A stretch of DNA of 32,997 nucleotides from NCBI GenBank assembly GCA_022615275.1, contig JAKEHA010000328.1:1-32997 (forward strand), in the 5' to 3' direction. The notes beneath the pieces were generated by a model. That model was not told the DNA's origin, made no database searches, and was given only the letters and a program-made list of their open reading frames with translations. The translations under genes were made by a program, and so were the position numbers. This stretch comes from Candidatus Latescibacterota bacterium. GTDB taxonomy: Bacteria; Krumholzibacteriota; Krumholzibacteriia; WVZY01; JAKEHA01. Of the stretch, positions 1 through 32,997 are shown in pieces. How positions within the stretch are numbered: the first letter of the stretch is position 1; each line of letters opens with the position of its first letter.

Positions 1-320
1 CGGCGTTCAAACTGCGCGAGGGTATGCCCATCGGCTGCAAGGTGACGCTGCGCGGCGAGCGCATGTACGAATTCTACGATCGCTTGGTCAACCTGTCGCT
101 CCCCCGCATCCGCGATTTTCGCGGCGTGCCCACCAAGGGTTTCGACGGGCGCGGCAACTACACACTGGGTGTGAAGGAACACATCATCTTTCCGGAGATC
201 GACTACGACAAGATCGCCCAGGTCTTCGGGATGGATATCACGATCGTGACGTCGGCGCGGACCGACGAGCAGGCGCTGGCGCTCTTGACGCACATGAAGA
301 TGCCGTTCCGCAAGAACTAA
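1..320 (+). CDS. rplE: 50S ribosomal protein L5, C-terminal part (5' end upstream of window)
   Basis: Frame is open from base 3. Translation [42 protein letters not shown]...FPEIDYDKI is the conserved L5 C-terminal region. It is followed by rpsN-rpsH-rplF as in spc operons. Confidence 0.95.
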
Positions 321-350
321 GCGGTCAACGAGTCGTTTAGAAAGGCAACT

Positions 351-536
351 GTGGCAAAGAAATCCTGGATCGCGCAGACCAAACGGCGCCCGAAATTCAA
401 GGTGCGCGCGTACCACCGCTGCAATCGCTGCGGTCGCTCGCGTGCGTATCTGCGCCGCTTCGGCATCTGCCGAATCTGCTTCCGCGACCTCGCCCTGCAG
501 GGCGAAGTCCCGGGAGTCGTCAAGGCTAGCTGGTAG
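351..536 (+). CDS. rpsN: 30S ribosomal protein S14, short zinc-binding type Z (61 aa)
   Basis: GTG start. [61 protein letters not shown] has CxxC...CxxC. Its position between L5 and S8 is canonical. Confidence 0.95.
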
Positions 537-544
537 AGTTTACG

Positions 545-648
545 GGCGGAGTACGTCGAGCGTTCTCCGCTCAGGTCCTCGCGCGAGACACAATATGGTG
601 TCGTATCGCGCTGCGGAAATCGCGTCGAACGTCTCGACGCACTCCGCC
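545..648 (+). repeat. Structured intergenic repeat, copy 1 of 2 (long imperfect hairpin filling the rpsN-rpsH spacer); candidate cis-acting RNA element
   Basis: The 70-nt core 561-630 matches 9235-9304 at 65/70 positions. The outer arms 545-560 and 633-648 are complementary at 15 of 16 positions. The element is transcribed with the operon on the + strand. Confidence 0.85.
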
Positions 649-668
649 TACGGTAGGAGATAAAGACA

Positions 669-1067
669 ATGGCGATGACAGATCCGATTGCTGATTACCT
701 CGCGCGGCTGCGTAACGCGGCGGACGCCAGGCACAAGTACGTCGACGTGCCCGCGTCGCGCGTGAAGGCGCAGATGAGCAAGCTATTGCTCGACGCCGGG
801 TACGTGAGCGGCGTCAAGTACATCGAGGACAACCGGCAGGGCATGCTCCGCATCTACCTCAAGTACACGAGGAACAAGGAGAGCGTGCTGCAGGGCTCGC
901 GCCGCGTGAGCCGCGCCAGCCGCCGTGTGTACTCGCCCAAGAAGGGCTTGCCGCGCGTGCTGGGCGGATACGGCATCGCCATCGTATCCACGTCGCAGGG
1001 CATCCTGACCGACGTCGAGTGCCGCAAGCGCGGCATCGGCGGCGAAGTCATGTGCGAGATCTGGTAA
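669..1067 (+). CDS. rpsH: 30S ribosomal protein S8
   Basis: MAMTDPIADYLARLRNA...GGEVMCEIW is a typical S8 sequence. AGGAG lies upstream of the ATG. Confidence 0.97.
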   Translation: MAMTDPIADYLARLRNAADARHKYVDVPASRVKAQMSKLLLDAGYVSGVKYIEDNRQGMLRIYLKYTRNKESVLQGSRRVSRASRRVYSPKKGLPRVLGGYGIAIVSTSQGILTDVECRKRGIGGEVMCEIW

Positions 1068-1075
1068 GGAGAGCC

Positions 1076-1621
1076 ATGTCGCGAATCGGAAAACAGCCCG
1101 TGAAGATCCCGGCCGGCGTCACGGTCGCCATCGAAAAGACCAAGCTGACGGTGAAGGGTCCCAAGGGTACGCTTTCGCTGCCGGTGCCGGCGGGTTGCTT
1201 GGTGGCGCAAGAGGGCGCCGAAGTGGTCGTCAAGCGCGCGAGCGAAGAGAAGCAGGTGCGCGCGTCGCACGGCTCCACGCGAGCGCACATCGCCAACATG
1301 GTGCGCGGCGTCACCGAGGGTTTCTCGAAGGATCTCGAGATCGTCGGCGTCGGCTACAAGGCCGAGGCGAAGGGGAAGTCGCTGGTGCTGACGATCGGTT
1401 ATTCGCACCTGGTCGACTTCAAGATTCCCGAGGGGATCACCGTCGAGACGCCGGAGCCGACCAAGATCAAGGTGAGCGGCGTCGATCGCCAGCGCGTGGG
1501 CCAGGTCGCGGCCGAGATTCGCGCGGTGCGCGGACCGGAACCCTACAAGGGCAAGGGAATCAAGTACGTCGACGAGCACATCGAGCGCAAGGCCGGCAAG
1601 TCGGCGGCGAGCGGCGGCTAG
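1076..1621 (+). CDS. rplF: 50S ribosomal protein L6
   Basis: The ATG at 1076 (MSRIGKQPVKIPAGV...) is preceded by AAGGAG. The longer track ORF from 1019 overlaps rpsH and is unlikely. PEPYKGKGIKY motif present. Confidence 0.95.
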   Translation: MSRIGKQPVKIPAGVTVAIEKTKLTVKGPKGTLSLPVPAGCLVAQEGAEVVVKRASEEKQVRASHGSTRAHIANMVRGVTEGFSKDLEIVGVGYKAEAKGKSLVLTIGYSHLVDFKIPEGITVETPEPTKIKVSGVDRQRVGQVAAEIRAVRGPEPYKGKGIKYVDEHIERKAGKSAASGG

Positions 1622-1639
1622 TCGACGGGAGGCGTCATC

Positions 1640-2122
1640 ATGGAGAAAAAATTCAAGAAGGTCGAAGACTACAAGCGCTGGCGTCGCCACAAGCGCGTGC
1701 GCAACCGCGTCGTGGGCACGCAGGAGCGCCCGCGCGTGTGCGTGTTTCGCAGCAACCAGCACATCTACGCCCAGTTGATCGACGACGAGACCGGTCGCAC
1801 GCTCCTGTCGGTGTCGAGCCTCAAGATGGAGGCGCCGGCGGCGAAGAAAGCGGAGGCCAAGGCCGAGAAGGCGGAAGCCAAGGCCGAAGGGAAGAAGGGC
1901 GGCAAGGCGGCCAAGGCCGACAAACCGGCCAAGGCCGAGAAGGGCGCGGCGTCGGTGGGCGGTAAGAAGACCGCTCTCGCGCGCGAAGTCGGTCGCTTGC
2001 TGGCCGAGGCGGCGCAGGCCAAGGGGTTCAAGAAGGTTGCGTTCGATCGCGGCGGGTACTTGTACCACGGCCGCGTGGCGGCGCTGGCGACATCGGCGCG
2101 CGAGCATGGGCTCGATTTCTAA
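1640..2122 (+). CDS. rplR: 50S ribosomal protein L18 with internal Lys/Ala/Glu-rich insertion
   Basis: [17 protein letters not shown]... and ...[26 protein letters not shown] are conserved L18 blocks. About 45 low-complexity residues lie between them. Confidence 0.95.
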
Positions 2123-2158
2123 TCGACGCGCAAGCGGAATGATTCGGAGGACGAACTA

Positions 2159-2854
2159 GTGGAAACCGGAAGCAACGAACGCACACCGACCGCACCGACG
2201 ACGCCGGCCGTGCCGAGCGATCGCCCCGCACGCCCCGGCCGCGGAGGCGGAGATCGCGGAAGAGGTCCACGCGGCGGCCAGGGCGGCGGACAGGGACGCG
2301 GAAAGGACGACCGCGGACGGCGCGGCGGCCCGCGCGATCGCGATCGCGAGCGCGGCGGCCCCGAATACATCGAGACCACCGTCTACGTCAATCGCGTGGC
2401 CAAGGTGGTCAAGGGCGGACGCCGTTTCAGCTTCAACGCGCTCGTATGCGTGGGTGACGGCATGGGACGGGTCGGGATCGGGCTCGGCAAGTCGAACGAA
2501 ATCAGCGACGCCATTCGCAAGGCGGGCGAGAACGCGAAGCGCTCGATGGTTCGCATTCCCCTCCAGGGCGGCACCATTCCCTACCAGGTGTACGGGAAGT
2601 TCGGGGCCGGCAAGGTGATCCTGAAGCCCGCGACACCGGGTACCGGTGTGATCGCCGGTGGCGCCGTGCGCGCCATCATGGAGTCCGCGGGTGTCCGCGA
2701 CGTTCTCGCGAAATCGCTCGGCTCGACCAACCCGCACAATCTGATCAAGGCCACCATGACCGCCTTGCAGCAGCTCGAGAGCGCCAAGGACGTCGCCAGG
2801 CGGCGTGGCATCTCCATCAATCAGTTGTTCGGAATCGAGGCGAAGAATGGCTAA
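2159..2854 (+). CDS. rpsE: 30S ribosomal protein S5 with Arg/Gly-rich N-terminal extension
   Basis: GTG start. The conserved core [25 protein letters not shown]...[19 protein letters not shown] is preceded by about 58 extra R/G/D/P-rich residues. Confidence 0.93.
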
Positions 2855-3032
2855 GACGATTCGCATCACGCAGATCAAGAGCGTCATCGGCGTGCCGCCG
2901 TTGCACAAGAAGACCATGACGGCGCTCGGGTTCCGGCGCACGTACCAGACCGTGGAGAAGGCCGACACCCCGCAGGTGCGCGGCATGATCCATCAGGTGC
3001 GCTACCTCGTTAGAGTCGAGGAGGGCAAGTAA
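2847..3032 (+). CDS. rpmD: 50S ribosomal protein L30
   Basis: The ATG at 2847 gives [31 protein letters not shown]... (61 aa). It overlaps the rpsE end by 8 nt. Confidence 0.9.
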
Positions 3033-3034
3033 CC

Positions 3035-3478
3035 ATGCGACTCGGAGAACTCAAGCCCGCCGCGGGCTCCAAGAAGAAGCGCAAGCGCATCGGGTGCGGT
3101 CCGGGCTCCGGCCACGGCAAGACGTCGACGCGCGGTCACAAGGGGACCCAGTCGCGCACCGGCAACACCAAGAACGCCTGGTACGAAGGCGGCCAGATGC
3201 CGCTCCAGCGCCGCTTGCCCAAGCGCGGGTTTACCAACATCTTTCGGATCGGCTACCAGGTGATCAATCTCGGCGACCTCGATCGCTTCGACGCCAACGC
3301 GACCGTCGACATCGACGCGCTGCTCGAGAAGGGTCTTATCCGGCACCTGAACAATCCGGTCAAGCTTTTGGCGGACGGCGAGCTCAAGAAGCCGCTCACC
3401 ATCAAGGTGCACGCCGCCAGCAAGAAGGCCAAGGAAGCGGTGGAGAAGGCGGGCGGACAGGTGAACCTCGTCGGCTAG
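3035..3478 (+). CDS. rplO: 50S ribosomal protein L15
   Basis: MRLGELKPAAGSKKKRKRIGCGPGSGHGKTSTRGHKG... is a typical L15 N-terminus. Confidence 0.95.
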   Translation: MRLGELKPAAGSKKKRKRIGCGPGSGHGKTSTRGHKGTQSRTGNTKNAWYEGGQMPLQRRLPKRGFTNIFRIGYQVINLGDLDRFDANATVDIDALLEKGLIRHLNNPVKLLADGELKKPLTIKVHAASKKAKEAVEKAGGQVNLVG

Positions 3479-3508
3479 ACGGGTTCTCTCTGATCGTTCT
3501 TTGACAAT

Positions 3509-4822
<1,314 letters not shown>

Positions 4823-5497
4823 ATGAACCTGGTGCTGTTCGGGCCCCCGGGATCCGGGAAGGGCACGCAGGCGGAGCGCCTGCGGAACAAATGGAAGCTC
4901 CGGCACATTTCGACCGGAGACCTCTTGCGCGAAGCCGTCGCCGCGAAGAGCGAACTCGGCCAGAGAGTAGAAAGCGTGCTGGCGTCGGGGCAGTTGGTGT
5001 CGGACGACATCATCTTGGGATTGATGCGCGACGCGATCCTGGCGGTGAAAAAGGACGCGACGCTGTCCGGCTGGTTGCTGGACGGATTCCCGCGCACGGT
5101 CGGGCAGGCGAAGGGGCTGGATGCGCTCCTGGCCGAGACGGGATCGCGCATCGACGCGATCGTCGTCCTGGACGCGACGCGCGACGCGGTGATCGAGAGG
5201 CTCTCGGGTCGGCGGACCTGCACGCAGTGCAAGACCGTCTACCACGTGAAGTACAACCCGACGCGCGTCGACGGAGTGTGCGACAAGTGCGGCGGGAAGG
5301 TGGTCCAGCGCGAAGACGATCGTCCCGAGACGATCGCGAGGCGGCTGGACGTGTACGAAGCGCAGACGCGTCCCATTCTCGCGCACTATGAAGGACGCGT
5401 CGCGACGAACGTGATCGACGGCGATTTGCCGGTCGACGACGTGACGGCGAAGATCGAGCGCGTCTTGCATAGCCCCGGGGGACGGACAGCGGCATGA
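4823..5497 (+). CDS. adk: Adenylate kinase (zinc-lid type)
   Basis: P-loop GPPGSGKGTQ; LID with CTQC...CDKCGG. The start abuts the secY stop. Confidence 0.95.
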   Translation: MNLVLFGPPGSGKGTQAERLRNKWKLRHISTGDLLREAVAAKSELGQRVESVLASGQLVSDDIILGLMRDAILAVKKDATLSGWLLDGFPRTVGQAKGLDALLAETGSRIDAIVVLDATRDAVIERLSGRRTCTQCKTVYHVKYNPTRVDGVCDKCGGKVVQREDDRPETIARRLDVYEAQTRPILAHYEGRVATNVIDGDLPVDDVTAKIERVLHSPGGRTAA

Positions 5498-6237
5498 TCA
5501 TGCTGAAGACGCTCGACGAAATCGACATCATGGAGGCCAACGGCGCCATCGTGGTCGAGTGCTTCGCCCTGGCGCGGGAGTTCATCAAGCCCGGGCGCAC
5601 GCGCAAGGAGTTGGACGCCGCGATCGAGAAGCTGATCGTCGCGCGGGGCGGGAAGCCGGCCTTCAAGGGCTTCCACGGCTACCCCGCGTCGACCTGCATC
5701 TCGGTCAACGACGAGGTCGTGCACGGGATCCCGGACGAGCGCGCGTTCCAGGAAGGCGACTTGGTCGGTCTCGACATCGGCGTCTTCAAGGACGGGTACT
5801 ACGTCGATTCGGCGCGCACGATCCCGGTCGGGCGTGTCAGCAAGGACGCGGAGAAGCTGCTCGAGACGACGTGGGACGCGCTCGAGAAAGGGATCGAGCA
5901 GGCGCGACCGGGCAACCGGCTGACCGACATCTCGCACGCGGTGGAAGTGCGCGCGCGCAAGAGCGGTTTCGCGGTGGTGAGATCGCTGGTGGGTCACGGC
6001 ATCGGCAAGCGCATGCACGAAGACCCGCAGGTGCCCAACTTCGGACCGCCCCACCAGGGGCCCGTGCTGGAGGAAGGCATGGTGCTCGCGATCGAGCCGA
6101 TGGTGAACGTGGGAACCGCCGACGTGTTCACGCTCGAAGACGGCTGGACCATCGTCACGGCGGATCGCAAGTTGTCGGCCCACTTCGAAGACACGGTGGC
6201 CGTGACGAAGGACGGCCCGCGGATCTTGACGCGCTAG
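5494..6237 (+). CDS. map: Type I methionine aminopeptidase
   Basis: ATGA overlap with adk. Metal-ligand blocks DIGV..DGYYVD, VGHGIG and LAIEPM are present. Confidence 0.95.
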   Translation: MIMLKTLDEIDIMEANGAIVVECFALAREFIKPGRTRKELDAAIEKLIVARGGKPAFKGFHGYPASTCISVNDEVVHGIPDERAFQEGDLVGLDIGVFKDGYYVDSARTIPVGRVSKDAEKLLETTWDALEKGIEQARPGNRLTDISHAVEVRARKSGFAVVRSLVGHGIGKRMHEDPQVPNFGPPHQGPVLEEGMVLAIEPMVNVGTADVFTLEDGWTIVTADRKLSAHFEDTVAVTKDGPRILTR

Positions 6238-6252
6238 GGGACGAAAGGAAGC

Positions 6253-6471
6253 ATGCCCAAAGACGACAGTATCACCGTAGAAGGGACCGTCGTCGAGGCG
6301 TTGCCGAACACGATGTTCCGGGTGGAATTGGCGAACAAGCACATCGTGCTCGCCCACGTGTCCGGCAAGATGCGTATGCACTTCATCAAGATCCTGCCCG
6401 GGGATCGAGTGACCTTGGAGATTTCCGCATACGATCCGACCAAGGGTCGCATCGTGTATCGATACAAGTAG
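6253..6471 (+). CDS. infA: Translation initiation factor IF-1
   Basis: [41 protein letters not shown]... (72 aa) is near-universal IF-1 sequence. Confidence 0.97.
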
Positions 6472-6480
6472 AGGAACGTC

Positions 6481-6594
6481 ATGAAAGTCAGAACGTCGAT
6501 CAAGAAGATTTGCCCGGACTGCAAGCTCATCCGGCGCAAGGGCGTGTTGCGCGTGATCTGCAAGCACAAGCGCCACAAGCAGCGTCAGGGCTAG
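6481..6594 (+). CDS. rpmJ: 50S ribosomal protein L36 (37 aa; below the ORF-track cutoff)
   Basis: Hand translation gives [37 protein letters not shown], followed by TAG. It sits between infA and rpsM as expected. Confidence 0.92.
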
Positions 6595-6622
6595 GCCCGG
6601 CGCTAGGAGCCAGAGGAGAACA

Positions 6623-7003
6623 ATGCGAATCGCAGGCGTGGACATTCCGAACGAGAAGCGCATCGTCATCGCGCTCACGTACATCTACGGCATCGGCCCG
6701 AAGTCGGCGGAGACGATTTGCAAGAAGGCCGGCATCAGCCCCGAGACGCGTGTCAAGGCCATCGGTGAGGACCAGGGCATCAAGCTGCGCGGCATCATCG
6801 AGAACGATTTCAAGGTCGAGGGCGAGTTGCGCACGGAGTTGAGCTTCAACATCAAGCGCCTGATCGACATCAATTGTTATCGCGGACGGCGCCATAGATT
6901 GAATCTGCCGGTCCGCGGGCAGCGCACTCGCACCAACGCGCGCACGCGCAAGGGCCCCAAGGTGCGTCCGGGCGTGGGCAAGAAGAAGACCCCGTCCAAG
7001 TAA
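6623..7003 (+). CDS. rpsM: 30S ribosomal protein S13
   Basis: [25 protein letters not shown]... is typical S13. Confidence 0.97.
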
Positions 7004-7046
7004 GAGGACTCGCGACGCGTAACGCGTTCGCCAAGGAGGAATTCGT

Positions 7047-7457
7047 TTGACGACCAACAAACCGGCCACGGGCGGCAAGCGCCCGGCCAGCAAGAAGAAG
7101 CTCCGCAAGGTGGACGCGTACGGTGTCGCGCACATCAAGTCGACCTTCAACAACACCATCGTGACCATCACCGATTCGACGGGGGCCGTGGTGTCGTGGG
7201 CGAGCCCGGGCATGGTGGGTTTCAAGGGATCGCGCAAGAGCACGCCGTTCGCCGCCCAGCTGGCGGCCGAGCGCTGCGCGCGCGAGGCGCTGGAGTTGGG
7301 AATGCGCAAGGTGGAAGCGTGGATCAAGGGACCGGGTGCGGGCCGCGAGGCCGCCATCCGGTCGCTGCGCGCGGCGGGGCTCGAAGTGACCGCGGTCAAG
7401 GACTGCACGCCCCAGCCGCACAACGGATGCCGTCCGAGAAAGAGACGGCGCGTGTAG
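7047..7457 (+). CDS. rpsK: 30S ribosomal protein S11
   Basis: TTG start 7 nt after AAGGAGG. The conserved core is [18 protein letters not shown]...[11 protein letters not shown]. Confidence 0.93.
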
Positions 7458-7485
7458 CCCGAGGGGCTACCCGCTTGGAGGATGA

Positions 7486-8115
7486 ATGGCTAGGTATCGC
7501 GACGCGAAGTGCAAGCTGTGCCGTCGAGAGGGCGAAAAGCTCTTCTTGAAGGGCGACCGTTGTTACTCCAACAAGTGCGCCATCGAGAAGCGCAACTCCC
7601 CGCCGGGCCAGCACGGTAAGGCGCGGGTGAGAAAATCGTCGAAGTACAACGTCCAGCTGCGCGAGAAACAGAAGCTGCGCAAGACCTATGGCTTGCTCGA
7701 ACGGCAGTTCCGCAATTACTTCCATAAGGCGGCTGCCACCAAGGGCATCACGGGTACCACCCTCTTGCAATTGCTCGAGCGGCGTCTGGACAACGTGGTG
7801 TACCGGCTGGGCTTCACGAGTTCGCGGGCCCAGGCGCGCCAGCTCATTCGTCACAACCATTTCGAGGTCAACGGCAAGAAGGTCAACATCCCGAGCTATC
7901 TGGTATCGCCGGGCGACCGCATTGCCCCGCACGGGAAGAGCCGCGACCTGTTCATCATTCGCGAGGCGATCAAGAACGTCGACGCTCGCCAGGCGGTCTC
8001 GTATCTCGACCTCGACACCAACAAGCTCGAGGGAGTCTTCACCGAGATTCCCAGCCGCGACGTGATCCCGGTTCCGGTGGACGAGCAACTGATCGTCGAG
8101 CTCTACTCGAAGTAA
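7486..8115 (+). CDS. rpsD: 30S ribosomal protein S4
   Basis: [31 protein letters not shown]... is followed by an S4 RNA-binding domain. Confidence 0.96.
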
Positions 8116-8162
8116 TCACCCGCGGACCCCTTGGGGTTATCGCAGGCAGGAGGAACGGAAGC

Positions 8163-9212
8163 ATGAAATGGCGTAACCTATTGATGCCGAAGGAGATCGT
8201 TCGCGACGACGCGACCGCCACCCCGACCAACGCGCGCTTCATCGTGGAGCCGCTGGAGCGGGGCTTCGGTCTGACCCTCGGCAACGCGCTGCGGCGCACA
8301 CTGCTCTCGTCCATTCAGGGCGCGGCGGTGTCGGCGGTCCGCATCAAGGGTGTCTTGCACGAGCTCTCGAACATCCCCGGTGTCGTCGACGACGTCACCG
8401 ACGTGGTGCTGAACCTGAAGCAGCTCGTGGTCGTGATGCACAACGACGAGCCCAAGTTCCTGAAGCTCAAGGTCAGCAAGCAGGGGCCGATCAAGGCCGG
8501 CGACATCACCGAGGATCCGGATATCGAGATCGTCAACAAGGACCTCGTGCTCTGCACGGCGTCCGAGAACGTCGAAGTCGAGATGGACATCCTGGTCGGT
8601 CACGGGCGCGGGTACGTACCCGGCGAGACCCACGACCTCGGCGACTACGACATCGGCCTGATCCCGCTGGACTCGAATTTTTCGCCCATCCGGAAGGTGG
8701 CGTACACGGTCGAGAACACGCGCGTCGGCCAGCGCACCGACTACGATCGCTTGATCTTCGAGATCACGACCAACGGGAGCGTCACTCCCGAGGACGCGCT
8801 CGGCTACGCGGCCAAGATTCTCAAGGATCACATGGTCCTCTTCATCAAGTTCGACGAAGCGCCCATGGAGGCGCAGGAGCCCGTGGTCGACGAAGAGCGC
8901 GACCGCTTGCGCGAATTGCTCGGCCGGAGCGTGGAAGAGTTGGAACTGTCGGTGCGCTCGGGCAACTGCCTGCGCCGTGCCAACATCAAGACCCTCGGCG
9001 ATCTGGTTCGCCGCAGCGAAGCCGAGATGCTCAAGTACCGCAACTTCGGCAAGCAGAGCCTGAAGGAGATCACCGAGATTCTCTCCGGCATGGGCCTGGG
9101 CCTGGGCATGGACATCGACGCGCTCTTGGGCGGTCGCGCGCCCAGGCCCGCCGTTCCCGCGGCCCCCACTGCGGAAGACGAGTCCGAAGTGGTCATGGAA
9201 GAGAACGGGTAG
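8163..9212 (+). CDS. rpoA: DNA-directed RNA polymerase subunit alpha
   Basis: 349 aa. The N-terminal domain contains FIVEPLERGFG.TLGNALRR. The C-terminal domain contains ELELSVRSGNCLRRANIKTLGDL. Confidence 0.97.
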   Translation: MKWRNLLMPKEIVRDDATATPTNARFIVEPLERGFGLTLGNALRRTLLSSIQGAAVSAVRIKGVLHELSNIPGVVDDVTDVVLNLKQLVVVMHNDEPKFLKLKVSKQGPIKAGDITEDPDIEIVNKDLVLCTASENVEVEMDILVGHGRGYVPGETHDLGDYDIGLIPLDSNFSPIRKVAYTVENTRVGQRTDYDRLIFEITTNGSVTPEDALGYAAKILKDHMVLFIKFDEAPMEAQEPVVDEERDRLRELLGRSVEELELSVRSGNCLRRANIKTLGDLVRRSEAEMLKYRNFGKQSLKEITEILSGMGLGLGMDIDALLGGRAPRPAVPAAPTAEDESEVVMEENG

Positions 9213-9215
9213 GGT

Positions 9216-9326
9216 TAATCGGGGTGTCGTGATCCGTTCTCCGCTCAGGTCCTCGAGCGAGACACAATACTGTGTTGTATCGCTCTGCGGAAATCGCGTC
9301 GAACGAATCACGACACCCCTAGATTA
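9216..9326 (+). repeat. Structured intergenic repeat, copy 2 of 2 (fills the rpoA-rplQ spacer); candidate cis-acting RNA element
   Basis: Core 9235-9304 matches 561-630. The outer arms 9221-9233 and 9307-9319 form a perfect 13-bp stem whose sequence differs from the copy 1 arms. TAATC (9216-9220) and GATTA (9322-9326) extend the stem. Confidence 0.85.
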
Positions 9327-9346
9327 GAAGAAAAAGGTAAACGCAC

Positions 9347-9979
9347 ATGAGACACGGCAAAGATCATCGCAAGCTCGGACGCACCGCGTCGCACCGTTAC
9401 GCCATGATGCGCAGCATGGTGACGTCGCTGTTCGCCGCCGAGCGCATCACCACCACCGCGCCCAAGGCCAAGGAAGCCCGGCGCATGGCGGAGCGGCTCA
9501 TCACGCGCGCCAAGAAGGGCCATCGCGCCCACAAGGAAGGTGCGACGGGCGTGGCCCTCGCGCACTGGCGCGAAGCCGGCCGCGTCGTGCGGAGCCCCGA
9601 GGTGCTGCGCAAGCTGTTCGATCAGCTCGCTCCGCTCTACATGGAGCGCAACGGCGGCTACACGCGCATTATTCGGCTCGATCACACGCGTGTGGGTGAC
9701 AACGCGCGCATGGTGATGCTCGAGCTGGTCGACTCCGAAATCAGCAAGAAGCCGTTGATCCGTGGCGAAGCCACGGAAACCCAAGGTGAAGCCGACGCGA
9801 AGTCCGCCAAGGGCTCCCGCGGCAAGAAGAAGGAAGCCGCCGCCGAGACCAAGCCGAAGAAGGAAAAGAAGGCCAAGCCGCCCAAGGTCGCGAAGGAAGC
9901 CAAGCCCGCGAAGACCAAGGCTGACACCAAGAAGAAAGATTCCGGCGCCAAGCGCTCCGCGCCCAAGAAGTCCGGGTAG
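9347..9979 (+). CDS. rplQ: 50S ribosomal protein L17 with long Lys-rich C-terminal tail
   Basis: MRHGKDHRKLGRTASHR...GGYTRIIRL is the L17 core. It is followed by an ~80-aa K/A/E/P-rich tail. Confidence 0.95.
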   Translation: MRHGKDHRKLGRTASHRYAMMRSMVTSLFAAERITTTAPKAKEARRMAERLITRAKKGHRAHKEGATGVALAHWREAGRVVRSPEVLRKLFDQLAPLYMERNGGYTRIIRLDHTRVGDNARMVMLELVDSEISKKPLIRGEATETQGEADAKSAKGSRGKKKEAAAETKPKKEKKAKPPKVAKEAKPAKTKADTKKKDSGAKRSAPKKSG

Positions 9980-9987
9980 CTTACCGA

Positions 9988-11313
9988 ATGTCGCGCGGAC
10001 GCCGAGCCGCAGCAACCGTTACGGTCCTGATCGTCTCGATCTGGCTGGGCTCCACTGTACGCGCGCCACGGTACGAAGCGCCCCTCCCAATGGGGGGGGC
10101 GCTTTCGTTTGTGCCCGCGCCCGCACGCGCCGACACCGCGCTGTTTCCCTCGCCCTATCTCGCAAGCTTGCAAGAGAGCACTCCCATTCTCCCCGACGAC
10201 GAGATTCGCGCGCTGTGGGTGGTGCGCGACGCGCTCACCACCCCCGAGTCCATCGCGCGCCTGGTCGACTTCGCCGTACTGACGCGCACGCACATGCTCT
10301 TCGTCCAGGTGCGCGGTCGCGCCGATTCGTTCTATCGCTCCGCCGTCGACCCCGCGTCCTCCATCCTGCAAGCACCCGTCGCCGATTTCGACCCGCTCGC
10401 ATACCTCTTGAGCATCGCGCGCCGGCACAGTATCGCCGTGCACGCGTGGATCAACGTGTATCTCGTATGGTCCGACATGTCGAAGTCGCCGCCGTCGGGG
10501 CATCTTGCCGCACGCCATCCCGATTGGTTGTTGACCGACTCCCGGGGCGTGCGCATGGACCGCATGCAATCGTCGCGCTGGAAGCGCACGGGTGCCGAAG
10601 GCTGGTTCGTCTCGCCCGGCAGCCGTGCCATGCGCGAGCACATGGTGCGCGTCGTCCACGAACTCGTCACCGAGTACGAGATCGACGGCATTCATCTCGA
10701 CTACATTCGCTATCCCAACCGCGAGCTATCCTTCGACCCGGCGACGCGCGCGGAGTTCGCCGTCCAGTGGGGTGTGGACCCCGCGGAAGCCGCGCATGGT
10801 GACCGCGGCGCGCTCCAGCGCATGATCGGCGCGGGCGCACTCGCGCTCGTCGACAGTCTCTACAACGAGTCGCGCGTGGCCCAAGTCGACAGCATGGTGA
10901 TCGCGATTCGCGCCGCGTGCCGCCACAAGGCGCTCTCGGCCGCGGTAGTCGCGGATCCCTTCACCGCCCGCCACGACAAGGGACAGGACTGGGCACGCTG
11001 GGTCAACAATCGCTGGATGGACTTCGTCGTCCCGATGGGCTACAACTTCCCGCCGCTGGAGCTCGAGCACCGCGCGACCATCTACAATCGCATGGTGGGG
11101 AAGGAACGGTGGCTCATGGGCCTGGGCGTTTTCGACGGCCGCGACGAGTATCTCGCCGAGTCGGTGCAACTCCTGCGCGAAGTGGGTGTCATGGGCTTCT
11201 CGATCTTCTCGTACAACGTGCTTGAGGAGGAAGGCTTCGGCGCGGCGCTGATCGAGGAGGCAGTGCTGCCGCCGGATACGAGCTGGGTGGATGAGGAGTA
11301 CGAGGACGAATAA
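9988..11313 (+). CDS. Glycoside-hydrolase-like family 10 (GHL10/DUF187, YngK-like) secreted protein
   Basis: N-terminal signal-like segment. Blocks RALWVVRDAL, LFVQVRGRADSFYRS, DPLAYLL...HAWINVY and GIHLDYIRYP match my recollection of the GHL10 family. Confidence 0.75.
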   Translation: MSRGRRAAATVTVLIVSIWLGSTVRAPRYEAPLPMGGALSFVPAPARADTALFPSPYLASLQESTPILPDDEIRALWVVRDALTTPESIARLVDFAVLTRTHMLFVQVRGRADSFYRSAVDPASSILQAPVADFDPLAYLLSIARRHSIAVHAWINVYLVWSDMSKSPPSGHLAARHPDWLLTDSRGVRMDRMQSSRWKRTGAEGWFVSPGSRAMREHMVRVVHELVTEYEIDGIHLDYIRYPNRELSFDPATRAEFAVQWGVDPAEAAHGDRGALQRMIGAGALALVDSLYNESRVAQVDSMVIAIRAACRHKALSAAVVADPFTARHDKGQDWARWVNNRWMDFVVPMGYNFPPLELEHRATIYNRMVGKERWLMGLGVFDGRDEYLAESVQLLREVGVMGFSIFSYNVLEEEGFGAALIEEAVLPPDTSWVDEEYEDE

Positions 11314-11481
11314 GCCGACGAAATGTCATAGTACGGCGCCCCGGGACACGATGGACTAGATCGACCCTGGGAGTACTTCCCGGGCGCCGCGTCCACCTCG
11401 GGTCGGCAGACGCTACCGGAGCAAGCAGGTGCACGTGCTACCAGGATGCCGAACGGGCACCACACCCCACGGGATACAATG

Positions 11482-11978
11482 CTAATTCTGGCTCCGGTAA
11501 TGCGACGCTACAAACTCGAGCGGGGGAACATTCGCGATTGGCTCGAGGAGCCGCCGGTTGTTGATCCAATCGATCCACTCCAACGTCCGGAAACTCCGCC
11601 GCGCCAAACTGACGCAAGGGACTCGGCGTTCAATCAGATCGGTCTTGTAGAGCCCAATCACCGTCTCGGCGAGCGTCGTCTCATACGAGTCGCCCATACT
11701 TCCCGCCGAGGGCTCGATGCCGGCTTCCGCGATGCGTTCGGTGTAATGGATCGAAAATACTGCCACCCCTCGATCGCTGTGGTGAATCAACCCCGACATG
11801 TCGCCGCGCGCATGGATCCCTTGCTCCAGTGCATCGAGCGTGAGGTCGGTTTGTAGAGAGCGCGATGCTCGCCAGCCCACAATCGTGGGCGCAACACGTC
11901 GATCACAAACGCCATGTAGACGAAGCCATACCAGTTAGATTGCTCGTCTCGGTGGGCGGCGATGAAGGCCACCATCAC
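11482..11978 (-). pseudogene. IS3-family transposase (OrfB, rve/DDE integrase core) remnant: N-terminally truncated or internally deleted, and frameshifted
   Basis: ORF 11482-11880 reads GWRASRSLQTDLTLDALEQ...HHSDRG...EAGIEPSAGSMGDSYETTLAETVIGLYK...LEWIDWINNRRLLEPI. The upstream piece in another frame (11787-11978) reads FIAAHRDE..WYGFVYMAFVIDV. No OrfA is present. Confidence 0.8.
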
Positions 11979-13309
11979 CTCGGTTTAAGTCGTTCAACCG
12001 GCTGCCGAAAAGCGGCGCCGAACGCGCCGCAATCCCCTGCGATGCCCATGGGGCCGCATGCGCTAACAGGTGGCAAGCATGGCGAGTTCGACTGTAGATA
12101 GAAGTCGTCACTTGCAGCATTACAGAATAGCGGGTCAAGTGATAGGTTGCCCATCGTTCCAGACTGACTGGCGATGCATCCCGTCCAGTCTCCTATTTCA
12201 TTCCCGTAAACGTCAGAACACACGATGGTCACCGCTGGAGGGCCGAGAATCGAGTCACAGTAAACTGGCATGCTGCCCAGGTTAGAGGCCATGATCGTTC
12301 TCTCAAAACTAGTTGACGAGGAAGCTCCGCAGTTGATGGAGCTTCCCTTGCTCGCGCTGTTCCCGTAGAATACACTGGAGCTAATAGTCCCGACCGATGC
12401 CGCATACGCCCAAATCGCGCCGCCATTTTGTCCGCACGCGTTTCGCGCGAACGTGCAACTCTCCAATGAAAACTCACTATTCACGACATCAATGGCACCA
12501 CCATGACTTCCCGCAACGTTGTCGAGGAATACACACCCCATTGCTGCGAGCCGAGCGGGCTCGGCCACAAGGGAGGTCGAGTAGATAGCGCCTCCGCTAA
12601 AGGAGGCCCCGTTCCTTATGAATCGGCAATCCGTCATGGTCACACGTGAGGATAGATTCACGATCGCGGCACCGCTTGCGCTGCTATAGTTGTCCACGAA
12701 CGTGCAAGAACCTAGAACTGGTGATGCTTGCTGGCTGGCACGAATCGCGCCACCTACGTTTAACGCGAAAGTACATGCATTGAACGACGGTGAAGAGGAT
12801 TTGCAATCCACCGCTACATTGCCATGGAGACGAAACACCACGGATCGAAAGGCGGGCGAGCTTCCCTTCTCGCAAGTGATTGCACCACCGCCGCCGACAC
12901 CGTATCCATTTTCGACCGTTACCCCCTCGATTCTTGTTTGGTTAGTCTCTCCACTAGAGAAAAGAAAACCGCGGTGGGGCTCCACGTCATTTCCGACGCA
13001 ATCTATGATGCACAGACTTGGGTCACCGCTCTCAGAGCGAACAAGGATCCGTCGTCCCTTGAGATCCAAGTCGCGGTTGCCACCTCCCACAAACCTGCCG
13101 TTTGCAAGCGAAACAGTATCTCCATTAATCGACGCGTTGATTGCTGCTTGGATTGTCGGATAGTCACCCGTTCCGTCATACACGACTCGAATGTTGCGCG
13201 GATCGCGCAGTACTGGGGGCTTGGTCGGTGGGTCGTCATCGCAACCGATGGCCAAGGCTAGAACGCCGCCCAAGAGCAGGTGGGTATTAAAACGCAACAT
13301 CAAATTCAT
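11975..13309 (-). CDS. Lipoprotein with right-handed parallel beta-helix (PbH1) repeats
   Basis: Signal plus lipobox: MNLMLRFNTHLLLGGVLALAIGC. Repeated C.F..N...GGAI units occur, e.g. CTFVDNYSSASGAAI, CRFIRNGASFSGGAIY, CVFLDNVAGSHGGAI, CTFARNACGQNGGAIW. Confidence 0.75.
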   Translation of the reverse strand: MNLMLRFNTHLLLGGVLALAIGCDDDPPTKPPVLRDPRNIRVVYDGTGDYPTIQAAINASINGDTVSLANGRFVGGGNRDLDLKGRRILVRSESGDPSLCIIDCVGNDVEPHRGFLFSSGETNQTRIEGVTVENGYGVGGGGAITCEKGSSPAFRSVVFRLHGNVAVDCKSSSPSFNACTFALNVGGAIRASQQASPVLGSCTFVDNYSSASGAAIVNLSSRVTMTDCRFIRNGASFSGGAIYSTSLVAEPARLAAMGCVFLDNVAGSHGGAIDVVNSEFSLESCTFARNACGQNGGAIWAYAASVGTISSSVFYGNSASKGSSINCGASSSTSFERTIMASNLGSMPVYCDSILGPPAVTIVCSDVYGNEIGDWTGCIASQSGTMGNLSLDPLFCNAASDDFYLQSNSPCLPPVSACGPMGIAGDCGAFGAAFRQPVERLKPR

Positions 13310-13459
13310 TGAGCTGCCTCCATGGTCTATCTACATGACAGTATAACAGATAGGGCGTGGCCGACTAGCGGAGTCTTAACTTGACGATCCATCTGAATCG
13401 TGGGAAGCTGGTAAGCGTTGTAACGGAAACTTGTTGCTTCCTTTCGCTTCGTCGCACGA

Positions 13460-13858
13460 ATGCAACAAACCACGTCGTTATCGAGTCCGTGCCTCCGGTT
13501 TCTGTGCGTATTGCTTGCGCTTTGCGTGCCGGCATGTGCCAAGTACGTGCGCGTCACACCGTCCCAGCTCACACCGACTACGTCACGTGACACCTATCGG
13601 ATTACGATGGCTAGCGGGCATGTCTACGTCGCCAATCGATTGTCGTTGGAAGATAGCGTCCTAACGATTGGTGGAATAGAATTGAGTCCGGCGAATTCGA
13701 TCAAGGAAGAGTCAATCCTCACTGTTCCTCTTGTTGAAGTGCGAGCGATCGAGCGAGTTGACACTCATCCTCGTCGCACGATGTTCGTGATGGTCGGAGT
13801 GTTTGTCACGATTGCAGCTGCAATTACCGCGTTTTCGACGTTCGGTTCGTTCTCGTAG
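13460..13858 (+). CDS. Small hypothetical lipoprotein with C-terminal TM helix
   Basis: LLALCVPAC lipobox. C-terminal hydrophobic segment MFVMVGVFVTIAAAITAF. Ends 10 nt upstream of the giant ORF. No family recognised. Confidence 0.5.
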   Translation: MQQTTSLSSPCLRFLCVLLALCVPACAKYVRVTPSQLTPTTSRDTYRITMASGHVYVANRLSLEDSVLTIGGIELSPANSIKEESILTVPLVEVRAIERVDTHPRRTMFVMVGVFVTIAAAITAFSTFGSFS

Positions 13859-13867
13859 TGGCATGTC

Positions 13868-16800
13868 GTGCCGGAAGGGTATGAAGAAATGAGTTCGATT
13901 TCCACTCGTGTTGCGAAGCTCTGGATTGTCCTCCCTATGTTAATTGTGCCCGCAAGTGTCGTTGCGGAGGACTTGGACCTGAATGGTTTTCCCGATGCTA
14001 ATGAACAAGCGCTGGTTGATAGGTTTTGCCCTTCTCTCGTACTCAACTCCCTCGATAGGCAAGAGTCACCGGTGTGCCCGGAGCCCGTCGAAATAATCAC
14101 TGGGAAGATTTGGAATTCGTGGCGCGATTTGACCGCGCAGTCGTACCGGGGAGTCACGTTCCGGTTGAACACGACAGATGTCAATTACTCGCTATTGACG
14201 AACAGCGTACCGGAGCAAGGCTATCCGCCGCAGACTACGTATGATGGTTGCTTCCAAAACAGCCCTCCGTTGTCGGAAAAGCAGAAGCACTATGACTACG
14301 GTGACCCCGGCGAGGAGTGCGAGTGGCAGAGTTCGCATTGGAAGGACCAGCCCACGAACCCGGAAGGTGGTTGGTACACGATCTACGATCAGGGCGTTGG
14401 CGGTGCTTTTAGGGGAGCTGATTATCCGCATACGGTTTACGCGCATCCATTCTCTTTTGTTGAGGACAATGAAACGCAACTCGTGATACAGTACTGGTTC
14501 TTCTATCCATTCAACGATTGGGTCAACAATCATGAGGGCGACTGGGAACATATCAACGTGTTCATTACGTCAGATGATCCCAACTCTTCACAGATAGATA
14601 GAGTGGTCTACTATTTTCACGAAAGATACACGATTGCGGCTGACACGCAAATTGAGTATCCCAACGGTCCGTTTGATTGTTACGTCGTGGACGGCACTCA
14701 TCCGGTTGTTTTTGTTGGAGGATCGGCGAACGAGACTGACTGCGAGTTTGGAGTATGTGATAACGGCGCAGGGAACGGATCTCATGGATCTTACACCATG
14801 CCGGGTGTTTGGAACAACGTAAACGAGCGGGGATACGAGGACGAGCCCGACGGAGTCGGTCTCTGGATCCCGTGGTCGCAGATTGTTGACAACGATGACA
14901 GCGATTTGGATGGCGTTGTCCTGTTGAAGGAGAGAAACGCGTACAACTATGCCGCAAAGCCGTGGATGAGTTGGCACAATGCCAATATCTCATGGGGTCA
15001 TCCGAACGTGTGGTCGATGGGAAGCAATCACACGGAATTGATAGGGCTGTTTGGGGGCACGTCCATAGGTAGCGAATCGCCAAATGGCCCAGCATATCAG
15101 GATACTTGGAACGCTCCGTACGGAACAGAGAGGTTTCTCCAGTACATTTTCGTCGCACCGCATCCAAATGCAAGCGATGCGAATTGGTCGCCCCCACCGA
15201 GGATGGTCTTGACGTTCCCCGGTCAGAATGCGGAAGTATTCGGAGAGTTGGTTATTCAAGGCACCATTCACTATGCTGATGAGGTGACCCTGGACTGGGG
15301 TGTGGGAGCAGACCCAACCGAGTGGAGTGAGCTTGGGACTAGCGTTGAAGAAACCCCGGTTGTAGATTCAGCGATTGGTCGGTGGAATACCGGTTATGTG
15401 CCGGGCGGGACATACACCATACGCATTCGCTCTACGTATGGAGGCCAAATTTCGGAGGCCGTGCGAACCGTATCCGTATTGCACCGTACCGTATCGGTCG
15501 CGCAGGTAGGCGGCGACTTCGCGACCATACAGGAGGGCATTGACTATGCCGCAACGGGCGATACTGTTCGTGTCGCGATGGGAGGAGCAGCCTACCCTCC
15601 AACGAGCTTAACGATGAAGGCCGGTGTTCACCTTGTGGCCACGGGCGGGCCGGTGCGGGACGTCTTTGGTCTGGAAGACACACCTACAATCAGGATAGAG
15701 GATCACGACCAACCCGGAGGAGGCTCCGACGGTCCGCCAAGCACCATCGACGGTTTTACGTTCCGGCACAATCACGCGTTCCCGAGTGCGCCAGGTAGTT
15801 CGAGCGAGCACGGCGCCATAATCGATGGGTCCAGCCCAGCGTTCCGGAATTGCACGTTCAAGTACAACGTGGCAGATCGGGGGGGCGGCGTTCTTGTAAT
15901 TGCTTCACCAGGAAGGGTGACGCGGCCGATCTTCGAGAATTGCAAGTTCATCGGGAACCGAGGCAACAACGATGCAGGAGCGATCGCCATTGAGGATGTC
16001 GGGACGCCCCCAAAGACAGGCCAAGTAGGTTTCGAATGCTATGACTGCGAGTTTGCGGGTAACTTCGCGGGACAGGCTAGTGGCGGCACTGCGGTTAGTG
16101 CGGCTTACATTGACGCGCAAGGCGAACCGCTTGTATTGGCAGACTGCTCATTCAGCGAGCATGAGCAGGCTAGCACTGTGATTCTTCTGGCTGGCGTGAC
16201 AGACGCGAATTTCACGAACTGCGTGTTTTTTGATAACAGTACGATCGACCTAGTGCACATGGATCATCACTCCCGCCCGACGTTTGATCGTTGTACCTTC
16301 GCTAAGAACTATGGGGTCGATGGCGTTTTTGGCTGGAGCGAGCCCAACAACGGTTTCCCCGATATAAGCCGTTCGATTATCGCCTTCAATAATGGCCCTG
16401 TTTCAATTGGTAGCTCCGGGCTGACGACATCCATCGAGCTGGTGAACACAATAGTGTTCGCCAACCTCGATCAAGGGCGTGGCCCTTCGGACGCGGCGTG
16501 GGATGCGGCGTGGCTTTCAGCCATCCGTATTGATCCAGCGTTCTGTTCCACGGCCGGCTTTGATTTCCGGCTGTTTGCGTATTCACCAGCTTCCGCACCG
16601 ACCCTGCCAAACCTCGGCTATTTTGGTGAGCGAGTTGGGGCGTTCGACGTGGGGTGCGTACCGTCGGCCGATGTGACCGCTTCGTCGAGCGGGCAGATCA
16701 TCCCGGAGAAGCCATGGATCGTTGTCGCGTGCCCACAGGGGGATCAGTGCCCCAATGCCGCTAAGGATCTTGTCGTTACCGTCGACCTCGACGGTTCGAT

Positions 16801-17974
16801 CACTCGCGACATCGATTGGCGAGAGGTTGTACTCGATGCGGCGGACTGTGTATCGACTACTCGGGTGTTTGATCAGAGCGGGTTTGTAGAGGCCGGAGCG
16901 GAAGCCGTGGGTCCCGATTACGTCGCCACGATCACGCACAGCTATTGGGGCGGATATGGGGTGAACGACGTCGATGTTCTCTTGAATGGCCATCCCCTGG
17001 GGCCAGTAGCACACTTCGATCTTCGGACTTCTGATATCATGCCAGACGGCCAGATAGATCTGGGTGACTTCGCGATCTTCGGAAACTACTATCCACCGGG
17101 CGATCCCCCGAAGCCGTACAGCAGCCACGTTGACTACGACGACGACGGAACTGTGGAACTGGACGACTTCGCGACATTCGCCAGTCACTACAACCACGCG
17201 GCACCGGAGGGATATTTGCAGCTCAACCCGTCGAGTCAACCGGTGGAATCAGACGCGGGCATATCGCTTCAGTTTAGCGAGGAGTTTCCGACTGCCAACA
17301 GTCACCGACTATATGTCGACGTGACAGTGGAGAACTTTGCCGACGTAACGACATCGGTCTTCTCCATGCGAACCGGGAGCGATCGACTGACGTTCGTGGA
17401 GTGGCTGCCGGAAGGTAACGCCGTGGGCGAGGTTCTGTTTACCCCTGTCGTTCGAGACGGTGCGCAGGAACTCTTCTACGGCCTGTTCGTGTCGGAGTCG
17501 TACTCGGCGGTCAGTGGTGAACTCGGCCGGCTGGTGTTCGACGTCACCGGGACGGATCCGATTGAGATCTCTGACGACAACTTCGTGCTGATGGTCGGCG
17601 ACGTGCTTTTGGAGAGTGCTGGATCGGGCCAGGCCGTCGCCGCTCAAATGCGGGGAGTATTCGATCGGACTTTCGACCCGGCGGTCGCTCGGATCTATCA
17701 CAACCGGCTCGAGCAGAACTTCCCGAACCCGTTCAACCCAACGACGACCCTTTCGTTCTCGATCAAGGACGCTGGGAGCGTCAATCTCACGATCTATGAC
17801 GTCGCGGGGCGGCGGATTCGGGAACTCGTGAACGAGCGACGCGAGCGCGGGGCTTACAAGGTCGTGTGGGATGGGCAGAACGACGCAGGTCAAACGGTGG
17901 CGAGCGGCGTTTACTTCTACAAGCTGGTTGCGGCTTCGTTTACGGACACGAAGAAGATGACGATACTGAAGTAA
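13868..17974 (+). CDS. Giant secreted multidomain protein: Vps62/DUF946-like domain, beta-helix (PbH1) region, dockerin-like repeats, cohesin-like module, FlgD-Ig/T9SS-like C-terminal domain
   Basis: Single 1368-codon ORF. A likelier start is the ATG at 13889 (MSSISTRVAKLWIVLPMLIVPASVVA signal) after GGAAGGG. Motifs: QYWFFYPFNDWVNNHEGDWEHINVF; NCTF/NCKF/DCEF/NCVF/RCTF repeats; DGQIDLGDFAIF and DDDGTVELDDFATF; C-terminal NFPNPFNPTTTLSF...SGVYFYKL. Confidence 0.85.
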   Translation: MPEGYEEMSSISTRVAKLWIVLPMLIVPASVVAEDLDLNGFPDANEQALVDRFCPSLVLNSLDRQESPVCPEPVEIITGKIWNSWRDLTAQSYRGVTFRLNTTDVNYSLLTNSVPEQGYPPQTTYDGCFQNSPPLSEKQKHYDYGDPGEECEWQSSHWKDQPTNPEGGWYTIYDQGVGGAFRGADYPHTVYAHPFSFVEDNETQLVIQYWFFYPFNDWVNNHEGDWEHINVFITSDDPNSSQIDRVVYYFHERYTIAADTQIEYPNGPFDCYVVDGTHPVVFVGGSANETDCEFGVCDNGAGNGSHGSYTMPGVWNNVNERGYEDEPDGVGLWIPWSQIVDNDDSDLDGVVLLKERNAYNYAAKPWMSWHNANISWGHPNVWSMGSNHTELIGLFGGTSIGSESPNGPAYQDTWNAPYGTERFLQYIFVAPHPNASDANWSPPPRMVLTFPGQNAEVFGELVIQGTIHYADEVTLDWGVGADPTEWSELGTSVEETPVVDSAIGRWNTGYVPGGTYTIRIRSTYGGQISEAVRTVSVLHRTVSVAQVGGDFATIQEGIDYAATGDTVRVAMGGAAYPPTSLTMKAGVHLVATGGPVRDVFGLEDTPTIRIEDHDQPGGGSDGPPSTIDGFTFRHNHAFPSAPGSSSEHGAIIDGSSPAFRNCTFKYNVADRGGGVLVIASPGRVTRPIFENCKFIGNRGNNDAGAIAIEDVGTPPKTGQVGFECYDCEFAGNFAGQASGGTAVSAAYIDAQGEPLVLADCSFSEHEQASTVILLAGVTDANFTNCVFFDNSTIDLVHMDHHSRPTFDRCTFAKNYGVDGVFGWSEPNNGFPDISRSIIAFNNGPVSIGSSGLTTSIELVNTIVFANLDQGRGPSDAAWDAAWLSAIRIDPAFCSTAGFDFRLFAYSPASAPTLPNLGYFGERVGAFDVGCVPSADVTASSSGQIIPEKPWIVVACPQGDQCPNAAKDLVVTVDLDGSITRDIDWREVVLDAADCVSTTRVFDQSGFVEAGAEAVGPDYVATITHSYWGGYGVNDVDVLLNGHPLGPVAHFDLRTSDIMPDGQIDLGDFAIFGNYYPPGDPPKPYSSHVDYDDDGTVELDDFATFASHYNHAAPEGYLQLNPSSQPVESDAGISLQFSEEFPTANSHRLYVDVTVENFADVTTSVFSMRTGSDRLTFVEWLPEGNAVGEVLFTPVVRDGAQELFYGLFVSESYSAVSGELGRLVFDVTGTDPIEISDDNFVLMVGDVLLESAGSGQAVAAQMRGVFDRTFDPAVARIYHNRLEQNFPNPFNPTTTLSFSIKDAGSVNLTIYDVAGRRIRELVNERRERGAYKVVWDGQNDAGQTVASGVYFYKLVAASFTDTKKMTILK

Positions 17975-17996
17975 GTCGACTCGGGTACCTTTGAGC

Positions 17997-18024
17997 GGCC
18001 GGCATTGGTTCGACAGTGCCGGCC
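17997..18024. terminator. GC-rich hairpin between convergent genes (possible bidirectional terminator)
   Basis: GGCCGGCA (17997-18004) pairs with TGCCGGCC (18017-18024) around a 12-nt loop. No clear U-tract on either strand. Confidence 0.3.
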
Positions 18025-18027
18025 GTT

Positions 18028-19989
18028 CTACTTCCCCTGCCCCGCGTAGTGGCTCAACACTCGTTCGATGCGCTGCTTCGCGGCGGGGGGGAGGTTCATG
18101 TTGCTCACACTTCGAAACACCTCGAGCCCTTCGTCGATGCGACCCGCGCGCAGAAGACTCTCGCCGTACAGGAAGCGATAGAACGCCTCCTCGGGGTGGT
18201 AGCGAACGCCTTCGCGCGAGACCTCCAGCATCTTCCCCCAGTCGTTCTTCTTTTCGAGAAATAGCACCAGCCGGTAGCGCGCCTTGACGAAGTCGGGGCG
18301 CCGTGCGAGCACTCTTTCGAGCACCGCGATCGCCTCGTCGATCTGCCCGGCCTCCTCCAAGTAGACAGCGAGTCGAACATAGTGGCGCGGGTTGTGACCG
18401 TTCTCAATGGCGATGTTCATGGTCGCGACCGCCGCCGGCAGGTTGCCGCGGTCGTGCTCCAGGATGGCGAGGTTCTCCCACGCGTAGGCGGCCATCGCCT
18501 TGTCGTAGGCGAGAATGCGCTGGAAGCGATCGATCGTGCGATCGGTCGAGGTATTGATGCCCACCCACGCGACCCCCATCACCGCGACCAGGACCAGCGA
18601 CGGAACCGCGAAGCGTGCGGTCATGTCGGCCGACAATTCACCCGCGCGCGCGTAGCGGTTCAACGCCAAGATCGAGAGCGGGACCAACGCGGTGGTCGCC
18701 ATCGTGAATAGATCCCAGTCGCGCGCCATCCCGATCTCGGGCTTGAAGAAGAAGAGATACATCGCGCACGCGACGAGGATCGTTCCCACGAACTGCCACT
18801 CGACGGGGTGCGAAAAGAGCAAGCTCGGGTCTTTGGTGGCAACCTTGTCGCGCGCGGGATCCATCCGCCGTCCGAGCCAGCCCATCACCGCCACGACCGG
18901 CATGATGGGGAGCAGCATCAACGCCTCGTTGGCGACGTCCACGAAATGCCGCGGCGAGAGGAGCGTGTTGCCGGTGACGCCGAACGGCACGAAGAACTTT
19001 TTCATGCTCTCGACCGAGGAGCAGGCCACGATCGCGACCACCATCGCCACCGAAACCACCGGCAGCCAGTAACGCATGAGGGTTGCGCGGCGGTTGCGCG
19101 CGCTCATCCAGAAGACGAGGTACACGTATGACGGAATCAGCAGAATGCTGTGGACGTGGGCGTACCCCGCGAGGACGAGAGGAACGAACGGGAGCCACAG
19201 CGGCACCTTTCGGTGCAGGGCGGCAAACGCCGTCACGACGTAGACCGCCGTGAACAGATACGGCGATGTGTAGTTTTCGATGTAACCGAAGAAGAGCAGC
19301 ATCGAGCACGAGAACAGGGTCAAGACGACCATCCACACCCGCGCCTCTGCGCCCAGCGATTTGGCGCGCGCGACCATCAACACGAGGAACACGAACAGGC
19401 CGCCCAGGACGCAGTTGAGCATCCTCATCGACGGCACCGGCTGCTGCTTCCAGCGCGCGCCGGCTTTGACCGCGCTGTAATAGAGCAGCGTCGAACCAGG
19501 CGCGATCGCCTCCTCGGTGACGATGGCCTTCGCACTGCGCATGATGACGGAGTCGTGGCCTTCTTCCGCGGCTTCGAAGCTCTGCGCGATCAGCTGCCCG
19601 TCGCCCAGAAGATTGGTGGCCACACGGAACTGATAGAAGACGCCGATCGACGCCAGCGCGAGCACGGCCGCGACCGCCACGCCGACCGGACGCGGCGCCG
19701 CCGCGTGTTTGCCCGCCGCGCGCAGCGCGACGCCATAGACCACGCGTGCCACCCAGGGAACGAACGAAAGCACGAGAATGGCGAATGCAGCATGGCGGAA
19801 GGTCCGCGGAAGAAACGCGAGGTGGTTGACACCCCACAGTCGCAGCTCGGGGAAGAACGACGCGACGACGACGATCGCGGCCGAAAGCGCGGCCGCCGCG
19901 ACGACCCACGACAAACGTGAGCCGCCGCGGCGGTCAGTAGGAGACGAGACCGGCGGGTCGGGAGACGTACCCTTCCGCGCGCGGGCCAT
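18028..19989 (-). CDS. Polytopic membrane protein with C-terminal TPR repeats (paralog of 24949-27087)
   Basis: 653 aa. About 450 aa of repeated hydrophobic helices are followed by TPR-like repeats. Shares LGDG(Q/N)(L/I)I and ARDWDL motifs with the 712-aa protein. Confidence 0.8.
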   Translation of the reverse strand: MARARKGTSPDPPVSSPTDRRGGSRLSWVVAAAALSAAIVVVASFFPELRLWGVNHLAFLPRTFRHAAFAILVLSFVPWVARVVYGVALRAAGKHAAAPRPVGVAVAAVLALASIGVFYQFRVATNLLGDGQLIAQSFEAAEEGHDSVIMRSAKAIVTEEAIAPGSTLLYYSAVKAGARWKQQPVPSMRMLNCVLGGLFVFLVLMVARAKSLGAEARVWMVVLTLFSCSMLLFFGYIENYTSPYLFTAVYVVTAFAALHRKVPLWLPFVPLVLAGYAHVHSILLIPSYVYLVFWMSARNRRATLMRYWLPVVSVAMVVAIVACSSVESMKKFFVPFGVTGNTLLSPRHFVDVANEALMLLPIMPVVAVMGWLGRRMDPARDKVATKDPSLLFSHPVEWQFVGTILVACAMYLFFFKPEIGMARDWDLFTMATTALVPLSILALNRYARAGELSADMTARFAVPSLVLVAVMGVAWVGINTSTDRTIDRFQRILAYDKAMAAYAWENLAILEHDRGNLPAAVATMNIAIENGHNPRHYVRLAVYLEEAGQIDEAIAVLERVLARRPDFVKARYRLVLFLEKKNDWGKMLEVSREGVRYHPEEAFYRFLYGESLLRAGRIDEGLEVFRSVSNMNLPPAAKQRIERVLSHYAGQGK

Positions 19990-19995
19990 ACCGAA

Positions 19996-21777
19996 CTACA
20001 TCGACGCCGTCATGAAGCGGGCCGCGTCGTAGTTGGGCGCGACGTCGGTCGGGATGCCACCGAACTTGCCGACAATCCGCTCCACCTCGGGCGGTACCGT
20101 GCCCCACGTATCGACGAACGCTTGCGCGGCGTCGAAGTCCCCGCGCGCTTGCAGCATGCACAGCTCGTTGGTGAGCGACCTGACCGCTTCCGGCATCTTG
20201 TCGAGCACCACCGTGTAGCGATCGGTGGCCTCGTCGTGCACGATGGCACCTTTGTCCTTGAACCAGTTGTACTGGATCATGTTGCCCTTGGCGTGCGCTT
20301 CGTGCAGGCCCCAGCGAATGGCGCGGAAGAAGCCGGGCAGGAACACGACGTAGGCCTGGTCCAATTCTTCCTTGGTGTAGAAGCCCTTCGCTACCAGGAA
20401 CTCGGTGTTGTAGAGACCCATCACGTCCGCCTTGCACTCCTCGAGCGGCGAGTATAGCGTCTTCAAGGCCAGATTCACCGTGGTCTTGGAGCCGTCGGGG
20501 AGCGTGATCGTCCCCGGTCCCAGGCCGTGCGACAGCTCGTGCATGACCGAGCTTCCGAAGAAACTCTCGAAGTTCACGTATGCAAGTTGCTCCGGTGTGA
20601 GCACGAGGTTCGCGATCGGGGTGAGGATCTTGTCGTACTTCGCGCGCGAGATGTTCTTGAGCATGACCTTCTTCGAACCCTTCGCCTCGCGCACGCGCTC
20701 GTCGTTGGGCAGGTTGTACGCGATCGCGTGCACGCCCTTGCCCATGTCGCCGCCGACGTGGATCACGTCGACTACCGCGATGGGCGAATCCGTCCCGCGA
20801 TTGGGATTCTTGAACTCGTTCGGGATGGGGAGATTGCGCTCCATCGCGGGCAGGTAGTGCTTCAGCTCCTCCAGCTTCTTGCTATCGGCCGGGTTGCGCA
20901 TCGCGATGACGGCCTCGAACGACGCCTTATAATTGAACAGCGCGTCCTCGTAGACTTCGTAGGGACCGATGGTCACGTCGAGGATGTTGTCCTTGATATC
21001 CATCCAGTCCATGTCGCTCTGAAAGTAATCGTTGGACTGGAACGCGGCCGCGCGGCTGCGCAGGAACGTGGCCAGAGTCGTGTAGTCGACGCCGTTCGCG
21101 AGCTGCGCCTTGGTCGATTCGGACGTGAGAATGTCGGCGGCCTCATTCATGAGACGCGAGGCGTCGCGCAGGTACGATCCGTACGCCTCGCTGTAGGGAA
21201 CCGAATGCAGGGTGCCGTCGGCGCCGCGCTGGACGCGTGTGAAGTAGCCCGTCATCGCGTCCTTATGGTCGGGATTCGCGGCGATGTACGTCTCCAGCTC
21301 TTCCTTGGTCATGTCGAGCGGGTAGTAGCCCGCGCCCGCCGGCTTGGGCATATTGCCGATGAACGGCAAGTCGTGCTCCAGGCGAATCCACGGGCCCGCG
21401 TTGAGATTGAAGAAATAGAGCAAGTCCTGCGCGAGCCGTTTGTTGGGCCCGTCCACCGCGGCCGCGGCCGCGAGTTGATCGCGCATGGGGATATTTCCTT
21501 CCCAGACTTGCTGCAGGAAGATCTCGTCGAAGATACGCGCCACTTCCACCAGCTTGGCGAGCGCCTGCTTTTCCGGCGCCGACAGAATGGTGGCGTCGTA
21601 CACGATCTCGACCGGTGCTAAGCGCGACATCTGAATGAGCAGTGAATCTTGCGAGATGTGGGTAACACTCAACTCCGCGCCCTCCTCCGCCTGCTTCGAT
21701 TTCTTGCTGCACGCGGGGAGCCACGCGACCAGCGCGGCGATCGCCACGGTGAGAGCTTTGTTCGCGAACGATTTCAT
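19996..21777 (-). CDS. Dipeptidyl-peptidase III-like zinc metallopeptidase (M49-like, pentapeptide HExxH subtype), lipoprotein
   Basis: Lipobox LVAWLPAC. First zinc motif HELSH in VMHELSHGLGP; second motif EECKAD in SPLEECKADVMG. Confidence 0.75.
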   Translation of the reverse strand: MKSFANKALTVAIAALVAWLPACSKKSKQAEEGAELSVTHISQDSLLIQMSRLAPVEIVYDATILSAPEKQALAKLVEVARIFDEIFLQQVWEGNIPMRDQLAAAAAVDGPNKRLAQDLLYFFNLNAGPWIRLEHDLPFIGNMPKPAGAGYYPLDMTKEELETYIAANPDHKDAMTGYFTRVQRGADGTLHSVPYSEAYGSYLRDASRLMNEAADILTSESTKAQLANGVDYTTLATFLRSRAAAFQSNDYFQSDMDWMDIKDNILDVTIGPYEVYEDALFNYKASFEAVIAMRNPADSKKLEELKHYLPAMERNLPIPNEFKNPNRGTDSPIAVVDVIHVGGDMGKGVHAIAYNLPNDERVREAKGSKKVMLKNISRAKYDKILTPIANLVLTPEQLAYVNFESFFGSSVMHELSHGLGPGTITLPDGSKTTVNLALKTLYSPLEECKADVMGLYNTEFLVAKGFYTKEELDQAYVVFLPGFFRAIRWGLHEAHAKGNMIQYNWFKDKGAIVHDEATDRYTVVLDKMPEAVRSLTNELCMLQARGDFDAAQAFVDTWGTVPPEVERIVGKFGGIPTDVAPNYDAARFMTASM

Positions 21778-22027
21778 GATTCTCCTTCAGGGGTTGGCGC
21801 TCCGAAGAACGCGTTTCCGGCCGGGTTCGGGCGGCCCCTGCCTGCTCTATAGCGTGAGCCGGTATTATGGGCCCTTCCGGCCGGGATTGTAAAGGACGGG
21901 CCGCGACCCGCCGGGCTCCCGAATCGAGGTTCGAGGCCCCGCCATGCGGTATCCGTATGCCACACCCTTGTTGTGCGGGCGGAGTTTCGCGTATCATTCT
22001 CGCTCCCTCCCCCTGGACCGGAGCATC

Positions 22028-23926
22028 ATGCGTCGATCCGTCATTCTCGCCACCCTGACCCTTCTCGGGGGTTGGATCGCCGCGGCCGGCCCCGCCGACG
22101 CGGCCAACGTCACCCTCTCGCTACGCTTCCGCGATTCGGGTGGGACCCAACTCTCGGTGCGCGCGGGCGTGTTCGCGGGCGGCGCCTCGTATCCCACCGG
22201 CAATCCGGAAGGGAACCTGTATCAATCGCGCGGCGCGCACAGCTACTTCTATACCGGCGGCAACGTGAACGTCGTCGTTCCGGCGGGCCAAGTCACGATC
22301 CGCGCGGGCCGCGGTTTCGAGTTCGAAGCCCTCGACACGACGCTGGCCGTCACGTCGTCGAGGACGCTGACTTTCCGGTTGAGCCGCATCATCAATATGT
22401 CGAACCTGGGCTGGTACTCGGGCGACACCCACGTTCATATCTCGCACCCACCCATCATTTACTCGCTCGACGCGCAGGACCTCCTCATGGTGGCTCGCGC
22501 GGAGGAGTTGAACTTCATCAACTCGATGGAGGAAGCGGAGTTCTTCACGGGCACGATCGACCCGGTGAGCCAGTCGGACCGCATCGTGTTCTTCAGCAAG
22601 GAGCAGCGTAACGCGCACTTCTCCCATCTCTCGATTCTGGGGATGAAACAGTGGATCTACGACTCGTCCGGCTGCGAGGAGGAAGACCTCGCGTGCGGTA
22701 GCACGCTCGACGCGGCCATCTACGCCCAGGCGCACGCGCAACCCGGTGAGATCGCGGTGATCGCGACGCATCCGTTCTCGACTTTCGACACCTTCGACAT
22801 CGAAGGCTGGCCGGGAGTGGGAATGTGGCGCGGCATGCCGGTCGATCTCGCGGGCGGCACGGTCGACGCGATGGATCTCTTGAGCTACACGAGCGCGGTA
22901 CCGCCGGCCGGCGTCGAGCCGTACTTCCAGGCGCTCAATGCGGGCTTTCGCCTTCCGCCCGCGGCCGGCACCGACTGCGGGCTCGGATCGGGCACCTCGG
23001 GACCGGTGGGAGGGTATCGCGTCTACGTCGATCCCGTCGGCGCGTTCACCATGGACTCGTGGATTGCGGGGCTGAAAGCAGGGCGCTCGTTCGTCAGCAA
23101 CTATCCGCTGTTCACCGCGTTCAACGTCGAGGGTGCGGTACCCGGCGACGTTCTCACCGTCGACGAGGCGACGCTCACCGGCACGGTGTCGGTTCGCTGC
23201 CGGCTTCCCATCAATCGCGTCGAGATCTGGGGCGACACCGGACTGCTGCGCGCGATGACGCCGCCCAACGGGACGGCCAAGTCGTTCACGGCCTCCTTCG
23301 AGATCGCGAGCGCGGGGCTGACGTGGGTGGTTGCAAGAGTGCTCGGGTTGTCCTCCGGATGGCACGTGGTACCGGCGGGCGGGCTCTTCGCGCAGACCGC
23401 GCCCGTGTACCTCGAGCGCAGCACGGCGCTGCGCGAGCCCGAGACGCGCGGCGTCTCGTACACGCGGGCGCAGGCGGCCGAGTATCTCCTCGCGCAAGTG
23501 GACGAAACCGAAGCCGTGTTCAACGCGCTGGGTTCGTTCCCGAACGGATCGCGCGAGTCGTTCGACCTCGCCATCGCGTCGGCGCGCGCGTTCTATACCA
23601 CGCTCGCGAGCTCTCCCACGGACGTCGCAGCACCGGCGCTCCCGGCCGCGTGGACGCTGCGCAACGCGTGGCCGAATCCCTTCGCGAGCGACGTCCACAT
23701 CGACTATTCGACCCCCGTCGGCGGCGGCGAGCACACTGTCGCGGTCTACGACGTCGCGGGGCGCGTCGTGAGCACGCTTTTTTCCGGGCGCCGCGACGGC
23801 GGTGACCATCGCTTGAGTTGGGACGGCCGCGATTCGAGCGGGGAGCGCGTCGCCTCCGGCGTGTACTTCGTGCGCATGCGCACACCCGACGCCGCGGTCG
23901 CCCGTAAGCTCGTCTTACTGCGCTGA
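22028..23926 (+). CDS. CehA/McbA-type (PHP-like) metallohydrolase with FlgD-Ig/T9SS-like C-terminal domain
   Basis: The ATG at 22028 gives the signal peptide MRRSVILATLTLLGGWIAAAGPADA (the track ORF starts at 21944). GDTHVHISHP metal motif. C-terminus WPNPFASDVHIDYS...YDVAGRVV...SGVYFVRM. Confidence 0.72.
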   Translation: MRRSVILATLTLLGGWIAAAGPADAANVTLSLRFRDSGGTQLSVRAGVFAGGASYPTGNPEGNLYQSRGAHSYFYTGGNVNVVVPAGQVTIRAGRGFEFEALDTTLAVTSSRTLTFRLSRIINMSNLGWYSGDTHVHISHPPIIYSLDAQDLLMVARAEELNFINSMEEAEFFTGTIDPVSQSDRIVFFSKEQRNAHFSHLSILGMKQWIYDSSGCEEEDLACGSTLDAAIYAQAHAQPGEIAVIATHPFSTFDTFDIEGWPGVGMWRGMPVDLAGGTVDAMDLLSYTSAVPPAGVEPYFQALNAGFRLPPAAGTDCGLGSGTSGPVGGYRVYVDPVGAFTMDSWIAGLKAGRSFVSNYPLFTAFNVEGAVPGDVLTVDEATLTGTVSVRCRLPINRVEIWGDTGLLRAMTPPNGTAKSFTASFEIASAGLTWVVARVLGLSSGWHVVPAGGLFAQTAPVYLERSTALREPETRGVSYTRAQAAEYLLAQVDETEAVFNALGSFPNGSRESFDLAIASARAFYTTLASSPTDVAAPALPAAWTLRNAWPNPFASDVHIDYSTPVGGGEHTVAVYDVAGRVVSTLFSGRRDGGDHRLSWDGRDSSGERVASGVYFVRMRTPDAAVARKLVLLR

Positions 23927-23942
23927 CGTAAACCCTTTGGCC

Positions 23943-24923
23943 ATGAAGAAGCACTCGTTCGCTGTCGGCTCATGGCTCTGCGCCGCGATCGTGGCGCTGG
24001 CGCTCGCGTGTCAGACGGACGTCTATCCCCCCATTGACGAGTCGAAGCACATCATCGCGGTCGATCCTCCCGACCCGAAGGTCGTCGTGTTCGTGATCGA
24101 CGGGCCGCGCTACTCGGATTCGTTCGGAGATTCGCTGCACGTTCACGTCGACGAGATCTGGAACCAATTGCGCCCGCTGGGGACGCTGTGCTCCAATTTC
24201 CGCAACCTCGGCTGGACGCTGACCATTCCTGGTCACGCGACCATGCTCACGGGCGTGTGGCAGTACCTGAACAACGACGGACTCGAACGGCCGCAAGAGC
24301 CGACGCTGTTCGAGTATTACCGACAGGCCAAGGGCGCACCGGCCGCCGACGCGGTGCTCGTGGGCGGAAAATCCAAGCTGGCCGCGTGCGCGTACAGCAA
24401 CCATCCCGCGTACGGCGCGGCCTTCGGAGCGCTCGTGGATGTGGACAACGTATCCGATTTCGAAACCTACGACGCCGTCATCACCCGGCTACAGTCCGAT
24501 CACCCTCACTTGATGATGGCGTCGTTCTCGCAGGTCGATCAGAAGGGTCATAGCGGCGTGTGGGCGGACTACGTCGACCAGATCGAGATCGTCGATTCGT
24601 TGGCCGTGCTGACGTGGAATTATCTGCAATCGGATCCCGTCTACGCCGGGCAGACGTACCTGTTCATCACCGCCGACCACGGGCGGCACGACGACCAGCA
24701 CGGCGGATTCCAGAACCACGGAGACGCGTGCGCCGGTTGCCAGCACGTCATCTTCCTGGCACTCGGACCCGATATTCGCGTGGACTACGACGTGACGACG
24801 CTGTACACGCAGCGCGACGTGTGCACGACCGTCGGCGAGCTGCTCGACATCGCGACGCCGTATGCCGACGGATTTACGATGGAGGAGATCTTCGAGCCGG
24901 TTTCGACGGGTGTCGGCGACTAG
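23943..24923 (+). CDS. Alkaline-phosphatase-superfamily enzyme, type I phosphodiesterase/nucleotide pyrophosphatase-like, lipoprotein
   Basis: Lipobox ALALAC. Motifs VFVIDGPRYSD, TIPGHATMLTG (NPP-like Thr nucleophile context), DQKGHSG and ITADHGRHD. Confidence 0.7.
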   Translation: MKKHSFAVGSWLCAAIVALALACQTDVYPPIDESKHIIAVDPPDPKVVVFVIDGPRYSDSFGDSLHVHVDEIWNQLRPLGTLCSNFRNLGWTLTIPGHATMLTGVWQYLNNDGLERPQEPTLFEYYRQAKGAPAADAVLVGGKSKLAACAYSNHPAYGAAFGALVDVDNVSDFETYDAVITRLQSDHPHLMMASFSQVDQKGHSGVWADYVDQIEIVDSLAVLTWNYLQSDPVYAGQTYLFITADHGRHDDQHGGFQNHGDACAGCQHVIFLALGPDIRVDYDVTTLYTQRDVCTTVGELLDIATPYADGFTMEEIFEPVSTGVGD

Positions 24924-24948
24924 GAGCGCGACGCGGGGCCCGACACGC

Positions 24949-27087
24949 TCACGGGCGATTGCGCGCCAGCCATTCTTCGATCTGGCCGCGGTCGGCGAAG
25001 GCCGGGTTCAGCGTAAGACAGGTCGTGAACTCTTGTCTCGCCTCGGCCGGGCGTCCCTGGTCGCGCATCACGTAGCCCATGAAGCAGTGCGCGTCCGCGA
25101 CCCTCGGGTCCAGTGCGATCGCTCTCGCGAGACTGCGTTCGGCTTCGTCCAGGCGTCCCAACCGCAAGAAGATGAAGCCGTGCGCGACGGCGATGCGCGG
25201 GTTTCCCGGATTCGCCGCGACGATGGGCGCGCATATTCGCTCCGCCTGCTCGAACGCGCGCGTCGATTCCGCGGTTCGACCCGCCTGCGAGAGCGCCTCG
25301 CCGAGCGTTAACTGCACCGACAGACTGTTTTGATCGGAACGCGAGAGCATCTCGAGGTGCGGAATCGCACCCTGCAGCCGGTTGAGCGCGGTCAGCGCCT
25401 GGACCAGCGCAATGCGAAACAGGGCCTTGTCGGGACGCATGCGGATGGCCTGTTCGAGCGACGCCACGGCCTCTTGGTAGTGGCCCGTCTTGAGATCGAG
25501 TGCCCCCAGCAGGTAGATCGCGTTCACGTTGGCGGGATTGGCTTGCAGCGCCCGCTGCAGCCACAGGCGCTGGTTCTCGACGTCGCCGCGCTGCCGGTAG
25601 TACGTCGACATGACGACTTCAGTGCGGCCCAGCCCGAGCGGCAGTGTCTGCAGCCGCGCGACGCTGCGCGACGGGTCGGCGTTGACCGCGATCCACGGCA
25701 CCGTGTGATAGAGCGAGGTGGCGGCCACGCACACGAGAGCCGCAATTACCGCGGTCTGGCGCACGCGGGGCAGCAACAGCAGCACCAGGGCCGCCGTCGT
25801 GAACACCAACCCCGAGTGCGACAGCAAATCCCAGTCGCGCGCGTATCCCAGGTTCGAGTCGCCGATCAGCCAGCACGCGACCAAGAAGCCCAGTCCCGCC
25901 ACCAGCACGAACCACGCCGCGGGGCGTCGGCGCAGGTCCTTCGAGAGAACGCCCGCCACGGCCGCGGGGACGAACAAGAACATCCCTAATGGACCGATCA
26001 GCAGCTGCTCGTTGAAAAAGTCGCGGAAGTGCCGGCCCGAGAGCATGTAGTCGCGATTCGACTCGTGCGCGAACGCGGTCCGCACCATTGCGAGCAGTGT
26101 GCTGAGCGGGTTGTAGCCTTCGCGCGCGCGCGTGAACGCGTACACCACGACGAATCCAATGACTGTCGCGACGGTCAAGTCGAGGAGCGCGCGCGGGCGC
26201 GATTCGCGGCGGGCTAGCGCAGCTACCATCAAGACTAGGAATGACGCGCCCAGCACCAGCGACGACAAGTGGAGCGCGAAGCAGAGAATCAGCGCGAGCG
26301 CTGGGAGCAAGAGCGGCGCGGCACCGCGCACGTGGCGCAGCGCAAGCCAGAGGTACGTCGCGACGCCCACCGCGTAGAACGAATAGTTCTCGACGTAACC
26401 GAAGAAGAGCTGCACGTAGCCCTGCGCGACGATCGTGAGCCACAGGAGCACGGTGATCACGCGGGCGTGATGATCCTCTTCGACCTTGACCAGGCGCGAG
26501 AGCTCGCGGGCGAGAAACCACACCACGATCAGGAACAGGAAACCCGCCAGCACGCTCCCGGGTGCCAGGGCGTCCTGTGAGTTCAAATCGATCGAACGAT
26601 TGGGGTCGTGAAACCACGTCTTGGTGGTCCGATACACCGCGTACTGCAGGAGACTCGTGAGCGGTTCCCGTTCCAGAAGCTGCTGCGAGTTGTCGATCTC
26701 TTCGACGATGATGTTGCCGTCGCCGAGGTAGGTGTGCGAGATGCGCGCGAACCAGAAGAGCGCGGTGCCGGCTGCGACGCATGCGGACGCAAGCACCAAC
26801 ATCCGCCTTCCGTCGACCACGGGAGCAAGCGTCTTCGTGATCGTCTCCACGACGGACTGGCGCCGACGGACGGTCACGAGAACCACGGCGACGAGCGCCA
26901 GCGTGGCGACGACAAGCAACCAGAGCGGATAGAAACCGTAGAAGTGCGCGCCCCACATCCACGCGAGATGCGGCTGTGCTGCAATCACGTGCACGGTCGC
27001 CGTGGCGAGACCGACCACGACCGCGCATCCCACCAGGACGCGATGGGCAGTGATTCCAGACCGGCGCGTGCGTTGCGGGGCGGCCAT
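24949..27087 (-). CDS. Polytopic membrane protein with C-terminal TPR repeats (paralog of 18028-19989)
   Basis: 712 aa. Same architecture as the 653-aa protein and the same LGDGNII / ARDWDL motifs. Long TPR region at the C-terminus. Confidence 0.8.
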   Translation of the reverse strand: MAAPQRTRRSGITAHRVLVGCAVVVGLATATVHVIAAQPHLAWMWGAHFYGFYPLWLLVVATLALVAVVLVTVRRRQSVVETITKTLAPVVDGRRMLVLASACVAAGTALFWFARISHTYLGDGNIIVEEIDNSQQLLEREPLTSLLQYAVYRTTKTWFHDPNRSIDLNSQDALAPGSVLAGFLFLIVVWFLARELSRLVKVEEDHHARVITVLLWLTIVAQGYVQLFFGYVENYSFYAVGVATYLWLALRHVRGAAPLLLPALALILCFALHLSSLVLGASFLVLMVAALARRESRPRALLDLTVATVIGFVVVYAFTRAREGYNPLSTLLAMVRTAFAHESNRDYMLSGRHFRDFFNEQLLIGPLGMFLFVPAAVAGVLSKDLRRRPAAWFVLVAGLGFLVACWLIGDSNLGYARDWDLLSHSGLVFTTAALVLLLLPRVRQTAVIAALVCVAATSLYHTVPWIAVNADPSRSVARLQTLPLGLGRTEVVMSTYYRQRGDVENQRLWLQRALQANPANVNAIYLLGALDLKTGHYQEAVASLEQAIRMRPDKALFRIALVQALTALNRLQGAIPHLEMLSRSDQNSLSVQLTLGEALSQAGRTAESTRAFEQAERICAPIVAANPGNPRIAVAHGFIFLRLGRLDEAERSLARAIALDPRVADAHCFMGYVMRDQGRPAEARQEFTTCLTLNPAFADRGQIEEWLARNRP

Positions 27088-27364
27088 GCGACGATGCTAG
27101 ACGAGCGACGCCTCGACCGCAAGCCGGGATGGCATTCGCCGGCCGCATCCACCATGGCGTAAGGCCCAATAAGAACAAGAGTTAATAAAACTCGAGGTCG
27201 GGGGCATTCTATTTGAGACAAACCGGTTATCCCGAAGGGCGGCGTGTGTGGCTCAACGTGAAGGCGCAGGACGCGAACGGTGCGCTCGTGTACGAGTCGG
27301 GTGCGTACGGCCCGCGCCTTTTTTGCCATCGAACGCGGTATACTCCCTCCAGGAGGTATCCCTC

Positions 27365-27685
27365 ATGCAGCTCATCAATCTCAAGAACGTGGAACCGCGC
27401 GAAGTGCAGCCGGGACACTGCGCGCGCTTCGTGCACTCGGCCCGGATGACCGTCGCGCACTGGCGCATCGACGCGGGATCGACCATTCCCGAGCACGACC
27501 ACCCCCACGAGCAGGTCGTCAACGTGCTCGCGGGCCGCTACGAGCTGACGGTGGCGGGAGAGCCGCTCACGTTGGAGCCCGGGATGGTCGTCGTGATCCC
27601 GAGTGGGGTCCGGCACTCGGGCCGCGCCCTCACCGATGCAATCTTGCTCGACGTGTTCCAGCCCGTGCGCGAGGACTATCGCTGA
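27365..27685 (+). CDS. Cupin-domain protein
   Basis: ATG at 27365 after [27 protein letters not shown] and [15 protein letters not shown] correspond to the two cupin motifs. Confidence 0.8.
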
Positions 27686-27789
27686 ACGCCGAACGGCTTC
27701 GATAACACTCCTCGTTTCAATCCGTTACAGCGTCGCGGGAGACCCCGGCGGTGGCGCGAATCTTGCCCCGTCCACCCGGAGGTATTCCC

Positions 27790-28419
27790 ATGAGACCGAG
27801 ATCGGCTCTATTGATGATCGGCGTGGTCGCGATGGTTTCGCTCGCGTGCGCGAAGCGCACCATCGTCGAAGTCCCGCCCCGCATGGATCTCTATTCGTAC
27901 AACTTGATCGGTGTCGTCCAGTTCAGCACCGAGAGCAAGGGCTCGCTGGCGCAGTTCGCGACCCAGCGTTTCGTCGAAGCCTTGCAGGAGTCGCAGCCCG
28001 GCGTGCGCGTGCTGGAACTCGGCAAGGCGGAAGACATCAAGCGTGAAGTCAAGCGCGACAACATGAGCTTCGAAACCATGCGCGTGATCGGCGAGCACTA
28101 CGGCGTGGGCGCCGTAATCGTGGGTACGCTGGACGTCGAGGACGTCAAGCCGCGCGTCGATCTCCAGTCGATGATCGTGAGCGGGAGTGTGAGCGCGGAC
28201 GTGAAGGCGTCCCTCACGACCAAGATCATGGAGACCTCGAGCGGTGCCACCGCGTGGACGCGCTCCGCGCGCACCTCGTGCACCGTCGCGCAAGTCGGCA
28301 TGAGCGGCGGCTCGGTTCGCTTCGACGCCAAGGACCCCGAGCGCGCCTACGGCAACATGGTCGACGCACTCATCATGGACCTCACGCGCGACTTCCGCGT
28401 CTCCTACGTGAGTCAGTAG
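27790..28419 (+). CDS. Hypothetical lipoprotein (209 aa)
   Basis: The ATG at 27790 after GGAGG gives MRPRSALLMIGVVAMVSLAC, a signal peptide with lipobox. No family recognised. Confidence 0.6.
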   Translation: MRPRSALLMIGVVAMVSLACAKRTIVEVPPRMDLYSYNLIGVVQFSTESKGSLAQFATQRFVEALQESQPGVRVLELGKAEDIKREVKRDNMSFETMRVIGEHYGVGAVIVGTLDVEDVKPRVDLQSMIVSGSVSADVKASLTTKIMETSSGATAWTRSARTSCTVAQVGMSGGSVRFDAKDPERAYGNMVDALIMDLTRDFRVSYVSQ

Positions 28420-28452
28420 CCTGGAAGCGTCACGCGGTGCCGAGGCCCCAGT

Positions 28453-28501
28453 AGAAACCGGACATTTCTATCGGGCGGAAGACCGGACATTTCTAATGGG
28501 C
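28453..28501 (+). repeat. Tandem direct repeat, 2 units of 24-25 nt, upstream of the tRNA promoter
   Basis: GAAACCGGACATTTCTATCGGGCG is followed directly by GAAGACCGGACATTTCTAATGGGCG. The 14-nt core ACCGGACATTTCTA is identical in both units. Confidence 0.85.
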
Positions 28502-28524
28502 GTTTACACGGCCGAACGGGGCCA

Positions 28525-28553
28525 TTGACAAGTGGTTAGCAAGATTGTAGTCT
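28525..28553 (+). promoter_or_regulatory. Candidate sigma70-type promoter for tRNA-Asn
   Basis: Perfect -35 TTGACA (28525-28530), 17-nt spacer, weak -10 TAGTCT (28548-28553). It lies about 11 nt before the mature tRNA 5' end. Confidence 0.35.
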
Positions 28554-28564
28554 CTCCGCCTGGT

Positions 28565-28881
28565 TCCTCGGTAGCTCAATGGTAGAGCATGCGGCTGTGT
28601 CCACGACGCAGCGCCGACGGGAGACCGTCGGTGAAAAATCGGGTGAATTCAGGGAAGCCCTTCCAGGGTAATCCTGAGCGAAGCCCGCCGAATGAGAGAC
28701 CAAGTAGGCGGGAACGTGCAGAGACTAGGGGATGAGGACTCTCAACCGATACGCCCCACTAGCGCCCGACACCCTCGCTCGTGTTCAACGAGACGGGTGA
28801 TGAGATAGTCCGAGCCCTTTGGCAACAAAGGGAACCCTCGTAACCGCAGGGTTGTAGGTTCGAGTCCTACCCGGGGAGCCA
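28565..28881 (+). tRNA. tRNA-Asn (anticodon GUU), split gene: exon 1 28565-28598, exon 2 28841-28881 (CCA encoded)
   Basis: Joined exons give UCCUCGG-UA-GCUC-AAUGGUA-GAGC-A-UGCGG-CUGUUAA-CCGCA-GGGUU-GUAGG-UUCGAGU-CCUAC-CCGGGGA-G-CCA, a full cloverleaf. The acceptor has 7 bp including one G-U, the discriminator is G73, and the 5' UCCUC and 3' GGAGCCA ends resemble E. coli tRNA-Asn. Confidence 0.88.
28599..28840 (+). ncRNA. Group I intron (242 nt, no ORF) inserted between anticodon positions 35 and 36
   Basis: The 5' exon ends in U and the intron ends in G. P1 pairs exon GCUGU with intron GCAGC (28608-28612) and has a U-G pair at the splice site. P2 is CCGACGG-GAGA-CCGUCGG. R-like GUGCAGAGACUA and S-like GAGAUAGUCC give P7 GACUA/UAGUC. 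P9 is CCCUUUG-GCAA-CAAAGGG. Confidence 0.82.
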
Positions 28882-29315
28882 TTCTTTTTCTATCGCTTCC
28901 TTCGACGCTCCGACCGTTTTCATTTCCGCTTCTTTGGCGACTCCATCCGCAAGGGTTGCAAAGACTTGTTTCAACTCGACGTGTACCACGAGGGACACGG
29001 CCGACCGAACTTCCCGCCCACCACAACCCCACACGCCCAAAGCCCCCAAACCCCGGACGCAACCAAACCTCGCCAGTTGTCCAACTGGTGAACGTCGGTT
29101 ACGTCGCCACATCACCTGCGCCAGAAACAGTTCGGCGTCCTCCGAATCCCACTTTCCCAGTGTTTCGAAGAACGCCGCCAATTCAATCCCCGCTGTCTTC
29201 ACATCGCATCCTCCCATCCGAACCCTACCAACTAACTAACGTCCAATATCACCTCCTGCTTCATACTCTTGCGTTTCGCCACCGTCAAGGTCGCTGCGTT
29301 CGAAACATCACGTTT

Positions 29316-29337
29316 CCTGACGTCCACCACTCTGGGG
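29316..29337 (+). repeat. Short dispersed repeat copy A (CCTGACGTCCACCACTCTGGGG)
   Basis: Matches 31070-31091 at 20/22 positions. Its last 15 nt are identical to 31155-31169. Confidence 0.8.
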
Positions 29338-29383
29338 TATCCCAGATGCAGGTGGTTCTAACGTCGTCCACTCTACCGCTGCC

Positions 29384-30055
29384 CTACAAGAGTCCGTTCT
29401 CAGCCAGCTCTGCTCGGTATCGTCCAATCAAGTCCTTGCGCCAGTTCTCCAATAGCTCGCCAAGAATCGCTAAATCGTCACCTAGCTTGAGCGCTTGAGC
29501 ACCAATCCGCATGTTGTCATTCGGCCCCTCGACTGCCCCGACGCTCTTGATGATGCATGCCGTCCGACGCTGATGATCCCCCAGTTCGGACCATGACGAC
29601 GGCCATTCGTCTCGATGCTTGAAGTAGTTGGCGAAAGCGTCGACAACTTGAATCTGCGAGTAGCCGCTATCTTGCTTCGACCAGACGGCCGGTGCACTTC
29701 CCACCGTCATGATCGCGGCCTTTGACTTATTGGTCGTCTTGAGATCGACGTGCCGGTTCGTCGCAAGATTGTGCAGCATGACTATTTCCGAGATAACCCA
29801 AGAGATGTAGACTTGTGCCACCACGAATGAAGCGCCGAGCAATGCCTCTTCAACCCTTGATTCGTGCTCAATATATGTCTCCGCGTGCTCCTTTTCGTAT
29901 TCCGTCTTGGCTTTCGCAATTGACACACGTACTTCCTGCCGCAGCTGATCAAATTTCGCGAAGACATCGCTAAATTGTTGCTGCTCTATGTCCACCGTTG
30001 TGAGGAGGTTCGAAAAGATGTTGGCTTTGAAGCCGGGGCCTATGTGACTGGTCAT
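29384..30055 (-). CDS. Hypothetical protein (223 aa from MTSHIG; 233 aa if started at 30085)
   Basis: Clean ORF in the lower-GC segment. AAGGAAG precedes the internal ATG at 30055. Predicted mostly helical. Motif FANYFKHRDEW. No confident family. Confidence 0.6.
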   Translation of the reverse strand: MTSHIGPGFKANIFSNLLTTVDIEQQQFSDVFAKFDQLRQEVRVSIAKAKTEYEKEHAETYIEHESRVEEALLGASFVVAQVYISWVISEIVMLHNLATNRHVDLKTTNKSKAAIMTVGSAPAVWSKQDSGYSQIQVVDAFANYFKHRDEWPSSWSELGDHQRRTACIIKSVGAVEGPNDNMRIGAQALKLGDDLAILGELLENWRKDLIGRYRAELAENGLL

Positions 30056-30398
30056 TGTCTCTTCCTTTCGTCGACTCGCATTCACGCGCAGGGCGTCCCA
30101 GGACGGCTCCAGCTAGCAGTTTGTGAGCGTGCTCGTGGCTCCAGCCTGCAAGGCCAGCGGATACAGCAATCAACGGTTCCCGTCCCATGATCGCGCCCCG
30201 ATGTGGTCAGATTTGCCGGGCCACACGCAGCACGCACTATGCCACCCGTGGATTCTTCGTGCCGCACCTGTTGGGAAACGAACTGCCTGTGCAATCGCGC
30301 ATTACCGCATGGCATGAATTCTGCACAACCGAATGCTTTCTGCCCAGCTCAGCGAAGGCCCCGCAGTCACATTGACTCGATACACAGGAGTATTGGAG

Positions 30399-31028
30399 AT
30401 GAAAGGCACGATCACACGGTTTGGGCTTATCGCCAGCGGCCTGTTCACTATCCTCTTGGCTGCAGGTTGCGCGAGCACGGACCTGACATCCCAGGTCAAC
30501 TTGGAAGTCGCACGTCGCGGGTTCACGAGGGTGCTCGTGGAGGGGAATTTTCAAAGCCTTGAGCATCGTCAAATTGCGGAAGAGAAACTTTGCTCTGAGC
30601 TTGCACGTCTAGCCACGTGCGAATGCGTCAAAGCCTCCGACGTTTTCTTTCCGGGTAAACAGTATTCCTTCGACGAGCTCAAGAAGCGATTCGCCGAACT
30701 GGGAATCGACGCCGTATTGACGCTTCAACCGACCGGCGGCGGCACGTCGTCTACGTACGTCCCTCAAACGACGCAAACGACTGGCAACGCGCAAGTCATT
30801 GGCAATACGATTACAGGATCGAGTACCACGCAGTCCTATGGTGGCTACAACGTAAGTAAGCCATGGTCGAATTTTGAAGCGTCGCTCTGGTCGACTACGG
30901 ACGGCGAAGTTGCTTGGTACGCTACCGCCCAATCCGGTGGAAATGCCTTTGCCGGCTGGGATGATCTCATCAAGTCAGCGGCCGGCAAGACGGTGAGCAA
31001 GCTCGTTACCGACGGCGTGCTACATTGA
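30399..31028 (+). CDS. Hypothetical lipoprotein (209 aa)
   Basis: The ATG at 30399 after AGGAG gives MKGTITRFGLIASGLFTILLAAGC, a signal peptide with lipobox. Thr/Ser/Gly-rich central segment. Confidence 0.6.
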   Translation: MKGTITRFGLIASGLFTILLAAGCASTDLTSQVNLEVARRGFTRVLVEGNFQSLEHRQIAEEKLCSELARLATCECVKASDVFFPGKQYSFDELKKRFAELGIDAVLTLQPTGGGTSSTYVPQTTQTTGNAQVIGNTITGSSTTQSYGGYNVSKPWSNFEASLWSTTDGEVAWYATAQSGGNAFAGWDDLIKSAAGKTVSKLVTDGVLH

Positions 31029-31069
31029 GCCCGTGTGTTCGCCCCGCAGGCCGTGGACAAATTTGACGC

Positions 31070-31091
31070 CTGACTTCCACCACTCTGTGGG
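31070..31091 (+). repeat. Short dispersed repeat copy B (CCTGACTTCCACCACTCTGTGG)
   Basis: Matches copy A at 20/22 positions. Confidence 0.8.
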
Positions 31092-31154
31092 CGCGCGGTA
31101 GCAAGTCCACCGAAGACCGCCTACAATACCGAGGTCCTAAGCTCGTGGCGAACA

Positions 31155-31176
31155 TCCACCACTCTGGGGAGCCATT
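31155..31176 (+). repeat. Short dispersed repeat copy C, fused to an 11-nt copy of the tRNA-Asn 3' end (att-like)
   Basis: TCCACCACTCTGGGGAGCCATT. GGGGAGCCATT (31166-31176) is identical to 28873-28883, which is the acceptor 3' strand, discriminator, CCA and 2 further nt. Confidence 0.7.
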
Positions 31177-31239
31177 TCCTCTCTTCGCATCTCTTGTCTG
31201 CCTTGCCTCCCAAGCTGGGAGTTCGCATGCTGTCGTCGT

Positions 31240-32247
31240 ATGCGCTTCTTCGTAACAACCCTCGCGTTTTGTGTCATTTCGGCTGCCGCTGCCGAGACAT
31301 CAACCACCCAGAGCGATGGGCTAAGCGTCACGTTCCGACTCGACACCACCACCGTCACAATGGGGGCCGCGGTCGACTTCCATGTCTCGCTGGTCTTTGA
31401 TACCTCCATGGCCGACACCAAAACTCGAATCCTCAATCGTCATTCGGAGAGTTGCGAGTTTGTTTTTGTAAACGACCGGACCGGAGAATCCTTTGAGCGC
31501 CTTCCGTACAATACGGGCATGCTGGCAATGGAGCAACCCGGGAACCTCGTTCGCCTTACGCACGGCGCTCGCTTCGTGCTCGACGATCTCAAGGTGCATC
31601 TTCTCAACGACGAGGGCGAACAGATCCCGCCGGGCACGTACTCGGTCCGAGTTACGTACGTGAACGACGGCGGAGACAGAACGGAAGCCCATATGGACTC
31701 GACGCACCAATATCGCCGGCGTCGTTACGAAGGGCCATGGGAGGTCTGGAGCGGGCAAGCTGTGTCGACATCCAGCGAACTGAGAATCCTGCCGGCGTCT
31801 CCGGCTCTCGTTGAGGTTGTGATTCCCTCGGCTCTGGTTGTCGATACCACGACGGTCAGGATTCCGTCTCCCGAAGGTTGGAGCGTTTCTCGAGGCATGC
31901 AAGTCGCGTGGGCGTTTAGCGCGGATTCCACGCAGGTAATCCGGGTAATGAAACAGCCTGGCTTCGCGCTCGGAATTCGTTGGAGGCTTGAATCGCTTGT
32001 CGATGGCAAGACGATTTCCGATTTCCCGCAGGGCCTGGAGGGTTTGCCAGTCGCGGGCGGCCAGTCGTACCTTCACCCGCACGTTTCGTCGCAATTGTCT
32101 GCTGCCACGGATTCCGAGCTCATCCTGCACATGGAAGTCTTCGAAGCGTCGAATCAGCCCAAACACGCCTGGATGCCCGAGCGGGGAGAATTTAGGGTGT
32201 TATGGACTGGCCAGATTCGCTACCGATTGCGAGGCGGAAGACGATAG
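31240..32247 (+). CDS. Hypothetical secreted protein (335 aa)
   Basis: Signal peptide MRFFVTTLAFCVISAAAAE. Beta-rich sequence. No family recognised. Confidence 0.6.
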   Translation: MRFFVTTLAFCVISAAAAETSTTQSDGLSVTFRLDTTTVTMGAAVDFHVSLVFDTSMADTKTRILNRHSESCEFVFVNDRTGESFERLPYNTGMLAMEQPGNLVRLTHGARFVLDDLKVHLLNDEGEQIPPGTYSVRVTYVNDGGDRTEAHMDSTHQYRRRRYEGPWEVWSGQAVSTSSELRILPASPALVEVVIPSALVVDTTTVRIPSPEGWSVSRGMQVAWAFSADSTQVIRVMKQPGFALGIRWRLESLVDGKTISDFPQGLEGLPVAGGQSYLHPHVSSQLSAATDSELILHMEVFEASNQPKHAWMPERGEFRVLWTGQIRYRLRGGRR

Positions 32248-32301
32248 CCTGAGTAGGCTCCAAGTCCGGTGTATGCCGCGGCTGCTAGCGGCGGTATAGC
32301 T

Positions 32302-32490
32302 TCAGAAGAGCTGCCGGGCCAGCGCGAGGATGATGCTCTCGGGGCCGCGGAGGTAACAGAGGCGATACTTGTCCTCGTACTTACCGTCCGGTTCATTTCG
32401 CGCCAATGATGCGACGGGGGACACGCACCTCGCGTCCGAGGTCGCCGACACCGTAGTTGCAACTAGCATCAGAAGAGCGAGCTCAAGCAC
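32302..32490 (-). CDS. Possible small secreted protein (62 aa)
   Basis: The only support is an N-terminal hydrophobic segment, MLELALLMLVATTVSATS. No RBS or homology assessed. Confidence 0.25.
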   Translation of the reverse strand: MLELALLMLVATTVSATSDARCVSPVASLARNEPDGKYEDKYRLCYLRGPESIILALARQLF

Positions 32491-32638
32491 GCGGGTGTTC
32501 CGTGAAAGAACTCTCCCGCAGTCTCCTGGTGACAGGGGACGCCATGTTGGCTATCATAGTGCCCGCATATGGCGACGATCCGACACGGATCGAAGCCTCA
32601 TCTTTTTGCTCGTTTCCCGTAGAAAGGACCTCCAAGCC

Positions 32639-32997
32639 ATGAGATCTCCGCGTCTCCCGCTCCTATCAGCCCTCGTCGCTGCGGCCCTGCTGGCCGATGC
32701 TTCCTCCGCCGCCGACCTCGAGCTGCCGCGCCCGAGCCAGAAGGCCCAGGTCATGCAGACCGTGGGGCTTACGGATGTCACGATCACGTACAGCCGGCCC
32801 GGTGTGAAGGGACGGGTGATCTGGGGCGGGCTCGTCCCCTACGACAAGGTGTGGAGGACAGGTGCGAACGAAGCGACGGCCATCACCTTCTCCACCGACG
32901 TGAAGGTGAACGGTCAGCCGCTCGCGGCCGGGACCTACAGCTTCCACACGATCCCCACCCGGGGCGACTGGACCCTGATCTTCAACAAGAAGGCCGA
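32639..32997 (+). CDS. DUF2911-family secreted protein, 3' partial (runs off the window)
   Basis: Hand translation from the ATG at 32639 gives MRSPRLPLLSALVAAALLADASSAADLELPRPSQKAQVMQTVGLTDVTITYSRPGVKGRVIWGGLVPYDKVWRTGANEATAITF...GTYSFHTIP..DWTLIFNKKA. It is absent from the ORF track because no stop codon occurs before the window end. Confidence 0.8.
   Translation, partial: MRSPRLPLLSALVAAALLADASSAADLELPRPSQKAQVMQTVGLTDVTITYSRPGVKGRVIWGGLVPYDKVWRTGANEATAITFSTDVKVNGQPLAAGTYSFHTIPTRGDWTLIFNKKA

Follow-up and report, generated by a model that had tools for sequence, protein, structure and literature searches.

A dispersed intergenic hairpin repeat occupies two spacers of the ribosomal-protein cluster in a Candidatus Latescibacterota bacterium

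Two long spacers in the ribosomal-protein cluster of a Candidatus Latescibacterota bacterium probably (we put the probability at about 0.68) hold members of a dispersed, non-coding family of palindromic repeats, of the REP, ERIC and MITE kind, in uncultured Latescibacteria and Krumholzibacteria. The repeat is a multi-copy, non-coding, intergenic hairpin that favours the 3' ends of genes and is not tied to ribosomal genes. What is new is the family itself, whose phylum has neither cultured representatives nor any repeats on record; the general REP/ERIC/MITE-like kind is known. Throughout, the window is the whole stretch of DNA analysed, the complete contig JAKEHA010000328.1 of 32,997 nt, and positions are counted from its first nucleotide.

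Results

The same hairpin in two spacers of the ribosomal-protein cluster

The spacer between rpsN and rpsH measures 132 nt (rpsN stop at 536, rpsH start at 669) and that between rpoA and rplQ 134 nt (rpoA stop at 9212, rplQ start at 9347), compared with 2-50 nt for most of the remaining spacers of the cluster. A sequence-only reading of this DNA had drawn both spacers correctly, at 537-668 and 9213-9346, and its claim on the 70-nt core holds exactly: the sequence of 561-630 appears again at 9235-9304, changed at five positions. Each spacer folds into a single long imperfect hairpin (-63.8 kcal/mol, z = -5.3, for rpsN-rpsH; -58.8 kcal/mol, z = -6.5, for rpoA-rplQ), which nearly fills it and leaves the RBS free. 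That reading was thus right that a repeated hairpin element is present in both spacers, but the unit it described was too small: the repeat is the entire hairpin of ~105 nt (544-649 and 9221-9319), larger than the 70-nt core. The outer ~15 nt on each side are unlike each other in copies 1 and 2, yet self-complementary within each (GGGCGGAGTACGTCGAG/CTCGACGCACTCCGCC in one copy vs GGGGTGTCGTGAT/ATCACGACACCCC in the other), and in the apical stem two of the five core differences compensate each other, copy 1 having C582/G610 where copy 2 has A9256/T9284. The two copies and their neighbours are laid out as follows; all features lie on the forward strand.

351 to 536, forward: rpsN (S14, 61 aa, short form), 5' neighbour of copy 1; orthologues at L041 and L044 are annotated as S14 by Pfam.
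544 to 649, forward: copy 1, whole hairpin in the rpsN-rpsH spacer; from the fold and a match to covariance model R1 (described below) at 544-648, 86.8 bits.
544 to 565, forward: copy 1, 5' arm of the outer stem, GGGCGGAGTACGTCGAGCGTTC; pairs with 627-649, with a sequence that drifts and a pairing that is kept.
565 to 587, forward: copy 1, 5' half of the conserved core, CTCCGCTCAGGTCCTCGCGCGAG; invariant columns, orthologues in clades A and C 95% identical.
588 to 605, forward: copy 1, apical stem-loop, which varies between copies and here has the long form (GACAC-loop-GTGTC with a GTA bulge); from comparison of copies.
606 to 627, forward: copy 1, 3' half of the conserved core, TCGCGCTGCGGAAATCGCGTCG; orthologues 97-100% identical.
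627 to 649, forward: copy 1, 3' arm of the outer stem; from the fold and arm pairing.
669 to 1067, forward: rpsH (S8), 3' neighbour of copy 1; PF00410.
8163 to 9212, forward: rpoA, 5' neighbour of copy 2; Pfam in orthologues.
9221 to 9319, forward: copy 2, whole hairpin in the rpoA-rplQ spacer; from the fold and a covariance model match at 9218-9321, 83.4 bits; weaker pairing possibly extends it to 9215-9327.
9239 to 9261, forward: copy 2, 5' half of the conserved core; from the core alignment and its conserved columns.
9280 to 9301, forward: copy 2, 3' half of the conserved core; from the core alignment and its conserved columns.
9347 to 9979, forward: rplQ (L17), 3' neighbour of copy 2; PF01196.

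We give next to no credence to the idea that this repeat reflects chance or faulty assembly. A 35-nt stretch of the core occurs at only two sites in the window, copies 1 and 2, with none expected and no match in 100 shuffles; copy 1 is identical in the independently assembled sister MAG (locus L037); and dozens of copies are found in independent MAGs and metagenomes from different projects. In favour of an artefact, contigs of the sister MAG break near copy 2, so this region is hard to assemble. A single assembly stands behind the copy-2 allele of the window only, and for the element itself an artefact is refuted.

A conserved asymmetric core between drifting, paired arms

Every copy adopts the same fold, an imperfect hairpin of ~100-110 nt. 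The outer stem has 14-26 bp (~20 bp) and is usually broken once, by a bulge or mismatch that lies 5-7 bp short of its inner end, and inside it lies a UC/UC internal loop (sometimes UC/UUC), followed by a core in which CGC/GCG and UCC/GGA pairs flank an asymmetric UCAGG/AAAU loop. This asymmetric core comprises ~45 conserved nucleotides, 5'-CTCCGCTCAGGTCCTCGCGCG ... CGCGCTGCGGAAATCGCGTCG-3'. Above it stands a stem of the GCGCGA/UCGCGC type, which shows occasional compensatory changes, and a variable apex that is either long (GACAC-loop-GUGUC with a GUA bulge) or short (GAGACAUUUGGUAUC); in many copies the short apex GAGACATTTGGTATC stands in for the long one.

The outer stems of all copies together hold 489 Watson-Crick pairs, 23 G-U pairs and ~16 single mismatches, and the median identity of 5' arms between copies is 39%. 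In the alignment, which was fitted to the model, 96.3% of cells are paired, compared with 78% in shuffles and 30-51% when the partners are slid. All 10 of the 10 modelled outer-stem pairs have changed on both sides. Core pairs never vary, and they therefore carry no information either way on the exact fold of the core.

In one subfamily of ~10 dispersed copies with arms GGCCGACRCGATCGTYCYYC..., homology ends exactly at the arm tips, where no flanking direct repeat is visible by eye in these copies or in those of the window. A scheme in which the arms are copied from flanking target DNA was rejected, the arms being unlike their local flanks. Because homology reaches the arm tips and the arms do not resemble the flanks, the unit that has dispersed is the whole hairpin, arms included.

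These observations make it very unlikely that the mobile part is a core of only ~60 nt that enters the loops of hairpins already in place, be they terminators or members of another repeat family, with the arms being target DNA. Such a scheme would suit an invariant core set between arms that are near-random from copy to copy, the occurrence of the same short or long apex with several arm types, and positions after stop codons and at convergent junctions, which is where terminator hairpins sit. It is contradicted by the ~10 dispersed copies whose homologous arms lose similarity at their tips, by arms unrelated to local flanks, and by the empty sites among the clusters surveyed below, at which no arm-like hairpin is present (rpoA-rplQ in L001 and L038; rpsN-rpsH in L041, where 3 nt separate the genes, and in L043). 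Terminators, moreover, are not expected in the spacers of a ribosomal operon, and the 120 metagenome matches contain no element reduced to a half or split in two.

Copies beside unrelated genes in related genomes

The genome scan covered one genome per species with an exact pattern, consisting of the two invariant internal-loop segments and a variable gap between them. This gapped scan returned 35 loci, 22 of which are true copies, with full core and hairpin, in five related MAGs: at least 13-14 in CAZLLI01 (on 13 contigs), five in CAVTNQ01 (Latescibacteria), two in CAYXEN01, one in CAZCQM01 and one in a MAG of the Krumholzibacteriia. The remaining 13 loci are chance matches, easily told apart by their unrelated interiors. 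Copy numbers per genome are lower bounds because the pattern is exact. Covariance model R1, built from 24 copies (these 22 and the window pair), recovers all 24 at 80-103 bits and adds diverged or variant copies that the exact pattern overlooked.

For the metagenome scan the query was the 17-nt 5' core half alone, so as to catch split or autonomous architectures. It gave 120 rows, including 110 chance matches in GC-rich coding DNA and nine true members, all of them ordinary; the 120 matches include no half-element and no split architecture. Copies in ribosomal clusters are strongly over-represented, making up 5/22 genome matches and 8/9 true metagenome matches, and ascertainment by exact pattern, which favours well-conserved copies, may explain part of this excess.

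The third role offered by the sequence-only reading, a REP/MITE-like insertion, is the one that these data favour. The copy count in related genomes, which that reading had itself named as the test between its proposed roles, gives 22 further copies in five MAGs and places the element in unrelated contexts, in many intergenic regions and in both orientations relative to transcription; further backing comes from its presence and absence at 99.93% identity and its flips of orientation within one spacer, both of which emerge from the survey that follows.

Gain, loss and inversion in ribosomal clusters

Since the exact pattern needs an intact core, ribosomal clusters were also sampled blind to the element to avoid that bias: clusters around S8 homologues of 91-75% identity, selected on the length of their contigs and nothing else, were fetched first and scanned afterwards. 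The state of each of the three spacers concerned is given below.

rpsN-rpsH: sense in the window, L037, L029, L034, L039, L044 and L024; antisense in L038 and L040; empty or unrelated in L041 (3 nt), L043, L042 and L045.
rpoA-rplQ: sense in the window and L039; antisense in L040 (the same site as L028); empty or unrelated in L001, L038, L041, L042, L043 and L044.
rpsJ-rplC: sense in L038 and L039; antisense in L009; empty or unrelated in L042, L043, L044 and L045.

The rpsJ-rplC spacer is thus a third one colonised in relatives, and it lies outside the window. An assignment of L009 as an rpoA-rplQ spacer with a flipped core was rejected, as BLASTP against L17 was negative and the flanks read S10 and L3, which is rpsJ-rplC. 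Copy 1 has orthologues in L029, L034, L039, L052, L024, L059, L044, L083 and L110 and inverted counterparts in L038 and L040, the one in L038 being the reverse complement of window copy 1, arms included. Partial remnants of arm or core lie beside the full copy in L039 and L040, and at rpoA-rplQ the arms are homologous in 3/3 occupied lineages.

Comparison with the sister MAG separates the two copies of the window. Copy 1 is unchanged there (L037) and is, by sequence comparison, old and fixed. Copy 2 is absent from locus L001 of the sister MAG, which is 99.93% identical to the window over 10.6 kb 3' of the spacer; its absence from so similar a locus is strain-level polymorphism. Over the last 212 nt of rpoA the two are only 96.2% identical, with the differences clustered in the last ~60 nt, and the residual rpoA-rplQ spacer of L001 differs from that of the window; sister-MAG contigs appear to break here. 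This local burst of divergence beside copy 2 suggests that homologous recombination, and not a clean excision, may account for the difference in alleles. The loci compared show a repeat that, over short time-scales, is gained or lost between near-identical strains and that can be inverted whole and in place; none of them forms a clean pair of empty and filled sites showing exact insertion boundaries or a target-site duplication.

Junctions, neighbours and strand

Genes around the copies were called with a codon-usage model trained on the ribosomal genes of the window. By junction, the 24 copies divide into 11 convergent, 13 co-directional (10 sense, 3 antisense) and none divergent, the last figure (0/24) not being significant alone. 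Convergent junctions are enriched 16-fold, with 11/24 copies against 7/143 element-free junctions in the same loci (Fisher p = 9e-7); convergent copies typically span stop codon to stop codon, and copies in general mostly sit just 3' of stop codons. The neighbours are unrelated housekeeping genes, encoding M20, M28 and M48 peptidases, an amidohydrolase, PCMT, glutamate dehydrogenase (gdh) and Obg, as well as PhoU, a Nuo/Mrp subunit, ThiE, rhomboid, OmpA and DinB. Among 20 flanking proteins tested there is no transposase, and no cognate IS with the same ends was seen in ~1 Mb of fetched loci.

The complement of the strand that we call sense folds ~4-7 kcal/mol better, a difference that tracks the core and not the direction of transcription. 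It follows that, where the direction of transcription is known, 15 of 20 copies have the less stable strand in mRNA. Counts of G-U vs A-C show no clear bias and no signal tied to the mRNA strand, and nothing points to selection specifically on that strand.

It is in this distribution that a cis-regulatory RNA specific to the ribosomal operon, be it a leader to which a protein binds in autoregulation or a site dedicated to processing, becomes hardly credible. In the window the element would look the part, lying on the transcribed strand, nearly filling two spacers with the RBS free and forming a stable, covarying hairpin that is conserved at rpsN-rpsH in many relatives. Yet most copies flank unrelated genes, and those downstream in the ribosomal clusters differ (S8, L17, L3), so no single ribosomal protein could be the ligand; the element is antisense in L009, L038 and L040/L028, is missing from both close and more distant relatives, and matches no Rfam ribosomal leader. 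The distribution largely refutes the idea. The autoregulatory ribosomal-protein site or dedicated processing signal proposed from the sequence alone accordingly finds no support, and operon-specific readings fail because the element sits beside genes for a peptidase, obg, phoU, gdh and thiE, is dispensable at rpoA-rplQ and also occurs antisense. By analogy with other repeats, a 45-bp hairpin may nonetheless influence the decay or processing of mRNA in a generic way.

Age of the rpsN-rpsH copy and constancy of the core

A neighbour-joining tree of ~650 aa of S8, L6, L18 and S5, drawn without support values, places the rpsN-rpsH copy in all of clade A (7/7) and clade C (5/5) and in none of clade B (0/3), the sister of A; the outgroup is without it, and clade B is without all three ribosomal copies. 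Clades A and C have a downstream junction in common (CCGCCTACGGTAGGAGA vs CCGCTAGCGGCAGGAGA), which makes a single old insertion with loss in B at least as likely as two gains.

Between clades A and C, the arms of the rpsN-rpsH copy are 37-42% identical and the four-fold degenerate sites of S8 52%; for the two core halves (45 nt) the figure is 95-97%, two inverted copies included. The arms thus fall below four-fold sites and the core far above them, which means that the arms change at the neutral rate or faster though they stay paired, and that the core is either constrained or continually homogenised. At this orthologous locus the hairpin has been kept by compensatory change. In the element-blind set the core is not perfectly invariant, with UCAGG changed to UCAUG and GCGGAAA to GUGGAAA or GCGAAAA. 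Within the clades compared, the data show a core kept near-constant across divergences that saturate neutral sites.

Known RNA families and other sequence collections

Neither spacer has a match in Rfam 15 at the gathering threshold; at E<=10 there is only noise, the best sub-threshold E-values (0.3-2) belonging to generic long-hairpin families far under their thresholds. This agrees with the statement in the sequence-only reading that no ribosomal-protein leader or ribozyme family fits. Integron attC sites, retron ncRNA, known self-cleaving ribozymes and IS200/IS605 ends were set aside by inspection and Rfam, because their conserved and variable parts are misplaced, the family is single-copy or no model matches. 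No terminator-like site was called at window copies 1 and 2, whose tails, TACGGTAGG and TAGATTAGA, have no U-tract features. The hairpin repeat has no blastn match in plasmids or phages, nor, at word size 11, in 5,426 E. coli genomes (20,395 records), and its two matches in viral contigs are both due to chance, with no true member among them. The literature found on Latescibacteria and Krumholzibacteria concerns ecology and metabolism only, with nothing on repeats.

Discussion

In behaviour, the closest known element is ERIC, or IRU, an imperfect palindrome of ~127 bp. The two are similar in size, each forms one long imperfect hairpin, and both are non-coding and intergenic, lying within transcription units or at the 3' ends of genes in either orientation. 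Both are also patchy between relatives and vary widely in copy number by genome, and neither has a known mobilising enzyme. According to Wilson and Sharp 2006, the ERIC sequence is reportedly conserved across genera beyond neutral expectation. The present repeat differs in belonging to another phylum and in having no sequence similarity to ERIC (blastn against the 5,426 E. coli genomes). ERIC has reported effects on mRNA decay, and ERIC-type elements have conserved TIRs, target duplications and a flanking TA (PMC3184786). Their ends are conserved; those of the present repeat vary more than any other part of it, and no duplication is seen by eye.

REP and REPIN elements offer a second comparison. 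As described (PMC3116915), they are short extragenic palindromic repeats that form a ~100-nt hairpin in ssDNA or mRNA, are repetitive, keep the hairpin by compensatory changes, show no evident target-site duplication, and combine excision or absence of the whole unit with long vertical persistence. Our repeat is alike in these respects, a duplication having been looked for by eye. A REPIN has two highly conserved ends, the inverted REP units, and a less conserved, compensating spacer between them (PMC3116915). That layout is reversed here, the centre being conserved and asymmetric and the compensating ends varying freely, and copies number in the tens rather than the hundreds. REPIN systems also include a single-copy RAYT gene, encoding a Y1 HUH transposase, with the repeats on either side of it; the 20 flanking proteins tested here include no transposase.

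Correia/NEMIS elements of Neisseria and the MITEs RUP, Nezha and Chunjie likewise are non-coding, hairpin-forming sequences of 100-160 bp that are often co-transcribed at the 3' ends of genes. MITEs are defined by terminal inverted repeats common to the copies, together with target-site duplications and a cognate IS, and differences in their location between close strains are taken as evidence of mobility (PMC3184786). The present repeat is small (<~400 bp), multi-copy and free of a transposase ORF and forms a long hairpin, all as in MITEs; shared terminal repeats are what it lacks, since its arms have a median identity of 39% and its conserved part is internal. With ribosomal-protein leaders and other cis-regulatory RNAs of Rfam it has in common a ribosomal operon, the transcribed strand and a covarying stem with conserved internal loops, and it differs from them in having no Rfam match, many copies beside unrelated genes, a variable orientation and dispensability. 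Judged on sequence and layout, the hairpin repeat is a member of neither ERIC nor the REPINs and stands apart from MITEs for want of shared terminal repeats.

If the repeat is a mobile palindromic family of this general kind, its core would be the site at which a trans-acting protein recognises the element so as to copy or maintain it. Conservation of the core independent of orientation favours recognition at the level of DNA over that of mRNA, and the putative protein probably acts on a folded single strand or a cruciform. Selection for the hairpin, template-switch correction of quasi-palindromes, or the two together may keep the arms complementary. Such correction is a known mutational process, and because it may operate here, the covariation of the arms is weaker evidence of function than it would be in an ordinary RNA. 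Within the ribosomal operon it is probably no more than a passenger that the host tolerates, although a hairpin of ~45 bp in a polycistronic mRNA may, by analogy, incidentally slow 3'-to-5' decay or attract a double-strand RNase such as RNase III. Effects on mRNA decay or processing have been reported for REP, ERIC and Correia elements (PMC3184786).

One feature sits less easily with this interpretation. The near-perfect core at a vertically inherited site is not expected of a purely selfish, decaying insertion: either other copies must continue to homogenise it or the host must benefit. Pure selfishness leaves unexplained both the persistence of the rpsN-rpsH copy with an intact core and the excess in ribosomal clusters, and for this reason we continue to give some weight to host benefit, improbable as we consider it. 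The element would then be a structure selected by the host, in either orientation, at the 3' ends of genes and within its most strongly expressed operon, whether as a barrier to mRNA decay, an RNase III site, a bidirectional transcription stop, or a cruciform or protein site that manages supercoiling where genes converge and where transcription is heavy, and its dispersal would be secondary. Several observations would fit: the strong preference for convergent junctions and for positions directly behind stop codons, the ribosomal-cluster excess with an rpsN-rpsH copy at the same junction throughout clades A and C, a core 95-97% conserved where neutral sites stand at 52%, and the compensatory change that preserves the hairpin at the orthologous locus. 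REP/BIME elements of E. coli stabilise upstream mRNA and bind gyrase or IHF. They provide an analogy that may extend to the present repeat, as do ERIC and Correia elements, which affect mRNA stability (PMC3184786).

Against selection by the host, the element is dispensable, copy 2 being missing at 99.93% identity and clade B lacking all three ribosomal copies. A function of the hairpin as such would leave its 45-nt frozen, asymmetric core unexplained, and a sequence-specific function of the RNA is countered by inverted copies that keep the core. The window copies have no U-tract terminator features, and most copies place the less stable strand in mRNA.

To a further, still more speculative proposal we assign a low probability. 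The core could be the binding or cleavage site of a dedicated protein, host-encoded or domesticated, so that element and protein would form a new, vertically maintained system, similar to REPIN-RAYT pairs but with inverted architecture and probably a different enzyme. The substrates of that system would be extruded DNA hairpins. The host would keep it at convergent junctions and in its most transcribed operon because it is useful there, for relief of topological stress, for marking transcript ends, or for both.

Our preferred reading, a dispersed palindromic repeat, has consequences for how these genomes are annotated and assembled. The hairpin repeat explains two odd spacers in an essential operon and the breaks in the assemblies of these MAGs at this point, and it serves as a warning that a covarying hairpin in a ribosomal operon may be a repeat and not a regulator. 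The covariance model can be used for a census of the family in complete genomes. With a conserved asymmetric centre and paired arms that drift freely, the layout is the reverse of that of REPINs and lies outside the definition of MITEs. Since the core is constant at an orthologous site and in both orientations, the family offers a clean case in which to ask whether an enzyme, gene conversion or benefit to the host maintains such an element.

Possible rearrangement around element copies

In the rpsN-rpsH spacers of two relatives, partial remnants of the element directly adjoin the full copy (at 7112-7173 in ribosomal-protein cluster L039 and at about 620-683 in L040), one being an isolated 5' arm that retains the initial bases of the core and the other an antisense end of the core with an arm. 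The presence of such remnants beside full copies suggests that this spacer has undergone repeated rearrangement or re-insertion.

The second site of the window, the rpoA-rplQ spacer, is occupied by a copy that is polymorphic. When the 3' end of rpoA (window 9145-9212) is compared with positions 1-212 of L001, the sister-MAG locus that lacks this copy, eight differences, including a 3-nt indel, are clustered in the last ~60 nt of the gene; outside this cluster the sister MAG is 99.93% identical to the window. The contigs of the sister MAG appear to break and overlap around window positions ~9004-9144. This pattern looks like a recombination tract or a strain bubble with the polymorphic copy at its centre.

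In L006, a locus of MAG CAYXEN01, matches to the covariance model form a mutually inverted pair 56 nt apart, of which one copy is well conserved (92 bits) and the other diverged (38.7 bits):

1509-1610, plus strand, element copy
1667-1763, minus strand, element copy

In L014, from a Latescibacteria MAG, a called ORF (4206-5846) runs through the element at 5709-5815; this could be an artefact of the gene caller, or the coding sequence may overlap this copy at its 3' end. The very G+C-rich rpsJ-rplC spacer of L041, a clade B ribosomal-protein cluster (3610-3728; 119 nt), holds a palindromic sequence unlike the element, with only a weak partial match to the model, in the apical region (18.8 bits); this palindrome may be related to the element and have decayed, or may be a hairpin of separate origin.

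Other features of the window

Further downstream, a tRNA gene is split in its anticodon loop by a group I intron:

28554-28915, group I intron in tRNA gene (Rfam RF00028, 94.9 bits, E = 1.8e-23); intron about 28599-28840

ARAGORN found no tRNA in the unspliced window, and splicing in silico by group I rules yields a normal 75-nt tRNA-Asn(GUU). We infer that the 5' exon ends at U28598 and the intron at G28840; alternative splice choices would give different anticodons.

A codon-usage model trained on the window's ribosomal genes missed the long ORFs at 11300-17000 and 28400-32700, among them a minus-strand ORF for a 444-aa beta-helix protein and the greater part of that for a 1345-1368-aa FlgD_ig protein. 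Codon usage in these regions thus seems unlike that of the ribosomal cluster.

One gene directly follows rplQ:

9988-11313, GHL10-family (glycoside-hydrolase-like) gene

Its counterpart lies immediately 3' of rplQ in all eight fetched clusters of relatives (L038-L045). This gene order is conserved synteny, and such a gene is unusual as a neighbour where the alpha operon ends.

Follow-up and report, generated by a model that had tools for sequence, protein, structure and literature searches.

The 32,997-nucleotide stretch analysed here (the window) carries two similar long hairpins in the spacers of a ribosomal-protein operon, and the question raised by this locus is whether these hairpins regulate the ribosomal genes that follow them or belong to something of another kind. 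An earlier note on this DNA had compared the two copies, deduced a common fold preserved by compensatory changes, and argued from it for selection on an RNA or DNA hairpin and against a transposon-like element, with rpsH and rplQ as the presumed targets of regulation.

The first copy (544–649, + strand) lies in the spacer between an S14-like ORF (351–536) and rpsH (669–1067). Its outer stem is formed by the 5' arm GGGCGGAGTACGTCGAGCGTTC (544–565), which is paired with 627–648 in the 3' arm GAACGTCTCGACGCACTCCGCC (627–649), where T632 is bulged. Enclosed by these arms are a 5' conserved core block, UC-CGC-UCAGG-UCC-U-C-GCGCGA (566–586), a variable apical part with a GACAC/GUGUC hairpin and a hexaloop (587–605), and a 3' conserved core block, UCGCGC-U-G-C-GGA-AAUC-GCG-UC (606–626); both blocks were near-invariant among 102 distinct sequences. 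The second copy (9221–9319, + strand) lies between rpoA (8163–9212) and rplQ (9347–9979), has its conserved core blocks at 9240–9260 and 9280–9300, and can be extended to 9215–9327 via TTAATC/GATTAG. Both copies are in sense orientation, just upstream of a ribosomal-protein start codon. The minimum free energy (MFE) was −62.9 kcal/mol for copy 1 (z = −6.0) and −57.4 kcal/mol for copy 2 (z = −8.7). When both copies and both strands were considered, z ranged from −6.0 to −9.4, and none of 200 dinucleotide shuffles folded as well.

The two cores (561–631 and 9235–9305) form the longest direct repeat of the window, which holds only these two copies of the element. According to the repeat finder they are identical at 66 of 71 positions (93%), and they differ at 582 (C>A), 596, 597, 602 (C>T) and 610 (G>T). 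A compensated C>A/G>T pair had been reported with the numbering 584/609; the pair is real, and its actual positions, one to two nucleotides away, are 582/610. The C582–G610 pair of copy 1 becomes A–U in copy 2, where the C>A change at 9256 is compensated by G>T at 9284. The other differences were as had been described, C602>T converting a G–C pair of the apical stem to G587·U602 and positions 596 and 597 falling in the apical loop. The arms of copy 2, GGGGTGTCGTGATCCGTTC / GAACGAATCACGACACCCC, are unrelated in sequence to those of copy 1, each pair being self-complementary. The claim of a second copy with compensatory changes and a common fold was therefore borne out by the 93% identical core, the compensated differences and the self-complementary arms.

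A species-representative genome collection was scanned with a two-block core pattern, yielding 48 stretches, 24 of them clear relatives. Thirteen copies were located in CAZLLI01 and five in the 'Ca. Latescibacteria' MAG CAVTNQ01, with further copies in CAYXEN01, CAZCQM01 and a 'Krumholzibacteriia' MAG. Metagenomes searched with a looser pattern gave 102 stretches, about 97 of which were real. After removal of duplicates there were 103 unique copies, which flank clustering assigned to 65 distinct sites; a single MAG (CAZLLI) held at least 14 copies belonging to several arm classes. Among the loci, the nearest relative of the window was a Krumholzibacteriia MAG (91.6% identity over 6.6 kb), and as far as sampled the element is restricted to Latescibacteria/Krumholzibacteria-type genomes. 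Plasmid and phage collections and viral contigs gave zero matches to it. No account of such repeats in Latescibacteria was found in the literature searched, and the element is a previously undescribed repeat, about 100 bases long, from a bacterial lineage without cultured members.

Most of the 65 sites adjoin unrelated genes, for example those for cation efflux, LPG synthase, OmpA-family proteins and MazG. A subfamily at no fewer than 15 unrelated sites shares the arms GGCCGAC...GTCGGCC, with the termini GGCCGAYRCGATCG, and the other copies have unrelated arms; termini such as GGCC...GGCC and GGGCGG...CCGCC were observed. A divergent sub-type (L057, L062, L087, L090, L105, L111, L128, L146 and L149) has outer stems of 24–25 bp, a different apex and the 3' loop GGAUUCGCG. 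Its flanks are always AGTTTGCCTTACGAGG ... CCTCGCACGGAAAGT, indicating one conserved locus recovered from several metagenomes.

Across the family the element had a median length of 103 nt and an outer stem with a median of 20 bp, variable in sequence and kept in pairing. The MFE architecture was the same in nearly every copy. Inward from the outer stem, a 2×2 UC:UC loop leads to CGC:GCG and then to an internal loop (5'-UCAGG/3'-AAUC); UCC:GGA follows, and beyond a U:C mismatch and a bulged U comes GCGCGA:UCGCGC, topped by a variable, dispensable apex. Copies of the '56-nt' core type carry the GACAC/GUGUC apical hairpin, which those of the '48-nt' type lack. The two core blocks are mutually non-symmetric, that is, they are not inverted copies of each other. 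A 1-nt bulge recurs 5–6 bp from the core; 38 copies have it in the arm 3' of the core and 6 in the 5' arm, and its position travels with the core.

In a model-based alignment of 102 distinct sequences, changes on both sides were detected in all five of the innermost outer-stem pairs and in three pairs of the inner GCGCGA/UCGCGC stem. Paired cells made up 96.8%, versus 84% in shuffles and 25–54% with the partners slid. The proposal that pairing and not arm sequence is conserved thus holds for the family, and the GCGCGA/UCGCGC stem was recovered as drawn. The CGUUC/GAACG segment, described earlier as a stem of its own, is indeed paired and covarying, but as the innermost outer-stem pairs all covary it is the inner end of the variable arms and not a separate stem. 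The proposed UCCGC/GCGGA helix did not withstand the comparison; it showed zero covariation and uncompensated breaks in 19 cells, versus 4 broken cells for a nested CGC/GCG plus UCC/GGA alternative with which it is mutually exclusive. Judged by the aligned sequences, the nested pairing appears to fit the family better, a choice that rests on few events because most of the columns concerned are nearly invariant. In the diverged copy L077:1127–1217, a matched UUG/CAA insertion on both strands extends UCC/GGA to UUGUCC/GGACAA, which adds to the case for the nested pairing, as do correlated variants of the loops.

With nested pairing, the two segments that had been taken for unpaired, invariant contact sites would face each other and be partly paired. 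Their invariance is limited to the two window copies, and family-wide they vary in a correlated manner (5' CUCA with 3' GGA-AA, CUCCU with GGA-AG, and CUCCCG with GGA-GG). When read as the minus-strand transcript, the core (561–631, 9235–9305) has purine-rich loops, tandem GA/AG flanking a GCG/CGC helix, and a 'CUGA' motif. The minus strand was predicted to fold more stably than the plus strand (−69.7 versus −62.9 kcal/mol). A resemblance of these minus-strand loops to K-turn/loop-E-like motifs is put forward as an idea only.

Operons of relatives were fetched without use of the pattern, via S8 protein homologues (70–91% identity), and examined by covariance-model search and direct reading. 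In the S14–S8 spacer this pattern-independent sample contained three sense copies (the window, L158 and L153), three antisense copies (L157, L159 and L161) and six spacers without the element (3 nt in L160, 19 nt in L152, and also L151, L154, L155 and L156). Between rpoA and rplQ the element was sense in the window and in L158 (diverged, 44 bits) and antisense in L159, and the spacer was empty (15–42 nt) in L157, L151, L152, L155, L160 and L161. A third ribosomal-operon spacer, S10–L3, carried the element in sense orientation in L157, L158, L100 and L102, in antisense orientation in L008, L064 and L072, and was empty (10 nt) in L161. Filled and empty sites were compared among relatives with 80–91% S8 identity, which included empty S14–S8, rpoA–rplQ and S10–L3 spacers. 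Orthologues of copy 1 were present in at least 12 other assemblies, and those of copy 2 had the same orientation in L112, L121 and L158 and were flipped in L041/L159; L136 is also among the relatives in which the element is antisense in the spacers of the window copies. The element is an insertion of patchy distribution. Moreover, no palindrome was present at the empty orthologous sites (19 nt in L152, 3 nt in L160, 15 nt in L157), so that the arms are part of the inserted unit.

Of the 13 sites shared by two or more assemblies, 6 showed both orientations, among them the three ribosomal-operon sites, and the flips were seen between assemblies only. In the S14–S8 spacer of L157, whose S8 protein is 91% identical, the arms are orthologous to those of the window (GGCGGAGTGCGTCGAG ... 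CTCGACGCGCTCCGCC), and the core together with its 1-nt bulge is inverted. A comparison of L008 with L102 at the S10–L3 site likewise revealed orthologous arms with a flipped core and bulge. Two adjacent copies in opposite orientation were observed in L068:775–1000, within the S14–S8 spacer, and in L006:1518–1753. Solo arms or terminal fragments (GAGCGGAGAACGC..TCGACGCG..) lie beside a full copy in L132 (after 2015–2185), L158:7100–7170 and L159:640–690, the extra piece in L159 being a solo arm. In L132 and L158 the full copy is followed by a fragment that equals a flipped-core end joined to a 3' arm, and then by a duplicated ribosome-binding site (TAGGAGAT). The fragments in L132, L158 and L159 look like footprints of local rearrangement. 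Taken together, flips, paired copies and fragments are signatures of inter-arm recombination and repeated rearrangement, not of a fixed regulatory site.

The element occupies gene 3' ends and intercistronic spacers, with the downstream ribosome-binding site intact. Convergent spacers were more frequent than divergent ones (16 versus 5) and the arms often start within about 10 nt of a stop codon, which places the element at the 3' ends of genes and away from promoter regions. With the three operon sites set aside and one count per site and orientation state, 25 were sense and 14 antisense to the neighbouring genes as called by the local frame caller (p = 0.11). A strong sense bias (69 versus 23) was rejected as mostly an artefact of repeated S14–S8 counting and a crude ORF caller.

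A scan of window positions 1–12000 gave no terminator- or promoter-like consensus at either copy, and the G+C-rich hairpins are not followed by the U-tract of an intrinsic terminator (TACGGTAGG / TAGATTAG); an intrinsic terminator and a promoter of the element's own were rejected on this basis. No family in Rfam 15 matched the element at gathering or permissive thresholds; in the permissive scan of both regions, the sole hits were sub-threshold, generic long-hairpin matches to RtT on the minus strand (14–18 bits; threshold 45). Self-cleaving ribozymes (twister, hammerhead, pistol, hatchet) were likewise rejected, having no Rfam support at E <= 10 and the element being rod-shaped without a matching junction.

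When one representative per site was considered, G·U and A·C mismatches in the arms numbered 56 and 38 on the plus strand of the element (p = 0.08), and 46 and 40 on the transcribed strand (p = 0.59). Since G·U is not enriched on the mRNA strand, nothing indicates that the arms are kept paired specifically as RNA in host transcripts, and the earlier suggestion of selection on the RNA hairpin was not supported in this form. The inner stems had 57 G·U versus 10 A·C on the plus strand, events that are few, shared by descent and not independent. The G·U excess on the element's own plus strand and in the inner stems leaves room for a strand-specific RNA role.

Among 12 orthologous S14–S8 copies the mean pairwise difference was 0.03 in the 5' core block and 0.00 in the 3' block, 0.23–0.26 in the arms, 0.40 in the apex and 0.30–0.34 at flanking third codon positions. 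Most copies were ascertained by exact-match patterns lying within the core, which inflates core conservation, so that the contrast between core and arms is real and its size is overstated; copies found independently of the pattern (L153, L158 rpoA–rplQ, L161, L077 and L006) were more diverged, at 22–54 bits. All 12 S14–S8 orthologues keep 18–21 of about 21 arm pairs despite an arm divergence of about 25%. This compensated evolution is too extensive for independent neutral change, and can be explained either by selection for the hairpin, as DNA or RNA, or by templating of one arm on the other during inversion or repair.

The earlier premise of a regulator of rpsH and rplQ corresponds to a strand-specific cis-regulatory RNA leader bound by S8 or L17. 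Ribosomal-protein leaders, such as the S8 site of the spc operon, resemble the window copies in that these lie inside the spc/alpha operons, upstream of a start codon and in sense orientation, and the surplus of G·U over A·C on the plus strand of the inner stems would also suit a leader. But such leaders have a fixed site and orientation, and a fixed position in sense orientation was not what the relatives showed. The element is antisense at the same spacers in L157, L159, L161, L136 and L041 and lacking from them in L160, L152, L157 and others, most of its 65 sites adjoin unrelated genes, and no Rfam ribosomal leader matches it. A leader is thus hardly credible, most of its case having been undone by the orthologous sites that are flipped or empty. 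As the element is scattered over many gene ends and is present, absent or flipped at the same site, it is not a dedicated rpsH/rplQ regulator or leader. The same dispersal over 65 sites, the empty spacers in close relatives and the occurrence in either orientation overturn the deduction that the element is not transposon-like. Another possibility considered was that only the core is mobile and inserts at the apex of pre-existing, locus-specific palindromes, the arms being target DNA. In its favour, locus-specific arms are orthologous between genomes that differ in the type of core (48 or 56 nt) and in its orientation. It is very improbable all the same: a bulge at a conserved position within the arms travels with the core, 15 or more unrelated sites have arms in common, and the idea was rejected because the empty sites have no palindrome.

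An RNA role independent of orientation is a more substantial, though still unlikely, explanation. The stem in host mRNAs would act as a 3'-end stabiliser or as an intercistronic processing site of the RNase III type, and the host would retain the element for that reason, as has been proposed for REP, ERIC and Correia elements. This would be consistent with the location at gene 3' ends and in intercistronic spacers upstream of an intact ribosome-binding site, the preference for convergent spacers, the extremely stable hairpins on both strands and the three sites inside highly expressed ribosomal operons. A generic stem leaves the near-invariance of two asymmetric core blocks in both orientations unexplained; neither the balance of G·U and A·C on the mRNA strand, nor the close relatives without the element at the same spacers, nor the missing U-tract signature is in its favour. 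A host function at the level of DNA was judged rather improbable. Here a chromosomal protein (nucleoid-associated protein, topoisomerase or site-specific recombinase) would bind the core or recombine it, and the flip would be an inverton-like programmed inversion. Conservation of the core whatever its orientation to genes, the bounding of the inverted segment by inverted repeats and an arm mismatch pattern without an RNA signature agree with this. No linked recombinase or invertase gene occurs in the loci examined, the invertible segment measures only about 70 bp and contains no promoter-like signal, and both orientations occurred between genomes only, not within one population, all of which speaks against it.

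These results suggest, with a probability of roughly 0.55, that the hairpins are copies of a non-autonomous, REPIN/MITE-like, invertible palindromic repeat, the core of which is its recognition module. The asymmetric core would be recognised by a protein acting in trans to copy or maintain the element; the simplest candidate would be an HUH/RAYT-like or recombinase-type enzyme whose substrate is a DNA hairpin or cruciform and not the terminal sequences. The arms would stay complementary because the hairpin is required, because the arms template each other during inversion or repair, or both. Transcription in either orientation would add a very stable stem-loop to the mRNA, which may be tolerated, and perhaps is useful as a 3' end or processing barrier, but would not be the cause of core conservation. 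The asymmetric core is thus most likely conserved because a protein recognises it when the element is propagated or maintained. Further observations count against this reading. Cores have long stayed intact at orthologous sites, which a purely selfish element would not be expected to show unless gene conversion renews its cores or the host gains from its presence. In addition, classical MITEs and REPINs have conserved ends, whereas arm sequence is not preserved across this family.

Evidence on mobilisation was also sought at the insertion sites. Among 15 well-delimited copies with the GGCCGAC...GTCGGCC arms, a flank repeat of at least 3 nt was present in 1 (null mean 2.5), and the dinucleotides flanking the 15 sites were not conserved. 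While filled and empty orthologous sites exist, as expected of a DDE-type MITE, the lack of a target-site duplication and of a flanking dinucleotide argues against a classical element of that type. The pattern would be compatible with HUH/Y1-type or recombinase-type mechanisms that act on hairpins. No mobilising enzyme, RAYT included, was identified in the 8–20-kb stretches around copies, and neither recent identical copies nor a transposition intermediate could be shown, which counts against a mobile element. An ORF of 381 aa with a C-terminal HNH nuclease motif and atypical codon usage (L050:6298–7443, − strand; same locus as L054) was the sole gene bracketed by two copies, which are co-oriented. 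It matched Pfam HNH at 27.5 bits and NCBIfam IscB at only 23.8 bits (cut-off 175), and is not a Y1 transposase. It was not taken for the mobilising enzyme, the occurrence being single and the IscB match weak and at motif level; the bracketing may be a coincidence or a lead to the mobilising enzyme.

REPINs are REP doublets that form hairpins and are associated with RAYT transposases, and compensatory changes across the hairpin are described as common in them (Bertels & Rainey 2011, PMC3116915). The present element resembles them as a dispersed extragenic hairpin of about 100 nt (REPINs occur in tens to hundreds of copies) with compensatory changes, which persists at orthologous sites; like REPINs, which are believed to be mobilised in trans, it has no classical target-site duplications. 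A REPIN is bounded by two invariant REP 16-mers in inverted orientation around a less conserved middle, whereas the element has variable ends without inverted REP sequences, an asymmetric conserved centre and no GTAG tag. REPINs are therefore the nearest analogue in behaviour, with the opposite layout. GTAG/CGTC-tagged REPs are 20–40-bp palindromes that carry an unpaired tag of four nucleotides at one end. They are found downstream of coding regions, for the most part where neighbouring ORFs are unidirectional or convergent, and are plausibly transcribed; the CGTC type has been reported in FCB-group phyla without a known transposase (Di Nocera et al. 2013, PMC3733652). The element shares the location downstream of coding regions and the plausible transcription, but membership was rejected on account of its length of about 103 nt, the missing terminal tag and the complex conserved interior.

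Several other known systems were compared. ERIC/IRU and Correia (NEMIS) elements are MITE-like imperfect palindromes of 100–150 bp, co-transcribed with flanking genes in either orientation and polymorphic (filled or empty) between relatives, and their RNA hairpins can affect mRNA processing. They have conserved terminal inverted repeats and TA target duplications. The element is likewise an imperfect palindrome of transcribed intergenic regions, found in either orientation and polymorphic between relatives; unlike ERIC and Correia elements it has no target duplication, and its termini are shared within one subfamily but not throughout the family. Integron attC sites recombine as a folded single strand and lie in cassette arrays next to intI. 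As in these sites, structure is conserved over sequence along most of an imperfect hairpin, and extrahelical or bulged bases give polarity. The attC sites have conserved outer R''/R' boxes and a variable centre, whereas the element shows the opposite pattern and occurs as solitary copies at gene ends.

The conserved asymmetric centre with drifting, compensated ends sets the family apart from most bacterial palindromic repeats and is the reverse of the arrangement in MITEs and REPINs, suggesting recognition that is independent of terminal sequence. On a speculative reading, which is a long shot, the element would represent a new class of hairpin repeat recognised by its structure and asymmetric internal-loop module, with a dedicated putative enzyme copying and flipping the centre ('flip-flop') and orientation serving as a heritable switch on intercistronic expression in Latescibacteria/Krumholzibacteria. 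If so, the two orientations would put either a pyrimidine-loop RNA or a tandem-G·A (K-turn-like) RNA into ribosomal-operon mRNAs.

From compensatory changes between two copies alone, a regulatory RNA cannot be deduced; at this locus the hairpin that covaries is one of DNA, repeated, polymorphic for insertion and invertible. The family is a marker of an uncultured lineage and occupies three spacers of the main ribosomal-protein operons. Its natural filled, empty and flipped alleles are material for studying the effects of long hairpins on polycistronic expression and for the search for the enzyme.

Three further features of the window were recorded. An Rfam group I intron (28589–28832, + strand; 94.9 bits, full length), unrelated to the element and the only Rfam match of the window at gathering thresholds, is flanked by tRNA-like sequences (about 28553–28596 and 28845–28893) with the anticodon stem TGCGG/CCGCA and the 3' end ...GGGGAGCCA, and looks like an insertion in the anticodon loop of a tRNA gene. 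ARAGORN called no tRNA in the intact window and one after in-silico removal of the intron, the identity of which depends on the junction chosen. Direct repeats with a 21-nt periodicity (families D2/D3) at 1834–1969, inside a ribosomal-protein ORF of the spc operon, encode a low-complexity stretch rich in Lys, Ala and Glu. Directly after rplQ lies a GHL10-family (PF02638) gene (9988–11313), which has the same position in every fetched operon of the lineage (L151–L161).

Follow-up and report, generated by a model that had tools for sequence, protein, structure and literature searches.

The classical IC3 introns of tRNA genes, those of cyanobacterial and plastid tRNA-Leu(UAA) (class Leu.3Ug), Azoarcus tRNA-Ile(CAU), Agrobacterium tRNA-Arg(CCU) and cyanobacterial tRNA-fMet, lie in the anticodon loop. 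They measure about 200-250 nt, have no P5abc extension and carry GNRA-capped P2 and P9 hairpins, and the intron described here resembles them in each of these respects. The number of tRNA intron classes was raised from the four classical ones (Leu.3Ug, Arg.5Ug, fMet.2Ug and Ile2.5Ug) to 21 by Williams (bioRxiv 2020, 10.1101/2020.01.27.920355). The seed alignment of that preprint (tFind/TIGER) contains an entry named Pam37.Asn.4Ug, in which position 4 denotes insertion between nucleotides 35 and 36. According to this entry, the Pam37 intron agrees with ours in its host gene (tRNA-Asn(GUU)), its 35/36 site, U-1 and omega-G. The seed entry also has the core motifs AAAAUCGGGUGAAUUCA.GGAA, GCAGAGACUA, AGCGCCCGAC and AUGAGAUAGUCC in common with our intron, and a hairpin between P7 and P3' with GAGGA...AACCnAUA, as found here. 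A literature search on tRNA-Asn combined with group I intron returned only organelle, phage and unrelated papers, and more general terms led to Williams 2020. The preliminary description of the present locus had implied that an Asn host and a 35/36 site were new. This novelty fails because Asn.4Ug is in the Williams 2020 seed alignment and dozens more examples exist; on the evidence of that alignment, host and site are already described, though only in a preprint and its software.

The locus lies in a stretch of 32,997 nt, referred to below as the window. The left part of the window is an rpoA/ribosomal-protein operon on the + strand. The rpoA gene itself (8163-9212, + strand) has best named homologues annotated as Candidatus Krumholzibacteria, with 85-87% identity. 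Several proteins of the window have T9SS-type C-terminal sorting domains, consistent with the FCB group. Minus-strand ORFs in the left part were rejected as antisense artefacts, having neither a Pfam match nor a gene-index record. Sequence reading and ARAGORN together place a tRNA-Asn(GUU) gene at 28565-28881 on the + strand, with a group I intron of 242 nt inserted between U35 and U36. Its parts are as follows.

28565-28598, + strand: tRNA-Asn 5' exon, 34 nt (acceptor strand, D arm, 5' strand of the anticodon stem, C32-U33-G34-U35), from ARAGORN in intron mode
28599-28840, + strand: group I intron, 242 nt, without an ORF, beginning after U35 (28598) and ending with omega-G (28840), matched by Rfam RF00028
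28841-28881, + strand: tRNA-Asn 3' exon, 41 nt (U36, A37, A38, 3' strand of the anticodon stem, variable loop, T arm, acceptor strand, G73 and encoded CCA), from ARAGORN

Run in its default mode, without introns, ARAGORN reported zero tRNAs across the entire window. With introns allowed it returned tRNA-Asn(gtt) [28565,28881] i(35,242), which reproduces exactly the exon boundaries given in the preliminary description (28565-28598 and 28841-28881). The expectation voiced there that default tRNA callers would miss the gene was borne out by the blank default run; the genome would consequently look as if it had no tRNA-Asn. The Rfam check that it had proposed was also positive. RF00028 (Intron_gpI) aligned to 28589-28832 across its whole length (positions 1-253 of 253) with 94.9 bits (cutoff 50, E = 1.8e-23), far above chance level, and was the sole Rfam family above threshold in the window.

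Splice sites were scored at the eight positions of the anticodon loop with a re-implementation of the Williams 2020 scheme. A single U-1/omega-G solution was obtained, Asn.4Ug with the loop CUGUUAA, and none of the other seven positions yields U-1 plus omega-G in the window. As expected for the 5' splice site of a group I intron, U28598 pairs with G28608 within an 8-bp P1, and a UG pair occupies this site in 19 of the 20 homologues with letters at those columns of an alignment of Asn introns (described below). The last intron nucleotide, G28840, is omega-G; all 38 Asn.4Ug introns among the matches listed, the window's included, end in G. When the exons were joined in silico they gave a clean 75-nt cloverleaf with the anticodon loop CUGUUAA, discriminator G73 and an encoded CCA. 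This spliced tRNA is identical at 75/75 nt to an uninterrupted tRNA-Asn on six metagenome contigs (L135, L138, L155, L187, L199 and L228), and the uninterrupted gene of L228 scores 70.4 bits with the Rfam tRNA model. Thus, the exons encode a real tRNA sequence, and the six contigs stand for the empty site. Of 120 metagenome contigs that have the 5' half of this tRNA in common with the window, 98 are without an intron. The central claim of the preliminary description, a tRNA-Asn(GUU) split at 35/36 by a 242-nt group I intron, is upheld by the covariance model, intron-aware ARAGORN, the U-1/omega-G solution, the empty-site alleles and the covariation reported next.

Helices were placed with three alignments together: that of Rfam, the published seed alignment, and one made with MAFFT from 22 homologous Asn introns.

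28594-28601 with 28605-28612, + strand: P1, in which exon GCUGU plus intron GUC pairs with GACGCAGC; the U28598-G28608 wobble marks the 5' splice site
28614-28620 with 28625-28631, + strand: P2 hairpin, CCGACGG/CCGUCGG, with a GAGA (GNRA) loop
28639-28645 (UCGGGUG) with 28763-28769 (CGCCCGA), + strand: P3, on which the Rfam and Williams alignments agree
28648-28653 with 28673-28678, + strand: P4, from the Rfam alignment
28657-28660 with 28666-28669, + strand: P5, with A-rich J4/5 and J5/4
28684-28689 with 28707-28712, + strand: P6, CCCGCC/GGCGGG, with a 17-nt loop (GAAUGAG...AAGUA)
28721-28727 (28721 and 28723-27), + strand: 5' strand of P7, G-(A bulge, A28722)-GACUA, within the conserved GUGCAGAGACUA; guanosine-binding helix
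28728-28757, + strand: extra, P7.1-like hairpin between P7 and P3', with an outer stem of 28728-31 and 28754-57 (GGGG/CCCC) and the inner motif UGAGGA...AACCGAUA
28770-74 with 28795-99 (outer, CACCC/GGGUG) and 28778-82 with 28788-92 (inner, CUCGU/ACGAG), + strand: P8
28806-28811, + strand: 3' strand of P7, UAGUCC within AUGAGAUAGUCC, pairing with the P7 5' strand
28815-28821 with 28826-28832, + strand: P9 hairpin, CCCUUUG/CAAAGGG, with a GCAA (GNRA) loop, followed by 8 nt to omega-G at 28840

This placement agrees with the preliminary description for P1 and its U-G pair, P2 (GAGA), P4, P5, P6, P7, P9 (GCAA) and the hairpin at 28728-28757, and departs from it for P3, which had been drawn as GGGUG (28641-45) with CACCC (28770-74). 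That pairing was ruled out: CACCC forms the 5' side of P8, opposite 28795-99, while Rfam, the seed alignment and covariation all give P3 as 28639-45 with 28763-69.

Over the 67 pairs counted on the alignment of 22 introns, 92.8% of cells were paired, compared with 75.9% in column shuffles, and sliding the partner by 1-3 columns left at most 46% paired. Changes on both sides were seen at 43 pairs, and 0 of 500 shuffles reached any of the observed measures. Covariation extends to P2, P3, P6, P8, P9 and the outer stem of the extra hairpin. P2 has double compensatory changes in all six counted pairs (97% of cells paired), and P6 covaries at 6/6 (98.5% paired), P9 at 6/7 (99.4%), P3 at 4/7 (96.8%), the P8 outer stem at 4/5 (96%), P5 at 3/4 and the outer stem of the extra hairpin at 4/4. 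For P1 two intron-side pairs covary, the exon-side pairs being fixed by the tRNA. These findings support the P3-P9 core with its P3/P7 pseudoknot. The invariance of P4 and P7 is uninformative because both belonged to the search pattern; the P7 5' strand is invariant in 22/22 sequences partly for this reason. The window sequence keeps every invariant core column of the alignment.

A syntenic metagenome contig, L159, carries a 243-nt intron at the same site that is 92% identical to the window's and scores 97.7 bits in Rfam; the cupin-like gene upstream is 84% identical to that of the window at the DNA level. The two introns differ at 23 positions. Eight of these fall in helices and touch five pairs, all of which stay paired, three by double compensation, the pattern that selection on the RNA fold leaves. 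In an independent assembly, GCA_975096915.1, contig CDGVLR010000171.1 matches 9996-31777 of the window (21.8 kb) at 99.945% identity. The interrupted gene is present there too and differs by a single substitution, which falls in the inner P8 stem, at its apical pair.

The preliminary description had noted that the hairpin between P7 and P3' sets this intron apart from compact IC3 introns, and the comparison bears this out. In the cyanobacterial tRNA-Leu introns sampled, AGAGACU runs straight into CGACGGGAGC (P3'), whereas in the window the 30-nt hairpin (28728-57) and about 5 nt intervene. The hairpin folds on its own at -6.9 kcal/mol. Of the 38 Asn.4Ug introns among the matches listed, 16 have the motif GAGG..CCRAUA, which is absent from the cyanobacterial Leu introns of the same scan. 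The stretch between P7 and P3' takes three forms in the Asn.4Ug introns among these matches: no insertion (among others in L002, in L082 and in the DPANN-labelled introns), one hairpin with the internal motif UGAGG...CCRAUAA (16/38, including the window), or two hairpins resembling P7.1 and P7.2. A helix at this place is annotated in the seed alignment of 10.1101/2020.01.27.920355 for Pam37.Asn.4Ug and for Lys, Phe, Leu and tmRNA introns. The window intron is best described as an IC3-like core with one P7.1-like helix, a descriptive label rather than a formal subgroup, chosen because the remaining core is IC3-like. The extra hairpin probably adds a tertiary contact.

A scan of genome contigs with the core pattern TTCAGGGAA...ATCCTGAGC...AGAGACT gave at least 120 loci, which were classed by intron-aware ARAGORN and by re-scoring the eight anticodon-loop splice positions. 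Among 120 matches listed, at least 40 loci were tRNA(CAU) with the intron after U36, at least 37 besides the window were tRNA-Asn(GUU) with the intron between U35 and U36, and at least 11 were the classical tRNA-Leu(UAA); the remainder comprised a few cases of Tyr, Asp, Arg and Ser. Several ARAGORN labels did not survive re-scoring: 'Gln(CUG)' and 'Arg(CCG)' on related loci were re-parsed as tRNA(CAU) with an intron after U36, and several 'Thr', 'Asp' and 'Tyr' labels as Asn.4Ug. Every Asn case among the matches listed has the junction ...GCUGU|...G|UAAC.... The hosts of these Asn introns are labelled Nitrospira, Acidobacteriota, Elusimicrobia, Patescibacteria, Planctomycetes, Margulisiibacteriota, Aminicenantes, Binatia, Ignavibacteriaceae, Bacteroidota, Actinomycetota, Proteobacteria and DPANN archaea.

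The Asn.4Ug introns among the matches listed, the window's included, exceed 400 nt in 15 of 38 cases, most of the long ones measuring 500-560 nt. In 13 of these 15 an insertion of about 300 nt directly after P1 encodes an ORF of 110-125 aa with the motifs CxxCGY...EFHH...CANCHREVH, the C-terminus of which extends into P3-P4. The best Pfam match of this ORF is HNH, at an E-value of 0.006, which is weak and below the cutoff. About one third of the Asn introns among the matches listed carry such an HNH-like ORF. The window intron has no homing-endonuclease ORF, since 242 nt is too short for an ORF of about 110-125 aa. Since an HNH-like ORF directly follows P1 in many relatives, the ORF-less copy looks as if it descends from a mobile element, with the endonuclease gene since lost and the intron now passed on together with the tRNA gene. 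The closest intron relative among the genome matches listed, L086 (labelled Nitrospiria), is 84% identical over 206 nt and has the HNH-like ORF; the tRNA body most like that of the window is found in another MAG, L116 (labelled Bacteroidota). This disagreement between intron and tRNA-body relatedness is compatible with horizontal transfer. The same core pattern gave at least 120 matches in viral contigs; among those listed seven lie in tRNA genes, none of them Asn, so that sample provides no evidence for a phage vector.

Upstream of the gene, one candidate element was read by hand.

28525-28553, + strand: candidate sigma-70-type promoter, TTGACA (28525-30), 17-nt spacer, TAGTCT (28548-53)

The element ends 11 nt before the tRNA 5' end, and TTGACA-17-TAGTCT/TATTCT is found at the same distance upstream of tRNA-Asn in the relatives L159 and L228. 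A consensus scan for promoters and terminators over 28300-29100 called none; the promoter was passed over by the strict consensus because its -10 matches at 3/6 only. We infer that TTGACA-17-TAGTCT is the promoter of the tRNA-Asn gene. A direct repeat of the tRNA 3' end, as at the attachment site of an integrated island, was sought downstream and was absent.

Taken together, the locus very likely serves a Krumholzibacteria-like bacterium as a functional tRNA-Asn(GUU) gene, with an intron predicted to self-splice; judged by its conservation, the intron is very probably catalytically competent. Transcription would probably start from the TTGACA-17-TAGTCT element just upstream. In the precursor, exon nucleotides G31-C32-U33-G34-U35 would pair with the internal guide GCAGC of the intron to form P1, the U35-G wobble marking the 5' splice site, and the core would fold into P3-P8 with the P3/P7 pseudoknot and the GNRA-capped P2 and P9. 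An exogenous guanosine bound in P7 would then attack after U35. Omega-G (28840) would replace this guanosine, allowing the freed 3'-OH of U35 to attack before U36, and exon joining would restore the anticodon loop CUGUUAA. Two points count against this explanation: the consensus scan called neither the promoter nor a terminator, and if all eight pairs of P1 form, its terminal loop is just 3 nt.

It is very unlikely that the locus is instead a tRNA pseudogene with a decayed, splicing-dead intron, another tRNA-Asn gene serving translation. The endonuclease ORF of relatives has been lost and ARAGORN finds no other tRNA in the window, both of which could be taken in its favor, but most group I introns of the Asn family among the matches listed are without an ORF and still conserved. 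The covariance-model score is on par with those of relatives (94.9 against 83-98 bits), every invariant core column is kept, and the differences from the closest relative, L159, preserve each affected helix. The exons are 100% identical to intact tRNA-Asn genes elsewhere, and a promoter-like element is conserved upstream. That the interruption is an artefact of assembly or binning, in which the tRNA gene is chimeric with an unrelated intron-bearing fragment, is extremely improbable. The window does come from metagenome-type data, and mis-binning of MAGs is a known problem, raised as such in 10.1101/2020.01.27.920355. Yet the separate assembly GCA_975096915.1 has the same interrupted gene at 99.7% identity, and L159, from another metagenome, is also interrupted within flanks that are diverged but homologous. 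Moreover, the boundaries are base-exact and the P1 guide is complementary to the anticodon loop of its own tRNA. These observations effectively refute an artefact.

A different possibility accepts a true group I intron and holds that efficient splicing in the cell needs a host protein, a chaperone or a maturase-like factor. Splicing of many group I introns in vivo relies on protein cofactors such as CYT-18 and CBP2, and the present intron is small and has an extra peripheral hairpin. Nevertheless, introns of about this size in bacterial tRNA genes (Anabaena tRNA-Leu, Azoarcus tRNA-Ile) self-splice in vitro; here the core is complete, two GNRA loops are available for tertiary contacts, and no candidate cofactor gene adjoins the locus. 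A dependence on protein is very unlikely. A more far-reaching proposal goes beyond the self-splicing tRNA gene favored above, and we regard it as unlikely. The split gene might be the only tRNA-Asn of the genome, so that decoding of AAC/AAU would depend on self-splicing, a step with which the cell could tune its supply of tRNA-Asn, guanosine or Mg2+ availability being possible controls. Apart from this, the P7-P3' hairpin, whose UGAGG/CCRAUAA internal loop is conserved, might be an undescribed tetraloop-receptor-like module; it is common to several tRNA intron classes.

A missed tRNA-Asn affects inferences of completeness and of codon usage for Krumholzibacteriota MAGs. The locus adds a host lineage to a large and under-publicised family of anticodon-loop group I introns, present in many bacterial phyla and in some DPANN-labelled MAGs; it opens no new mechanism and no new class.

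By host, site, U-1/omega-G and homology to the seed, the window intron belongs to Asn.4Ug. In a global alignment with Pam37.Asn.4Ug, 173 of 223 aligned positions are identical (77.6%), the motif of the P7-P3' hairpin included. The sequences of P5, P6, P8 and P9 differ from those of the Pam37 seed entry with pairing kept, and the entry has additional hairpins between P1 and P3 where the window has a single short P2. The hosts also differ, that of the window being a Krumholzibacteria-like MAG. With respect to the classical IC3 introns, the core strings UCAGGGAA, AAUCCUGAGC and GUGCAGAGACU of the cyanobacterial Leu introns sampled are near-identical to those of the window. The insertion site is 35/36 in the window, 34/35 in Leu and 36/37 in Ile and Arg, and J3/4 is AAU rather than the AAC of the classical introns. 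Introns of subgroup IA with P7.1/P7.2 and, in the Williams alignment, tmRNA T-loop introns have an extra helix or helices at the same topological position, from P7 to P3'. The window intron differs from the P7.1/P7.2 introns in having just one hairpin, with an internal motif specific to its family, and its core otherwise comes closest to the tRNA (IC3-type) introns. The intron represents a new example, from a Krumholzibacteria-like lineage, of a class that was catalogued in 2020 and is common in metagenome genomes.

Downstream of the interrupted tRNA-Asn, the interval from 28942 to about 32560 (about 3.6 kb, containing three hypothetical ORFs) separates the tRNA from the gene starting at 32640. 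In L228 and L155, contigs that carry an uninterrupted tRNA-Asn, the counterpart of this downstream gene starts about 200 nt past the tRNA. We therefore regard the region as a variable island adjoining the tRNA. None of the ORFs tested in it gave a Pfam match, and a search for a copy of the tRNA 3′ end that could serve as an attachment-type repeat for this island found none. The region does contain three copies of an 18-mer:

29320, 18-mer ACRTCCACCACTCTGKGG
31073, same 18-mer
31152, same 18-mer

On the other side of the tRNA gene, two direct repeats with a spacing of 25 nt lie immediately 5′ of the promoter-like element (TTGACA-17-TAGTCT, 28525-28553):

28457-28477, direct repeat copy 1, ACCGGACATTTCTA(T/A)(C/T)GGGCG
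28482-28502, direct repeat copy 2, ACCGGACATTTCTA(T/A)(C/T)GGGCG

No further copies were present in the rest of the window (chance expectation 0), and the repeats were not found 5′ of the tRNA in the relatives L159, a syntenic metagenome contig with a 92%-identical intron, and L228. The ACCGGACATTTCTA pair at 28457-28502 may be a regulator-binding site.

ARAGORN in intron mode additionally called 'tRNA-Leu(aag) i(38,64)' at 9479-9635. This call had no Rfam support and sits within a long plus-strand ORF, possibly rplQ, immediately downstream of rpoA. Most likely the program's permissive mode produced a false positive here. The sole gene confirmed in window positions 1-9300 was rpoA (8163-9212, plus strand). 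The longest minus-strand ORFs of that high-GC interval, with no Pfam match and no gene-index record, were rejected as antisense artefacts.

Several other tRNA-Asn genes carry an AT-rich insert of roughly 50 nt:

L154, 588-710, tRNA-Asn with insert
L201, L209, L230 and L239, likewise

The insert occupies the same anticodon-loop place as the window intron (CTGT, then after the junction GGGCCATAAAG...AAGGCCAAAG.TAACC), and the 5′ half of these genes equals that of the window tRNA-Asn. Roughly 50 nt cannot accommodate a group I intron. The Rfam tRNA model covers the L154 insert (52.5 bits), and the L154 contig also holds, about 8-11 kb further downstream, a cluster of at least nine more tRNA genes.

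The intron core pattern was also present in at least 120 IMG/VR viral contigs (L242-L361). Among the 120 matches listed, only seven copies lay within a tRNA gene, none of them an Asn host.

Ten long Asn.4Ug introns (tRNA-Asn introns at site 35/36) with an ORF were considered: L018, L022, L046, L058, L071, L085, L086, L101, L104 and L105. In this set the HNH-like ORF starts inside P1 or directly after it, and the J2/3-P3-P4 segment of the ribozyme doubles as coding sequence for the C-terminus of the ORF (...EKSGEFRE... or ...AAS.GN.R.KSE), so that protein-coding and catalytic-RNA constraints overlap there.

Three Asn.4Ug group I introns were found in MAGs labelled Pacearchaeota, Woesearchaeota and Nanoarchaeota:

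L013, 893-1390
L055, 64-647, minus strand, full HNH-like ORF
L096, 2420-2994, full HNH-like ORF

For DPANN cases, a preprint suggests mis-binned bacterial scaffolds (Williams 2020, 10.1101/2020.01.27.920355). The tRNA bodies of these three loci are unlike all bacterial ones, with acceptors GCCTCGG.. or GTCCCG.. and, within the T arm in L055, TTCAAATCC. In this respect the sequences look closer to tRNA genes that genuinely belong to DPANN than to mis-binned bacterial scaffolds.
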